Assembly: GCA_034211275.1 (NCBI GenBank)
Contig: JAXHTF010000006.1
Coordinates: 17,361-81,360, forward strand
DNA length: 64,000 nt
Origin: Acidobacteriota bacterium
GTDB lineage: Bacteria; Acidobacteriota; Thermoanaerobaculia; Multivoradales; JAHZIX01
Direction of reading: 5' to 3'
The position numbers and the translations under genes were made by a program. Below the pieces are notes generated by a model. The model was not told the DNA's origin. It saw only the letters and a list, made by a program, of their open reading frames with translations, and did no database searches. Below, piece by piece: positions 1 through 64,000 of this stretch (position 1 is its first letter; each line of letters begins with the position of its first letter).

Positions 1-214
1 TGCGGGTCATGCCGGCGATGGAGGCGTAGACCAGATCCCGATAGGTGACGTCCCCGCCGTAGTTCTCGTGGGCCTTGGTGAGAAGCTCGGTGTAGAGCCT
101 CATGGAGTCCCGGGTCTCGGCGGTGAGGGCCTGGAGGTGGGTAGCGTAGAGGCCGCCCACGACGAGGCTGAGGACGAAGACGAGGATGGAAAAATTGCGC
201 CAGGCTTTCATCAT
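1..214 (-). CDS. S41-family C-terminal processing peptidase, N-terminal fragment only; the gene continues beyond the window start.
   Basis: Minus-strand translation from ATGATG at 209-214 gives MMKAWRNFSILVFVLSLVVGGLYA...LYTELLTKAHENYGGDVTYRDLVYASIAGMT. This is a signal anchor followed by the YvD..d...L...Ai.GM motif typical of the Prc/CtpA N-terminal region. AGGA lies 9 nt upstream. Confidence 0.4.
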   Translation of the reverse strand, partial: MMKAWRNFSILVFVLSLVVGGLYATHLQALTAETRDSMRLYTELLTKAHENYGGDVTYRDLVYASIAGMTR

Positions 215-291
215 GGTGGGCATCCTAACATCGGGATTGGTCAGCTTGACTTTCCTGTTCTACCGCCGGAAGATGCTTCGCGGGAGAACTC

Positions 292-693
292 ATGTTTGGT
301 CTTGGATTTCCGGAAGTCGCGTTCATCATCGTCTTGGCCCTGCTCATCTTCGGCCCCAAACGGTTGCCGGAGCTGGGGCGCACCCTGGGCAAGGGGCTGG
401 GCGAGTTCCGGCGCGCTTCCAACGATCTCAAGCGCACGTTCAACGCGGAGCTGAGCCTGGACGACGACGAGGAGCGGCCGGCTTTGTCTCGCCGTTCGCT
501 GCGGGAAGGCGACTCGCCGGCGGAGCCTCGGGTCCGGAACGCTCCGGACGAGAACTTGCCGGATCTGCGGGAGCCACGAGAGCCGAGAGAGGGGCGGGTC
601 GCCCGCGGCTCGGTGACGCCTGCCGACTCCTCCCGGACCGACGGCGAGGGCTCTAGCTCCCCCGACAGGGCTCCCGACGCCGACGAAAGCTGA
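292..693 (+). CDS. Twin-arginine translocase TatA/TatB-family subunit (133 aa; the length is more TatB-like).
   Basis: N-terminus MFGLGFPEVAFIIVLALLIFGPKRLPELGRTLGKGLGEFRRA is a TM helix followed by an amphipathic hinge with the Tat signature. The C-terminus is acidic and Pro-rich. tatC lies immediately downstream. Confidence 0.75.
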   Translation: MFGLGFPEVAFIIVLALLIFGPKRLPELGRTLGKGLGEFRRASNDLKRTFNAELSLDDDEERPALSRRSLREGDSPAEPRVRNAPDENLPDLREPREPREGRVARGSVTPADSSRTDGEGSSSPDRAPDADES

Positions 694-740
694 GCGGCCC
701 GCCACGCCTGAGAGCTCATCCCATTGATTTCCTCGCACCG

Positions 741-1649
741 ATGACATCCGATCCGCCCAAGCCCCCGGACCCATCTCGACCGGACCGATCTGCCCAAGAC
801 CGGTCTGCTCCAGGCCGGTCCCTGTCGGCCAAATCCAAGCTGGAGGACTCTCAGCTTCCCGCTGTCCCTCCCGACGGCGGCAATGGCGACGAGGAGCTGC
901 CGGCGATGTCGTTGGTGGAGCACCTGGAGGAGCTGCGGGGGAGGATTTTCCGCTCGTTGATCGCCTTCGCTCTGGCGTTCATGGTGTGTTGGACGTTTCA
1001 CCGCGAGATCTTCAACTTCCTCAAGGCCCCCATCGAACCCTATTTGCCCGGTGATCAGAAGCTCAGCTTCTTCTCGGTCAGCGAGCCGTTTTTGCTCTAT
1101 TTCAAAACGGCGGCCCTGGCGGCGATATTCCTCGCCTCGCCTTATTTCCTCACCCAGCTCTGGGGCTTCGTGTCGCCGGGGCTGTACCAGAAGGAGAAGC
1201 GCTACGCCGTTCCCTTCATTCTGGTCAGCACCTTCTTCTTCCTCGCTGGCGGTGCTTTCGCGTACTTCGTAGCCTTCCCCTTCGCGGTGGAGTTCCTCCT
1301 CGGCATGGGCGAAGAGTTCCAGGCGGTGATCGCCGCGAGTCAGTACCTGCGCTTCTTGATGACGGTGATTCTGGGCCTGGGGCTGATGTTCGAGCTGCCG
1401 GTGTTGATCTTCCTGCTCTCGATGCTGGGGCTGGTGACTTCGAGCTTCCTGATGCGCCATTTCCGCTGGGCGGTGCTGATCATCTTCATCGCCGCGGCGG
1501 TGATCACGCCGACCCCGGACATCGTCAACCTCTGCCTCTTCGCGGTGCCCACCATCCTGCTCTACCTGCTGGGCACGGGGGCGGCGTGGATGGTGGAGCG
1601 CTCCCGGCGCAAACGCCAGGAGGAGGCGGAGGAGCCTTCCGGGGATTGA
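741..1649 (+). CDS. tatC: Sec-independent protein translocase TatC.
   Basis: 302 aa, polytopic. SLVEHLEELRGRI...FLKAPIEPYLP...PYFLTQLWGFVSPGLY...ELPVLIFLL are TatC signature blocks. The true start may be the internal Met near 906. Confidence 0.85.
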   Translation: MTSDPPKPPDPSRPDRSAQDRSAPGRSLSAKSKLEDSQLPAVPPDGGNGDEELPAMSLVEHLEELRGRIFRSLIAFALAFMVCWTFHREIFNFLKAPIEPYLPGDQKLSFFSVSEPFLLYFKTAALAAIFLASPYFLTQLWGFVSPGLYQKEKRYAVPFILVSTFFFLAGGAFAYFVAFPFAVEFLLGMGEEFQAVIAASQYLRFLMTVILGLGLMFELPVLIFLLSMLGLVTSSFLMRHFRWAVLIIFIAAAVITPTPDIVNLCLFAVPTILLYLLGTGAAWMVERSRRKRQEEAEEPSGD

Positions 1650-1757
1650 TTCTCCTGGTCGGCTAGTGTCCCAGTTTGAACTCGCTCAGGCCTCGGCGCC
1701 TCGGAGTCCTCGCTCCATTCAAACTGGGCCACTATCCTGTGCCTCTTTCGGGCCTCT

Positions 1758-3779
1758 TCAGAGATACCCCAGGGCGCGCAGGCGCTCGATGTCCTCTTCG
1801 GTGAGGTCCGCGGGGAGGGCCGTGTCGGTCTCTCGGCGGGTTTGGAGCCAGCCTTGGAGAGCCCGGTGGAGCTCGTCCTCTACCGCCAGACCGGTGCCCG
1901 CCAGGTTGTTCTCCTCACCGGGATCTGTCCGTAGGTCGAAGAGATAACGGCCGTCCTCGTAGAAGTTGTTGCCCATACTGACCATGTAGGAATGGTCGCG
2001 GGTGCGGATGCGGGTGCCCAGGGCGTGGGAGTGCTCGCTGAACACGGCCCGGTGGCTACGCTCCTCGCCGTCGGCGATGGCGCGCAGATCGGTGCCGTCG
2101 CTCTCCGGAGCCTCCAGGCCGGCGGCGGCGAGGAGGGTGGGGAAGACGTCGACGTTCTGTACCAACTCCTCGAAGCGCCGTCCGGTGCCTTCGGCTCCTG
2201 GCCAGCGCACCATCAGCGGCACGTGGACGGTGGTCTCGAAGAGTCCGTGGTGGCCATAGCGCACGCCGTGGTCGGCGAGGTTTTCGCCGTGGTCCGCGAT
2301 GAAGACCACGAGGGTGTTCTCCAGCAGGCCGCGGGAGCGGAGAAAGTCCATCAGCCGGTCCACCTGGCGGTCCAGATAGCTCACTTCGCCGGCGTAGAGC
2401 TCGCTGCTGCCCCCCAGGGGCATGTAGGTATAGCTGGGCCAGCCGGGGGTGCGGTGGAGCAGCCACCGGTCCACCGGCGCGAGGCCGTAGGAGCGGTCCG
2501 GGTGGAAGCCCAGGCCAAAGGGGGCCGGCGGCGTGTGAGGGGTGTGGGGATCGAACATGTGCAGCCAGGCGAAGAACGGGGCGTCGCCGTTCTCGGTGTG
2601 CTCGGCGATCCAATCCATGCCCATATCCGCCACCAGCTCGGCGGCGAAGTGGAGGCCGGAGACGGTGACCTCGTCGAAGCCCTGGCCGAGCCCCGAATTG
2701 CGGTGGCGCAGGTGGCGGGCAGCGATGACGGCGAGGGTGTCGTAGCCGGCGTCGGAGAAGACCTCGGCTAGGGTGGTGTAGCTGTCCGGCAGCGGGGTCG
2801 TGAGGTCGTAGATGCCGTGGTTCTTGCCGTAGAGGCCGGTCATCAGCGAGATGAAGCTGGGGTTGGTGACGTTGAAGCAGGAGGTGGCGTTGAGCCAGAC
2901 GTCGCTCTCCTTCGCCAGCCGGTCGAGGCCGGGGGTCAGGCTGGGGCTGGCACCATAGGCTCCCAGGTGGTCGGCACGCAGCGTATCGGCGCCGATGAGC
3001 AGGATGTTGGGGCGTTGGGCGGAGGCGTTTTGGCGAGCCTCGCCGGCCTTGGAATCCTTGGAGAGTGGCGCCCGATAGTAGACCGCGGGGCTGACCCACT
3101 GAGCCCGGCGGGGCCGCGGCCGTTGGGCCACGGGCTCTTCCATCTCGGCGTCCAGCAGCAGCTCGATGGTCTGGCCGGCGAAGGCTTCGAGGCTGACGGT
3201 CACCGCCGCCTGGGCCGGCAGCGCTCGCACCCGCACCCATTCTTCGTGCAGAACTTGCTCCTCCGCCCCGCCTTGGGAAGGCTCACCGAGGGCCCGGGCG
3301 GAGACGCGGTAGAGGGTGGCCCAGGGGTGGCGGCGGTCGACCAGGGGGATGAAGGAGAAGTAGGGCTGATCTCCCACCTCGACGGTGAAGACCAGGCGGC
3401 TGCCGGCGACCTGCTGCAGGGCGCGCACCTCGGAGGCGGCCAGGCGCGGAATCTGTTGGCGTTGGAATGCCGTTACCTTGTCGAGCTCGCGGACCTCGTT
3501 GGCTCCCAGATAGACGACCTGTCGGGACCAGGCTTTCTGCTGCCCCAGCTCTTCCGGCTGGTAGGCGATGGAGGGATCGTCGAGCCAGAGGTCGTGGCGA
3601 TGCCAGGCCTCGCTGCCGTCGGTCTGAGGTGCCTCGCCGGATCTCGGAGTTTCGGCTGCCGACGGTCCGTTCTCGCCGGGAGGGCCGCCACAGGCGAGCA
3701 GGAGCATCAGGGCTCCGGCCAGGACGATGGACCAGGCGACGGCTGCCGCGGAATTGGGGATGCAAGCTCGGTGATTCAT
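1758..3779 (-). CDS. Sulfatase-family (arylsulfatase-like) secreted protein with an N-terminal extra domain.
   Basis: Core NILLIGADTLRADHLGAYG...SCFNVTNPSFISLMTGLYGKNHG...PFFAWLHMFDPHTPH (sulfatase/alkaline-phosphatase superfamily). The N-terminus has a signal peptide and lipobox-like LLLACGG. The ORF track starts it at 3833; the MNHRACIP Met at 3779 is preferred. Confidence 0.8.
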   Translation of the reverse strand: MNHRACIPNSAAAVAWSIVLAGALMLLLACGGPPGENGPSAAETPRSGEAPQTDGSEAWHRHDLWLDDPSIAYQPEELGQQKAWSRQVVYLGANEVRELDKVTAFQRQQIPRLAASEVRALQQVAGSRLVFTVEVGDQPYFSFIPLVDRRHPWATLYRVSARALGEPSQGGAEEQVLHEEWVRVRALPAQAAVTVSLEAFAGQTIELLLDAEMEEPVAQRPRPRRAQWVSPAVYYRAPLSKDSKAGEARQNASAQRPNILLIGADTLRADHLGAYGASPSLTPGLDRLAKESDVWLNATSCFNVTNPSFISLMTGLYGKNHGIYDLTTPLPDSYTTLAEVFSDAGYDTLAVIAARHLRHRNSGLGQGFDEVTVSGLHFAAELVADMGMDWIAEHTENGDAPFFAWLHMFDPHTPHTPPAPFGLGFHPDRSYGLAPVDRWLLHRTPGWPSYTYMPLGGSSELYAGEVSYLDRQVDRLMDFLRSRGLLENTLVVFIADHGENLADHGVRYGHHGLFETTVHVPLMVRWPGAEGTGRRFEELVQNVDVFPTLLAAAGLEAPESDGTDLRAIADGEERSHRAVFSEHSHALGTRIRTRDHSYMVSMGNNFYEDGRYLFDLRTDPGEENNLAGTGLAVEDELHRALQGWLQTRRETDTALPADLTEEDIERLRALGYL

Positions 3780-3879
3780 GGTGATGGCTCGGTAGCTCCT
3801 GAGGGGTGACTCGGGTGCCGAGGTGTCCGGCATGTCTGGCGGCGGATCTTAGCAGGACCCCCCGAGGTGTCCCGGCGAA

Positions 3880-4449
3880 TCAATCCTGGTAAAAGGGCGC
3901 GATGGCTTCCTGCCACTGGCCCCGGGCCTGGAGGACGGCTTCCACCGCTTCCCGCACGCAGCCTTGGCCGCCGGGGCGGTGGAGCACACGGTGGGCCAGC
4001 TGGCGGACCTCGGTGGCGGCGTCGGCGGGGCAGAGGGCCAGGCCCACCCGGCCCAGAACTCCAAGATCCGGCAGGTCGTCTCCAATGAAGGCCACGGCTT
4101 CGAGGGGAACTCCCGTCTCCTCCAGCAGGCTCTCCAGGGCGGCGACTTTGTTTCCCTGGCCCAGGAGAACGCGGTCGAGGCCGAGCTCGCCGGCGCGCAC
4201 CTCCACCGCCCGGTTGCCCCGGGCGGAGAGCAATCCCACCTGAATCCCGCAGCGCCGCGCGAGCTTGAGGGCCAGGCCGTCGCGGGCGTGGAAGCGCTTG
4301 GTCTCCTCCCCCTCGGGGCCGTAGACCATGCGGCCATCGGTGAGCACGCCGTCGACGTCGGTGAGCAGCCAGGCGAGCCCTCGGGCTCGTTGACGGAAGG
4401 TTTCGTCGTCGAGGGCTCGTGGGGTGGCGGCGGTGGGTTGATGGGGCAT
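3880..4449 (-). CDS. kdsC: 3-deoxy-D-manno-octulosonate-8-phosphate phosphatase KdsC (HAD superfamily).
   Basis: LLTDVDGVLTDGRMVY...KRFHARDG...LSARGNRAV...AFIGDDLPDLGVL carries the HAD motifs I-III in KdsC spacing. It sits in a kds operon context. Confidence 0.8.
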   Translation of the reverse strand: MPHQPTAATPRALDDETFRQRARGLAWLLTDVDGVLTDGRMVYGPEGEETKRFHARDGLALKLARRCGIQVGLLSARGNRAVEVRAGELGLDRVLLGQGNKVAALESLLEETGVPLEAVAFIGDDLPDLGVLGRVGLALCPADAATEVRQLAHRVLHRPGGQGCVREAVEAVLQARGQWQEAIAPFYQD

Positions 4450-4521
4450 GGACGTTGGGTGTGGCGAGAACGTTGGGTGTGGAGAGGACGCAGTGGTGCT
4501 CGGGACAGGCCCGGGGGAGGC

Positions 4522-5196
4522 TCAGTCGTCGTCGCCATGTTTGACGCCGGTCTTGGCAGAGGCGTCGGATTCTTGGGTCGGGGTGGTGTGCTCAGCTTCC
4601 GGCTGGGCCGCCGGTAGCCAGAATTTCTTCGGCACCGCCAGCTCCCGCTGCTGGGATTGGGGTAGCTCGCGGTCGGGGCGCAGCTCATCCTCGAGCTCGC
4701 GCAGGCCGCTGCCGCGGAAGTTGCCGCGGATTTTCACTGTGCGGTGCACCGTGCGCTGGTAGGAGACCACCTCACCGTCGAAGGGCATGCCCAGCTCCTC
4801 GCCACCGAAGTGGTCCAGGGCCTCGCCGCTCTCGTCGTCGATGTCGCCGGGCAAGCGGCGGTCCGAGCCGTGGGGGAGCCTGCCGCCTCTGCCGGTCTTG
4901 CGCCGCCGGACGGTGGCGGAGGCGCTTTGGTGCTGGTGCACTTCGATGCTGTTGCCGCCGCGGCGGGCGTAGAGGTCCTGCTGCGCTTCGAGATCCGCCA
5001 CCAATTCTTCGTGACCGCCGCGGGTCTGCCGGCGCACGGTGCCGGAGCGATGATCGCTGTGGCGTAGCTCGTCGTTGCCTCCGGATCGTAGGGACGAAAG
5101 GATGTTCGAGAGAAAGGATTGTAGGGGATTGGAATCAGAGCTCATGGAACCTCCATCGAATGATCGATGCGACGACGGCATCATACCGTGCTCCAT
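4522..5196 (-). CDS. Hypothetical protein between kdsD and kdsC; a charged C-terminus ends in DDD.
   Basis: Minus-strand ORF in the operon frame gap. No recognisable motif. The Ser/Thr-rich N-terminal part of the 267-aa ORF overlaps the kdsD 3' end and is probably not translated. Met at 5196 is chosen as the start. Confidence 0.3.
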   Translation of the reverse strand: MEHGMMPSSHRSFDGGSMSSDSNPLQSFLSNILSSLRSGGNDELRHSDHRSGTVRRQTRGGHEELVADLEAQQDLYARRGGNSIEVHQHQSASATVRRRKTGRGGRLPHGSDRRLPGDIDDESGEALDHFGGEELGMPFDGEVVSYQRTVHRTVKIRGNFRGSGLRELEDELRPDRELPQSQQRELAVPKKFWLPAAQPEAEHTTPTQESDASAKTGVKHGDDD

Positions 5197-5260
5197 CGAC
5201 GATGAGGTGTCAGGACCAGAGAAGCGGCCGGGACGGGTGACAGGGATTGAGGACGGGGAC

Positions 5261-6268
5261 TCAGAAAAGCTCCAGCCCCCAGAGCTGGTGCAGGTGGACG
5301 AGGCCCAGGAGCTGATGGTCTTCACCGACGACGAAGAGGGAGGTGATGCGGTGGTCCTCCATCTCCTTGAGGGCCGCCGGTGCCAGCTCGTCGGGCTGGA
5401 TGGTCAGGGGGGAGGGATGAAGACAATCACCGGCGGTGCGGTGGAGAAGCTCGCCGTCGGTTTCGAGGCGGCGGCGTAGATCGCCGTCGGAGATGCAGCC
5501 CAGCAACCGCCCGCCCTCGTCGGTGACGGCGGTGATGCCCAAGCCTTTGCGGCTCATCTCGTAAATGGCCTCGCGCATGGGCGTGCTCTCGGTGACCCGG
5601 GGGAGGGCGTCGCCGGCGTGCATCAGGTCGTGTACCTTGAGCAGGCGTTTGCCCAGTCGCCCACCGGGATGCAGTCGGGCGAAGTCCTCCGGGGTGAAGC
5701 CCCGGGCCTCCAGCAGCGCCATGGCCAGGGCGTCGGCGAGGGCGAGGGTGGCGGTGGTGGAGGCGGTGGGAGCGAGGTTCAAGGGGCAGGCCTCGCGGTC
5801 GATGGGAACCGGCAGGTGCAGGTCGGCGGCGAGGGCCAACGGGCTGCCGGCGCTGCCGGTGATGGCGATGAGGGGGACTCCCAGACGCTTGAGGGTTTGT
5901 ACCAGTCGCAGCAGCTCCTCGGTGGTGCCGGAGTAAGAGGCGGCGAGGACGACGTCGCCGGGGACGATCATCCCCAGGTCACCGTGGATGGCCTCCGCGG
6001 GGTGGAGAAAGAGGGATGGGGTGCCGGTGGAGGCGAGGGTGGCGGCGACCTTCTTCATCACCAATCCGCTCTTCCCCATGCCGCTGCACACGACGCGCCC
6101 GGGGGCCTCCCGGATCATCGCCACGGCGCGGTCGAAGTTGCCGTCGAGGTGGGGGAGCAGGCCGAGGATGGCCCCGGCCTCGATCTCCAGCACCTGCCGG
6201 GCGACCTCCCTGGGGGAGCGGGATTTGGCTTCTGGGCTTGCTGGTTTCGGGTTGTCCAGATCGGTCAT
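5261..6268 (-). CDS. kdsD: Arabinose-5-phosphate isomerase KdsD/KpsF (SIS domain plus tandem CBS).
   Basis: VVCSGMGKSGLVMKKVAATLASTGTPSLFLHPAEAIHGDLGMI (SIS) followed by CBS pairs. The ATG at 6268 (MTDLDNPK) was verified in sequence. The ORF-track start at 6535 is an upstream out-of-context extension. Confidence 0.85.
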   Translation of the reverse strand: MTDLDNPKPASPEAKSRSPREVARQVLEIEAGAILGLLPHLDGNFDRAVAMIREAPGRVVCSGMGKSGLVMKKVAATLASTGTPSLFLHPAEAIHGDLGMIVPGDVVLAASYSGTTEELLRLVQTLKRLGVPLIAITGSAGSPLALAADLHLPVPIDREACPLNLAPTASTTATLALADALAMALLEARGFTPEDFARLHPGGRLGKRLLKVHDLMHAGDALPRVTESTPMREAIYEMSRKGLGITAVTDEGGRLLGCISDGDLRRRLETDGELLHRTAGDCLHPSPLTIQPDELAPAALKEMEDHRITSLFVVGEDHQLLGLVHLHQLWGLELF

Positions 6269-6302
6269 CGGTGGTGGGTTCCTGCGGGGAACAGCTCGGT
6301 TC

Positions 6303-9785
<3,483 letters not shown>

Positions 9786-9849
9786 ATCCAACGATACGGT
9801 CCCGGGGGAAAGGCTGTCAACCGGGGGTTGAGGGGCTCGTTGGGAGAGC

Positions 9850-11245
9850 CAGCAGTGGATTTCAACACTTGGGTGCCCCGTTCTCCTCAACCCATCAACA
9901 CTTGGGTCCCACTCCGACGCTGCCTCGACCGGATCAGGCGATTTCGAAGCGCATCTCGCCTTTCTTGCCCATGATTTGAAAAAAGGTGAGCGATCCCGGC
10001 CCCTTTTGCCCTCTTGGAGGAGTGAAAGGAGTTCTAGATGAAACAGACGATCCGATTCATTCCCTTTGGCGGAGCTCTGGTCTTGGTCACTCACCGGTGC
10101 TTCCAGGCCCGCTTCCTGCTCACCCCGACCGGTCAACTGAACCAGCTGGCCAAGGCCATCGTCGCCCGCGCCGCGAAGCGGGCTGGAGTAGAGGTCGTAG
10201 TCGTCCTGATCTTCGGCAACCACGTCCATCTGCTGCTTCGGGTCCCGGATGCCGAGGCCATGGCCGAGTTCATGAACTACTTTGCGGGCAATTTGGCCCG
10301 GGAGGCCGGCCGTCTTCACGATTGGTCGGGCAAGTTTTGGCACCGTCAGTATTCCTACTCGGTGGTGGCGGACGACGAAGCCTCCCAGGCCCAGGTTCTC
10401 CGCTACCTCTTGGCTCACGGCTGCAAAGAAGATCTGGTCGCCAGTCCTCTCCATTGGCCCGGCCTTCATCCAGCGTCGATGATTCTGGAAGGCCCGATGC
10501 ACCGGGGCATCTGGGTCAATCGCACCGCTCTTTGCCGCGCCCGTCACAACCGCCCGGCTTCTCCTCCCGACCCTCGGGACTACGAGGAGGAAGAGATTCT
10601 TCACCTCAGCCAGCTACCCTGCTGGGCGGATCTATCCTGGGAGGAGTACCAGGCTCGAGTGAGGGCTCTGGTCAAGGAGATCGAGGAGGGAACCCGAGCC
10701 CGACACCGGCGCGACGGCACTCGGCCCGTGGGGCGCCGGAGGGTGCTGGCGCAGGACCCTCATGGCGCACCCAAGAAGCCAAAGAAGGGGCCGGGGCGCT
10801 TGATCATCGCGGCTTCGGAGGCGGTGCAGGAAGTGTTTGAAGACGCCTATCGCCAGGTCGTCGAAGCCTTCGCGACGGCCTCGGCGAAGCTGCGGGCTGG
10901 GAATCGAAGAGTGCAGTTCCCGGTCGGGACTTTTCCACCGGCCCTGCCCTTCGTGCGAGGTCCAGCGGCGGCACTCACTGGCTGACGGGCTGGCTGAACC
11001 GAGCCTGAGAATTCTCACCACCGAAGCAAAAAGAAATTTTAGGCCATCCATCCGGTGGCCCGGGAGAGGTGCGCCTTGGAAGGCCCCAGCGGGCGGTCGT
11101 AGGAGCTCTGCGGCGGTAGTTTGCCCTGTCAATGAGGCGGTGCGGGTTAGGTTTGGGGCAGATCTTGGTCTTGCTGGGACTGGAGGGGGTGGGGAAGGCG
11201 GATAATTCCGGCGAGTTTCCAACAAGTGGGTGCCTTGATCTGAGG
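9850..11245. mobile_element. IS200/IS605-like (Y1 HUH transposase) element with subterminal repeats, inserted between kdsB and the ubiB-like gene.
   Basis: The transposase ORF 10038-10985 is flanked on the left by tandem tcaacacttgggtgcc / tcaacacttgggtccc (9858-9905) plus a GGGTTGAGG/CCTCAACCC hairpin, and on the right by caacaagtgggtgcc (about 11226-11240). Boundaries are approximate. Confidence 0.5.
10038..10985 (+). CDS. Y1 HUH transposase (IS200-like / REP-associated tyrosine transposase family, COG1943-like).
   Basis: HUH motif GNHVHLLL and a Tyr motif KFWHRQYSYSVV (compare fWQrgYyd). 315 aa, with a long basic C-terminus. Confidence 0.65.
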   Translation: MKQTIRFIPFGGALVLVTHRCFQARFLLTPTGQLNQLAKAIVARAAKRAGVEVVVVLIFGNHVHLLLRVPDAEAMAEFMNYFAGNLAREAGRLHDWSGKFWHRQYSYSVVADDEASQAQVLRYLLAHGCKEDLVASPLHWPGLHPASMILEGPMHRGIWVNRTALCRARHNRPASPPDPRDYEEEEILHLSQLPCWADLSWEEYQARVRALVKEIEEGTRARHRRDGTRPVGRRRVLAQDPHGAPKKPKKGPGRLIIAASEAVQEVFEDAYRQVVEAFATASAKLRAGNRRVQFPVGTFPPALPFVRGPAAALTG

Positions 11246-11311
11246 AGGACCAGAAGGTGGGTGGCCTTTTGGGACGATGAGGTCGCGTAGGATAGTCGGG
11301 ATCGCCGCCCG

Positions 11312-13024
11312 ATGGCGGCGCAGGGGAGGTTTTTCTTGATTCAGCGCAAATCCAGCACTCTTGGACGGACATATCGCCACGCCCAGCGGTATCGGCAGAT
11401 TCTAGGAGTGCTGCTCAAACACGGGTATTACGACACCCTCAAGAGTCTGAAGATCGAGCAGTACTTGGATGGCGGGTTGCGGCGGTTCAAGGGGCCGCCG
11501 GAGCAGCAGGCGTTGAATCGGGCGGAGCGCTTTCGGCGGGTTTTGGAGGAGTTGGGACCCACTTTCGTAAAAGCGGGGCAGCTGCTGTCGACGCGGCCGG
11601 ATCTGCTGCCGGTGGACATCCTGGAGCAGCTGGCGAAGCTGCAGGACGAGGTGGCGCCGTTCGACTTCGAGCAGGTTCGGGAGATCGTGGAGGAGGAGCT
11701 GGAGGCGCCGCTGGAGCAGTATTTCGCCAGTTTCGAGGTGCAGCCGTTGGCGGCGGCGTCCATCGGCCAGGTGCATCGGGCGGTGACGGTGGAGGGGCAG
11801 GAGGTGGTGGTGAAGGTGCGCCGCCCAGGGGTGGCGGCCACGGTGGGGGTGGACCTGGAGATCATGCTCAACCTGGCCCAGCTGGTGGAGCACCGCATTG
11901 AAGGTTGGGACGTGCACCAGCCGTCCAAGGTGGTGGAGGAGCTGGCGGTGTCGTTGGAGCGCGAGCTCGACTACCGCATGGAGGCGGCGAATCAGGAGCA
12001 TTTTGCCTGGCAGTTCCGCGGCCAGTCGAAAGTGCGGGTGCCGGCGGTGTTGCGGCCGTTGACCACCGAGGCGGTGCTCACCATGGAGTACGTGGAGGGC
12101 ACCAAGGCCTCGGACCTGGAGGCGCTGCGGCGGCTGGAGCGGGATCCGAAGCGCCTGGCCACCACCGCCGCGGAGCTCACCATGCGTCAGATCTTCGACT
12201 TCGGCTTCTTCCATGGGGATCCTCACCCGGGCAATCTTCTGGTGCTCGACGACGGAACTCTGTGCTACCTCGATTTCGGCATGATGGGCCGGATCAATCG
12301 CTCGACCCGAGAGAGCTTTGCGGAGCTGATGCTGGGCATCGTGCGCCGGGACAGCCAGCGCATGCGGGACGGCTTGATGGAGCTCTGCCGGCAGCAGGGG
12401 GAAGTGGACACGGCGGCGCTGGAGCGGGAGCTCTCCGAATTTGCGGATCGCCACTTCTTTCAGCCCCTCAAGACCCTCAAGCTGGGGGACGTGCTGCAGC
12501 AGCTCTTGGAGCTGGCGGCGCGCCATCGCCTGGGGATCCCGGCGGACCTCTTCATGATGATCAAGGCTCTGGCCAATATCGAAGGGCTGTGCCGCCGGCT
12601 CGACCCGGAGTTCCAGATCGCCCAGCACGCGGTGCCTTTCCTGCACCGCATCCAGCTCGAGCGCTTGCATCCGAAGCGCCTGGCCCTCGACCTGGTGGAC
12701 GCCGGTGGTGAATCCCTGGCGCTGCTGCGGGAGGTTCCCGGTGAGCTGCGCAAGACCCTGGTGCAGATCCGCCGCGGCCGGGCGAAGGTGGGCTTCGAGT
12801 TGCTGGGCCTCACCCCCCTCAACGCCACCCTCGACCGGGTGAGCAACGTGCTGGCCTTCGCCATCGTGCTGGCGGCGTTGATCATCGGCTCTTCGCTGAT
12901 GGTGTTGGCCGGGGTGCCGCCGTTGTGGAACGGCATTCCCCTCATCGGTCTCGCCGGCTTCGTGGTGGCGGGGGTGATGGGGTTCTGGCTGTTGGCGTCG
13001 ATCCTGCGCCATGGGCGCATGTGA
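11312..13024 (+). CDS. UbiB/ABC1 (AarF) atypical kinase family protein with a C-terminal TM segment.
   Basis: LGPTFVKAGQLLSTRPDLLP...FASFEVQPLAAASIGQVHRA...FFHGDPHPGNLLV...YLDFGMMG are the ABC1-kinase signature blocks. Confidence 0.85.
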   Translation: MAAQGRFFLIQRKSSTLGRTYRHAQRYRQILGVLLKHGYYDTLKSLKIEQYLDGGLRRFKGPPEQQALNRAERFRRVLEELGPTFVKAGQLLSTRPDLLPVDILEQLAKLQDEVAPFDFEQVREIVEEELEAPLEQYFASFEVQPLAAASIGQVHRAVTVEGQEVVVKVRRPGVAATVGVDLEIMLNLAQLVEHRIEGWDVHQPSKVVEELAVSLERELDYRMEAANQEHFAWQFRGQSKVRVPAVLRPLTTEAVLTMEYVEGTKASDLEALRRLERDPKRLATTAAELTMRQIFDFGFFHGDPHPGNLLVLDDGTLCYLDFGMMGRINRSTRESFAELMLGIVRRDSQRMRDGLMELCRQQGEVDTAALERELSEFADRHFFQPLKTLKLGDVLQQLLELAARHRLGIPADLFMMIKALANIEGLCRRLDPEFQIAQHAVPFLHRIQLERLHPKRLALDLVDAGGESLALLREVPGELRKTLVQIRRGRAKVGFELLGLTPLNATLDRVSNVLAFAIVLAALIIGSSLMVLAGVPPLWNGIPLIGLAGFVVAGVMGFWLLASILRHGRM

Positions 13025-13096
13025 GGCGGCAGCACCGCGGGAGCTCCGGGACCAGTACAATGAGTGACCCGGAGGAGAGTGCTCCAGAGGAATGAG

Positions 13097-14232
<1,136 letters not shown>

Positions 14233-14236
<4 letters not shown>

Positions 14237-15303
14237 CCCCGAAGGAGGCAGCCGCCGGAGCAGGGACCTCCCGCAGGGAAGGACGCTTTCTGCGCGGCGC
14301 AGTGCGGCTGACGCTGGGGTTGGTGGTGGTGGCTTTGCTGATCACCGGTGGGCGCTGGCTCTTCGGCGGCTCGCCCGCCACCGGTGACGCGCAGTGGATC
14401 TGGGCGCCGAGCCTCGATCCGGCCAACACCGAGCCGGCGGTGTACTTCGCCTTCCGCGACTTTCAGCTCGACGCCCGGCCCGAGCAGGCCCGGCTGCTGA
14501 TTCAGGCGGAAGAGGAGTACCGCGTCTGGATCAACGGCCGGCCGGTGGGCAGCAACGTCTTTCACCAGCAGGCCCCGCTGGACGTCTACCGCATCGAGAA
14601 GCTCTTGCTCCCGGGGGGCAATCGGCTGTTGGTGGAATTGCGCAGCAGCTTCGGCGGCGGCGGCCTGCTGGCGTCTCTGGAAGCCGGCGGGGAGGACGGG
14701 GAGCTTCGGCCGGTGGTGGTCACCGACGGTGCCTGGCGGGTCAGCCGGGAGTGGCAGCCGGGGCTGCTGGGAGGCTGGACGAGCCCTCAGGAGGCGGAGC
14801 CGGTGCGGGTCTGGGGCCGCCCCCCCATCGGCCGCTGGGGGGTTCCGAAGCTGGGGCCGGAGCGGCCGGTGACGGCGTTGTTGAAGCAAGGTTCGATGCT
14901 TCCGAAGCCTTGGGTCGCGAGTCTTCAGAGGGAGAGCCCGGTGCGCGCCCAGAGCCGCTGGGAAGAGCCGGTGGTGGGGTACCTGAGCCTCGAGCTGGAG
15001 CCCGGCAGTGGCCGGATCGGGCTGGTGGTACCGGCGCAAGACGAACCTGCGGTGGCGGTGATGGTGGCGCTGGGCGCTTCGCGTTGGGTCGACGCCCGGC
15101 CCCGACGCTGGCGGCGGGCGGAAATCCTCGGGCTGGACGGAGTGGTGGCGGCGTCGGTCCTCGAGCTGCCTCCGGCCACCCGCAGCGCCTTGCTCAGCCC
15201 GGCGGAGCTGCCTCCGTCCACCCTCCTGGGGATCCACACACCGCCGTCACCGACGCCGCTGCATCAGCGGGTGCGCCGGATCCTGCGCGACTCGTCTTCT
15301 TGA
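14233..15303 (+). CDS. Hypothetical membrane-anchored protein; WIWAP...RVWINGRPVG resembles glycoside-hydrolase/rhamnosidase N-terminal beta-sandwich domains.
   Basis: ORF with a signal anchor LTLGLVVVALLITGG. The TTG start overlaps the corA stop; an internal GTG near 14298 is an alternative start. No catalytic motif was recognised. Confidence 0.45.
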
Positions 15304-15325
15304 GAGCAGGGTCCTGAGAGCGGGC

Positions 15326-16012
15326 TCAGCCGTCGATGGGCCTGATGGGATCGAAGCTATCCACCTTGGTCAGTCGCCCGTTCTCGAAGCGATAGACCTT
15401 GCCACGGTCGAAATACCACCAGGCGCCCTCGCCGGCCCGCGGTTCCTCGACCTTGTCCGGCCGTCCCTGCTCCTGGTAGACGCGCTTCTCGTCGTCGCTG
15501 TCCAGGGCCGCCAGGAAGCGGCGGAAGGTCTCGAGGAAGCTGGTGTCGTCGATCACCAGGGGAGTGACCACCGGGCTGCCGGTGAGAGTCTGGTCGGAGA
15601 TGTCCTTGCGCAGCAGCACCCGCAGATGCTCACCGTCGTGGCGCCGCACCGGAATCGTCACCAATAGCTCGAAGCCGTTGTAGTACTCGTTCCACGGCCA
15701 GCGGATGCGGTATTCACCGCTGCTGTTGGTGGTGCTGCTGACGCGGAAATCGTCGACCCGGGTGCGCCGCAGCTTGCGGTAATTGAATTTGTTGCGGCTG
15801 GCTTCCAGGACCACCTGCACATCGGCGATGGGAACTCCCTCGCCGTCGGTGACCAGGCCGGTGAATTGCACCGGTTCGCCCTTCTGATAGGCGTCGGCCT
15901 CGGCCGGGGCGGCCCAGAGCAGAACCAATCCCAGGCACACCGCACCGGCGGACAGAAGCAAGCAGCGCAGGAGGCGCGCCGAGCTGTGGCGGGCCGAGCT
16001 GTGGGGGACCAT
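15326..16012 (-). CDS. Hypothetical secreted protein with a carboxypeptidase-regulatory-like (CarboxypepD_reg) beta-sandwich.
   Basis: Signal peptide LLRCLLLSAGAVCLGLVLLWAAPAEA, then VQFTGLVTDGEGVPIADVQVVLEASRN...SGEYRIRW. Start is taken at the Met at 16012 (cat verified). Confidence 0.5.
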   Translation of the reverse strand: MVPHSSARHSSARLLRCLLLSAGAVCLGLVLLWAAPAEADAYQKGEPVQFTGLVTDGEGVPIADVQVVLEASRNKFNYRKLRRTRVDDFRVSSTTNSSGEYRIRWPWNEYYNGFELLVTIPVRRHDGEHLRVLLRKDISDQTLTGSPVVTPLVIDDTSFLETFRRFLAALDSDDEKRVYQEQGRPDKVEEPRAGEGAWWYFDRGKVYRFENGRLTKVDSFDPIRPIDG

Positions 16013-16134
16013 TGCTGGCTGCGGCGGGCAGCCCGAGGGAGCAGCGGAGCGGTGGTCGGAAGACGCGGGGCGAGGGGCGAGCCAGGGATTGGGCATGGGC
16101 GGGTCGGTCCTTTTGCGGTCCTTCGGTAGGGGCA

Positions 16135-16830
16135 TCAGCTCTCTCCCTGCCACTCGATGTCGCGGGGAGCGGTGAAGACGTCGCGGCCCTCCACCTCCTG
16201 GTAATTCTCCAGCTCGAAGGTGGTGGTGCCGCCGTCGGCGTCGCGGTAGCGGATGCCGACGATGCGATGAGTCTGGGGGCGCACCATGAAGGCCGCCTCC
16301 CGCAGGCGCTCGGTGGTCACATGGGGCTCGAGGAGGATCTCCAGCGCGCCATCGGCGCCTTCCTCCACGGTGGCCTGGTAGCGCCGCCGCAGCTCACCGG
16401 TGGAGAGTAGCAGCAGGTCCAGTCCGGGCTCGTCCTCCGGATCCACCAGGTAGCGCCGGCCGCTGCCGTCCTCCGGATTCCAAGCATGAACCACCCCGCC
16501 GCAAATCAAATAGCTTTCCGGATACGGCTCGGAGTACTCTACTCGCAGGCAGTCCGGGAGCTCCATGAACATCCGGCCGCTCCGCTCTTCGGCGGTATCG
16601 AACCCCGCCGGCACATAGCTCTGATCGAAGTCGGCGCTGAGGATGCCAGCGGTTTCGCTGGCGGCCCGCACTTGCTCCAGGGTCTCCCAGGGGTCGCTGC
16701 CTTCCGCAGCTGCAGGGCTTCCCCAGAGGCCCCACAGCAGGAGTACGGCGAGGCCGAGAGGAGCGAAGCGGTGAGGGCGGGGCTGGGAGGAAGAGCGCAA
16801 TCGTTGCAAGGCTTGGCGTGATCTACCCAT
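16135..16830 (-). CDS. LolA-like outer-membrane lipoprotein carrier / DUF-type periplasmic protein.
   Basis: Signal peptide then [33 protein letters not shown]...[36 protein letters not shown], a LolA-like fold signature. Start is the Met at 16830. Confidence 0.55.
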
Positions 16831-16907
16831 AGAGCCGCAGTCTATCCCAGGGCTCTCGATGGGAGGAGACGCTCGCCTCGAGCCCACTGCCGGAAAGACC
16901 GGCGGGA

Positions 16908-18488
16908 TCAATGCCGGAAGTGCCGCGTTCCGGTGTGGACCAGCGCAATGCCGTGCTCGTCGGCGGCGGCGATGACCTCGCCGTCTCGCTTGCTGCCCCC
17001 GGGCTGGATCACCGCCGTCACCCCCGCCTGCGCCAGGGCGTCCAGGCCGTCCCGGAAGGGAAAGAAGGCGTCGGAGGCGGCGGCGCAGCCTGCCGTCGGC
17101 AACTGGGCCTTCTTCACCGCCAGCTCGCAGGAGTCGACACGGCTCATCTGGCCGGCGCCGATGCCCACCGTCTGATGCTGGTTGGCGAGAACGATGGCGT
17201 TGGACTTGACGTAGCGGCAGACCTTCCAGGCCAGCTCCAGGGCTTGGCGCTCCTCCTCCGTGGGCTGGCGCTGGGTGGGATAGGTCCAGGTCTCGGCGTC
17301 GTCCTCCCGGGCGTCCACCTCCTGAGCCAGCATGCCGCCGGCCACGGAACGCAGGTCCAGCTCGGCGCCGGGCTCGAAGAGCGGTGCCTTGATCAGGCGC
17401 CGGGCCTTCTTCTTCGCCATCCGAGCGAGGGCGTCCTTCTTGAATCCGGGGGCGATCACCACCTCCACGAAGAGCTTGTTCATCAGCTCCGCCACGGCAT
17501 CATTGACCGGCCGGTTGAGGGCGATGATGGAGCCGAAGGCGGAGACCGGGTCGGTGGCCAGGGCGCGCTCGTAGGCGACCTTCAGCTGGTGTCCCCAGCC
17601 GACGCCACAGGGATTGTTGTGCTTGACGATGACCACCGCCGGCTGGCTGAATTGGGACACCATCTTGCGGGCCGCGTCGGCGTCCAGCAGATTGTTCCAG
17701 GACAGCTCCTTGCCCTGCAGCTGCTCCATGCCGCCGAAGAGCCCAGCGCCGTCGCGGTGGCGATAGACGGCAGCCCGCTGGTGCGGATTCTCGCCATAGC
17801 GGGGAACCATCTCCCGCTCCAGGCCGACCTCCAGCTGCTCGGGGAAGCTGGCCTCCTGGGCGGCTTTCGCGGCATCCGCCTCGTCCTCCCCATCCGCCAG
17901 CTGCTCTCCCAGCCACTCTCCGATGGCGCGGTCGTAGTGCGCCGTGTGGCGGAAGGCTTCCAGAGCCAACCGCCGGCGCATGGCTTCCGGCACCGCGCCC
18001 TGGCTCTCCTGCAAGGCCGCCAACACCTCGGCGTAATCCTCCGGCCGCACCACCACGGCGACTCCGCTGTGATTCTTCGCTGCCGCCCGGATCATCCCCG
18101 GCCCACCGATGTCGATCATCTCCACCACTTCCTCGTAAGTGGCATCGTCCGCGGCGGCGGTGCGCTCGAAGGGATAGAGGTTCACCGCCACCAGGTCGAT
18201 GGGGATGATGCCGTGCTCCTTGAGCTGGCCCAGGTGCGCGGCGCGGGCGCGGTCCGCCAGGATGCCGCCGTGGATGCGCGGGTGCAGCGTCTTGACCCGG
18301 CCGTCGAGGATCTCCGGGAAGCCGGTGGCCTCCGAGACCCGGACCACCGGAATCTCCTTCTCCTCGAGGAATGCGGCGGTGCCGCCGGTGGACAGAATCT
18401 CGATTCCCAGCTCGTGGAGACCGCGGGCGAAGGCGGCGAGGCCGGATTTGTCGGAAACGGAGATCAGAGCGCGGCGAATGGGGAGCAT
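16908..18488 (-). CDS. purH: Bifunctional AICAR transformylase / IMP cyclohydrolase PurH.
   Basis: 526 aa, [17 protein letters not shown]...ILSTGGTA...[16 protein letters not shown] is canonical PurH. Confidence 0.95.
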
Positions 18489-18633
18489 GGTGGCCTCCTC
18501 AATAGATGTCGAATCGAAACGTCACCCAGGTCCGTCCCCGGGGGCCGTCCTCAAAGCCGTCAATATAGTCGATCTGCGATGGTGAAGTCCCGGAATCCCG
18601 GCCGAGAGCTCTGCGGCGCAGAGCGAGAATGGC

Positions 18634-19443
18634 TCAGCGAGCCGTCTTGGCGGCGATCTTCGGGATCACCACCAGCCGCTCACCGCGCACCGGCAACCCC
18701 ACCCGCGAGTCCGCGCCCCCGGCCTGCACCCAGATCCAGCGCAGCACCTCGGCGACGTCGGTGATGGCGTGGCTGTAGGAGAGGGCGGCGATGGCGAAGG
18801 CGGTGGAACGATCGTCGAAATAGCGCCGGCCGTCGATCTCGCCGATACGCTGATACTCGTCCCCCACCCGCGGATAGAGCCTGCGGCTGCGGCTCAGGGT
18901 CTCCTCCAGCATGGGCCTCAAATCATCCGAGCGCTGCACCGCCGGCCGCAGCCCGTAAAAGACCGTGCGCACCCGCGGCTGGGCGCTCTCCAGATAGCGA
19001 GCGAAGTCGGCAAAATAAGTGCCCTCGCCGGGATCGGCGGCGGAAGTGTTGAGTGGGAAGTTGGCGTCCGCCAAGTAGTGGGAGACCACCCCCAACCGGT
19101 AGACGATCTCTTCCATGGGCCGATGGGCCCGGATCGCCGCCACCGCTCCGCCGACCTCGTAGAGGATCACCTCGTCCAGCTGGCCGCCTCGTTCATCGAT
19201 GCGGTGGCGCTCCGCCTGACCGTCCTGGAACGCCGCCAGCACGCCCTTGCGGTACTCCCCCTGATGCTTGGCGATCTGCCGCACCAAATCCGGCGGCGCC
19301 AACCCCGCCGCAGTCTCGGCGATGGTCACCTGACTCCCCGGCGTCCACGCCGCCGCCGGCAGCGCCACGGTCGCTCCAAGCGCCCACAGCACCACCACCA
19401 TCCAGCCCGAATGACGCCTCCCCACCGCGTTCTTTTCGCTCAT
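18634..19443 (-). CDS. Hypothetical secreted protein.
   Basis: 269 aa with signal peptide WMVVVLWALGATVALPAAAW. The mature N-terminal Trp is reminiscent of zinc PLC/P1-nuclease-type proteins, but no further motifs could be confirmed. Confidence 0.45.
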   Translation of the reverse strand: MSEKNAVGRRHSGWMVVVLWALGATVALPAAAWTPGSQVTIAETAAGLAPPDLVRQIAKHQGEYRKGVLAAFQDGQAERHRIDERGGQLDEVILYEVGGAVAAIRAHRPMEEIVYRLGVVSHYLADANFPLNTSAADPGEGTYFADFARYLESAQPRVRTVFYGLRPAVQRSDDLRPMLEETLSRSRRLYPRVGDEYQRIGEIDGRRYFDDRSTAFAIAALSYSHAITDVAEVLRWIWVQAGGADSRVGLPVRGERLVVIPKIAAKTAR

Positions 19444-19550
19444 GCCCGCATTCTACAGCCAATCGGCCTCCTACCGCCCTCCCGGCAAACAGCACCCGCA
19501 CCTCTTGACGTCCCTCGCCGTTCTGCATACACTCTCGCCTCTGACGGTTG

Positions 19551-19626
19551 CCTAGGTAGCTCAGTTGGTAGAGCACGCGACTGAAAATCGCGGTGTCGGT
19601 GGTTCGATTCCGCCCCTGGGCACCAT
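19551..19626 (+). tRNA. tRNA-Phe (anticodon GAA), including encoded CCA.
   Basis: gcctaggtagctcagttggtagagcacgcgactGAAaatcgcggtgtcggtggttcgattccgcccctgggcacca forms a canonical cloverleaf with anticodon loop cuGAAaa. Confidence 0.9.
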
Positions 19627-19693
19627 TTCAATCTCCCAGAATCAACAGTTTGCGTCGGATATAGAGGTCCTCCTTGGAGGGCCTTTTTTGGTT
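19580..19693. repeat. attL: left copy of a ~110-bp direct repeat (tRNA-Phe 3' half plus ~65 bp downstream).
   Basis: gactgaaaatcgcggtgtcggtggttcgattccgcccctgggcaccatttcaatctccca is identical to 52375-52434. The following ~50 bp (…gaggtcctccttggagggccttttttggt) are near-identical to 52441-52488. Confidence 0.85.
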
Positions 19694-19975
19694 TGCCTGA
19701 CCACCGGACGAGCCTTGCGAGCAAGCCGGGGTGCTCGAGCCTCTTGGGTTTGTCGATTCTTGTCCCTTGGACTCCAAGAACAGGAAACGGAAATGCAGCT
19801 ACTGTGAGGTCGTCCTGTAGTTGTCTGATTCTGCCTTTAGGAGCGCCTCATTTTTTAAGGTTCCGAAGTAGCCTGAACGAGCCGGGGCACGGAGCCTCAA
19901 GTGTCGATAGGGCGTCCAAGCCAACGAATGGCCATCATGGCCCGTAGAGCTAGAGAGAGTTGGGAGGTGTGTCCG

Positions 19976-22900
19976 ATGGCTGGAAGAGAGGGAGGGGTCG
20001 TAGTGGCCAGGTGGGTTGGCTTTCTCGGTGGAATGGCGGTTCTCTGGGGGGCAGTTTTCCCTGGAGCGTTGCTGGCAAGTAACCCACTACGAGCGGCGGC
20101 CGAGCAAGCCGAGAGTCGTGAGGTTGAGGGGCGCGTGCCGATCTTCGCGGACGGCTTTGAGAGCGGCGATTATTTTGCCTGGTCTCAGGCGGTGTTTGAT
20201 ACGCCGGACAACACCCCACCAAGCCTCACCATCACAGCTCCAGTAGCTCCCGTCCTCTTTAACGAGCACATCGTCCCCATCGAGCTCGTTTATTCTGACG
20301 ATGACTCCGGAGTCGCTCTGAACAGCTTGGCCGTCCATGTCGATGGAATTCCGATTACGAGTAGCTGCGCAATTCAAGCCGGTACAGCGAGCTGTGAAAG
20401 CTTCTATCTCGGTGCAGGGAGTCACTCGATCTCCGCATCGATCTGGGATCAAGCCGGACACCGGACGGATGCCGCCCGCTCGGTGACGATTATTCGGGAC
20501 ATCAGCCCTCCGGTAATCACCCTCATAACGCCCCCCGAGGAGAATGCGCTTTTCGCGACACCGACGCTCCTGGTCACCGGCACGGTATCGGACGCCGATG
20601 AAGTCGCCGATGTCTTGGTCAGTGCAGAGCCAATTCCCCTCACCGACGACCCTCCTCAGCAAGAGCGCCTCGTGCAGTCGATCCGAGGCAGGATCGAGGG
20701 CGACACCTTCTCTGGGGAGGTGCCCCTTGGCGAAGGGTTGAATCTGGTCGTGGTGCGGGCTTTTGATCGAGCCGGCAATGAGGCGGTCGTTTCGAGGTTC
20801 GCCACGCGCGACTCCACTGCCCCGACCCTCGCCATCGAGTCGCCGCAAAGTGGAGCGGTGGTGAACGTGGACCAGGTCCTGGTCACGGGGCAAGCGTTTG
20901 ACGAGGCGCATGAGGTCACGCTCTCGGTCGGCGGTGTTCCTACGCCTCTGGACCTGCGCTCCTTTGCTGCGACCGTGCCCCTTTCTGAGGGTATGAATGC
21001 TGTCCTGGTCGAGGTTATAGATGAGGCCGGCAATACGACGTCCGAGACGCTTCAGGTCGAGCGGCTGACGATTCCTACCGTCACCATCACGAGCCCCACT
21101 TACGGTACGCGGGTCGGTGTAGCAGCAGTAGAAGTCCTGGGCACCGTCTCCGATCCCAACGCGAGCGTCCGCGTGAATGGCGTTGTGGCGACGACAGGTG
21201 GCGGCACCTTCCAGGCGACGATCCCGCTCAACCCCGGAGGTACCTTGATTGCCGCAGTCGCCACCAGTGCTTCGGGCGCTCAGGCGACCTCCAAGACGAA
21301 GGTCTTCCGGGATCTGAGCGCACCTCGCATCGCGGTCACCTCGCCCGCTGATGGCAGCACGGTGCACCAAGCGGCGATTCCTGTGGTGGGCCTGGTCAAC
21401 GATGTGGTGCCCGGAACCGTCGATGCGGTCGATGTGAACGTCTGGGTCAACGGGCAGCCTGCGCAGGTGGCGAACCGGTCGTTCTTACTCCCGGATCTCG
21501 TCCTCTCCCCAGGGGATAACGACATCACGGTCACCGCTGAGGACGTTGCGGGGAATCTCACCAGCGAGACTGTGACCGTTCACTATGAGCCACTCGTGGG
21601 CGCGCGTATCGAGAGGCTTTCTGGAAATCTGCAAAGCGCCGTCATCGAAACGCCCGTGGGCGCTCCCCTGGTGGTCCGAGTCCTCGACCCGGCTGACCAG
21701 CCAGTTGAAGGTGCTGTGGTCGTCTTCCGCGTGGCGCAGGGCAATGGCAGCGTGGGAGCGGGCTCGCGAACCACCTCCGTGCTCACGGATGCGAACGGCG
21801 AAGCTGCGACGCCCTATCAGCTGGGAACGCGGGCCGGCGTCGGGAATCAACGGGTGATCGCAGAAGCTGCGGGTTATGTGGGCAGTGCTGAGTTCCTTGC
21901 GACGGCGTTACCCGGCCCACCGGCCTACCTCCATGTCGACGCCGGCGGCCAGCAGCGTGGTGCCGCGCTTCAACTGCTGCCGGATCCCATGTCCGTGGTG
22001 GTCACAGATGCTGGATTCAACCGCTTGCCGGGTATAGAGGTTGAATATCAGGTAGCGCAAGGTCAGGCGGTTTTCGAAGAGACAGCGACGCCGACACTCT
22101 CGATGCTCACGGACGCAGATGGACGGGCAGCAGCCCAGGTCCGCCTCGGAGCGGAAGAGGGGGTGGCCAATGTGGTGATCGAGGTCGCGCTCCCCGGCAA
22201 TCCCACCGCGAGCCCCGCTACCTTCGTCGCCTCGACATTCGCTGCGGGGAATCCGGCTCTAACCCGAATCTCCGGAATCGTCCTGGACAATGCGAGCGAA
22301 CCGGTTCCCGGTGTCACCCTTAGCTTGGCTGGGACCAGTCATAGCACGCAGGCCAACGAGGACGGCCTCTTCAGTCTTGCAGGGGTTCCGGTGGGCACGT
22401 TCCACCTTGAAGCGGATGGCAGCACGGCGACGCGGCCGGGCACCTGGCCACATCTGGAGTTCGAGATCACGACCATTCCTGGTCGGGAAAACACTCTGGG
22501 CATGCCCATCTTCCTCTTGCCCTTGGATACGGAGCGAGGGCTTCAGGTCTCAGCGACCGAGGGCGGAACCTTGACGCTGCCCGAGCTTCCCGGATTCTCC
22601 CTGACCGTCGACCCAGGATCCGTCACCTTCCCGGACGGTACACAGGAGGGTACGGTCAGCGTCACCCTCGTGCATGGCGATAAGGTGCCGAAAGTGCCGA
22701 ACTTCGGTCAGCAGCCAACCTTCCTGCTCACGATCCAACCTGCGGGCGCCCTCTTCGATCCCCCGGCAAGCCTCTCCATGCCGAACGTGGATGCGCTGGC
22801 ACCGGGTACGGTGACGGAGCTCTACTCCTTCGACCACGACCTCGGCTCCTTTGTCAGCATCGGCCCCGGGACGGTGAGCGAAGATGGGACGATGGTGGTA

Positions 22901-24430
22901 GCGGATCCCGGGGTGGGGATCCTCAAGGCCGGCTGGCATTGCGGTGGCAATCCAGCGCCTACCGGTACGCCCCACGACTGCCCGCAGTGCAAGGTGTGTG
23001 ATGGGAGTCGGTGTGTTCCGGGGTGTGATCTCGAGGAAGGTACGGAGCCAGCACCCGTCTTGGGCGAGACTGCATTCGAGGTCGAGGGAGCGTGCCTCTG
23101 TGATGATGGGAACCCTTGTACTTTCAATGACCGCTGTGACACGGGGCCTTGTATCGGGACACACATCAACATCGATTCTGTTCTCGCCTCCGTAGACGGG
23201 GGACCTGGTCCTCTAGAACTTCCTCTCGTAGGAACCAGCACGCGCGAGGTCGAGTTTGTCTCCCAGCCTAGTCCGTCCGACCATGGCTGCCCGGACCTTC
23301 GCTATACCTGGCAAACAGGTGACGGTGGCTACTATCGGGATTCACTGACGCTGCATAGCTACTCCAGAGTGGGTACGTTCAAGCCCACAGCGACGATTAC
23401 ATGTGGATCTTGCCCGTTCGAGACGGCGAGCAAGACGCTCGATGTAGAGGTCTTTCCGCTTGCTATTCGTCTGGAGCAGGAGGGAGATATCGAGATCAGT
23501 ACAGATGGGAAATACACCGAAGATGCGACGATTCGGGTAACGGCTGTTAATGCTGATACCGGTGAGGTAGTGGAAGATTTCCAAGGAATGGTAAGTATTG
23601 AGGAGCGACCTCGTCCACGGGTTGGAACAGTCTACGACAAGTTCGCAGGAGAGCTGCCTGCGGCAGTACAGATTACCGCTGGCGGAACCGCTACCTTTCT
23701 TGCGAGATCCCAAGTCAATCATCAGAGCGGACGCGCTCCGACCTCGGCCCTACTAACAGTACCTGACATGCCCCTCTATGGCGGGCAGGAGCTGGAGGTT
23801 GAGCAATGGGTAGATACAGGGCCAGTAGATCCCCGTTCGCAGGGTGCAGTATATGATTGGCTTGAGCATCGGCTTCGAGATTTGTTTGTGGATTTCTCTT
23901 CCAACCTGGCAGTCAATCCTGCTTTGGAAACGATCAGTCACTATGAAGTCGACGAAAATCTGTCCGCCGTAGGGCAAACTCAGCTCACTCACACACCGAC
24001 CTCAGTGGTTGTGTTTAATCCTCTGGCGGCTACAAATATGAGAGTGCCAGGTACTCAGTCGCTCTCGCGCTGTAGCGACGAAGCGAGAGAGGATTTAGCG
24101 GTAACTTTGATTCATGAGGCGCGACATTCCTACCACGACTATCTGACGACTCTCGATTTGGCAGCGCCTGACGATTTTGATGGGCGTCCGAACAACGATG
24201 ACGATCAGGATTGGCTTGTAGAGGTCGTGCCGGCCGGATTGTGCCCTTGTGACTTTCTAGTCGATACATCCTTGCCAAGGAATGGCTGCGACTACGAAGC
24301 AGGTAACGGAGCAGGGCTTGTCGTCGAGGACTTAACCTTCCTCGGTGATGCAATCGTGGATGATCAGATCGAGGCATTCTATGTGTGGGAGATGGATGCT
24401 GTTCAGTTCTCCATTCAGCACAGCCCCTGA
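19976..24430 (+). CDS. Giant secreted repeat protein (~1484 aa) with multiple Ig-like/Big-type beta-sandwich repeats, a CarboxypepD_reg-like segment, a Cys-rich module and a C-terminal HEARH (HExxH-like) motif.
   Basis: GGAGG-ATG at 19976. Signal/TM segment FLGGMAVLWGAVFPGALLA. Reiterated x(I/V)T(S/A)PxxGxxV modules. CGGNPAPTGTPHDCPQCKVCDGSRCVPGCD...CLCDDGNPCTFNDRCDTGPC. LAVTLIHEARHSYHDY near the end. Confidence 0.7.
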   Translation: MAGREGGVVVARWVGFLGGMAVLWGAVFPGALLASNPLRAAAEQAESREVEGRVPIFADGFESGDYFAWSQAVFDTPDNTPPSLTITAPVAPVLFNEHIVPIELVYSDDDSGVALNSLAVHVDGIPITSSCAIQAGTASCESFYLGAGSHSISASIWDQAGHRTDAARSVTIIRDISPPVITLITPPEENALFATPTLLVTGTVSDADEVADVLVSAEPIPLTDDPPQQERLVQSIRGRIEGDTFSGEVPLGEGLNLVVVRAFDRAGNEAVVSRFATRDSTAPTLAIESPQSGAVVNVDQVLVTGQAFDEAHEVTLSVGGVPTPLDLRSFAATVPLSEGMNAVLVEVIDEAGNTTSETLQVERLTIPTVTITSPTYGTRVGVAAVEVLGTVSDPNASVRVNGVVATTGGGTFQATIPLNPGGTLIAAVATSASGAQATSKTKVFRDLSAPRIAVTSPADGSTVHQAAIPVVGLVNDVVPGTVDAVDVNVWVNGQPAQVANRSFLLPDLVLSPGDNDITVTAEDVAGNLTSETVTVHYEPLVGARIERLSGNLQSAVIETPVGAPLVVRVLDPADQPVEGAVVVFRVAQGNGSVGAGSRTTSVLTDANGEAATPYQLGTRAGVGNQRVIAEAAGYVGSAEFLATALPGPPAYLHVDAGGQQRGAALQLLPDPMSVVVTDAGFNRLPGIEVEYQVAQGQAVFEETATPTLSMLTDADGRAAAQVRLGAEEGVANVVIEVALPGNPTASPATFVASTFAAGNPALTRISGIVLDNASEPVPGVTLSLAGTSHSTQANEDGLFSLAGVPVGTFHLEADGSTATRPGTWPHLEFEITTIPGRENTLGMPIFLLPLDTERGLQVSATEGGTLTLPELPGFSLTVDPGSVTFPDGTQEGTVSVTLVHGDKVPKVPNFGQQPTFLLTIQPAGALFDPPASLSMPNVDALAPGTVTELYSFDHDLGSFVSIGPGTVSEDGTMVVADPGVGILKAGWHCGGNPAPTGTPHDCPQCKVCDGSRCVPGCDLEEGTEPAPVLGETAFEVEGACLCDDGNPCTFNDRCDTGPCIGTHINIDSVLASVDGGPGPLELPLVGTSTREVEFVSQPSPSDHGCPDLRYTWQTGDGGYYRDSLTLHSYSRVGTFKPTATITCGSCPFETASKTLDVEVFPLAIRLEQEGDIEISTDGKYTEDATIRVTAVNADTGEVVEDFQGMVSIEERPRPRVGTVYDKFAGELPAAVQITAGGTATFLARSQVNHQSGRAPTSALLTVPDMPLYGGQELEVEQWVDTGPVDPRSQGAVYDWLEHRLRDLFVDFSSNLAVNPALETISHYEVDENLSAVGQTQLTHTPTSVVVFNPLAATNMRVPGTQSLSRCSDEAREDLAVTLIHEARHSYHDYLTTLDLAAPDDFDGRPNNDDDQDWLVEVVPAGLCPCDFLVDTSLPRNGCDYEAGNGAGLVVEDLTFLGDAIVDDQIEAFYVWEMDAVQFSIQHSP

Positions 24431-24439
24431 GGAGGTCTA

Positions 24440-25423
24440 GTGAGATATTTGGCGTGTACTTTTCTTGCAGTACTTCTCGTGTGTTTGGTCTCGGCCCCTT
24501 CTGAGGCCTCAAGAATACGCCCTGATCCGATAGCTGACGAGCTGCGTAGTGTGTCCCGTCTTGCGAAATGCGGTGGGCAGTATGAACAAGGGCTGATGGC
24601 TCTGAAGGCTGCTATTGATGACCCTTCTCTTGATCCACGCCATCGAGCTCTCGCTGTGGCGCTTCTCGGCGACCTTTTTCTGGAGAGGTCTGATTTCGAG
24701 AAGGAAGGATACTTCATGATGCTTGCGACTCGGGGCCTCTCCGATCCAGATTTTGATGCGGTTGTCCCGGACTCCTTCCAGCAAGCCTCAAGAATTAGTG
24801 TAGAGAAGCTTGATCGCCCTAAAGCTCAGGAAAGCCGCCTCGTTGATCTTGTGAGTGCGCGGTTTGCTGACATTCCCATGGATCTAACAAGGGAGTGGGC
24901 AGCGAGGGAGCTTTGTGATCGGGGATCGGCGAGAGCGGAAGACAGCCTGCGGAGTGCCCTGGGGCCTCGGCTCGATGTGCGAGACCAAGAAGAAATCGAG
25001 TTATGTGGTCGGAAGGTAGCACTCTTGCTGGAATATGAAGATCCGAAGGACGCCTTTCTGATGGCGCTTTCTGAGATGCGCTCGGCGGATCTGGGCGAGC
25101 TTAATTCTCAGTCAGCAAACGAACTCCAACGCTGGGCCGTCGAAGGCCTTCTGCAACTTGATCCTGAGCTCGGTGAGAAGGAACTGCGGTCTATTGTCGC
25201 CGATTCCAATTGGAAATCGAGTGCTCGCAGTCAAGCGATCCGGAGACTGAAAGATCTAGGGTATCAGTATGAAGCCTTGGTCGAGATCGGCGTTGATCCT
25301 ATGGCTCTGATCCGGGAGCGTATCTATCCACTGAGCTACTACCAAGAGCGCGGAATCCCAATGGACCCGTGCGCCAGGCCGATTCCTTTGGCCTCGGAAG
25401 CGTCTGAAGAGACTGACTCCTGA
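24440..25423 (+). CDS. Hypothetical secreted protein, alpha-helical repeat (HEAT/TPR-like).
   Basis: Signal peptide MRYLACTFLAVLLVCLVSAPSEA. Repeated helical hairpins. No enzymatic motif. Confidence 0.5.
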   Translation: MRYLACTFLAVLLVCLVSAPSEASRIRPDPIADELRSVSRLAKCGGQYEQGLMALKAAIDDPSLDPRHRALAVALLGDLFLERSDFEKEGYFMMLATRGLSDPDFDAVVPDSFQQASRISVEKLDRPKAQESRLVDLVSARFADIPMDLTREWAARELCDRGSARAEDSLRSALGPRLDVRDQEEIELCGRKVALLLEYEDPKDAFLMALSEMRSADLGELNSQSANELQRWAVEGLLQLDPELGEKELRSIVADSNWKSSARSQAIRRLKDLGYQYEALVEIGVDPMALIRERIYPLSYYQERGIPMDPCARPIPLASEASEETDS

Positions 25424-25497
25424 GCGCTTTGAGAAGACAAGAGCGGGCTCTTGCAGTCTCCGACCACCAGTGCAAGGACTTGGGAAGGGAGTGAGGA

Positions 25498-28400
25498 ATG
25501 ACAGTGCTGAGATGGACTGGGATCGTGCTTGCCGGCTTGATAGCGCTCTGTGCGACCGCAAGGGCAAGTGCAGAACTCGACTCCTCCTGCCTCATCAGCG
25601 CTCTGAACCGGACGGCTCCGGTGGAAGCGGACGGGACGTGGGTCTTGCCGAATGTGCCGGCGAATCTGGGCAAGGTGCGGCTGCGGGCGACCTGTATTCG
25701 AGATGGCGTTGTTTCCACCGGCCAATCCGAGTTCATCGAGGTGCCAACGGATGGGGTGATCGAGGTGGCGGAGATTCGCTTTGATGTGAGCGAGCCGGTG
25801 CCGGAGCGCCTCGTGCTCAGTGCACCGACCACTTCCTTGACCACCGCTGGACAGACCGTGCAGCTCAACGCGACCGCTACCTATCCGGGTGGCAGCGATG
25901 TGGACGTGAGTACAGCGTCCGCTGGGACCACCTATCGCTCCAGCATGGCGACGGTGGCAAGCGTGGATCCCGATGGACTCGTCACCGCGGCAGCCAGCGG
26001 TACGGTCCTCGTGAGCGCGGTCAACGAGGGAGCGCTGGGGCTCTTGCGGCTATCTGTCGTGCTCTCAGGGGACAGCGATGGCGATGGGCTGCCGGATGAT
26101 TTCGAGCTCGCTAACGGGCTCGATCCCAACAATCCCGACGATGCGTTGCTCGACCATGACCAGGATGGGTTCTCCACCCTGGAGGAGTACCAGCAAGGGC
26201 TCGATCCCTTCGATAGCGATACGGACGATGACCAGCTGCTCGACGGCGCCGAGGTCGGGACCTGGGGCACCAATCCCCTCCTCTTCGATACTGACGGCGA
26301 CGGCCTCTCGGACGGCCTCGAGGTGGCGACGGGGAGTGACCCGCTGGACCGGCTGAGCTTCAACCTCGCTGCGGCGTTGGAGTCCATCACGGTGCTGCCG
26401 GACAGCTTCACCATCATCTACAACACGATTCTCGGCGAAGCCTCCCGGCAGCTGACGGTGACCGGACAGCTCATCGACGGCAACCAGCTCGACATCACCT
26501 CGGACTTTTACGGCACCTCCTACACCTCGGACGATCTGCTCGTGGCCAATTTCGGGGCGGAGCCCGGGCGTGTTTTTGCCGGGGAGGACGGCGTCACCAC
26601 CGTCACCGCGACCTGTAGCGGGTTCAGCGCTCAGGCAGATGTCACGGTGGAGAGCTTCGCGCCCATTGCTCTTTCCTTCCTGGCGCTCGGTGGAACGCCG
26701 CGGGCGGTGGCCCTGGACGGGACTCACGCCTACGCTGCCATGGGGCGCCCGGGACTCAAGATCGTCGATGTCAGCGACCCTGAGCTTCCCTTCGAGGCTG
26801 CTCGCATCTATGTCTCCTCCCCGCCGCCCTTCCGGGAGTACCGCGCGGTTTCCGATGTCGCGGTGCAGGACGGCATGGCCTATGTCGCAGCGGACGGACT
26901 GGCCGTGATCGATGTGACCGTGCCGGCCGCTCCAGTGCAGATTGCCTTCCTCTTGCCACCGGACATGAGCGCAGAGTCGGTGGCCGTTCGGGGGCATCGA
27001 GTGCTCGTCGGCGGGAGTGGCTTCCAGGGAGACCCGGGAGCCCTTGCCCTTATCGATATCAGCGACCCCGTGACCCCAGTGCTTCTCGGAATGGTCGGCC
27101 TGCCCGGGCAAGTCGAGGATGTGCTCTTTGCAGGGCAGTACGCGATTGCCGCGACGGGCTCTGCCGGCGTTCAGGTGGTCGATCTGGCGAACGAAGCGGC
27201 ACCCGAGGTGGTCGGCTCAACGCATACCCGCTCGAATAGTCGCTCCAGTGCGGTGGGGCTGGCGCTCGCGGGCGAGCAGGTCCTGGTGGCTGACGGTGGC
27301 CGGTACGGACTGCCAGGCGAAAAGCCGGGTGGGCTCCGCGTGATCGATCTGGCCGACCCGGCCAATCCCGCCCTCGTAGGGAGCACGAACAATCAGTTCG
27401 GTCTGACCGCTGTCGCTTGGGATGGCACGCTAGCGCTCGCTGCGGACTACTTCTTCGTCAATGGCGTGCCGGTCTTCCGCTTGGGGGAGACGGCGCCGCT
27501 GTGGACCGGCCTGGTGGACTTTTCCGGGCCGCCCAGTGGGCGAGACGACAACGGAGTCGATCTGGCGGTCGGGGGAGGGTTGGTGTACCTGGTCGGCAAT
27601 GAAGGCTCCACCGGTTCAGGAGGGCTTCATATCGGTCGCTACCTGATTCCCTTCGACGCCGAAGGCGTTCCGCCAACGGTGACCTTGACGGCTCCCGCCG
27701 AGGGAACGTTGGTGCCGGAGCGGCAGTGGGTCCAGGTCGCAGCGGATGCCAGCGATGACATCTTCGTGCAGTCCGTGACGTTCTCGCTGGACGGTCAGCC
27801 GGTGCGGGAGGACTTCGCGCCGCCGTATAGCGCCCGTATTCCGGTTCCGGCCGGCGTGGCCTCTGTCACTGTGACAGCGCAAGCCCGGGACGCTGGGGGC
27901 AATGTGTCGCCGGTTGCTTCAGTCGAGCTCGGCATTGAGCCCAACAGCGCACCCGTTGCCACGATTCTGGCGCCTCAGGACGGTTTGGGGGTGCAGGGGG
28001 GCGAGGTGATCTCCACGGTCGTCCAGGCGACGGACGATGTCGAGGTGGATCGGGTGGAGTTCTATGTCGATGGAGCGCTGGTTGGAACCGATGATCGTGG
28101 CCCCTCCTACCAGACCTTTCTGAATCTCGGATCCGCCCCTGGTACCTACCAACTCACTGCTCTTGCCTACGACGACGTTGGTCCCTCCGCGCCTGCGGGT
28201 CCGGTCTCGCTCGTTGTCGTGCCGGACGATCCGCCACAGGCCCAGGTACTGGAGCCGGCGGAAGGGGCTGAAGTCATCGCCTTCTCCTTGATCGATGTCC
28301 TCGCAGGAGCCAGTGATGCCGTGGGGATCGACCGCGTGGACTTCTACCAGGATGGCGCCCTGGTTGGCTCCGACTTTTCCGGGCCGGACTACCGAGCGAC

Positions 28401-29376
28401 GCTCGCGACGCCGGGGCCCGGAGCGGTGTTGGAGCTCTGGGTAGTGGCCTACGACACCGCTGGGCAGGAGACGATGTCGACGGTCAACGAGGTCACAGTG
28501 GTCGCCGATCCGTTGACGGCAGTGACGGGCGTGGTCGTGGGGCTCGCAGATGAGCCCTTCGCTAGCGCCACCGTCTCTGCGCGAACGAATGAGGGCACGA
28601 CCGTCAGCGGAATGAGCGATAGCAGCGGAGAGTTTCTCGTGGAGCAGGTCCCTGCGGCTCAGGGAGATCTCTCGGTCTCGGTCGTCGCGCTGCAAGATGG
28701 GGAAGAGCTGCGGGCGAGCTTGCCGGAGCCGGTCTCGCCGGCAGCGGGGGGCGTCGTGGACGTAGGCGTCCTCGCGCTGTACTACGCAGTGCCGGGCACG
28801 CTGCTACGAGGTGTGGTCGAGGATGACGCAGGGAATCCTGTGCCCGATGCTCAGGTGGCGGTGCATGATCGTTTCCAGCGCCAAGAAACCATCACGGACA
28901 GCTCCGGAGAGTTCGTCTTCTCGCGCTTCCCGGTGTATCCGGGAACCCGCTTCTATCTCTCCGCCGAAGCGACCCTGAGCAGTGTGCTCTACCGAGGGAA
29001 ACTGCCCAATGTCATTCCCAATCCCATCGGCGATACCGATGCCGGCGTGCTGACCCTCGCGCCCGAGGCCGGCGGTGATCCGCTGACTACGGCGATGGGT
29101 ACCGTTCTGGACGAGGAAGGAGCCCCACTGCCGGACTTCGAAGTCGTGGTGACCTCCGACAGCGTCCTTGTGGTGACGATGACAGATGCAAGCGGTCAGT
29201 ACACGGTGCCGGATCTGCCGGCTCTAGATGGCGGCCTCGTCGCTGCGGCCAGCGGGGTCGTCGATGGACAGTCCTATCGCGAGGCGACCGAGGATCCTGC
29301 GGCACCTGTACCTGGTGGGACGACAGTCCTCGATACGCTCTATCCCTTTGGCGAGGACGGTGGGGGTGATGGATAG
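25498..29376 (+). CDS. Giant secreted surface protein (1292 aa) with thrombospondin-type-3-like Ca-binding Asp repeats, LVIVD/beta-propeller-like repeats and many Ig-like/CarboxypepD_reg-like modules.
   Basis: Signal peptide. DSDGDGLPDDFELANGLDPNNPDDALLDHDQDGFSTLEEYQQGLDPFDSDTDDDQLLDGAEV...FDTDGDGLSDGLEV (TSP3-like). Repeated GxAYVA..GLAVIDV..P / LALIDISDP / VQVVDLAN / LRVIDLADP (LVIVD-like). Serial Big-like units. Confidence 0.7.
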   Translation: MTVLRWTGIVLAGLIALCATARASAELDSSCLISALNRTAPVEADGTWVLPNVPANLGKVRLRATCIRDGVVSTGQSEFIEVPTDGVIEVAEIRFDVSEPVPERLVLSAPTTSLTTAGQTVQLNATATYPGGSDVDVSTASAGTTYRSSMATVASVDPDGLVTAAASGTVLVSAVNEGALGLLRLSVVLSGDSDGDGLPDDFELANGLDPNNPDDALLDHDQDGFSTLEEYQQGLDPFDSDTDDDQLLDGAEVGTWGTNPLLFDTDGDGLSDGLEVATGSDPLDRLSFNLAAALESITVLPDSFTIIYNTILGEASRQLTVTGQLIDGNQLDITSDFYGTSYTSDDLLVANFGAEPGRVFAGEDGVTTVTATCSGFSAQADVTVESFAPIALSFLALGGTPRAVALDGTHAYAAMGRPGLKIVDVSDPELPFEAARIYVSSPPPFREYRAVSDVAVQDGMAYVAADGLAVIDVTVPAAPVQIAFLLPPDMSAESVAVRGHRVLVGGSGFQGDPGALALIDISDPVTPVLLGMVGLPGQVEDVLFAGQYAIAATGSAGVQVVDLANEAAPEVVGSTHTRSNSRSSAVGLALAGEQVLVADGGRYGLPGEKPGGLRVIDLADPANPALVGSTNNQFGLTAVAWDGTLALAADYFFVNGVPVFRLGETAPLWTGLVDFSGPPSGRDDNGVDLAVGGGLVYLVGNEGSTGSGGLHIGRYLIPFDAEGVPPTVTLTAPAEGTLVPERQWVQVAADASDDIFVQSVTFSLDGQPVREDFAPPYSARIPVPAGVASVTVTAQARDAGGNVSPVASVELGIEPNSAPVATILAPQDGLGVQGGEVISTVVQATDDVEVDRVEFYVDGALVGTDDRGPSYQTFLNLGSAPGTYQLTALAYDDVGPSAPAGPVSLVVVPDDPPQAQVLEPAEGAEVIAFSLIDVLAGASDAVGIDRVDFYQDGALVGSDFSGPDYRATLATPGPGAVLELWVVAYDTAGQETMSTVNEVTVVADPLTAVTGVVVGLADEPFASATVSARTNEGTTVSGMSDSSGEFLVEQVPAAQGDLSVSVVALQDGEELRASLPEPVSPAAGGVVDVGVLALYYAVPGTLLRGVVEDDAGNPVPDAQVAVHDRFQRQETITDSSGEFVFSRFPVYPGTRFYLSAEATLSSVLYRGKLPNVIPNPIGDTDAGVLTLAPEAGGDPLTTAMGTVLDEEGAPLPDFEVVVTSDSVLVVTMTDASGQYTVPDLPALDGGLVAAASGVVDGQSYREATEDPAAPVPGGTTVLDTLYPFGEDGGGDG

Positions 29377-29479
29377 CTCGGAGACGCGAGTGAGCCGGGG
29401 ATTCTCTTAGGCAGGGTGTTCCGCCTCGACAGGCTGTTGTCTTCCTTAGCGGTGTCTGTCGGCTGTCTACGCTAGGGTT

Positions 29480-29737
29480 ATGGCTGCATCTTCCGAGGCC
29501 CCACCAATGGCGACCCTGACCATCGAGCTGGCTTCCATTCCGCCGGTGCTCAACGATCCGGAGTTCACGCGCTATCTGATCGCCGGATCGCTCTACACCA
29601 AGGGCCTGCTCTCCGGAGAGCAGGCGCGGCAGTTGACGGGCGACGTACGGCGCGTCTTCGAGGAGAAGATGGCTACCTATGGGTTCCCGATCATGCCGGA
29701 TGCCGAGGTAGATATCCTTTCAGAGCTGAATGCCTAG
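29480..29737 (+). CDS. UPF0175-family small protein (antitoxin-like helical fold).
   Basis: 85 aa, AGSLYTKGLLSGEQARQLTGDVRRVFEEKMATYGFPI resembles the UPF0175 consensus (ALeLYkeGklSlgkAAELAG..r.eF...L...GI). Confidence 0.5.
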   Translation: MAASSEAPPMATLTIELASIPPVLNDPEFTRYLIAGSLYTKGLLSGEQARQLTGDVRRVFEEKMATYGFPIMPDAEVDILSELNA

Positions 29738-29841
29738 GTACGGCGCTTTCGTCGCCGATGCCAGTCCCCCGACCCCTCGCTCGACAAGCCGCCCATGGGG
29801 TCGCGACGAGCGGCGCACTCTGCTGGAAGGAGAAGCACAGG

Positions 29842-30657
29842 ATGTCGGTAAGCGAAGCCTCGGATCGTCTGTTGACTTCAGGCCCGCGGGCACTTTCCGA
29901 TATAGAGCTCCTGAGCGTGATTCTCGGCCACCGGTCGGAGATGCCGGAGCAGGTCGCTGAGCACCTGCTGGCGGGACCAGACGCCTGGTCCGAGCTGGTT
30001 CTGGCCGATTCAGCGGTGCACGAACGACCAGATCTCCAGCCCGCTGAAGCTGGTGTCGTGGCGGCGACCCTTGAGCTGGGCAGACGCCTTGCCGAACGGC
30101 GCATCCCCAAACGCAGACCACTTTCGAAGCCCCGGGCGCTCACGACCTATCTCGACCTCCGCTACGGGTACCGAGATCAGGAAGTCCTCGGCGCTTTGTA
30201 TTTGGACGCTCGCCACCGGCTACTCAGCGAGACGGAGATCTTCCGCGGGACGCAGAACCGTACCAGTGTTGAACCGGGACCAATCCTCCGCAAAGGGCTA
30301 CTGCAGGGTGCGGCCAGCGTGGTGATCTTCCACACGCACCCCAGTGGGAATCCCGCCGCCAGCGCCGCCGACATCGCCTTCACCCGCCGCCTGGCGCAGT
30401 CGGCGGATATCGTTGGGCTCAAGCTGGTCGATCACCTCATTCTGGGGCGCGGAGGGCGCTGGATGTCTTTGCTCAAGCGCGCATGGGTCACGGGACCTCG
30501 GCGCAAGCGCAAGTCGCCGCCGCCGAAATCGAAGGCCGCGAAGCCGAAGTACCGCCATCCCGAGACCGGAGAGACCTGGGCCGGGCGGGGCAGCATGGCG
30601 CGTTGGTTGCGGCTGGAGCTGGAGGCTGGGCGGTCGCTGGATGAGTTCCGGGTCTGA
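29842..30657 (+). CDS. RadC-like JAB/MPN-domain protein fused to an H-NS-type C-terminal DNA-binding domain.
   Basis: AGGAG-N9-ATG at 29842. RadC N-terminal SDIELLSVILG, JAMM motif VVIFHTHPSGNPAASAADIAFTRRL, then a basic linker and KYRHPETGETWAGRGSMARWL...GRSLDEFRV (H-NS C-terminus: KYrdPeTGkTWtGRGr.P.Wi...Gk.lddFli). Confidence 0.7.
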   Translation: MSVSEASDRLLTSGPRALSDIELLSVILGHRSEMPEQVAEHLLAGPDAWSELVLADSAVHERPDLQPAEAGVVAATLELGRRLAERRIPKRRPLSKPRALTTYLDLRYGYRDQEVLGALYLDARHRLLSETEIFRGTQNRTSVEPGPILRKGLLQGAASVVIFHTHPSGNPAASAADIAFTRRLAQSADIVGLKLVDHLILGRGGRWMSLLKRAWVTGPRRKRKSPPPKSKAAKPKYRHPETGETWAGRGSMARWLRLELEAGRSLDEFRV

Positions 30658-30779
30658 GCTTCTCTGAATCGCCGTCTGACTGCTGCGAGCGCCGCCGGAT
30701 ATGCTCGTTTCGCTGAGATGGTGGAGTAGTCTGCTCTCACTCTAATCTCTTTGCTCTGCGCTTCCGCCTTCCCCTCCGC

Positions 30780-32090
30780 TTGGCCAGTTTCCTGGGCACT
30801 CCCTTTCGCTGGCTCTTCGGGATCTTCCGCTCGCACATCCACGGCGACGCCCGCTTCATGCGCTGGTGGGAGCGCCGGCGGTTTCTGCATCCGCGGCACC
30901 ATGGGCTGGTGCTCGGCCGGAATCAGCGGCTCAGCCGGCAGGACTCGTTCAAGAATCTGGCGCTGGTGGCGCCGACGGGATCAGGGAAGACCACGCGGTA
31001 TGTGATTCCCAACGTGTTGCAGGTCGAGGGCTCGGTGGTGGTGACCGATCCCTCCGGAGAGATCCACCAGCACACTGCGGAGCCGCTGCGAGCCCGCGGG
31101 TTCGGGATCCAGGTGCTCCAGCCGGCGAAGCTCGGGGAGAGTGCCCGCTTCAATCCTCTGATGTACTGGCAATCACCCCAAGAGCTCCGCCAGCTGGCGA
31201 CGCAGCTTGGTATGGCCACGCAGGGGCGCTCCTCCGATCCGTTCTGGACGACCTCGGCGATTAACCTGCTTTTCGTGTTGCTCACCGCTCTCCGCAACGT
31301 CGAAGACCGTCGACGCCACACGCTCGGACATCTACGGGATCTCTTGAACCAGTGTGGTGCGGCGGAGGGTCAAGACTTCGAGCGCTTCATGGCCCGGTAC
31401 CTGGCGATGGAGAAGCGGGTCTGGAGCGAGTACCAAGCCTTCCGCGGGCAGGATCCGAAAGTGGCCGCCTCGATCACTTCCAGCGCCCGGGCTGCGCTGG
31501 AGCTGTGGAGCGATCCGGATATCTGCGCCCTCACCAGCGAGCACACCATCGACCTGGCGGCGCTTCGGCAGCAGCGCACGGCTATCTACCTCATCGTGCC
31601 AGAGCACCAGATCCGCTACTTCGGTCCCCTGCTCAACCTCTTCTACTCCGCTTGCTTCAACCGCTGCCTGGTCAGCGGGCACGCACCTGAGGAAGAGCCG
31701 GTCTATTTCCTCCTCGATGAGTTCGGGAACCTCGGCTACGTTCACAACTTCGCTAGCGTCATCACCACCCTGCGCAAGCGACGGTGCTCCATCAGCCTGA
31801 TCCTCCAGGATCTGTCCCAACTCCGTGCCATCTACGGCCCCGACGAAGCCCGCACCATCTTCTCCGGCGGCTGCGCCAATAAGCTCTTCTACGGTGGGCT
31901 CGACTTGGAAACGGCTGAGTATGTCGAGCGCGCCCTCGGCAAGCGCACCGAATACGACACCGTCTTCGGCGGGATCAGTGATCGCGCTCGGACGGTGGCG
32001 GTGCCGCTGATGACGGCGGATCAGGTGCGGAGGATGCGTTGGGGAGAGGCGGTGTTGTTGGCGGGGAAGGAGAGGCCGATACAAATCTAG
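30780..32090 (+). CDS. Type IV coupling protein-like ATPase (VirD4/TraG/TraD family) lacking an N-terminal membrane anchor.
   Basis: Walker A LALVAPTGSGKTTRYVIPNVL, Walker B/DE VYFLLDEFGNLGY, C-terminal ...LILQDLSQLRAIYG...SGGCANKLFYGGLD. No TM helices. The track start is TTG at 30780; ATG at 30858 is an alternative. Confidence 0.65.
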   Translation: MASFLGTPFRWLFGIFRSHIHGDARFMRWWERRRFLHPRHHGLVLGRNQRLSRQDSFKNLALVAPTGSGKTTRYVIPNVLQVEGSVVVTDPSGEIHQHTAEPLRARGFGIQVLQPAKLGESARFNPLMYWQSPQELRQLATQLGMATQGRSSDPFWTTSAINLLFVLLTALRNVEDRRRHTLGHLRDLLNQCGAAEGQDFERFMARYLAMEKRVWSEYQAFRGQDPKVAASITSSARAALELWSDPDICALTSEHTIDLAALRQQRTAIYLIVPEHQIRYFGPLLNLFYSACFNRCLVSGHAPEEEPVYFLLDEFGNLGYVHNFASVITTLRKRRCSISLILQDLSQLRAIYGPDEARTIFSGGCANKLFYGGLDLETAEYVERALGKRTEYDTVFGGISDRARTVAVPLMTADQVRRMRWGEAVLLAGKERPIQI

Positions 32091-32121
32091 ACTACGGCCG
32101 GCTCGTTCGAGTTCAGTCCGG

Positions 32122-33696
32122 TCAGAGTGCCCTTGAGAGCATTTCTTTGAAGCGTTCCAGGGCGATAGCTATCGGTCCGGCAAAATCCCCTGCCGTGTCC
32201 TTGAGCTGTCCGAGGAGAGCAAGAATCTGCTGTACTCGATTCCAGTCCATCTCCTTCTTCTTGACCTCCTCTTCGAGCCCCTTAGCCTCGGTGAGCGCTT
32301 GCCTAGACTGCTCGCTAGGCTTACTGTCATGCCATCTTCCAATCCAGGTCTTTAGGTCCTGGATATCAGTCAAGAGGAACTCCACCTTCTCAAGGGTGAT
32401 TTCTCCTCGAATGTTGTCGCCTTTGTAAACGATTATCGTCTTTGCGTGGAAAGTGTCGCCTTCGTATTTACCCCTCATTGCGCCGATTTCCTCTCTTGGT
32501 TGGTTGCTGTCAGATGACAGCTGTGGTGGAAACTTAGAAACCCATTCGGGGACTCGAAGAGGGCCGACTACTCTGGTTTGCTCTTTGCTCACCTTTGGAT
32601 TACTTCGCTCGCGCTCGAGACAATCTGCGAGCTCTTTGAAACGTTTGCTGGACTCTTCGTGGCTGGAGTCCTCAGGAGCCTCGAGGAAGAAGTTCATGAA
32701 TCCATGCTCTTGCTCGTCAGAGTGAATCTTCGTTGTGTTGCCGACTCTCCATATGTCGATCTCTCCAAAGCATTTTGTAATGTCGTGAAGCAATCCACGA
32801 GTGGTGTGAGCGCCTTCAGGTTCGTTGACGAACGTATAGGAGAATTGTACGCCTCGGAACCTGTGGAGCTGCCCCGGGGGTAAAATCGAAATTCGAAGAA
32901 TATGGCTATGAATATCTATTGATGCAAGGGCATAGATCGTTTCGTTGTAGCAAGGGGCGCCGCAGATATTCAGTACGATGTCTCTCCAGAGAGATGTCTT
33001 CGTAATTGATATGCCACGGGCTACGCATTCACCCTCGATAAATTTATCTCGTGCTCTCCGTTCCCTTTCTTCTGGGCTGTTCGCGTGCCCCCACTCGTCG
33101 AACTCTTGGATTTCTCTAGTGTAGGTCTTGTAGCGGTAGTAGTCTCGAAGGTGCCGATAGCTGACTCGTTTAAGGTCAGGATGGTCTCTGTCTGGTGGAA
33201 ATAAAAACTTATTTCTTGCTTCATGGTTAGCTACAAGAATTCGATTTTTGGCGTAGTCTGCCGCTTCTCTTGAGCGGCTCTCGGCAGTTTTGAGGCTAGC
33301 GTCCGCTGTTTCTCGCACTTTCTGGCAGTCTAGGATGATATTCCAGAGCGCAGAGCGATGTCCGCTTCGGACAACGTTCGTAGTTAGAATGTTCATTCCG
33401 ACATCTTCGCTTGTTAGAATCTCCGTAATCCTCTGGAGAGATCCGGGGCGATGGCTCATGTTGACATTGAACCTTACTAAGTAAGGCCAAAGTTCTGTGC
33501 GGAATGGGCTTACTATTATGTCGTGTCGGTTAGGGAAGGTTTTGTAGTCTTCTAAGATGTCGCCGCTTTCGTCTCTTCGAGGAGGGTAATACAGGCAGTA
33601 GACTTGGCCTCCAGTCTCAATGCCGAGTGGGCGAAGAAGGTAATCCTCTATGAGGAGCTGGTTCCCTTGGATCTTAATCAAGTCACCGTAGATCAT
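32122..33696 (-). CDS. Hypothetical protein (524 aa), low GC; last gene of a three-gene cargo operon.
   Basis: No recognisable catalytic motif. It has a possible ACT-like segment (GSLQRITEILTSEDVGMNILTTNVV) and an R-x5-H match (RILVANH). Local GC is ~50% against ~68% in the host. Confidence 0.5.
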   Translation of the reverse strand: MIYGDLIKIQGNQLLIEDYLLRPLGIETGGQVYCLYYPPRRDESGDILEDYKTFPNRHDIIVSPFRTELWPYLVRFNVNMSHRPGSLQRITEILTSEDVGMNILTTNVVRSGHRSALWNIILDCQKVRETADASLKTAESRSREAADYAKNRILVANHEARNKFLFPPDRDHPDLKRVSYRHLRDYYRYKTYTREIQEFDEWGHANSPEERERRARDKFIEGECVARGISITKTSLWRDIVLNICGAPCYNETIYALASIDIHSHILRISILPPGQLHRFRGVQFSYTFVNEPEGAHTTRGLLHDITKCFGEIDIWRVGNTTKIHSDEQEHGFMNFFLEAPEDSSHEESSKRFKELADCLERERSNPKVSKEQTRVVGPLRVPEWVSKFPPQLSSDSNQPREEIGAMRGKYEGDTFHAKTIIVYKGDNIRGEITLEKVEFLLTDIQDLKTWIGRWHDSKPSEQSRQALTEAKGLEEEVKKKEMDWNRVQQILALLGQLKDTAGDFAGPIAIALERFKEMLSRAL

Positions 33697-33750
33697 CGTT
33701 CCTTAGCTCTCCTGCCTAACGGGTTCTGTTCTTTTTTGCGGTCTTCGAGG

Positions 33751-34509
33751 TTACTCTGAGTTTGAGCACATCAGTTTGCCTACAAGCCTGTTTAAGAGTT
33801 CCTCATCCTCTGGAGACAAGTCCCCGAGAGCTTTCAGGCTACTTCGCAGTTTGAGTAGCTCTTCGCGAGCCCAGAAAAGCTTCTCGCTTTTTAAGTCAAG
33901 AATATTCAGGAGAAGTCGGTGTTTCTCTGACGCATCTAGTTCACGGAGAACCTCCAGTTTTTCACCTTTGTAGTACCGTTCTCTTAGATTATTCGTCTCC
34001 TTGATGGCGTTATAGATAGATCTGAGCGCTGGTAGTGCTGCTTGCATACTGGTCGAAAGTGCCGGCTCATCTTCACTTCTACTTTCACTGAGATGGGGTA
34101 CAAGCTTCTCGAGTAGGGTGCCGACAAGTTCAAAGTTCTTGCTGTGGAGTAGCTGCTCTTCAGTGAAGCCTGTCCAGTAAAGAGTTTCGGCGCTTAGAGG
34201 AGGGTGAAACTCGAGCTTGCATGAGATCTGAGCAAGGCCCTGACGATCAAAAAGTCCAGTCTTGAACAAAGACAGAGCAATGTGTTTGTCGCTCCATACT
34301 TGGACGGGCTCAGGAGTGGATTCCAAGAGTCTGCGAACCTCTTGGCGACGTTCTGATACTTGCTCTAGAAGCAACTGAAGCTGATCCCGCAGGTAGGTGA
34401 GGCGATCAAGTTCCTCTAGCGCATTGTGTGCAGGGTGCGCGAGCAGGGGAAGGGCGTTGTGCTCCTGTGGGCCCGGGGCGACAGCCTCGGGGAGTTCCGA
34501 TGTTGACAT
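33751..34509 (-). CDS. Hypothetical coiled-coil protein (252 aa); middle gene of the cargo operon.
   Basis: Heptad-rich LEELDRLTYLRDQLQLLLEQVSERRQEVRRLLE. No known domain. Confidence 0.45.
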   Translation of the reverse strand: MSTSELPEAVAPGPQEHNALPLLAHPAHNALEELDRLTYLRDQLQLLLEQVSERRQEVRRLLESTPEPVQVWSDKHIALSLFKTGLFDRQGLAQISCKLEFHPPLSAETLYWTGFTEEQLLHSKNFELVGTLLEKLVPHLSESRSEDEPALSTSMQAALPALRSIYNAIKETNNLRERYYKGEKLEVLRELDASEKHRLLLNILDLKSEKLFWAREELLKLRSSLKALGDLSPEDEELLNRLVGKLMCSNSE

Positions 34510-34571
34510 ATTTCATTTGGGTAAAATAGCGAAGAGCTTAGAGTACGGAAGCGACTCTCTGATTGTCAAGG

Positions 34572-34772
34572 TTATTTTCTTTCCTGGGCGTTAAGGAGCT
34601 TGGCGAGGGACTTTGCCTGAGCAAGTGCCCGTTGCGCTACGCACTCCGGTCCATCTAAATAGGTTCCGGGTTCTACTTCTCTGGCTAGGAGTCCGGCCAT
34701 CGCGAGGCCAGCTAAGAAGGTGAGCTGGTCAATCTCTGCTTTCGAAGCTGCTCGATCTTCTTGCTTGGGCAT
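34572..34772 (-). CDS. Hypothetical small protein (66 aa); first gene of the cargo operon.
   Basis: ORF with a 62-nt gap to the next gene on the same strand. Small helical. Confidence 0.3.
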   Translation of the reverse strand: MPKQEDRAASKAEIDQLTFLAGLAMAGLLAREVEPGTYLDGPECVAQRALAQAKSLAKLLNAQERK

Positions 34773-35011
34773 TGGGCGCTACTCGCTTAGATATTCCAAT
34801 AAGTGGATATTCGCCACTCGTGCTGAAGCCGATGGCACAGTGATGTCGCTAGTTAGTGAAGGGATCGTAACACAAAAGATTCTGAAAGGTGACTGTGGCA
34901 AGGGTGGCGCTTTGAGAGAGTGATGATCTTGAGCATCGGGTGGGTCTGGAGCTCGTATTGAAGGGCTTCCGATCCGAGGCTCAAGAGTTTCTCTCTGTAC
35001 CGCAGCAGGCG

Positions 35012-35584
35012 TCATTTCTCTTCAGAGTGGAGCTCCTTGCGCACCCAGAGCCTCACTCCCGCCACTGTCAACTCATACAGATCCACATCCAGCTCGCCTT
35101 CGACCTGCCGATACTCATACACCTGCCACGGCGGCTCATCCCGTTCGGCGTGGTGCGCGAAGCTGGAGTACGGGTTGTCGGGGAGAAGAGCGCTCAAAGG
35201 AAGATCGAGATCGTCGAGGAGATCTTCAACTACTTGGAGGGCGCTCCGGGCACGTGCTTCGCCCAGGTAGCTGATCACCAGGGCGCTGAGGGACTCGATG
35301 CGAGTGCGGAGGTTGTCGAGAGTGAGGCCGTTGAGGTCCAGGCCGTAGTCGTCGCCGTATTCCTCCAGAATGGTGAGCTGCTCGTCGAGGTCGAGGTCGA
35401 TGACCAGGCACTCGTCGAGCGCCCAGTCTTCCAGGGCTTCGCGGCACTCTTCGAGCGTGGCGCGGGGATCGTGACGGAGGCGGTATTCGATGAGTTCGAG
35501 CTGGCGGGCGCAGGCTGTGTCGATAGCTTCGTTGGCAGCTGCGCTGAGATGAGGATGGTGGGAGTCGAGAGAAGCGAGGGACAT
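35012..35584 (-). CDS. Highly acidic hypothetical protein (190 aa) immediately downstream of the relaxase gene.
   Basis: Asp/Glu/Leu-rich (DLDLDEQLTILEEYGDDYGLDLNGLTLDNL...DLLDDLDLPL). Confidence 0.45.
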   Translation of the reverse strand: MSLASLDSHHPHLSAAANEAIDTACARQLELIEYRLRHDPRATLEECREALEDWALDECLVIDLDLDEQLTILEEYGDDYGLDLNGLTLDNLRTRIESLSALVISYLGEARARSALQVVEDLLDDLDLPLSALLPDNPYSSFAHHAERDEPPWQVYEYRQVEGELDVDLYELTVAGVRLWVRKELHSEEK

Positions 35585-35622
35585 GTGAGGAAGGGTGAGA
35601 GGGTAAGAAGAACGGGAGAGAA

Positions 35623-36474
35623 TCAGCGCTCCCGGTCGCGAGATTGGGGCTTTTTGGCTGGAGGCGCACGGGAGCGGTCGAGCGAGGAATTGGGAAGCTC
35701 CGGCGCAAGCCGCCAGGCCTGACGCGCGCGCTCAAAGGTCTCGGCGAGCCCCAGCGTCGTCAGCCGATAGCGTCGACCACTGCGCAGATCCTCGACGCCG
35801 ATGGTCTTGCCCCGCTGGTAGAGGCGGAGGCCCTGCTGAAGGAGGCGCTGGTAGCACTCGGCGCCCGACCATGACCGGCTGAGCTCCTGCTGGATCAGTT
35901 CACATAGGACTTGCTTGCGACTGGGCGCTCGCTCTCCACGCCGGCGACGCTCTTGTTCTGCCCGCGTCTCGTGTTGCTTGCTTCGCGAACGGGGTCCTTG
36001 CGCCAGGGAGTGGCTCAGCTGCGGATAGCGCTGCTTCTGGTACTGCTCCAGCTGCTGTTGTACCTGGCGGAACTCTCGTCTCGACAACCGCAGGCGCTGC
36101 GAGCTGCCGACGTTGTTGGCGGAGATCACCAGGTGAACGTGCGGGTTGTCCGCATCGAAGTGAGCGCGACCGTAGGCCAGGGCGTACGGAGCCCGCAGCT
36201 CCAGGTACCGGCGGGTCAGGTCTGTCAGATCCTCAGGGGCGAGCTGATCTCGATCCCCCGGTGCAAAGCTCAGCACCTCGTGGTAGAGCACGTTCCCGTT
36301 CTTGCGCGGTGGCAGGAGATGGGCGTTGTGCAGGAACTCCCGCCGGATCGCTTCGGGTGAACCGTGTCCTCCGAAGTTGTGGAGGAGTGGAGTGCTGGCT
36401 TCTTGGGGCCGGTCGATGTAGCTCAGCAGCTGGCCGAAGCTGATGCTCTTACGCGCCATCGACTTGATGATCAT
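35623..36474 (-). CDS. Relaxase/mobilization nuclease (MobA/VirD2-like, HUH).
   Basis: MIIKSMARKSISFGQLLSYI... NVLYHEVLSFAP ... NPHVHLVISANNV is the Relaxase/Mobilisation nuclease domain pattern with its His cluster. Start is the Met at 36474 (cat verified), overlapping the mobC end. Confidence 0.75.
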   Translation of the reverse strand: MIIKSMARKSISFGQLLSYIDRPQEASTPLLHNFGGHGSPEAIRREFLHNAHLLPPRKNGNVLYHEVLSFAPGDRDQLAPEDLTDLTRRYLELRAPYALAYGRAHFDADNPHVHLVISANNVGSSQRLRLSRREFRQVQQQLEQYQKQRYPQLSHSLAQGPRSRSKQHETRAEQERRRRGERAPSRKQVLCELIQQELSRSWSGAECYQRLLQQGLRLYQRGKTIGVEDLRSGRRYRLTTLGLAETFERARQAWRLAPELPNSSLDRSRAPPAKKPQSRDRER

Positions 36475-36841
36475 GAGCCTGGCTATCGCTGGGAAGTTCC
36501 TCGAGGGTCTTCTGGAGCACGCCGACCACGCGCTCCAGCGTGAGCACGAGCTTGCCAGCGTTGCGCAGGTCTTGGTGGGTGACCCGCTGGAAGGAGTTGG
36601 CATGCGCCGCCATCTGGTTGAGGTTGGTGCCGACGCGACGAATCTCCTGGATCATCTGCCCCAGGTGCTTCTGGAGAGAGTCCGGCAGCATCGTGCGTCG
36701 CTGGCAGTAGGCGATGGCCGCATCCCGTAGGAAGGGCGCGAGCTTTGCGCCGAAGCTCCGGGCGGTGGTGAGCAGCAGCTCGTGCTGGTGGGGGTAAAGG
36801 TTGCAGGTGACGCGGTGCGTGTAGGTGCCGTGCAAGGCCAT
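36449..36841 (-). CDS. mobC: MobC-family relaxosome accessory protein.
   Basis: EIRRVGTNLNQMAAHAN matches the MobC signature (IRRIGNNLNQIAR..N). It sits upstream of and overlaps the relaxase gene. Confidence 0.7.
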   Translation of the reverse strand: MALHGTYTHRVTCNLYPHQHELLLTTARSFGAKLAPFLRDAAIAYCQRRTMLPDSLQKHLGQMIQEIRRVGTNLNQMAAHANSFQRVTHQDLRNAGKLVLTLERVVGVLQKTLEELPSDSQAHDHQVDGA

Positions 36842-37084
36842 GGGGAAGGGGGTGAAAGGGCAATGCCAGCACCGTATCCCCTGATGACCGCAAAACCGGT
36901 GGATTCGGCAGCCGAGACCATGAACTCGGGGGGTTCTTCCTCGAAGGAAAGGCCGTCCGTGGTCACGCGCCTGCGCGCAGAGCGCTCAAGGGCGACACGC
37001 CAGTACTGCTGTTGCCTTGCCGGCGCTGACTCTCCGGGAGCACGAAGCCGCAGAGATCAGTCTACGCCCCGAAGTATTAAGGAT

Positions 37085-37300
37085 TTGTTAAAAATCCAGA
37101 CTTTCTGGCTGCACCGCGCCGGGGGTCGAGGGGGCCGTCCCCCTCGCAAGATTAGGGCGCCCTGCGGCCGGGCAATTGGCAGCGGACTCTGTCCGGAAGC
37201 CGAATTGCAATCTTGCCCCCTCCCGAGCCTTGCAAGCGGAGGGGCCACCGCGAAGCCGGGCGCACCATGTGCGGTTCCTGGCTTGCCCGGTCGCGCGGCT
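37085..37300. promoter_or_regulatory. Candidate oriT / mobC promoter region.
   Basis: Intergenic region upstream of mobC with an AT-rich tract (ttgttaaaaatccagac), a perfect 8-bp inverted repeat cgaggggg-ccgt-ccccctcg (37127-37146), and a second IR cccctccc…ggagggg (~37205-37245). Confidence 0.35.
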
Positions 37301-37384
37301 GTGCCCCCAACTTACCTATTGCCTGGTTTCTACGGAGTCATCTAAAAGCCCGCTATAGGTGAACCTCTCTTCTTTGCCGAGAGA

Positions 37385-37960
37385 TCAGGTCGTCCTCTCG
37401 CTATCTATGATCACCTGCTGTGTCGCGCATTCAGATATATCGCCCGGGAGATGCAAAATCCCAGGCCACGATTCGCTCTGAAGTCCGGCTCGAACATAGT
37501 ATTCGAACAAGGTCTCCCCGTTTGGGCCGACAATACAAATTGCGATTTCCTTAGTCTCGCCGGGCTTGCCTTCGAGCCAGTTCACTTGAGCTCGCCAAGA
37601 TTTCGTCTGGCGACTGATGCTCGCCGCGGGCTGCTGTGGCCAGTAGATTCGCTGACTGCCGTCTCCTTCTACGGTACATACCCAAAGCTGGAGGTCTTTA
37701 GGGAGGTGCTGAAAAGTCCCGTGGACTCGGAAAGAGCGATGTACCTTTTCGCCTGGTCGAGGAGATGTGATCTGAATCAATGCTTCCGTGTCTAGATCTG
37801 CCACTGAAGTTGATTTGCTAGCCAAGCCTGCAAGCTGATTCCGAAGGGCTTCTATCCTATGTTTTAGAAGAAAGATTACAGCCGATCCGGCTAGCAGCAG
37901 CAGTGCTACGACAGGAGGCCATCCGACCCAGTCTGAGAGGGCTTGGAGTTCCGTCAACAT
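37385..37960 (-). CDS. Hypothetical membrane-anchored protein (191 aa), low GC.
   Basis: N-terminal TM helix WPPVVALLLLAGSAVIFLL, then a soluble domain. No motif. Confidence 0.45.
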   Translation of the reverse strand: MLTELQALSDWVGWPPVVALLLLAGSAVIFLLKHRIEALRNQLAGLASKSTSVADLDTEALIQITSPRPGEKVHRSFRVHGTFQHLPKDLQLWVCTVEGDGSQRIYWPQQPAASISRQTKSWRAQVNWLEGKPGETKEIAICIVGPNGETLFEYYVRAGLQSESWPGILHLPGDISECATQQVIIDSERTT

Positions 37961-38227
37961 CTAAATCCTTCCTAGAGTAATCCCTTTGGTAGGAGGCTGG
38001 TTGCTAGGCTCATCTCCAGTGTTGCTGCTCTCAGGCTTGCCTCGTCCAAGAAATGAGACTCTTGAAAGTATTGACGCGTCACGAGGCGGCCTTTTGGCCA
38101 ATACTGCAGTTCGCTCCATATATTGCCGATTATCATTGGGGTGGCCCGAACGGAAGATGTCCTGACTGTTTGGTGCTGGGAACTCAATGGCTCTGTTAGG
38201 CGGGTCGCCCCCAAGATGTAGCTTCAC
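37961..38227 (-). CDS. Hypothetical small protein (88 aa).
   Basis: ORF abutting the previous gene (stop/start adjacent). Low GC. Confidence 0.25.
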   Translation of the reverse strand: MKLHLGGDPPNRAIEFPAPNSQDIFRSGHPNDNRQYMERTAVLAKRPPRDASILSRVSFLGRGKPESSNTGDEPSNQPPTKGITLGRI

Positions 38228-38461
38228 CTGAGGTATTAAGTCCTTGCGCCTGCTCGCAGACCATGAAACTATAGCGTAATTGGTCTAAATAGCGAGCTAC
38301 GTGCCTATTTTGCGCCTGCTACGTCCTGTTCGCAGGACTGCTAAGGTCTTAGCAGCACTTTGAAAGTGCTCGGGTCCGTAACTCAGGCGAGTCTTGCACG
38401 CCGAGGCTGCGGTTGTAGCGGCGAGCGAGCGGAATTATGGACATATCTAAGGACCGAAGTG

Positions 38462-39883
38462 ATGATTGTGCCAGGTCGAAGCCTCTTGGCTCAGGTTCTT
38501 TTCCTGCTCGGGCTCTTTTCGATCCATGGGACAGGTCTTCAAGCGAGTGAGACAGATTTCGTTGTCCCTACAAGCCGTCTCAACCTGCGCGTATGTCCAA
38601 GTGTAGACGGGTGCAGAGTTATTGAGACCCTGGAGCCAGGCCGTGTTCTAGAGGTTACCGGGGCGCAAGGAGAATGGCTAGAAGTTCTGACGGTGGAAGG
38701 TCAAGCTTCTGGTTGGGTGCACGGTGCTTATACTTCTCCTTCTGACCCCCCGTCTCAGCAACTTGGATCCGAAGAAGCGGTTGTGAATGGAGAGCCGTTC
38801 TCAGGCACCTGGCTCAACATTGCCGCTCTCTTAGTAGCCCTACTTCTAATGGCTCATATGGGATCCAATATGAGTCAAGGTCTTAGCTTTGCAAAATTGG
38901 GGATCCTCATTGCATTTAGTGGGTTACTTGGTGTTGTTCTTATACTGAATCAGTTTGGGCCGCTGCTGCAGCATTGGGTGCCTCCGTCGTTGCGGCTTCA
39001 AAAGCTAGATTTTCTTTGGGAGCCAGACCTACTCGCCGCTACTGAGGTAGGGTACACGGGCTTTCTACTGATACTGGCGGCTCTTGTATTCTCTACGTGG
39101 TTGTCTGCTCCGAGTAAAAGTGGGTGTAAGTCGTCTTTTCTCCAGGGTTTGGCTCTGGGGTTCCTGGCCGTGCCCGCGACTGCTGTGGCAGGCGCCTTGG
39201 GCTGGTTGGCCTTGAGAATTTTACTCTTCCTGTTCGTCGTTCTCGGAGTGATTCTAGTTCCTGTAGTCTGGATACTTGAGCACATAGTTGGGCCAGTGCT
39301 GCAGTGGCTTGCGACGCCACTGATATGGCTTTGGGAGAACGGTCTTAGGGATGTCGTGATCTGGCTTCTGACGCCAGTTAGATGGCTAGTAGAGACCATT
39401 CTGGCCCCAATTTCAAAATTCTTGGCAAAGTATGTTTTTATACCCCTTGGCAAGTTTGCGCTTCGAGTCTCGGTAGCACTCCTTCTACTCTTGCCGGTGT
39501 GCTTACCAGGCACGGCACTCATCAGCTCCTTCCGCACCGCGCTACGGGATCCCTTTGACTCCGTAGGCCTGTTTTCCCATGGGGTCGGGGTTGGCTTTGC
39601 ACTCTTCGACTGCGTACTCTTATCGGTACTAGCTGAGGCTGGAGTGCTCACTTCGACCCCACCCTTGAGCCTCACGTTGCTCGTTGGACTGGCCTTGGTA
39701 GGTATGGCGAGGCTGCTAATTCTTCGACTGTCTGGTCTAGAAGGAGGTGAGGACCCTCCTTTGAAGGTAAAGATTTTTCTTTACCTCCGTAGGTCTTGGA
39801 TCGAGGCTGTATTGAATGGCGTTCTGGGGCCAACTGTAATGATTCTTAGGATTGTGGCACTTGACTCTGATTCCTCTGATTAG
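38462..39883 (+). CDS. Hypothetical polytopic membrane protein with an N-terminal bacterial SH3-like domain.
   Basis: ATG at 38462 (MIVPGRSLLAQVLFLLGLFS signal), then RLNLRVCPSVDGCRVIETLEPGRVLEVTGAQGEWLEVL...GWVHGAY (SH3b-like), then at least 8 predicted TM helices. Confidence 0.5.
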   Translation: MIVPGRSLLAQVLFLLGLFSIHGTGLQASETDFVVPTSRLNLRVCPSVDGCRVIETLEPGRVLEVTGAQGEWLEVLTVEGQASGWVHGAYTSPSDPPSQQLGSEEAVVNGEPFSGTWLNIAALLVALLLMAHMGSNMSQGLSFAKLGILIAFSGLLGVVLILNQFGPLLQHWVPPSLRLQKLDFLWEPDLLAATEVGYTGFLLILAALVFSTWLSAPSKSGCKSSFLQGLALGFLAVPATAVAGALGWLALRILLFLFVVLGVILVPVVWILEHIVGPVLQWLATPLIWLWENGLRDVVIWLLTPVRWLVETILAPISKFLAKYVFIPLGKFALRVSVALLLLLPVCLPGTALISSFRTALRDPFDSVGLFSHGVGVGFALFDCVLLSVLAEAGVLTSTPPLSLTLLVGLALVGMARLLILRLSGLEGGEDPPLKVKIFLYLRRSWIEAVLNGVLGPTVMILRIVALDSDSSD

Positions 39884-40067
39884 AAGCCTATGTGTTGTTT
39901 TTGGCTGAGCTTTGTGTAGGTACTGTAAGCGAGGAATTGGAAGATCCCATCCTTGTATTTTCATCTACCATTGGCTAATGGGGGCGCTTGAGGGATGCCA
40001 AAGCTCTGCGGTCGTCGGTGGGCTTTTGCGGCACGTTTGGACGCGCTTTGACGCAGTATAGTCACTG

Positions 40068-41885
40068 CTATTGAGGTTTGATGTCAGGCATGAGGTTATA
40101 AGGAATATAGTATCCTGATATGAGCAGTGTGTGCCCGCTTTTTCCATCCTCGGGCAGGGCTAAGTCCTTGGGTACTTGGAAGGTGACTTCCTCTCCCTTT
40201 CGGAGAGTGAGGTAGTGGCCGTCGATACGGTGTAACTCACTGAGTTCGGATAGGGGAACTGCGGAGTCGGTTGGCTGAGAGCAGTCAGTGCAGATTGCTA
40301 GATAATCCAAGAAGGAGACTTCATCTTCTTCTTCTGAGAGAGTGAATTCCGTTACTCCCAGTGGGAGGGTGATTGAGTCCGTCATCTGAAACGTCCGGGT
40401 TACAGCCTCTGGGAAAACTGGTCGCAACCGAACTCTTTTTGCGTTCTTGGTGGCATAGAGGATCGGGCAGGAACCTTTTGCAAAGCCTCCCCGAACAAGG
40501 ACATTGGTTGGGTCGAAGCGACGGACAGAAAGAGAAGAGCGGGCTTTTCCAAAGCTTGCTACTATATGGTCAACGCGCCAGGAGGACCCTAGAATGTAGC
40601 TGTCCGTGATGTTCTTGAAGAAGGCCTTCTGGTCCAGTAGCTCCTTCGAGACTTCTCGAGACTTGAGGATGGCCTCTCGGTTTTGATCGATTCCGAGTAG
40701 AAACTGTATCCCAACTGCGTCGCCTGGGTACTCAGCCCACCATCTCTGTGGGAGATCCCGCTCCAAGAGTATGTTCTCTGCACCCCGATCTCCATATCTA
40801 CCATTCGATCCTAGTCTGAACTCGATTTGGAGGGGCACGAGAAGGTGTTCTCCTGGGAGCAGCTCTTCCAAGGGTACTTTCTGGGGATCAGGGTCGCTTG
40901 CCTCGAAGGCGTCGGTTTGTTCTTCTGGGCTTGTTAGCGTGAATGCCTTTCTTGATATAGATCTTGACAGAAGTCGCTCAATTGCCACTGGCTGATCGCT
41001 CACGTTTTCTATATCTAGAGAAAGCAGGGAGACCTCGCGCTGGAGTATATGCCCCGAGTAAGTGCCCCAGCTCTCTGAGAAGCGAGCCAGAAAAAGATCT
41101 TTTGGCGGGGAATCCACTGACAAGAGAGCGCGGGTAAGAGGGTCGTTAAGGTATTGAGTTGCTTCTTCTGGGCTTAGGGTGCCAAGAAAATAGAAGTCGA
41201 AGGGTCTAAGGGGCTGCTTGAGAATCTGGGCGCGATCATCTGGGGCAATAGTCCAGTAGGGGCTATCAAGCAGGCGTTTCTCAAGAGTTGATGCCTCTAC
41301 GTTCTTGATTAGAGGGCCTGCTCTAAGGGGCCTCAAAGATCCGAATAGGGGTTCTCGCAAGCGTCGCCATTCGTCCCTGTCGACGACTCCTGGTATATCT
41401 TTAAAGAATTCTTCCTCTCCTTTATTTCCCATGAAAACATTCATGGCGTCATATGGTAGCCGATGCTCTGGCGCATGAGCACTAATGCCTCCGCGCATCT
41501 TAGTTGCGCCCTTGATGGTGTACCTGATGACCTCTTCTAGATCCTTGAAAATGTCATTTTTTAACCAGTATGGTTCGAATAGAAAACCCTCCTTCTCGGA
41601 GAATGCATAGCCCTTCAGGGCGCGATCAAGAAGCAGTAGGCCATCTAGGCGAAGGTAGGATATTCGGAGATCCCTGTCTTGTGGTCCGGAAGCCTCATCC
41701 AATTTGTCGAAGTTTGCCTTGCCCATTCTACTATTTCTTGCTGAGTCATTGGGGCAGGATCCAGTGAGAAACAAGACCAAAGAGATCGCCGGGCCGAGCA
41801 CTCCTGCAATGCATCCAATATAAGTGGCTTTGGAAGGCAAATGCCATTTATTCCACTGTGTGCGTGTGGGGATGAGTTTCTTCAT
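40068..41885 (-). CDS. Hypothetical large membrane-anchored protein (605 aa), low GC (~48%).
   Basis: N-terminal TM helix YIGCIAGVLGPAISLVLFLTG. The large domain has no motif I can assign. Confidence 0.5.
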   Translation of the reverse strand: MKKLIPTRTQWNKWHLPSKATYIGCIAGVLGPAISLVLFLTGSCPNDSARNSRMGKANFDKLDEASGPQDRDLRISYLRLDGLLLLDRALKGYAFSEKEGFLFEPYWLKNDIFKDLEEVIRYTIKGATKMRGGISAHAPEHRLPYDAMNVFMGNKGEEEFFKDIPGVVDRDEWRRLREPLFGSLRPLRAGPLIKNVEASTLEKRLLDSPYWTIAPDDRAQILKQPLRPFDFYFLGTLSPEEATQYLNDPLTRALLSVDSPPKDLFLARFSESWGTYSGHILQREVSLLSLDIENVSDQPVAIERLLSRSISRKAFTLTSPEEQTDAFEASDPDPQKVPLEELLPGEHLLVPLQIEFRLGSNGRYGDRGAENILLERDLPQRWWAEYPGDAVGIQFLLGIDQNREAILKSREVSKELLDQKAFFKNITDSYILGSSWRVDHIVASFGKARSSLSVRRFDPTNVLVRGGFAKGSCPILYATKNAKRVRLRPVFPEAVTRTFQMTDSITLPLGVTEFTLSEEEDEVSFLDYLAICTDCSQPTDSAVPLSELSELHRIDGHYLTLRKGEEVTFQVPKDLALPEDGKSGHTLLISGYYIPYNLMPDIKPQ

Positions 41886-42035
41886 GAGGTTCTTTCGGAA
41901 TACTTCCTGGAAGACTCAACTGACTCTCCGGTAGCAGGAAACTGAGGCTGCCCGGTAGCCAAAGGAATAGGCTCCTGATTCGACTAGTCAGCGAGACTAG
42001 GGCAAAGTGGGGTTCGCCTCTTTCCCTGAATTGTA

Positions 42036-43160
42036 ATGCCTCTAAATATAAACCTCCTTCCCAAAGATCTTACCACTCTCCGCCAAAACACCCACTGGCG
42101 TGACCTCTTCAGCGCCCTCCAGATCCAAAAGGATCCGAAGAAGTCCAAAGGCTCGGATTGGTGGGGCAAGAGCCCCTTCCGGCCGCAGGAGAACACTGCG
42201 TCGTTCCACATGAACGCCCGGGGCTGGTACTGCCACGCTACCGGTCAGGGTGGTGGGCCAATCGAGCTTTTGCAGCGGCTGCATCCAGGGATGAGCTGCT
42301 ACGACGCCGGACGTTGGCTCCTAGATCATGGTGTGAGTCGCATTGTCGAAGGAGTGCGCGAGGAAGTCGCGGCTGCTGAGAGTGAGCCGGAGGAGGAAGT
42401 CCGTGAGAATCCACCGATCCGGCAGGATCTTAGGTCGCAGCTCGCGCCCGTGCATCCCAGCTTCGAAGAGCGTGGGATTCCTGCGCAGACGTTAGAGATT
42501 CTCGGTGCTGGGTACTTGGAGCGTCCGCCGCGGAAGAGTGGTAAGCCCGATCCGATGAACCAGCGGCTGGTCTTCCAGATTCGCTCGCTCCGGTCGAACG
42601 ACGCCGGCGACCTGGTGCCGGTGATCGTGGGGCATATGGGACGCGCTACCAGCGTCGAGCAGGCGGAGCAGGACGGCAAGTGGTGGACATACGGTGGGTT
42701 CCGCAAGAGTTTGGAGCTCTACAACGTGGATCTCGCGGTCTTGAATCCGGAAGCGCGGGCTCAAGCGGCGGAGACCGGCCATGTCCTGGTGGTCGAGGGC
42801 TGCTTCGATGTTGCCAAGCTCTACGCCGCGGGGATCAAGAACGTCGTGGCCTTATTCGGCAGTCGGCTGAGCGAGCGCCAAGCCGAGCTGCTGGCGACGT
42901 TAGCTGAAGAAGTTGGTGTCGAGCGCCTGCGCTTCTTTCTGGATCGCGATGAAGCTGGCCAGCAAGGGACGGCGTCCGCTCAGGAGCTGCTCCTTCGAGC
43001 GCCGGAGGAGAATCCTGGTCTCGTGGTCGACTCCTTCGACTGGGGGCAATCCTGGCAGTCTCCTGTCCGTGGAGCCGTGCAGATCCCTGCCTCGATCACC
43101 GATCCCTGCGACTTCTCTCTGGGGCAGCTGCAATGGCTGCGTGCGGAGGGCCTTCTCTAA
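42036..43160 (+). CDS. DNA primase (CHC2 zinc finger plus TOPRIM), mobile-element type.
   Basis: SKGSDWWGKSPFRPQENTASFHMNARGWYCHATGQGG (CHC2 zinc finger), and VLVVEGCFDVAKLYAAGIKNVVALFG (TOPRIM E...D). Confidence 0.75.
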   Translation: MPLNINLLPKDLTTLRQNTHWRDLFSALQIQKDPKKSKGSDWWGKSPFRPQENTASFHMNARGWYCHATGQGGGPIELLQRLHPGMSCYDAGRWLLDHGVSRIVEGVREEVAAAESEPEEEVRENPPIRQDLRSQLAPVHPSFEERGIPAQTLEILGAGYLERPPRKSGKPDPMNQRLVFQIRSLRSNDAGDLVPVIVGHMGRATSVEQAEQDGKWWTYGGFRKSLELYNVDLAVLNPEARAQAAETGHVLVVEGCFDVAKLYAAGIKNVVALFGSRLSERQAELLATLAEEVGVERLRFFLDRDEAGQQGTASAQELLLRAPEENPGLVVDSFDWGQSWQSPVRGAVQIPASITDPCDFSLGQLQWLRAEGLL

Positions 43161-43170
43161 CTTTCCCTTC

Positions 43171-44058
43171 TTGAAGACTTCTTCTCTCCATCGAGAATTC
43201 CGGCAATACGCTCTCGCTGATCGTGGCCTCCAGCCGCGGACCGTTCGCGACATCGTGACCATCGTTGGTCGACTGACCGCCTTCAGCCGCACAGAGCGGC
43301 TCGCCAAGCTCACCACGCCGCTCATCCAGAGCTTCCTGCGGCATGGACGGATGGAGAAGGGCTGGGGCACTCGGACCTTCCGACTCTATCGCCAGTACCT
43401 GAAGGCTTACTTCGAGTGGTGCGTCCGAGCTGGCTATCTTGCGGAGAATCCCGTATCCCCCATCGAGAAGCCGCGGCTCCCTCAAAGCCTGCCGCGGTGC
43501 CTCTCTCATCGGGAAGCCCGTCAGGTGCTCTACGCTGCGCGCCACGCCTCCTGGCCAACCGAGCTCCAGCGCTGCCGCAGCGAAGCGATGGTGGCGACGT
43601 TCCTTATGACTGGTGTGCGCCGGGCAGAGCTCCTCCGGCTCGAGGTGGCGGATCTCAGTTTTCGGGCTGGGACGATGACGATCCGCGCCGGCAAAGCTCG
43701 GAAGGATCGGACCATTCCGCTCCATCCCCAGCTGGTGCCGATCCTGCTGGGCTACCTGGAGGAGAAAGGGCGCCAGAAGAGGGAGTCGCTGTTCCTGTTC
43801 TCCAGCATGCGTTCCGAGAAGCCGCTCACCGCGAAGAACCTCTACGCCATCCTGGAGCGCGTCGCCCGCAAGGCTCGCGTCAAGTTCACGCCCCACATGC
43901 TCCGCCATACCTTCGGTCGCGAGCTCGTCGAGGCGGATTTCAACGTGTACAAGCTCAAGGAGGTGATGGGGCATGCCAGCGTAGCGACGACGCAGAGCTA
44001 CGTGGCGCTGTCCTCGAAGAGCATCAAGGAGAGTTTCGAGCAAACGAGAATTTATTGA
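43171..44058 (+). CDS. Tyrosine recombinase (XerC/XerD-like phage integrase family), the second on the island.
   Basis: N-terminal SAM-like LHREFRQYALADRGLQPRTVRD...; catalytic region ...RAGKARKDRTIPL...HMLRHTFGRELV...GHASVATTQSYV (R..H-R-Y). The start is uncertain: TTG at 43171 or GTG at 43141 just after the primase stop. Confidence 0.7.
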   Translation: MKTSSLHREFRQYALADRGLQPRTVRDIVTIVGRLTAFSRTERLAKLTTPLIQSFLRHGRMEKGWGTRTFRLYRQYLKAYFEWCVRAGYLAENPVSPIEKPRLPQSLPRCLSHREARQVLYAARHASWPTELQRCRSEAMVATFLMTGVRRAELLRLEVADLSFRAGTMTIRAGKARKDRTIPLHPQLVPILLGYLEEKGRQKRESLFLFSSMRSEKPLTAKNLYAILERVARKARVKFTPHMLRHTFGRELVEADFNVYKLKEVMGHASVATTQSYVALSSKSIKESFEQTRIY

Positions 44059-44188
44059 GACGAAGCCGCTAGGAGGCTTCAGCCGCCAAGCCGGACCGCT
44101 GACGAGCTGGCTGGTTGAAAAGCCAGCTGCTCTATCTCCAGAAGCTGAGAGAGTTGAGCAGGTGACTGCAATCGCCAATCAACCATGG

Positions 44189-46471
44189 TCAAGCTAGTCC
44201 CGTCAATCGCTGTGAGCCTCCAGAGCGATCACTGTGTGACTGTGCGGCAGATCGCAGCAGGGCTTCCATTTCTTTGAAATGCGCCGGGGCTACTGATTTA
44301 ATAAGCGTCATCACATCCGCCATGACCGGCTGAGCTTCTGAGAGCTGAGACATATCTTGGTCGGCCGAGGACTCGAAATCTTCATTGTGAGAGAATGCAT
44401 GAGTGAATCTTACAATCCTAGTTGCCCGAACTGGCTCGCCATGGGAGAGTTCCTCGATTGCTCTTTCGAAGCTAGACCTGCGTGTGGGTCTGTGAAAACT
44501 AATGAATGCCTCTAGAAGGCGGCGCGCAGTATTGGGGAGATGACAAATTTCCTGATCGTGCAATGAGTCAGCCTGGGCCGCCGAGTGCACTATAGAAAAT
44601 AAGTAGTGATATTCAGATTCGAAAGTTCTGAGTAGGTAGTCCAGGGGCTGGAGAACTGCTTTACGCTCTCCGCTCGAATCAAGAAGAGCCTTCAGGGAGT
44701 AAAGGGAGCTGTTCTTCCTGTCTCCCAGGAACCACCTGCGAACGAGTCGAAAGAACGTGAAGTTGTGCGTCAAGATGAAAAGCTGCTTCGCCCCTACTGT
44801 CTTCGCGCGGATGAAGCTGAAGGCATTGAAGAGCGCATTCGAATCAAGGCTTGAGACGGGGTCATCTAGTACAACAATACCCTCCGAGACCTGGAAGGTC
44901 TGATCATGGAGACTCTGGAGGAAATAGAGAAGAGCGATTGCGGTGCGCTCACCTTCACTAAGACCCGTTGCTACAGATGTACCCGACCTAACTATCTGGT
45001 ATCCTTTCCCGAAAAGTTCAAAGCTTAGCTCGTCTCGGCCTAAGTACCTTCTAAGGTCTTTCGTGAGCTGTTCGGCTGAGAAGCTATGGGGATCAACGCG
45101 GCTCTTGATCTCCTTGACCTTCTCTTCAAGCTTCTGGATAGCCTTCCTGGAGGTCTTCTCATTCTCTCTGCATGCCTGTAGATCCTTCAAGAGCTGTGAG
45201 CGCTCATCTCCAGCCTCTGCAATGTGATGCTCTTCAATCTCTTTGCAAGCGCTATCCGCTCTGTCCTGGAGCGACTTCGTCTGCTGGTTGTGACTCAAGA
45301 TAATTGCATTAATAGACGCAATAGAGGAAGCCAGGTCAAGCTGAGTGTGAGCAGGAGGAATGGCAGGCGTCGAAAAAGGATTTGCTCGCTTCTCCTCCAA
45401 GCAGGCCTGGATTATCTCTAGCCTCTCAAGGTATGCCTCGATTTGTTCCTTGAGCTTGGCGCTTGCGGAGCGGTAGGAGTCAAGGTGATCCTGATACAAT
45501 TCTCCCTCTGTCGGAAGAGTATGTCTCACCAGAGTCTCGCGAGAGGTTGCTATTCCTTCCAGCTGCCTTTCTATGTCCTCCGTGAGCTGTCTGTGGCCCT
45601 GAGCAAAATAGTCTTCAAGTGCTTTGAGTCGCTCCTCTTCCAAGTGGTTGCCGCAGAAGCCGCACTGTTCCGCTTGGATGGCACGATGTAGCTGAAGGCC
45701 AGTGTCAACCCAGTTTCGCAAGTCTGAATTACTCTCCAAGGCCTCCATGGACTGCCGGGTTATGCTTCGGCTGAGAACCTCAGAAGCCGCTTCTTCAATA
45801 GAAGAGATGTTTGGATCCTGAATTGAAACGCTGTGCAGGTCGGGCCGCGGTTGCTGATTCTTTGTATGGGCAAGCGCCTTTAGTTCATCATCAGTTCTGA
45901 CCAGCTCGGACATAGGCCTACTGGACAGTTCGTCTGCTCGTCGTTCGTAGTCGTTTCGCTTGTAGTGTTGGTAACTCGGATTCCCGAGGAGCCGATCTTT
46001 GATTGCCTTTGCGGTGTCCTGCTGGTGTTTAGCCCAAGCGTTGTTTGCGGTCTTGGTTTCATTCTCGGCCTGAATCAGCTTCTTTCGCTCTTCCCTGAGC
46101 AGACTGGAGATCTCTTCCAGTTCTTTTTGATCAGCGATGTTCTCCTGTCCGAGAAAGACAATCCCGGGCATTCCTGACGGATTAAAGACGTTCTTCTCGA
46201 CGAAGCTCTTGGTGAAGACTTTGATTGGGATCTGCTCCAGCGCAGCCTCATTGCTGCTGTTAATCTTCTGGTTCTCAAGCTGAACCTCAAAAGAGCTGTT
46301 AGGGTTCTGAGTTCCAGTCTCGATCTGTCGCATGATCTCGACTAGAGAGGTCTTGCCGGCTCCGTTCCATCCGTAGATAAGGTTGTAGCGGCTGAAATCA
46401 TCGAGGCCAGGAGGCCAACTGAAATCTTGGAATAGGGCCGGTGCTTGAATTCGGAGAAATTGCTTGATCAT
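44189..46471 (-). CDS. RloC/PrrC-like AAA_13-family ABC ATPase (putative anticodon nuclease / abortive-infection protein) with a CxxC zinc hook.
   Basis: 760 aa. Walker A LIYGWNGAGKTSL. A long coiled coil carries AEQCGFCGNHLEE (CxxC). ABC signature/Walker B SEGERTAIALLYFL...GIVVLDDPVSSLDSNALFNAFSFI...LFILTHN. C-terminal HLPNTARRLLEAFISFH...FTHAFSHNED gives Arg/Glu/His spacing like the PrrC ACNase triad. GC is ~45%. Confidence 0.6.
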   Translation of the reverse strand: MIKQFLRIQAPALFQDFSWPPGLDDFSRYNLIYGWNGAGKTSLVEIMRQIETGTQNPNSSFEVQLENQKINSSNEAALEQIPIKVFTKSFVEKNVFNPSGMPGIVFLGQENIADQKELEEISSLLREERKKLIQAENETKTANNAWAKHQQDTAKAIKDRLLGNPSYQHYKRNDYERRADELSSRPMSELVRTDDELKALAHTKNQQPRPDLHSVSIQDPNISSIEEAASEVLSRSITRQSMEALESNSDLRNWVDTGLQLHRAIQAEQCGFCGNHLEEERLKALEDYFAQGHRQLTEDIERQLEGIATSRETLVRHTLPTEGELYQDHLDSYRSASAKLKEQIEAYLERLEIIQACLEEKRANPFSTPAIPPAHTQLDLASSIASINAIILSHNQQTKSLQDRADSACKEIEEHHIAEAGDERSQLLKDLQACRENEKTSRKAIQKLEEKVKEIKSRVDPHSFSAEQLTKDLRRYLGRDELSFELFGKGYQIVRSGTSVATGLSEGERTAIALLYFLQSLHDQTFQVSEGIVVLDDPVSSLDSNALFNAFSFIRAKTVGAKQLFILTHNFTFFRLVRRWFLGDRKNSSLYSLKALLDSSGERKAVLQPLDYLLRTFESEYHYLFSIVHSAAQADSLHDQEICHLPNTARRLLEAFISFHRPTRRSSFERAIEELSHGEPVRATRIVRFTHAFSHNEDFESSADQDMSQLSEAQPVMADVMTLIKSVAPAHFKEMEALLRSAAQSHSDRSGGSQRLTGLA

Positions 46472-46732
46472 GACTAGGTGGAATCATAATGCAAGAAGAT
46501 GGCATCCGAAAAGGGCATCTTAGGTGCTAGAAGATGGTAGCCTTGAGAAAATCAACATCGAGCCGGCATTTCTGGTTGACGCGCGGGTGGAGGAGAAGCT
46601 ACCTTACAGGTACTCAAGGCGAGTCTTGTGGTCACAAGTCCAGCCGAGCTTCACTTTCAAAAATCACCGGAAACCCGCATCCAGCCTACTGATTCGTGGC
46701 TTCGCCCAGGTCCGTTCTGGCTGGGGGTCGTG

Positions 46733-46765
46733 TGGTCGCAGGTTCAAGTCCTGTCTCCCCGACCA
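46733..46765 (+). other. Orphan tRNA 3'-end fragment (T-arm, acceptor 3' strand, ACCA), probably an att-site remnant.
   Basis: tcgcaggttcaagtcctgtctccccgacca has a T-loop TTCAAGT and ends in CCA. No matching 5' acceptor strand (cggggag) was found within 120 nt upstream. It lies 100 nt upstream of the third recombinase gene. Confidence 0.5.
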
Positions 46766-46866
46766 AAATCCCCTCCAACAGCGGCTTTCCGGGCGATTCA
46801 AGGGAAGAGATCAGGGCCCCGGTGACCACATGACCGAGTCATGAGGTCACTCTAACCCCTCTTCCC

Positions 46867-47769
46867 ATGCCCTCTGAATTGCGCACCTGGCACGAAGCTT
46901 TCTGCCAGCACTGCCTGGTCATGAAGCGCCAGTCGCCCTACACGGTCCGCGGGTACCGCGACACCCTCAATAGCTTCGTCAAGTACACCGGCGCAGCGGC
47001 CCTCGCCGATGTGACGCTGGCGAAGGTGGAGTCCTGGATCATGACCGGGACGACGCAGTGCCAGTGGTCACCGGTGACCAGCCGGGGCCGCATCAAGTAC
47101 ATGATCCTGTTCGCCAAGTGGTTGGTGAGCCGGGGGCATCTGGAGTCGAATCCGCTGGAGGGAATTAGCCTGCCCTCTATCCCGAAGAAGATTCCGCGGT
47201 CCCTGTCGCGGGAGCAGGCTGAGCAGCTTCTGCGCTTCGCCCGGAACTTTTCCTTCCAGACAGAGTTCGAAGGTGCCCGTGCCTACGCAATTCTGGCGAC
47301 CTTCATTTACACCGGCATCCGCAAGAGAGAGCTCCGCGAGCTGGAGCTCCGTGACGTCGATCTAGAGAACGGGATCCTCGCGGTGAGGGAGGGAAAGGGG
47401 GCCAAGGATCGGATGGTCGCCATCCCGCCCCAGCTGGCCTTGGTCCTGCGCGAGTACCTGAAGCACCGCCGCAGTCCGAGATATCAGCAGCTTCCGTACT
47501 TCTTCGTCGGAGCTACGGCCCTAGGTGGTGTCGGCAACGAGGCAATCCGTCGCTTGGTGAAGAAGCTCCGAGATGCCAGCGGCATCTACTTCGCGCCCCA
47601 CATGCTCCGGCACACCTATGCCACGCTGATGCTGGAAGGCGGCTGCGACCTGTTCAGCCTCTCGAAGCTGCTGGGGCACGCGGATATCAAGACGACTACG
47701 GTGTACCTGTCCGCTTCGGTGAGGCACCTTCAGAAGGAGGTGTTGAAGCATCCGGTTGTCGTTCACTAG
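46867..47769 (+). CDS. Tyrosine recombinase (XerC/D-like), the third on the island.
   Basis: 300 aa, ...AILATFIYTGIRKRELRELELRDV...GKGAKDRMVAIP...HMLRHTYATLML...GHADIKTTTVYL gives the R-H-R-Y catalytic set. Confidence 0.75.
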   Translation: MPSELRTWHEAFCQHCLVMKRQSPYTVRGYRDTLNSFVKYTGAAALADVTLAKVESWIMTGTTQCQWSPVTSRGRIKYMILFAKWLVSRGHLESNPLEGISLPSIPKKIPRSLSREQAEQLLRFARNFSFQTEFEGARAYAILATFIYTGIRKRELRELELRDVDLENGILAVREGKGAKDRMVAIPPQLALVLREYLKHRRSPRYQQLPYFFVGATALGGVGNEAIRRLVKKLRDASGIYFAPHMLRHTYATLMLEGGCDLFSLSKLLGHADIKTTTVYLSASVRHLQKEVLKHPVVVH

Positions 47770-47891
47770 AGGTGCCAAACTCGTGAGAGCCCCGAAATAC
47801 GGCTTACTGATGGTATATTCTTGTTCAGGCTTGAAAACAATGAGGCACTACGAGAAAGATAGGTCCTGAGCAGGAGTGACAGGGTAGCTCT

Positions 47892-49601
47892 GTGAAAAGA
47901 GTGAGACGAAAGAGAGAGAGACAGTTCAAGGGGGCCAAGTCAGCTACGAGGCAAGCCTTATTTCTATTGAAGGCATGCGACCTAGATTGGCTCTGGAAGT
48001 TCTGTGCCCTCATTTCCTGTCATGATCTATTTGGGCCAACACTTGCTGAGGGTGCCAATGCCCTTTATGTCAATTTCGCCAAGACTAGGGCTCTTGTTGA
48101 TCTTGTGCTGAAGTCCGGGGCCAGAGATGATGTGGATAAAATACTCCATATGGAAGAGGTGCGAGATCTCCTTAACTTGCTAGTTGATGTCCAAAATGAT
48201 CCAGAGGTTTTCAAGAGCGCAGAAAAGGCGAAGGGGACTCCGGCGGCGGCTTTTGAGTTCCATCGATCTATGTGCAGGCTAGGTAGCAATCAGACTGCTG
48301 ACCAGGAGGGGGTTTTCTGGAATGCAGCAGGTCGACTAATTGCTAAATGGGAGCTCCTGCCTCTTGAGAACCAGAGCCTACTTCCTAGTCGAGAACGACA
48401 GCGCGTCTTGGAGGTAGCTCATAGGATTCCTGAAGTTCTTGGTGCTGAGATATCGGAACTGAGTCTGGTCTGCTTGGCAATATTTCAGGTGTATAGGGAT
48501 GCCTACGCGAATCTTTCTCGCACACTTCCCGTCATACCGCACGAGGCTTTTTGCAGCCAATATGAGAAAAGGCAAGCACTTGATCAGCTGATGACGGCTC
48601 TGGAGGCTGGGGGATTCAGCGATCTATTGGTGATAAATCCCCGTCGTCTCCGGGAAATGCTTCGCGATAAGGAAGGCTTGGTTGATTCCTATCTTTCTCT
48701 CTTCAGTCGGTCTGTTGAGGAGCTTCGCTCGCTGCAGAAGGATTATTCTGTGGGTCAGTCACCTCACTACAGCCGAGATTTGAGCGTGCTTGATCGCTTT
48801 CCGCTTGTTAGGAGGGCCGATGGAACCTATATCGTGCCGAATGTCCGGTTTCTTTTGAAAAGTTTCGTTCCCAATGTCGAGTTCACCCTGGTTGAGCTTC
48901 TAGGTGACAATTTCTGGCACGCGAACGGGGCGACTCAAGAGGCTTATCTTCTAAAGCTACTCTCGGCCCGTCTTCCAGGATACACGCTGGTGGAAGAGCG
49001 AGCCTATGGAAAGCAGGAACTCCGGGGACCTGATGTCACTATTGTTGATGCTCAGGCGGAAGGTCTAATACTTGTGGAGTCGAAAGGAAAGAGGATTGGG
49101 GCGAGAACGAGGTTTGTTATGTCTGATGATCTTCTTGATGACAACCTGAAGGTCGCCTACTCTGCTCTACAAGGCCTGCCGGTGAAATTTGAGGCTTTAT
49201 TGAGTGGCATCCCAGAGTATGCTGATGCCCAAGATGCTCTAGATTCCGCGCGGTCGAACTCCCCGATTTGTGTTGTGGTTATGAACGACTCGGTCATGAT
49301 GATGAGCGAGCTGATTCGTATGTTGATTGCCATGAATCCTGAGCACCAACTTCAGGGGTTTCCTTTTCAATTTTGCATTGTCGGAATCGGAGCCTTCGAG
49401 CTAGCAGTGGAAGTGGCGAGTAGGAATGGTAGCTCGTTGTACAGGTTGCTTTCCCAGCACTGGGAGAGAAGCGCCGAGATCGATCCTGGGAGAGGCTCTG
49501 CTGACCTGTTTGGTGGATTCTGGCCGGATACGGAGCCGGCTTTTGGGGCAGAGTTACTTAGGGCGAGGCTGAAGAGTAGGCTTGGCGATCTCGTTGCGTG
49601 A
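47892..49601 (+). CDS. Hypothetical protein (569 aa) with a C-terminal PD-(D/E)xK nuclease-like motif, low GC.
   Basis: ...RGPDVTIVDAQAEGLILVESKGKRIGA matches the D-x(n)-(D/E)-x-K restriction-endonuclease-fold core. The N-terminal 380 aa are unassigned. GC is ~48%. Confidence 0.5.
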   Translation: MKRVRRKRERQFKGAKSATRQALFLLKACDLDWLWKFCALISCHDLFGPTLAEGANALYVNFAKTRALVDLVLKSGARDDVDKILHMEEVRDLLNLLVDVQNDPEVFKSAEKAKGTPAAAFEFHRSMCRLGSNQTADQEGVFWNAAGRLIAKWELLPLENQSLLPSRERQRVLEVAHRIPEVLGAEISELSLVCLAIFQVYRDAYANLSRTLPVIPHEAFCSQYEKRQALDQLMTALEAGGFSDLLVINPRRLREMLRDKEGLVDSYLSLFSRSVEELRSLQKDYSVGQSPHYSRDLSVLDRFPLVRRADGTYIVPNVRFLLKSFVPNVEFTLVELLGDNFWHANGATQEAYLLKLLSARLPGYTLVEERAYGKQELRGPDVTIVDAQAEGLILVESKGKRIGARTRFVMSDDLLDDNLKVAYSALQGLPVKFEALLSGIPEYADAQDALDSARSNSPICVVVMNDSVMMMSELIRMLIAMNPEHQLQGFPFQFCIVGIGAFELAVEVASRNGSSLYRLLSQHWERSAEIDPGRGSADLFGGFWPDTEPAFGAELLRARLKSRLGDLVA

Positions 49602-49830
49602 TCTCCTGGTTCTGGGCTCGGATGAGAATGCGCCTGGCTGAGAGGATGAGCGGGTGCCTTCGCGTGCTGGGTGGTGAGACGATGGTTCTGAATCAATTTG
49701 GCAGCAAGGCTCGGCGCAATGGCTAGCAAGAGATCCTTCCTTGTTGGATTATTCTGGAGCAAGATGATCTGTCTTGGGGGGTATTGTGGGAATAGGAAGA
49801 GAAATTTCTGATATCGGTGGGAGGTGATTA

Positions 49831-50766
49831 TTGAAAACGATTTGGAGGGTGTTGAGGGTTTCTCTGGGCTGGCTATCTCGTTTGTTCATGGGGTTCATCA
49901 AGCTACCCAAGAGAGGATGGCTTTCCTACGCGCGATGGGCTGAGAGGCATCGGGGCGGGATACCCGCTATCCAGCTCCTTTCTAGCGTGGCTTTTGCTGT
50001 TATGTCGGTCATAGTCTCTTCTCTTGCGATTAATCTCGCCCGGGAGCAGAATCTTCTGGTTGAGCGCCAGGTGCAGCTTGCGGATGAGCAGGGTGAGCTT
50101 GCGAATAGGCAGCTCGCTCTGGCTGAGGCTCAGATCAAGCCGAAGATCAGGTTAAGATACAGATCAGAGTGTAAGAGTGGAGAAGTCTGTCCTTTCGGAG
50201 ACTACGACTGTGTCGAGTTTTGGAACGATTCTGGGCCTCTCGAAGGTCTCAATGTAATGCAGCATAGCTTTCTATTGGTGAGTCGAAATGATAGGCCTAA
50301 TGAAGAAGTACGTTATGTTCCTATGTACTATCTTCAGTCGAGGCAGCTGACGGGGGCCGGTCGGGGGTTACTTGGTACTTTCTGCGCTTTTATGAAGGAG
50401 GTGAATTCTCGCAATAGAACGGCGAAAGTCGAGAAGATAAGATCTTCCCTCTGGGAGAGAGGGGTATTCAATATTGACGTGAGAGTTGTGCTTAATTTCT
50501 TGTACGTAGATCTTCTCGGGAGGAAATATGATGAGTTCTACTTGGCTCCTGCGGGGGCCTTTTGGTCTGGAGATCTACCGGCTACCATACTTTCCCCTGA
50601 AGAGGCTAAGCAGGCTTGGGAGATGGGTTTTGCAGAGCCTTGGTTCGGTGATCCTGTGATGCTAGGTAACGCACTTGACACAATTGATCATAATTATTTA
50701 GAGCGGAACTGGGACAGCTTACCGGTGGTGCGGCAGCCTCTATTAGAGACCTTGCAGGTTCGCTAG
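49831..50766 (+). CDS. Hypothetical membrane-anchored protein (311 aa) downstream of the nuclease-like gene.
   Basis: TM helix IQLLSSVAFAVMSVIVSSLAINLA, then a coiled-coil stretch. No motif. Confidence 0.45.
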   Translation: MKTIWRVLRVSLGWLSRLFMGFIKLPKRGWLSYARWAERHRGGIPAIQLLSSVAFAVMSVIVSSLAINLAREQNLLVERQVQLADEQGELANRQLALAEAQIKPKIRLRYRSECKSGEVCPFGDYDCVEFWNDSGPLEGLNVMQHSFLLVSRNDRPNEEVRYVPMYYLQSRQLTGAGRGLLGTFCAFMKEVNSRNRTAKVEKIRSSLWERGVFNIDVRVVLNFLYVDLLGRKYDEFYLAPAGAFWSGDLPATILSPEEAKQAWEMGFAEPWFGDPVMLGNALDTIDHNYLERNWDSLPVVRQPLLETLQVR

Positions 50767-51009
50767 GGGACGTTTTATCTCCTAGATCAGGTTCTCCTTA
50801 TTGATGTCGATTGTAAGAGTTTTAGGGAGGATCGCAGGCGCTTTATCTTTGCTGAGATTCAGCGACCGAATTGGTCCTAGAGTGATAGAGGGGAAGTCTA
50901 TTACGAAGGCAGTGAAGGTGGCCCCAATTCTTTTTCCGAACAAGACAAGTTGATCACCGAGTGGGATACTCAGAGGAAAAGCAGGAGAGCCGGAAGGCAA
51001 TGAACGCGT

Positions 51010-52170
51010 TTACTCGTAGGCTCTCAAAGCCGCCGCCAACTCCCCCGACACCCTCTCTGCCGCCTCCTTGAGGGGATCATCCGCCAGATGCGCATACCGC
51101 GCCGTAGTCGCGGGCTGGGTATGCCCCAGAAGCCGGCCGATGATGGGCAGGCCAATCCCAGCGCCGGCGGCGAAGGCGGCGTGAGTGTGGCGGAGATCGT
51201 GGAGGCGGACGTCTTCGAGGCCTGCCGCGGTTCGGATGCGGTCCCAGGGGCGCTGGAGGCCGACTAGGCGCTGGCCCTTGCGGTAGCCGGCGCAGACGAA
51301 AGGGTTGTCCTCGCGTCGGGGCGCTTCCACCAAGAGCTGCAATGCGGCGGCGCCGAGGCGAATCACTTTCTGGCCGGTCTTCGAGTCCGGCAGCCTCAGA
51401 CAGCCCTGCTCGAAATCCACGAAGGACCACTGGAGCTCCAGGATCTCGTTGCGGCGAGCGCCGGTGAGGATCAGCAGGCGGATGGCGAGGAGGGCTGAGG
51501 GATGCTCGGTCTCATGGCGCTCGGCCTCGGTGAGGGCCTCGCCCAGGCGACCGAGCTCGGCTGCGGAGAGGAATCGCTCGCGCTTCTGTTCCTTGTAGCG
51601 TTCCACGTGGCGGCAGGGATTCGAGTTGAGGGGGCGGAGGCCCCAGCGCTCGGCGAGGTTGAACATCTTCGAAAGCAGCGCCAGGACCCTGTTGGCCTGG
51701 GTTCGCTTTTGGCGCATCTCGTAGTGCAGGGTCGAGATCTGCTCCAATTGGATGTCTGTGACCCGGCGCTTGCCGAGCTGCGGGAGGACATAGAGGCGCA
51801 GGAGCCGCTCATCGGTCTGAGCGCTGGAGGCCTTCTTCTTGACCCGGGCGTGCTCCTCCAGATAGCGCTCCGCCAGATCAGCCACGGTGGGGGCGCGGCG
51901 CTGGTCCTGCCGGACCTGGCCCGGATCGTTGCCGAGAGTGACTTCCGCCAGGACCTTCCGAGCCCGGTCACGGGCCTGCTCGATGGTCAGGACTCCGTAG
52001 CGGCCCAGGGAGAGGAATCGCTTGCGGCGCCCAACGCGGTAGGAGACCAGGAAGTACTTCTTGCCCGACGGGTAGATGCGGACTCCAAAAGCCGGGAGAG
52101 TGTCGTCCCAACGGTAGTCTGTGCCTCCCTCATAGGTGGCGGAGTCGAGGGCGGTCTTGGTCAGTCTCAT
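51010..52170 (-). CDS. Site-specific tyrosine integrase (P4-like, DUF4102-type N-terminus) of the island.
   Basis: MRLTKTALDSATYEGGTDYRWDDTLPAFGVRIYPSGKKYFLVSYRVGRRKRFLSLGRYGVLTIEQARDRARK (P4-type arm-binding N-terminus). Catalytic ...HDLRHTHAAFA...GHTQPATTARYAH. The ATG at 52170 was verified. The longer track ORF (to 52422) reads antisense through the tRNA-derived repeat. Confidence 0.85.
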   Translation of the reverse strand: MRLTKTALDSATYEGGTDYRWDDTLPAFGVRIYPSGKKYFLVSYRVGRRKRFLSLGRYGVLTIEQARDRARKVLAEVTLGNDPGQVRQDQRRAPTVADLAERYLEEHARVKKKASSAQTDERLLRLYVLPQLGKRRVTDIQLEQISTLHYEMRQKRTQANRVLALLSKMFNLAERWGLRPLNSNPCRHVERYKEQKRERFLSAAELGRLGEALTEAERHETEHPSALLAIRLLILTGARRNEILELQWSFVDFEQGCLRLPDSKTGQKVIRLGAAALQLLVEAPRREDNPFVCAGYRKGQRLVGLQRPWDRIRTAAGLEDVRLHDLRHTHAAFAAGAGIGLPIIGRLLGHTQPATTARYAHLADDPLKEAAERVSGELAAALRAYE

Positions 52171-52374
52171 GGGGCATCTCCAGGTCGAGCGGCCAGGTCC
52201 GAGATCGAGGCTCGCGCAACCAGTGCGCAACCAAAACGCAACCAGGATAGGCCGAAATCCATGGTGCAAGCTCGCTGTCCATGGCTCGAAGGCTAGCACA
52301 TAAGTATAGTAATTAGAGAGACTTAAGAGGTCTTGTCGTAGTTGATCGAAATCTGTGTAAGACGCCTGTTCGAG

Positions 52375-52488
52375 GACTGAAAATCGCGGTGTCGGTGGTT
52401 CGATTCCGCCCCTGGGCACCATTTCAATCTCCCAAAAAGCAAGAGCTTGTGTCCGATACGAAGGTCCTCCTTGGAGGGCCTTTTTTGG
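52375..52488. repeat. attR: right copy of the tRNA-Phe-derived direct repeat.
   Basis: Matches tRNA-Phe from the anticodon loop to the 3' end plus downstream sequence; see attL. Confidence 0.85.
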
Positions 52489-52560
52489 TGCTTGGGCTGA
52501 AGGGACTTGGTCCGGAGGGGCTCGAGTGGGAGCGTCTCGTGGCGTTTCTGAGAACCCTAG

Positions 52561-54771
52561 CTACCGAGTCTCTGCGGCTCCCGAGGCCGACTCGCCTGAG
52601 GCCCCAACGCCCTGCTCTCCCTCCCCACCCTCCTCCGGCAGTCCCGCCCGCAACTCTTTGACCTGCACGTAGGCGCTGTAGCGGTCGGAGATGTGGCGGA
52701 CGTAGTCGACGGTTTCTTGGCAGCGGCAGTAGCCGTAGCGGGCGCGGCGGGCGTATTCGCGTTGGGAGAGGAGGACGATGACTTTCTCGACGTTATCGAA
52801 CCAGACGTCCGGGTCGTAGCCCAGCTCCCGGGCCAGGCGGCGGCCGTCGCGGACGTGGCCGTGGCCGGCGTTGTAGGCGGCGAGGGCGAAGCGCAGGCGT
52901 TCGGCGAAGGGGAGGGAGGGCTCGAAGCGCTGCATCAGCCAGTTGAGATATTGGGTGCCGGCGGCGATGGAGACCGCGGGGTCGCGGAGGTCGCCTCGGA
53001 CCTTCATGTGGCGGGCGGTGCGGGGCATGATCTGCATCAGGCCGATGGCGCCGGCCCAGCTGCGGGCTTGGGGATCGAAGCGCGATTCTTGGTAGGCCTG
53101 GCTGGCCAACAGCCGCCAGTCGAACTCCTCTTCGCCGCCGTATTGCTGGAAGAGGGGGTCGAAGGGGCTGATCCGTCCGGCGTCGGCGAGGGTCGCGTTG
53201 AGGCGGTCGGTGACGAGGTTCCGGTCGCCGAAGTACTTCTCCTTGAGCACGGCGAGAAACTCCGACTTGCGCTGGCGAAGGAGGAAGGCGTCGACGGCCG
53301 CGCGGAGCTCTTCGTCCTCGGGGCGCGTCGCCCAGGCGATCTCCCGCGGTGGGCCGAGGGGGAAGGCGGATTCGATGTCGTCGCGGTGGGCGAGCTCGAT
53401 GTCCAGCTCGTTGCTGTTGACCACCACCTGGTCGTAGGTGCCGTCGGCGAGGGCGTCGAGGAGCTCGAGGGTCTCGACCTCCGGGGGGAGCCCCTCGACG
53501 GCGAAGCCGTGCTCTTTCTCCAGGGCTTCGAGGCTCTCGCGGTGAGCGCCGTCGGCGTGCACCGGCACCGTCCTGCCGGCAAGATCCTCCGGGGTCGCGA
53601 CCGCCTGAGGGTCGCCGGTGCGCACCACCACCAACTCACTAGCGTAGTTGTAGGGCTGGCTGAAGGCGACCTGCCGGAGGCGCTTGGGGCTGACCGCGAA
53701 GGAGGCGGCAATGAGATCCCCTTCGCCGGCTCGGAGGGCGGGGATCAGCCGGTCCGGCTGGCGTTGGACGCGAATCTGCAGGCGCACGCCGAGGGAGCGG
53801 GCGAAGCGGCGGGCGAGCTCGTATTCGAAGCCCATCTGCGCGCCGCGGTAGAGGAAATAGGTCGCCGGTGTGTTGCGGGTGAGGACGCGGAGCACTCCCC
53901 GCTGGCGGATTTCCTCCAGGTCTCCCAGCAGCGGCCCGGCGAGGTCGGCGGTGAGAGCGCTTTCGTGGAGGAAGCGGTCCGCGGCTTCCTTCAGCTGCCG
54001 TCCGTTGGGGCGCAGGGCCCAGGCGATGGGGCGGTCCTCGGTGATGGGGAAGACGGCCTCGACCCCGCCTTGGTAGCGCTGGAAAGCTTCGACCAGGTCT
54101 TCGTCGGCGATGGTGGCTGCGAGCTTTCCCTGGGCGATGCGGTAGAGCAGCTGCTCATCGTCCAGATGCTCTGGAGCCCGTTGAATGATCGGCCCTCCGT
54201 CGTCCCGCTGCAGCTCGCCGAGGCTGTCCCCGTAGGTGCCGTCGGCGGGAAGGGTAATCTCCAGGCCGTTGAGAAGGTGAGCGAGATCTTCCTCGGTCTC
54301 AACGGGAGGTGAGCCTTCGGGCAGCACCAGGACTTCCCGGACGTGATCCACCGGAATCGAGAACAAGAAGCGCTCGCGCCGGTCGGAGGTGACCTTTACC
54401 CGCGCCGCAACGAGGTCTCCGCGGCCCTCCGCCAGCGCGTCCAGCAGCTGGTCCCGGGGCCGCTGGACGATCACCGGCTCGAGCCCCAGGCGGGCGGCGA
54501 AGGCCTTCGCCACCTGCAGCTCGAGGTCGAGGGGGAAGGCTTCGGAGGCCAGCCGGTCGGCGCGGCGCGGCGGCACCAGGATGCGCAGCAGCCCGCGCTC
54601 TTCCAGCCTCGAAAGGTCGCCGCGCTCCGAATACTCGGGGGGTGGGGAGGTGTTCTCGCCGCATCCGGCGACCAGAGCTGGCAGGGCAATCAGGGCCAGC
54701 AGGCTCAGGATGGCGATGGCGGAGAGATCCCGCGGGGCGGGGCCGAAGGCTGTCGAAGGATTTGCAGGCAC
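52561..54771 (-). CDS. MltF-like membrane-bound lytic murein transglycosylase (two SBP_bac_3 domains plus a C-terminal SLT domain), lipoprotein.
   Basis: Lipobox LVAGC. Two periplasmic solute-binding-like domains. C-terminal ...GAIGLMQIMPRTARHMKV...AAYNAGHGHV (SLT family-1 motifs). Confidence 0.8.
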   Translation of the reverse strand: MPANPSTAFGPAPRDLSAIAILSLLALIALPALVAGCGENTSPPPEYSERGDLSRLEERGLLRILVPPRRADRLASEAFPLDLELQVAKAFAARLGLEPVIVQRPRDQLLDALAEGRGDLVAARVKVTSDRRERFLFSIPVDHVREVLVLPEGSPPVETEEDLAHLLNGLEITLPADGTYGDSLGELQRDDGGPIIQRAPEHLDDEQLLYRIAQGKLAATIADEDLVEAFQRYQGGVEAVFPITEDRPIAWALRPNGRQLKEAADRFLHESALTADLAGPLLGDLEEIRQRGVLRVLTRNTPATYFLYRGAQMGFEYELARRFARSLGVRLQIRVQRQPDRLIPALRAGEGDLIAASFAVSPKRLRQVAFSQPYNYASELVVVRTGDPQAVATPEDLAGRTVPVHADGAHRESLEALEKEHGFAVEGLPPEVETLELLDALADGTYDQVVVNSNELDIELAHRDDIESAFPLGPPREIAWATRPEDEELRAAVDAFLLRQRKSEFLAVLKEKYFGDRNLVTDRLNATLADAGRISPFDPLFQQYGGEEEFDWRLLASQAYQESRFDPQARSWAGAIGLMQIMPRTARHMKVRGDLRDPAVSIAAGTQYLNWLMQRFEPSLPFAERLRFALAAYNAGHGHVRDGRRLARELGYDPDVWFDNVEKVIVLLSQREYARRARYGYCRCQETVDYVRHISDRYSAYVQVKELRAGLPEEGGEGEQGVGASGESASGAAETR

Positions 54772-54971
54772 AGAGGGAAGAGCATATCAGCCCTTCCCGT
54801 GGGCGCTCCGGCGGCAGCCGCGAGAAGCGGTGATGCCTTCCGGGAATGGCTTTCTCTCAGGCACTGCAGTATTGTCTTAGTTAGCTTTTTCGACAAGACG
54901 ATCTGTGGCCGGTGGGAGGCCCGTGGAGGCCTTTGCCATCGGGGGCACGCCGGCCCCACAGGAGGTACGCC

Positions 54972-56438
54972 ATGGCTCACCGCACTCCGCAGCAGGCACA
55001 GGCTCTCGAAAGGCTTCACCGACATGGCCGGCAACAGCTGGCGGCTCGGCCCGCGGCGAAGACGTCCGTCACGGGTTTAGGGAGGTTTCTCGTCGAGAGC
55101 GAAGAGCAGCTCATCGCCTTGATGAACGATACGGCTCCGCCAACGGGTGGGGAGGTTGAGTTCGGGATGGTTCTCTATTGGATCCACAACGACTTGCCCA
55201 GCGACCCCTTCTTCCGCTGGCTGGCCTCCCTCTTCCCGCCGACCCAGATCACCCCGGAGGAGGTCGCGCGGTGGGAGAAGATCTGGCAAGGGCCGGGGGT
55301 GGTGGCGCCGGACGGTACTCTGGTCGGCTATGGCACGTTCGAGCAGCTCGACAAGGGCTGGCTGTATTCGACGGTGCTCTATTTGCTGACCATCCTTACC
55401 AGCGAGCTACCCAAGGCGCCCTTCGGCACCAGTCCTGCGGAGATCTCGGTGGGCTCCGGCTCGGCGCTGCGCATCGCGGTGATCGGGGATTGGGGCACCG
55501 GGGCCTGGAACGACGGCGGCACCCAGGGGCCGGCGGCGGAGATCATGCAGCAGATCGAAGCCCTGACGCCGCAGCCGGATCTGGTGATTCACGTTGGCGA
55601 CGTGTACTACTCCGGTACCGGCGATCTTCCGTGGGTGGTGAGTCTCGCCATGACAGCGCTGAGCGCGGAGATCGGCGTTCCGTTCCTTTCCGACGAGGAG
55701 ACTGTGCGCCTGGTGAATTCTTGGTGGTGCGGGGGCAAGGCGGGCAATAGCTTCACCCTCAATTCGAACCACGAGATGTATTCGGCCGCCCGAGGCTATT
55801 TCCACGACGGGTTGGAAGCTGCGGTCTTCGGCGCTCAAAAGAACACCAGCTATTTTGCCCTGAGCTTTCAGGATTGGGTGATCCTGGGGCTCGACTCCGC
55901 CTACTATTCGAATTCCTTCGCGGTGATGGAAGGTCGGCTGCAGGATGCGGACCACACGGAGCAGGTGCAGTGGGTGCAGAGCCTCGATCTCCAGGGCAAG
56001 CGGGTGATCGTTCTGACCCACCACACCGGCCTGACCTACGATGGGCAGCCCATCACCAGCACCGAGCCGACTCTCTGGGACGATGTGAAAGAAGCGTTGG
56101 GAGGAAAGGGACCCGATTATTGGTATTGGGGTCACGTGCACAATGGCATCGTCTATACGGCGAACGCCTTGGGCGGCACCAAGGCTCGCTGCCTGGGGCA
56201 TGGGGCACTGCCGTTCGGCAACGCTTACTTCTGGCAGAACGGCCAGAAGCACGATCTGGGGCAGAGTCCCTCGGTGGAGTATTACGCCCACACTCCCAAG
56301 CCCAATCCCCACCATAATCCCCGCTGGGACAACCGCGTGCTCAACGGCTTCGCCCTCTTGACCCTGGGCCCCGGAACCCTCACCGAGGCGTTTTACGAGC
56401 AGGGGAATCCTCGGCCCGTTTGGACTGCGAGCTCCTAG
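54972..56438 (+). CDS. Calcineurin-like metallophosphoesterase.
   Basis: GGAGG-N6-ATG at 54972. LRIAVIGDWGTG...LVIHVGDVYYSG...GNHE ... VLTHH ... WGHVHN are the metallophosphoesterase motifs I-V. Confidence 0.75.
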   Translation: MAHRTPQQAQALERLHRHGRQQLAARPAAKTSVTGLGRFLVESEEQLIALMNDTAPPTGGEVEFGMVLYWIHNDLPSDPFFRWLASLFPPTQITPEEVARWEKIWQGPGVVAPDGTLVGYGTFEQLDKGWLYSTVLYLLTILTSELPKAPFGTSPAEISVGSGSALRIAVIGDWGTGAWNDGGTQGPAAEIMQQIEALTPQPDLVIHVGDVYYSGTGDLPWVVSLAMTALSAEIGVPFLSDEETVRLVNSWWCGGKAGNSFTLNSNHEMYSAARGYFHDGLEAAVFGAQKNTSYFALSFQDWVILGLDSAYYSNSFAVMEGRLQDADHTEQVQWVQSLDLQGKRVIVLTHHTGLTYDGQPITSTEPTLWDDVKEALGGKGPDYWYWGHVHNGIVYTANALGGTKARCLGHGALPFGNAYFWQNGQKHDLGQSPSVEYYAHTPKPNPHHNPRWDNRVLNGFALLTLGPGTLTEAFYEQGNPRPVWTASS

Positions 56439-56441
56439 TGC

Positions 56442-56591
56442 CCCGTGGTAAAAGTCGAGCCGCGCTCCGAGCGGCCCTTTTCCGCCGAATCTTCGTTCGA
56501 AAACCTCGCCGATACCAGCATCGCGGCGGTTTTCCGGCCTTGATTCGACGAAAAATTCCTCGCTCTCGCTGGCGTCTGACTTTTACCACGG
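56442..56591. repeat. MITE-like ~150-bp element with 14-bp terminal inverted repeats, copy 1.
   Basis: TIRs ccgtggtaaaagtc … gacttttaccacgg. Internal hairpins gaaaacctcgccg…cggcggttttc. A second copy (~95% identical over 98 bp) lies at 63903-64000. Confidence 0.6.
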
Positions 56592-56644
56592 TCTGCTAGC
56601 CGGCGCGATCTCGAAGTGGGGCGAGTCCGCGGTAGGATCCGCCC

Positions 56645-57229
56645 ATGAAGACCAAGACCAAGGAAGCGCTCCAGGAGGCTCTCTTCGAGGCCGGATTCGT
56701 GGTGCTCGGCGTGGTGCTGGCGTTGGCGGCCAACGAGTGGCGGCAGAGCCGGGCGGATGCGGCGCAGGCCGAGGCGGCGTTGGCGACCATGGTCCAGGAG
56801 CTGGAGGGAAACCGCCAGCTGGTGGCGGATTCGCTGGCCTACCACGAGGAGCTACTGGCGATGATCCAGGGGGAGCACGAAGAGGGCTGGGAGCCTTCGC
56901 CGCGGAACTTCCCCCGAGGCTTCATCTATCCGGCTCAGCTGCAGCAGACCGCCTGGAGCACCGCCAACGCCACCGGCGCCCTCACCCACATGGACTATGC
57001 GGTGGTGGTGGAGCTCTCCGGCGTATACCAGGCCCAGGAGCTCTACCGCTGGCAATCCTCCAGCGCCGGGGAGTTGGTCTACGAAGCGTTGTTCAAAGAG
57101 GGCATCGACGCCATCGCCGCCAACTACCGCAACCTCGGCACCGTTCTCTCCACCTTCCGCTACCGCGAGCAGGCGTTGTTGGAGCTCTACGACCGGACGT
57201 TGGTGAATCTGCAGCAGGCTTCGGGCTAG
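56645..57229 (+). CDS. Hypothetical membrane-anchored protein (194 aa).
   Basis: N-terminal TM FEAGFVVLGVVLALAANEW, then a helical domain. No motif. Confidence 0.45.
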   Translation: MKTKTKEALQEALFEAGFVVLGVVLALAANEWRQSRADAAQAEAALATMVQELEGNRQLVADSLAYHEELLAMIQGEHEEGWEPSPRNFPRGFIYPAQLQQTAWSTANATGALTHMDYAVVVELSGVYQAQELYRWQSSSAGELVYEALFKEGIDAIAANYRNLGTVLSTFRYREQALLELYDRTLVNLQQASG

Positions 57230-57879
57230 CCGGCTCGCTCCTCTTCGTCCGGAAGCTCGGTGGTCCTGCCGATCCTGCCAGCGGTCAAGATCAAGCCCAA
57301 CACCGCCCCCGCATTGGCCAGAGCCATGTCCTTGTGGGCGTCCCAGATATCGCCCTGGGTGCCCAGATAGGCCATTCCCAGGTCGCCGCCGAAGATCATG
57401 GCGGCGGCCCATTCGATGAGCTCGAAGAGGGTCGAAGCGGCGATCAGCAGGCACAAGGGCACCAGCCAGCTCCACGGCTTGCGGCCCCCCAGGGTGGGGC
57501 CGGTGAGCTCCCGCAGCGGCAGCGCCAGCAGCAGGCCGAAGGTGAAGTGGATGACCCGGTCGAAGTTGTTGCGCTCCCAGCCCACCAGCTGGTTGAAGGA
57601 GCTGCCGGTGAGGGTCTCGAACCAGCGGTCGTAGGGCACCTCGGCGTAGGTGTGGTGGGCGCCGATCTCGTGCAGGCAAAGGAAGAGGAAGATCAGGGTG
57701 TAGGACAGGTTCGAAAGTCGCTGCCGCCGATACAGTGCCACCAGCACGGGCACCGCCACCACCACCAGCACATTCTCCAGCGCCCAATCCTCCCGATACC
57801 AGGGATCGATGGCGAGAGCGATCCAAACCGCTGCGAAGAGGGCGGCGAGGATCCAAGGGTAGCGCTGGGACGTGGGCAT
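57226..57879 (-). CDS. DUF2238/YjdF-like integral membrane protein.
   Basis: 217 aa, 5-6 TM helices, LCLHEIGAHHTYAEVPYDRW...NNFDRVIHFTFGLLL is typical of the DUF2238 family. Confidence 0.55.
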   Translation of the reverse strand: MPTSQRYPWILAALFAAVWIALAIDPWYREDWALENVLVVVAVPVLVALYRRQRLSNLSYTLIFLFLCLHEIGAHHTYAEVPYDRWFETLTGSSFNQLVGWERNNFDRVIHFTFGLLLALPLRELTGPTLGGRKPWSWLVPLCLLIAASTLFELIEWAAAMIFGGDLGMAYLGTQGDIWDAHKDMALANAGAVLGLILTAGRIGRTTELPDEEERAG

Positions 57880-58093
57880 GGCTCGGTCTCCAGAAAGCCC
57901 CCTGGAAGGCTGTCGCGGCCGCGCTGGTCTGCTCGCCGGGGCCGGCGATCGATGCCCTAGAGGGTCTTTACCGGCAGTATACTGACCTTAGGATCCCGGT
58001 GGCCGCCGCGAGCCTTCGCCCCGGCACCGCCCCAGCTGCCAACAATCTTAGATTGCCAACGAGCGCACGAACCAAACGACGAGGAACTGTCCC

Positions 58094-58540
58094 GTGGGAA
58101 GAATCTTTCGCTACCTGCTGATCGCTCTCGTGGTGCTCTTTCTGGGCCTTCAGGTGGTCCCGGTGGAACGCACCAACCCACCGGTGGAGGGAGAGATCCC
58201 GGCGCCGCCGGAGGTCCGGGAAATCCTCCGCCGCGCCTGCTACGACTGCCACTCCAACGAGACCGTCTGGCCCTGGTACTCCTACGTCGCCCCGGTCTCA
58301 TTCCTGGTCGCCCGGGACGTGAAGGAGGGCCGCGAAGAGCTCAACTTCTCCACCTGGTCCCGCCTCTCCGCCAAGCGGCAGAACCACATCCTGGAAGAGG
58401 TCTGGGAAGAGGTCGAGGAAGGCGAGATGCCCCTCCCCATCTACCTCCCCACCCACCCCGAAGCCCGCTTGACCCCCCAAGACCGCGCCACCCTCCGCAA
58501 CTGGACCCGTGCCGCCCGCGGTGGGCGGGATCGGGACTGA
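58094..58540 (+). CDS. Haem-binding-domain protein (PF14376-like), membrane-anchored.
   Basis: N-terminal TM, then EVREILRRACYDCHSNETVWPWYSYVAPVSFLV (CxxCH-like CYDCHS block). Confidence 0.55.
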   Translation: MGRIFRYLLIALVVLFLGLQVVPVERTNPPVEGEIPAPPEVREILRRACYDCHSNETVWPWYSYVAPVSFLVARDVKEGREELNFSTWSRLSAKRQNHILEEVWEEVEEGEMPLPIYLPTHPEARLTPQDRATLRNWTRAARGGRDRD

Positions 58541-58670
58541 AGATCTCGTACCCGGGGGCTTGCGCCTCGGGCTAGATGCCTCCGCCCCTCCGGGGCTTGG
58601 GAATTGTTCGGATCTCGCACTGATCCGTAGCGGTTAGACTGCGTGTTGCCCCTCAGCCGGGAGGAAATCG

Positions 58671-59117
58671 ATGAGAAGAAGCACAGTATGCGGTCTCGTC
58701 TTGATCGCAGCCATAGTTCAGCTCGGCGGTGGCCAGACGATGGCGGCGCCGGACCAGAAAGGACAGACGAATATGCGGGTCCACTATCTGGAAATCGTGT
58801 GCCACGACGTAGCTGCGCAGCTCGAAGCATTGGAGCGGATCCATGGTTTGTCTTTTGGTCCACCGGTGGCCGATCTTGGCCAGGCACGAGTCGCCGAGGC
58901 TTCAGATGGGAGTTTGATCGGAGTGCGCGCACCGCTGGCCGAGCACGAGCAGCCGATCATCCGGACCTATCTGGAGGTTGAAGACATCACCAGAGCCGTC
59001 CAGGACGCGGAAGCAGCTGGTGCAATGATCGCGTACCCTCCGACCCAACAAGGCGATACCGGTACCTGGGCGATCTACATTCTCGGCGATGTCCAGGTCG
59101 GCCTGTGGCAGCGGTAG
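58671..59117 (+). CDS. VOC (glyoxalase/bleomycin-resistance/dioxygenase) family protein with a signal peptide.
   Basis: MRVHYLEIVCHDVAAQLEALERIHGLSFGP ... IRTYLEVEDITRAVQDAEAAGAMIAYPP ... WAIYILGDVQVGLWQ shows the paired betaalphabetabetabeta module pattern. Confidence 0.6.
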   Translation: MRRSTVCGLVLIAAIVQLGGGQTMAAPDQKGQTNMRVHYLEIVCHDVAAQLEALERIHGLSFGPPVADLGQARVAEASDGSLIGVRAPLAEHEQPIIRTYLEVEDITRAVQDAEAAGAMIAYPPTQQGDTGTWAIYILGDVQVGLWQR

Positions 59118-59244
59118 CCGAAGATATGGAGCCTCTGCGGGTATAACTTCCCAAGGTGCCGAAATCGAGGCGATGGGTACGGCGCTGTGCCTCATCCTTT
59201 AGGGCTTTGTCTCTCCGGGACACGGGCCGCTTTTTCTTTACCCC

Positions 59245-59272
59245 TTGACATCGATCAATCTTCTGGTATCCT
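59245..59272 (+). promoter_or_regulatory. Sigma70-like promoter (TTGACA-N16-TATCCT) driving the small ORF below.
   Basis: ccccTTGACAtcgatcaatcttctggTATCCTcc. An RBS AAGGA follows 29 nt later. Confidence 0.35.
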
Positions 59273-59300
59273 CCGCCTCCTGTCCGAAAGGAAACAACTC

Positions 59301-59399
59301 ATGTGCGCTTTTGATTACAGACTCCCGACCAGCCCCCGACCCTGCGGCAAGACTGCGCGTTTGGATCGGATCAGAGGAGCAAAGCGCCTTGAAGGTTAG
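59301..59399 (+). CDS. Small ORF (32 codons: MCAFDYRLPTSPRPCGKTARLDRIRGAKRLEG) between its own promoter and an intrinsic terminator.
   Basis: AAGGAaacaactcATG. The stop TAG at 59397-59399 is followed 40 nt later by a strong terminator. The ORF has two Cys and a basic C-terminus. Confidence 0.3.
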   Translation: MCAFDYRLPTSPRPCGKTARLDRIRGAKRLEG

Positions 59400-59440
59400 A
59401 GCATAGATTTCTCCACCTGCAGTTCTCAGGTGAGTCACTA

Positions 59441-59490
59441 GAAGCCTTCCAGGGTGCCCGCCCCGGAAGGCTTTTGTGGTTTTTGCTCCT
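59441..59490 (+). terminator. Rho-independent terminator.
   Basis: gaagccttcc-agggtgcccgcccc-ggaaggcttt forms a 9/10 stem, followed by tgtggtttttgctcctgttttttt. Confidence 0.65.
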
Positions 59491-59710
59491 GTTTTTTTGC
59501 TCAGGCTTCCATCGATCCCTCGGGGGCTCGGTGACGACAGGAGAGGTGTGTCTTCTGAAAGGAATTGAACGGGATTGGAGTGAAGTATTGAAACGAGATT
59601 CTGGCTCCCTTCGGTGAGCCGTAAGAGATATCCCCGGGCCAGCGGGATGCTCGCCTCACGTTGGTGATCGGTAGGGCATTTTCCGTTCATGGATTCGAAG
59701 CCGGAGATAT

Positions 59711-59772
59711 GACGCGATGGGTTCGCGCAGCTTGAAACGCTGTGACCGCAAGGTCTGGGGTTCGATTCCCCA
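59711..59772 (+). other. tRNA-like 3' fragment (anticodon-arm-like GAA loop, T-arm TGGGG-TTCGATT-CCCCA) abutting the next tRNA-like gene.
   Basis: gcagc-ttGAAac-gctgt then …tgggg ttcgatt cccca followed directly by ccgtgat. No matching 5' acceptor strand is found upstream, and the variable region is an atypical 12 nt. Confidence 0.3.
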
Positions 59773-59846
59773 CCGTGATTAGCTCAACTGGTTAGAGCAC
59801 CGAACTATTACTTCGGATGTTGTGGGTTCAACTCCCGCATCACGAC
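59773..59846 (+). tRNA. tRNA-like gene with a canonical cloverleaf but a non-standard anticodon (AUU by my parse) and a C1·A72 mismatch; a possible unusual tRNA or pseudo-tRNA.
   Basis: ccgtgat-ta-gctc-aactggtta-gagc-a-ccgaa-ctATTac-ttcgg-atgtt-gtggg-ttcaact-cccgc-atcacga-c. 74 nt, with perfect D, anticodon and T stems. No encoded CCA. Confidence 0.45.
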
Positions 59847-60351
59847 CGCTGTTTGTCCAACAGCCATCGCACTCGAATCGAAGGGGACGACCGCCGCGGT
59901 GGGCGGGGCTGCCCAAGCTTCGGACTGGCTCCCTTGGATTTGGGCCTTCGGGCTCGAGTCTGGAGGACCGGTTCTTCGGCTCCGGGCCGCCCCGCCCTCC
60001 GCGCCCGCCGGCAAGGCGAGCCTCGGCTCTCTTTCCGGCAGCGCCGTAGGCCGCCCTGCAGCGCGTGGATACCGCTTCCTCGGAAGCTCCGGACACCGGC
60101 GACCCGCGCCCAGGCTTTGTTCCTGGAGCGCCGGCGCCGGTGGCAAGGAGCTGCCCGAGGTCGCTCAAGCGTCGCTCCGTGGCCCAAGCGTGGTGCCCGT
60201 AGCGGTCGTCCCCGGACGTTCCTTCGCTGATCCAAATGGGTTCGAAGTTGGTTTGTGGAGAGGAACCGGCTGAGCTGGATCTTCTCCGAACGATGTCCTC
60301 GCCCCCGGTTCTGCCGGGACTCTGAAACCACGCCGCAACACACAAGGAGGT

Positions 60352-61464
60352 ATGACCATGTTGCTGATTCGTCGGTTCAAGATTCAAACCCACGAGCGGG
60401 GCCTCCTGTTCCGCGACGGGGTTGCCGAAGCGGTGCTGGAGCCGGGTGTTCATTGGATGTTCGATCCGCTGCGTCGGGTGCGGGTGGAGACGGTCTCCGT
60501 CCGTGAGGTGGCCTTCCGCCACGCTGACCTCGCGGTCTTCCATCGTCGGGGCCTGTTGAAGGGCTCGGCGTTGGTGCTTGACCTGGTGGACAGCCAGCGG
60601 GCGTTGATCTGGGTGGACGGCCGTTTCCACGGCATCCTCCGTCCCGGTCTCCACGCCTTCTGGACCGTCTTCCACGAGGTGCGCTCCGAGGTAGTGGAGG
60701 TCGGGGACGGGCGCTTCGAGCACCCGCAGCTGACCACCATTCTCAACGCTCCCGGCTCCGCGAAGGTCCTGGAGTCGGCCCAGGTGGAAGCCGGTACCGC
60801 CGCGCTGCTCTACCGGCAGGGGCGGTTCCTCGAGCGCCTGGAGCCCGGCCGCTACGCGCTGTGGCGGGACGCCGGTCTCCTGCGGGTGCTGCACGTCGAC
60901 CTGCGGGCCCAGACCGCCGACGTCGCCGGTCAGGAAATCATGACCGCCGACAAGGTGACCCTGCGGCTCAACGCCGCGGTGACCTACCGGGTCGAGGACC
61001 CCCGGCGTTTCGCCGAGGCGTCCAACGACGGTCATCAGGGGCTGTACCGTGAAACGCAGCTGGCGCTGCGCTCCATCGTCGGTACCCGCACTCTGGACCA
61101 GCTGCTCGACGACCGGGAGGCTCTGGCTGGGGAGGTGGAGGAGGTGCTACGGCCTAAGATCACCTCCCTCGGTCTGGAGCTGGTGGCCTTCGGTATCCGC
61201 GATCTGATCCTGCCGGGTGAGATGCGGGTGCTGATGAACCGGGTCACCGAGGCCCGCAAGGCCGCGGAGGCGAACCTCATCGCCCGGCGCGAAGAGACCG
61301 CCGCCATGCGCTCCCAGGCCAACACCGCCCGGATCTTCGAATCCAATCCCATGCTCATGAAGCTGCGGGAGCTCGAGGTCCTGGAAAAGGTGGCCGACCG
61401 CGCCAACCTCAGCGTCGTCCTCGGCGAGACTGGTCTCTCCGAGCGCGTGCTGAAGATGATCTGA
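60352..61464 (+). CDS. SPFH/band-7 (slipin/flotillin-like) family protein with a C-terminal coiled coil.
   Basis: AAGGAGG-N5-ATG. 370 aa. FKIQTHERGLLFRDG... the SPFH core, then a long coiled coil ...KAAEANLIARREETAAMRSQANTARIF. Confidence 0.65.
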   Translation: MTMLLIRRFKIQTHERGLLFRDGVAEAVLEPGVHWMFDPLRRVRVETVSVREVAFRHADLAVFHRRGLLKGSALVLDLVDSQRALIWVDGRFHGILRPGLHAFWTVFHEVRSEVVEVGDGRFEHPQLTTILNAPGSAKVLESAQVEAGTAALLYRQGRFLERLEPGRYALWRDAGLLRVLHVDLRAQTADVAGQEIMTADKVTLRLNAAVTYRVEDPRRFAEASNDGHQGLYRETQLALRSIVGTRTLDQLLDDREALAGEVEEVLRPKITSLGLELVAFGIRDLILPGEMRVLMNRVTEARKAAEANLIARREETAAMRSQANTARIFESNPMLMKLRELEVLEKVADRANLSVVLGETGLSERVLKMI

Positions 61465-61545
61465 GGGCGTCGGGGTGTTCGCCCCTTCGGTTTTGGAAGA
61501 CTGCCGCCCGGGGAGGTTTTTGCCTTCCTGGGCGGTTTTTTGGTG
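61303..61545. repeat. Direct repeat copy A (~245 bp): last 54 codons of the SPFH gene plus its terminator.
   Basis: ~95% identical to 62853-63098. Includes the terminator hairpin ccgcccggggagg…ccttcctgggcgg followed by TTTTTT. Confidence 0.8.
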
Positions 61546-61751
61546 CAGCCTCAGTCGTGGGCCTGGTCTGCTCAGTCTCCGAGATCGAGCGTCGCCCGTG
61601 CGACGCCGGCTCGTGTAGCATCAGGAGTCAGTGTGGAGCACCTTTCCCGGTAGAGCGAATCATCGTCACGCCCTCGCATGAGGACGTTGACAGACCTCGC
61701 TCCTGAGGCTTGTGGAGCTGGTGGCAGGCTGAGGAGCACAGCACAGGCCGA

Positions 61752-62642
61752 TCAAGAGCTGGTCGCCTCAGGTACCTTGCCCAGGCTCTGAATCACTTCG
61801 GGAGTTGTGATCAGGATGGGTGTTAGCTGGTCGACGGTTTCGCTCCTATCCCCTTTGTCATCGACCGCGAAGCTGACGCCGTCCACCCGCACAGCCGCTG
61901 TCTCGCCGCATCCTGAGCACAGCCAATTGTGCACTCGAAGTATGACCGAGTCGTATTCCGTTGCATAGGCAAGCTGTGCCAGCTCGCTGACCTCTCCAGC
62001 CCTGAGTCGAGCGAATTGCTGTTCTGACTCGGGCATCTGGAGCCCGGGCGCATTCTGCTTCGTGGACGCCGTACACCATGAGCTGCACTTTTCGCAGAAG
62101 ACATAGTCACTCGCGAGTCTGGATGCGATCCAGGGCGTGCCGACAATCACGACCAGAGCTTCAATGCCCCAGAAGATCCAGAGGATTGTCCCCTTGGGGG
62201 TCCAACTCTTGAGGGTGTACCAACCCTCGGCGTTGATGGCCACAGCAATGTCCTTGATCGTCAGTGGAGAAAGCAAAAGGCCCACGAGTGACCCCTCGAA
62301 GTTCGCCGTTGAACGAGCGATCAAAGCGTACTCAAACGCTGCCCATGAAAAATAAAAGGCCAGTAGCCCAACTACCAGCCCAAGTGCCTTGATGAATAGA
62401 GGGTTACGGCATTGTGAGATCTTGCAGGCCCACGCGGTTGAATAACCCAAGGCTGCTGCCAATGCGCCGAGGATGAACACCGAGATGTAGCCGACTATCG
62501 GGAGGTAGACCAGAAGGTAGCCGTACGCGACAGCGAGAACGACTGCGGCAGCTACCGACAGGGCAGGTGCTAGGAGCGGCGAGAGGCCGAGGTTTCCTGA
62601 TGGCTGATACACACTCCCGGTTGGTAGAGCTTGGTGTTGCAT
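61752..62642 (-). CDS. Hypothetical polytopic membrane protein with a C-terminal Cys-rich (zinc-ribbon-like) tail; located between the 245-bp direct repeats.
   Basis: Start is taken at the Met at 62642 (MQHQALPTG…; cat verified). 6-7 TM helices. C-terminal ...CEKCSSWC... and ...CSGCGETAAVRVDG. The longer track ORF starts at TTG 62828. Confidence 0.5.
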   Translation of the reverse strand: MQHQALPTGSVYQPSGNLGLSPLLAPALSVAAAVVLAVAYGYLLVYLPIVGYISVFILGALAAALGYSTAWACKISQCRNPLFIKALGLVVGLLAFYFSWAAFEYALIARSTANFEGSLVGLLLSPLTIKDIAVAINAEGWYTLKSWTPKGTILWIFWGIEALVVIVGTPWIASRLASDYVFCEKCSSWCTASTKQNAPGLQMPESEQQFARLRAGEVSELAQLAYATEYDSVILRVHNWLCSGCGETAAVRVDGVSFAVDDKGDRSETVDQLTPILITTPEVIQSLGKVPEATSS

Positions 62643-62852
62643 AGAAACTCCTGAACTGGCTGGCAGCATTCGTCTACTCCTCGGGAAGCGGACGGAGCGG
62701 AACGCTTTGTGGATGGTCGGTCGGCTCGAAAAATGTCGATGAAGTGCAAACCTCATCAGGTCGAATTTCGAGCCGACCCAAAAAATGCCGAAGAGTTCAG
62801 AATACAGCTCGTAGCTCTTATGTGTCAATATTTATCTTCTGAAGAGATCGTC

Positions 62853-63098
62853 GCCATGCGCTCCCAGGCCAACACCGCCCGGATCTTCGAGTCCAAGCCG
62901 ATGCTGATGAAGCTGAGGGAGCTCGAGGTCCTGGGAAAGGTGGCCGACCGCGCCAACCTCAGCGTCGTTCTCGGCGAGACCGGTCTCTCCGAGCGTGTGC
63001 TGAAGATGATCTGAGGGCGTCGGGGTGTTCGCCCCGTCGGTCTTGGAGGACTGCCGCCCGGGGAGGTTTTTGCCTTCCTGGGCGGCTTCTTTTTGGTG
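62853..63098. repeat. Direct repeat copy B; it also creates an ORF fragment (62709-63014) ending with a duplicated SPFH C-terminus.
   Basis: ...AMRSQANTARIFESKPMLMKLRELEVLGKVADRANLSVVLGETGLSERVLKMI* is almost identical to the SPFH C-terminus and is followed by the same terminator. Confidence 0.8.
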
Positions 63099-63301
63099 TG
63101 CTGGGTAGCAGGGCTGCTCCGCCCAGATTCCAACCTTGAGGCTGCCTATGTGGCAGGCTGATATCTGCCTACGCGACCTCGGTCTGCGCTGGATAGCCAG
63201 CAGAGAGTACCCAGTCTGGGTTGCGCGCCGGTTTACCGCGGCGCTTGCCTGATTGCACGTAATCACGGTTAGCGGTATAGTTGCTTCGAGGTGGCTCAGT
63301 A

Positions 63302-63598
63302 GTGATTGTTTCTTTTGGTGACAAGGCGACGGAAGACCTCTTCCACAATCGGAAGACCCGCAGGGTTCGGCAGTACCCGCCGGAGATACTCCGTGCCGCG
63401 TTGCAGCAACTCGACATGCTGAACTCCTCTCGCGACCTGCGGGACCTTCGTTCACCCCCGGGGAACCGACTTGAGCTCCTCAGGGGAGATCTCAAGGGCT
63501 TCCACAGCATTCGAATCAACAACCGTTGGCGCTTGATCTTCGTGTGGAAGGGCGCCGATGCTCACGACGTCCGCATCGTCGATTACCACCGCGACTGA
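63302..63598 (+). CDS. higB: HigB-type (RelE/ParE superfamily) toxin.
   Basis: VIVSFGDKATEDLF...LKGFHSIRINNRWRLIFVWKGADAHDVRIVDYH matches plasmid-maintenance killer HigB (SIRIN.QWRI.F.W......V.I.DYH). Start is probably GTG at 63302; the track start is TTG at 63281. Confidence 0.7.
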   Translation: MIVSFGDKATEDLFHNRKTRRVRQYPPEILRAALQQLDMLNSSRDLRDLRSPPGNRLELLRGDLKGFHSIRINNRWRLIFVWKGADAHDVRIVDYHRD

Positions 63599-63610
63599 AA
63601 GGTAGGAACA

Positions 63611-63898
63611 ATGCTACCCGAGAACCGAATCCCTACTCATCCCGGAGAGATTCTTCAGGAGCACTTTCTGGAACCTTTAGAGCTAACCCAGGTCGCCCTC
63701 GCTGAGCACCTCGGGGTCCCGGTACAGCGAATCAACGAGATTGTTCGTGGTAAGCGGGGTGTTACTCCTGCAACCGCCTGGCTCCTGTCTCAAGCTTTTG
63801 ACACCACCCCAGAGTTTTGGATCAGCCTGCAGGCGAACCATGACCTGGCAGTCAATCGCCCCAGCAAGGAGATTCCTCGCTTGCAGAGGGCTGGCTAG
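63611..63898 (+). CDS. higA: HigA antitoxin (XRE-type HTH).
   Basis: IPTHPGEILQEHFLEPLELTQVALAEHLGVPVQRINEIVRGKRGVTPATAWLLSQAFDTTPEFWISLQANHDL matches the HigA family. It begins 12 nt after higB. Confidence 0.75.
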   Translation: MLPENRIPTHPGEILQEHFLEPLELTQVALAEHLGVPVQRINEIVRGKRGVTPATAWLLSQAFDTTPEFWISLQANHDLAVNRPSKEIPRLQRAG

Positions 63899-63902
63899 CA
63901 GC

Positions 63903-64000
63903 CCGTGGTGAAAGTCGAGCCGCGCTGCGAGCGGCCCTTTTCCGCCGAATCTTCGTTCGAAAACCTCGCCGATACCCGCATCGCCTGCGGTTTTCTGGCC
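63903..64000. repeat. MITE-like element copy 2 (truncated by the window end).
   Basis: ccgtggtgaaagtcgagccgcgctgcgagcggcccttttccgccgaatcttcgttcgaaaacctcgccgatacccgcatcgcctgcggttttctggcc, compared with 56442-56540. Confidence 0.6.

Follow-up and report, generated by a model that had tools for sequence, protein, structure and literature searches.

The locus and the island that carries it

The window that we analyzed, a 64,000-nucleotide stretch of DNA from an Acidobacteriota metagenome-assembled genome (MAG), holds a 32.8-kb conjugative or mobilisable island integrated in tRNA-Phe. Its left-end att repeat (positions 19579-19641, plus strand) lies within and just past the intact tRNA-Phe gene (19550-19625), and pairs with a right-end repeat (52375-52437, plus strand) that duplicates the 3'-terminal 47 nt of tRNA-Phe together with 16 nt more. 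Near the integrase, at one end of this island, we found two plus-strand open reading frames, of 569 aa (47892-49601, GTG start) and 311 aa (49831-50766, TTG start), with exactly the coordinates given in a first-pass annotation of this DNA. They lie, as was also claimed there, between the gene for a 300-aa Xer-like tyrosine recombinase (46867-47769, plus strand), which is directly upstream of the 569-aa gene, and the gene for a P4-type integrase (51010-52422, minus strand). A neighbouring cargo gene, with the same low-GC composition as the pair, encodes a 760-aa AAA_13 ATPase (44189-46471, minus strand) that matches the PADLOC candidate defence family PDC-S06.

The description of the two genes as low-GC cargo of an integrated island was borne out by the att repeats that bound the island and by base composition, with a GC content of 50.9% (GC3 0.52) for the 569-aa gene and 50.2% (GC3 0.54) for the 311-aa gene, compared to 61.7% for the adjacent recombinase and 66.5% for the P4-type integrase, although the figure of about 48% previously given for both genes was too low. 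Repeats that could mark the ends of a cassette around 46.4-51.1 kb were sought, with only short, chance-like matches as the result.

A PD-(D/E)xK core with conserved catalytic residues

The GTG start of the 569-aa open reading frame was backed by homologs, in which the N-terminal 20-40 residues and the preceding basic tail were conserved; the annotated gene call of the closest homolog is too short. An AF2 model (pLDDT 93.1, pTM 0.92) depicted a single compact protein in four parts: a basic, disordered, Arg/Lys-rich tail (residues 1-13), an all-helical N-terminal domain delimited by the secondary structure of the model (residues 14-337; 47931-48902, plus strand), a PD-(D/E)xK nuclease core (residues about 339-500; 48906-49391, plus strand), and a C-terminal helical cap that follows this core. 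The helical domain is presumably a sensor or regulatory domain; Q134 within it was nearly invariant, and residues 211-260 formed its most variable segment when conservation was compared by region. The modeled core had the topology alpha-beta-beta-beta-alpha-beta (helix 339-360, strands 365-368, 382-386 and 391-398, helix 412-437, strand 459-464), with D on beta2 and (D/E)xK on beta3, the arrangement by which the PD-(D/E)xK superfamily is recognized.

The first-pass annotation had called this protein PD-(D/E)xK nuclease-like, with a textbook restriction-endonuclease-fold core, and had proposed that the D/E/K positions be checked in an alignment of homologs. Both the canonical core of the model and the alignment of 88 homologs (mean column identity 23%) upheld that assignment, as the catalytic aspartate D381 of the GPD motif (49032-49034, plus strand) was conserved in 88/88 sequences and the ExK motif E396-S-K398 (49077-49085, plus strand) retained its glutamate in 88/88 and its lysine in 86/88, the remaining two having arginine. 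These residues belong to the motif GPDVTIVDAQAEGLILVESKGKR (49026-49094), in which D386, conserved in merely 50/88, is not the catalytic aspartate. An acidic residue of the first core helix, E350 (48939-48941, plus strand), was conserved in 83/88. Conservation of the D/E/K residues is thus far above chance.

Neither the 569-aa nor the 311-aa protein matched any family in Pfam (E<=0.1), PADLOC 2.0 or PHROGs, and no Pfam family was common to more than one of the 88 relatives. A Foldseek search with the 569-aa model found no match at E<=1e-3 in PDB or BFVD, and profile searches against PDB sequences produced no genuine match and did not recover Upx.

The 569-aa protein as a distant relative of GapS1

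The sole curated family matched by the 569-aa protein was NCBIfam GapS1 (NF047931, antiphage_GapS1; E 9.5e-8, 31.3 bits), with residues 262-423 aligned to profile positions 177-338 of 455, a score ten-fold lower than the NCBI curated cutoff of 320 bits and thus short of strict NF047931 membership. The GapS1 model, and no other NCBIfam model, was also matched by 53/88 homologs (best E 5.4e-23, 81.6 bits). In the distant relatives P0152, P0140 and P0151, the match to the GapS1 profile ran from about position 27 to 439 of 455, as it did in plasmid proteins of Pseudomonas, Rhodococcus and Kitasatospora; the plasmid-borne relatives, which were reached by using the more GapS1-like P0152 as the query, were also GapS1-like below the cutoff. 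When the 569-aa family was aligned with these GapS1-like relatives in hhalign, columns 9-540 were collinear with columns 3-494 (probability 100%, E 9e-59), and the GPD…ExK of the one was aligned with the GPD…ExK of the other. Members of the GapS1-like alignment used in this comparison matched the GapS1 profile at about 27-391 of its 455 positions. The GapS1 match, the matches of the homologs and the collinear profile alignment place the 569-aa protein in the GapS1 superfamily. From these comparisons, in which the tie to authentic GapS1 runs via the HMM and intermediates rather than direct sequence comparison, it appears to be a distant full-length relative of GapS1 from a rare clade of the superfamily that has no name yet. 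The earlier statement that nothing is recognisable in the first ~380 residues therefore no longer holds, as part of the GapS1 match falls within them and GapS1-like proteins align with the whole of the N-terminal helical domain.

GapS1 is a stand-alone, single-gene, phage-triggered PD-(D/E)xK defence protein; in the GAPS1 of Vibrio parahaemolyticus (WP_005477165.1), D313 and K328 proved essential, the trigger is a capsid protein, and homologs from E. coli with 24-29% identity are functional (Mahata et al., bioRxiv 10.1101/2023.03.28.534373). Like GapS1, the 569-aa protein is a single polypeptide that is helical in its N-terminal part and has its PD-(D/E)xK domain in the C-terminal half, and both are carried on mobile islands beside recombinases. 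Its specific profile similarity, collinear architecture, catalytic D and K, and absence of a conserved partner are those of the broad GapS1-like superfamily. However, it is ~110 aa longer than GapS1, and it differs from GapS1-like proteins in its Arg/Lys-rich N-terminal tail and in an extra stretch of the helical domain (residues ~206-244, taking in most of the variable 211-260 segment) that fell in an hhalign gap and has no counterpart in the shorter proteins. The D-to-K spacing is 15 in GapS1-like relatives, as it is between D313 and K328 of GAPS1, whereas in the 569-aa protein it is 17 and the beta2-beta3 hairpin is 2 residues longer. Because of the extra length, helical stretch and longer hairpin, its trigger and regulation may differ from those of GapS1. 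The hosts differ as well (an Acidobacteriota MAG here, Gammaproteobacteria for GapS1), and the island here, an ICE/IME in tRNA-Phe, has a P4-type integrase and no recognised GMT trio.

The family comprised 171 homolog clusters in 1.84 billion, and the clade has so far come almost exclusively from metagenomes and MAGs. A word-indexed homolog search returned the 569-aa protein itself and one relative, with no additions when it was rerun with the 88-sequence alignment; a metagenome scan for family loci found one locus, and locus scans of genome and viral collections found none. A tblastn search of plasmids with the 569-aa protein gave no match, and family members were absent from the phage, plasmid and GTDB-representative collections searched, so the host range and ecology of the clade are poorly sampled.

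It is improbable, in our estimation, that the protein is instead a restriction-type endonuclease acting alone, either a Type IV or modification-dependent enzyme or an orphan of Type II, whose N-terminal domain recognises foreign DNA directly, with no phage-protein trigger. Its likeness to FokI, N.BspD6I/R.BspD6I, McrC and HindIII, as well as to the NucC, Can2, SduA and HamA effectors, is confined to the restriction-endonuclease-fold core of about 130-200 residues, the matches that bear on this alternative covering 145-200 residues of it. Flanking domains and partners differ, and the locus lacks a methyltransferase, CARF/SAVED domain or helicase partner. Furthermore, no recognisable DNA-binding module or Pfam match was seen in the N-terminal domain, and the only family-level sequence signal was that of GapS1. 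One homolog does adjoin a methylase-containing Hma system, but it lies beside this system and not inside it.

The adjacent 311-aa gene

The 311-aa gene looks real, its TTG codon being preceded at 6 nt by GGGAGGTGA, a strong Shine-Dalgarno sequence. Its predicted product has an N-terminal amphipathic helix, one strongly hydrophobic segment (residues ~44-70) that is the putative transmembrane segment, and ~200 C-terminal residues. A single-sequence AF2 model, which was reliable for residues 1-100 only, contained a confident long helix at residues 44-101. These features fit the single-pass membrane protein with a coiled coil that had been predicted earlier.

The first-pass annotation had further likened the nuclease and this protein to an abortive-infection module. 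In such a two-gene system the membrane protein might act as an anchored sensor, immunity factor or second effector. The two genes are adjacent on the same strand and nearly equal in their atypical composition, and a promoter and terminator scan, which stayed at background level, found no terminator-like site within the 229-bp gap that separates them. However, that gap, together with the Shine-Dalgarno sequence of the 311-aa gene's own, favours independent expression. Among 5.8 billion proteins the only homolog of the 311-aa protein was itself, with none in plasmids, phages or PDB, and tblastn detected no relative in any examined locus carrying a nuclease family member. We compared ten other distinct loci that carry members of the nuclease family and found no conserved downstream gene or neighbour, the downstream gene being different, absent or convergent and the neighbourhoods unrelated. 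GapS1, too, is a single-gene system. On these grounds we consider the two-gene module improbable, and the architecture of a nuclease with a membrane partner was not sustained. The 311-aa gene shows no sign of being a partner, and is, judging by these searches, probably unrelated orphan cargo rather than a conserved component of the nuclease system.

Genomic contexts of the nuclease family

Recurrent neighbours of the nuclease genes in the ten loci were toxin-antitoxin modules, an Hma defence system (HmaB 1e-116, HmaC 3e-120) and a NACHT protein. Several contexts were not obviously defensive, and one homolog lies 18 bp past topoisomerase genes.

The closest homolog, which is 49% identical to the 569-aa protein, is on contig L001, where the nuclease gene is immediately preceded, in the same orientation, by a recombinase remnant with 83% identity to the last 117 residues (the 3' third) of the recombinase in the window. 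As the nuclease family is rare, this linkage is unlikely to be coincidental, and it speaks for a reading in which the protein is an accessory nuclease of the mobile element, its function coupled to that of the upstream tyrosine recombinase, for instance in excision, processing or cassette exchange, and not to immunity. We regard such a role as very improbable, since no recombinase adjoins the nuclease gene in the remaining nine loci, the L001 recombinase is truncated though its nuclease gene is intact, no signature of TnsA or of a transposase was seen, and the DNA homology between the window and L001 ends at the recombinase stop codon, which fits variable cargo downstream of a recombinase and not a co-evolving pair.

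Two further identities were rejected. A TnsA-type or transposon nuclease, which the first-pass annotation had named as an outcome that would refute its reading, does not agree with the absence of a TnsA-like domain, of a Pfam match in the protein or its 88 relatives, and of TnsB/TnsC-type or other Tn7 partners nearby, the neighbours being tyrosine recombinases, the AAA_13 ATPase and the orphan. A Type II restriction-modification system does not agree with the flanking genes at 42.9-52.4 kb, among which there is no methyltransferase. Upx (SeUpx, PDB 9wuf), to which the 569-aa protein is structurally similar, spans ~1200 aa in three domains, two of them nuclease domains, and is triggered by terminase (PMC13099982, PMC13601566); the 569-aa protein has neither this architecture nor sequence membership.

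A model for the 569-aa nuclease

We favor a reading in which the 569-aa protein belongs to the GapS1 superfamily and serves in defence as a nuclease of one polypeptide that acts alone, its gene riding as cargo on the tRNA-Phe island at the end nearest the integrase, and we consider this reading probable. The fold, the invariant catalytic residues, the full-length homology to GapS1 and GapS1-like proteins, the absence of a conserved partner and the mobile, accessory and defence-rich contexts were shown by the analysis, and from them we infer an anti-phage function, with a trigger, a substrate and an outcome as follows; in this respect the defence or abortive-infection-type role suggested at the outset is still the best reading. 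The helical N-terminal domain would pack on the Mg2+-dependent PD-(D/E)xK core (E350, D381, E396, K398) and hold it inactive until a phage-made protein binds and frees the nuclease, by analogy with capsid for Vibrio GAPS1 and terminase for Upx. The freed nuclease would then cut nucleic acid, and growth of the infected cell would be arrested.

A broader proposal, which we put forward as doubtful, is that these proteins are a deep, separate clade of trigger-activated nucleases whose helical and PD-(D/E)xK unit corresponds to the C-terminal effector half of Upx but stands alone, so that GapS1 and Upx would form one structural class. It would also have the nuclease gene as swappable cargo just downstream of the Xer-like recombinase gene, a hotspot for the diversification or exchange of immune alleles. 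The difference in identity between the recombinases (83%) and the nucleases (49%) of the two linked loci would point to such a recombinase-associated hotspot.

The locus reveals no new type of system, and its unusual-looking membrane "partner" is unsupported. If the GapS1-superfamily assignment is correct, however, GapS1-type single-protein, trigger-activated nuclease immunity spreads well past Proteobacteria and Firmicutes, reaching Acidobacteriota, Bacteroidota and a clade almost confined to metagenomes, one that PADLOC 2.0 and Pfam miss and that falls below the NCBI naming threshold. The 88-sequence alignment and the high-confidence model are resources gained for this clade, and the large helical domain of the model could be used for asking how phage proteins are sensed.

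Conservation of the nuclease site

Both open reading frames were found where the first-pass annotation had placed them, the 569-aa nuclease gene at 47892..49601 (+ strand, GTG start) and the 311-aa gene at 49831..50766 (+ strand, TTG start). The 569-aa protein had no match in Pfam, PADLOC 2.0 or PHROGs, and a word-indexed search of 5.8 billion proteins returned only itself (a hypothetical protein of an Acidobacteriota MAG) and one relative with 49% identity. HMMER, run exhaustively over 1.84 billion cluster representatives, detected 171 clusters with E<=1e-3, of which 91 had E<=1e-30; most were full-length (540-600 aa). The 20 clusters that we looked up were mostly singletons; 18 came from metagenome assemblies only, and the other two were from NCBI genome assemblies, including a Bacteroidota MAG.

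We aligned 88 full-length members (mean column identity 23%) and observed P316, G346, D381 and E396 in every sequence, E369 and Q134 in 87, K398 in 86 (with Arg in the remaining two), K432 in 85 and E350 in 83. As D386 was shared by 50 of the 88 members, the catalytic aspartate is D381, the D of 'GPD', rather than D386. The motif GPDVTIVDAQAEGLILVESKGKR is encoded at 49026-49094. This conservation of D/E/K among homologs upholds the PD-(D/E)xK nuclease assignment, and the nuclease call made initially was correct. The other identity raised at that stage, a TnsA-like nuclease of a Tn7-like transposon, was excluded, there being neither a domain match nor partners.

The closest homologs share the N-terminal 20-40 residues and the Arg/Lys-rich tail that precedes them. 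In one homolog that apparently starts at residue 41 (P0002), the conserved N-terminus was present upstream of the called start (MSCHDL…), which was set too far into the gene; starting instead at the in-frame ATG of L001:1107 gives an extra 'MRKKRREARS…ALALLNPCDVNWLWRLACN' (L001 1107-1242), a segment that matches the family's conserved N-terminus. The GTG at 47892 is a plausible start.

Relationship to GapS1

The sole curated family match of the 569-aa protein was to NCBIfam NF047931 ('antiphage_GapS1'), the family of an anti-phage nuclease of Vibrio parahaemolyticus (WP_005477165.1; Mahata et al.). This match (E 9.5e-8) aligned residues 262-423 with positions 177-338 of the 455-position profile, and its 31 bits were far below the 320-bit cutoff of the model. 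However, 53 of the 88 relatives matched NF047931 and no other NCBIfam model (best E 5.4e-23), showing that the signal is no single-sequence fluke. The profile was matched over about 27-391 in the most distant relatives (P0152, P0140 and P0151), and over about 34-439 in plasmid-encoded Pseudomonas, Rhodococcus and Kitasatospora proteins. Profile-profile comparison of the window's close family with GapS1-like proteins gave a probability of 100% (E 9e-59) with collinear columns 9-540. The N-terminal ~380 residues, previously described as matching nothing, therefore belong to the GapS1-like architecture.

The GPD…ExK motifs of the two sets aligned, although the window family has an additional stretch at about residues 206-244, and its D-to-K distance is 17, whereas that of the GapS1-like set is 15, equal to the D313-K328 distance of GAPS1. 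Mutation of these two residues abolishes defence by GAPS1, described as a single-protein system carried as cargo of Gamma-Mobile-Trio islands, which requires its PD-(D/E)xK site, has the T7 capsid protein as its trigger and causes dormancy rather than death (bioRxiv 10.1101/2023.03.28.534373). Through the curated HMM and intermediates, rather than direct comparison with authentic GapS1, we consider it highly probable that the 569-aa protein belongs to the GapS1 superfamily. Divergent as it is, the protein falls within a known type of single-protein anti-phage nuclease, in an unnamed and almost wholly metagenomic clade that current defence-finder models miss.

Predicted structure

AlphaFold2, supplied with the 88-sequence alignment, predicted a confident single globule (pLDDT 93.1, pTM 0.92) in which a basic tail is disordered and is followed by an all-helical region (residues ~14-337); the core has the canonical alpha-beta-beta-beta-alpha-beta arrangement, and helices form a C-terminal cap. 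The core elements were a helix at 339-360 (with E350), a strand at 382-386 starting right after D381, a strand at 391-398 (with E396 and K398), a helix at 412-437 (with K432) and a strand at 459-464. Foldseek searches of the model against PDB and viral models gave no significant match, and none was detectable in a sequence-profile search of PDB chains. In structural comparisons, the value for Upx, a single-protein defence nuclease (9wuf), was 9.9 with 353 residues aligned, followed by N.BspD6I (9.3), the R.BspD6I small subunit (8.9), FokI (8.5), McrC (8.0), HindIII (7.6), and Can2, NucC, SduA and HamA (about 5.6-6.7). That GapS1 and the effector half of Upx might form one structural class, travelling in a recombinase-associated hotspot, is a speculative and rather unlikely proposition.

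The downstream gene and the neighbourhoods of homologs

The first-pass annotation had proposed that the nuclease and the 311-aa membrane protein form a two-gene module resembling abortive-infection systems. Their common composition, which the nearby PDC-S06 gene has too, suggests that the two genes arrived together. The 229-bp gap and the Shine-Dalgarno sequence of the 311-aa gene (a strong GGGAGGTGA, 6 nt upstream of the TTG) suggest independent expression. The 311-aa protein has one hydrophobic segment (about residues 44-70), and its single-sequence AlphaFold model was a confident long helix at 44-101 with the remaining ~200 residues below pLDDT 50. It matched only itself in the 5.8-billion-protein collection, and nothing in Pfam, PADLOC, NCBIfam, PHROGs or PDB, nor by tblastn in plasmids, phages or any of the loci with family members.

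At ten other distinct loci, the gene 3' of the family member was different, absent or convergent, so that no downstream gene was common to them. This position held an opposite-strand antitoxin pair in L001, an unknown 158-aa protein in L002, a convergent 457-aa gene in L003-5, convergent genes in L009 and L010 (with RelE/MqsA in L010) and a convergent 333-aa gene in L014; in L006 a PIN gene and the gene of a 1341-aa NACHT protein lie close by, the L008 member starts at the last base of a ParE toxin gene, and the L007 contig ends about 240 bp past the family gene, placing any downstream gene out of view. The 311-aa protein is thus an unexplained orphan, its role as a partner is unsupported, and a two-gene module is improbable. 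The family's context is accessory, mobile and often defence-rich. In L003, L004 and L005 (1-7326), an Hma system that looks complete (SNF2/NOV_C helicase, HmaB methylase, E 1e-116, and HmaC ATPase, E 3e-120) immediately precedes the homolog P0011. In L002 (3453-9674), a gap of 18 bp separates a pair of topoisomerase genes (GyrB-like and ParC-like) from the start of the homolog P0007, which follows them on the same strand; this context does not resemble a defence island.

The integrated island and its recombinases

Both genes lie in a 32.8-kb integrated island bounded by 63-nt direct repeats (62/63 identical) at 19579-19641 and 52375-52437. The repeat combines the 3' 47 nt of tRNA-Phe, whose intact gene is at 19550-19625, with a further 16 nt, and the ~58 nt following each copy are also 83% alike, including a terminator-like hairpin. 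A type IV coupling protein (30780-32090), a MobA/VirD2-type relaxase (35623-36603, - strand) and a Toprim/zinc-ribbon primase-like gene (42036-43160) suggest an integrative conjugative or mobilisable element. Among these genes are several large low-GC ORFs with no Pfam match, at 32122-33696, 33751-34509 and 40068-41885 (all - strand). At the right end, the P4-type integrase's longest ORF (470 aa, 51010-52422, - strand) begins inside the tRNA-Phe fragment and reads through it ('GGIEPPT'; N-terminus 'MVPRGGIEPPTPRF'), so that the true start lies further in; it is probably the Met in 'MRLTKTALDS', which comes after about 85 codons and coincides with the beginning of the Arm-DNA-binding domain.

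The 569-aa and 311-aa genes are compositionally foreign (GC 50.9% and 50.2%, GC3 0.52 and 0.54), although slightly less so than the ~48% originally quoted; the upstream 300-aa recombinase has 61.7% GC (GC3 0.83) and the integrase 66.5%. Between the two Xer-like tyrosine recombinases (42913-44058 and 46867-47769, the latter of 300 aa; 29% identical), which are high in GC, a 760-aa AAA_13 ATPase of 51.1% GC, like the nuclease and its neighbour, lies on the opposite strand (44189-46471, - strand). It matched PADLOC PDC-S06, a candidate single-gene defence family (E 6e-211), with weaker similarity to PrrC and AbiLi. The island's right end is thus a small mosaic in which low-GC cargo genes alternate with host-like recombinase genes.

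Recombinase sequence again precedes the nuclease gene, in the same orientation, in L001, the locus of the closest homolog. At both the protein and the DNA level, this fragment (L001 586-951 vs window 47390-47756) shares 83% identity with the final 117 codons of the 300-aa recombinase; it is truncated, with unrelated sequence upstream. Beyond the recombinase stop codon the DNA similarity ceases, and identity between the nuclease genes is only 49%. Because the family is rare, coincidence is an unlikely explanation, but the linkage was seen in just two of 11 loci, the nine others having no recombinase, and an element-maintenance nuclease tied to the recombinase is very improbable. We read the linkage as cargo set downstream of a recombinase gene, with the immune gene diverging fast or being exchanged, and not as a functional pair.

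Proposed mode of action

The 569-aa protein is compact, has a nuclease core with an invariant acidic/lysine site, is homologous over its full length to GapS1-like proteins and has no conserved partner. We somewhat favour a GapS1-like phage-sensing nuclease that acts without a partner. Its helical N-terminal domain may keep the nuclease inactive and sense a phage-made protein, as GAPS1 responds to capsid (bioRxiv 10.1101/2023.03.28.534373) and Upx to terminase (PMC13099982, PMC13601566). Activation would then lead to Mg2+-dependent nucleic acid cleavage and growth arrest.

Additional sequence features

A ~110-nt repeat of about 80% identity, containing a GC-rich hairpin with CCTTTTCC after it, has two copies in the window (56459-56569 and 63919-63995) and a third in L001 (5488-5599), an unrelated contig. 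It had no match in Rfam and probably represents an intergenic repeat specific to the lineage. At 59773-59847 (+ strand), ARAGORN called a tRNA-Asn with the anticodon ATT, an unusual one since Asn tRNAs normally carry GTT, and Rfam confirmed a tRNA (58 bits).
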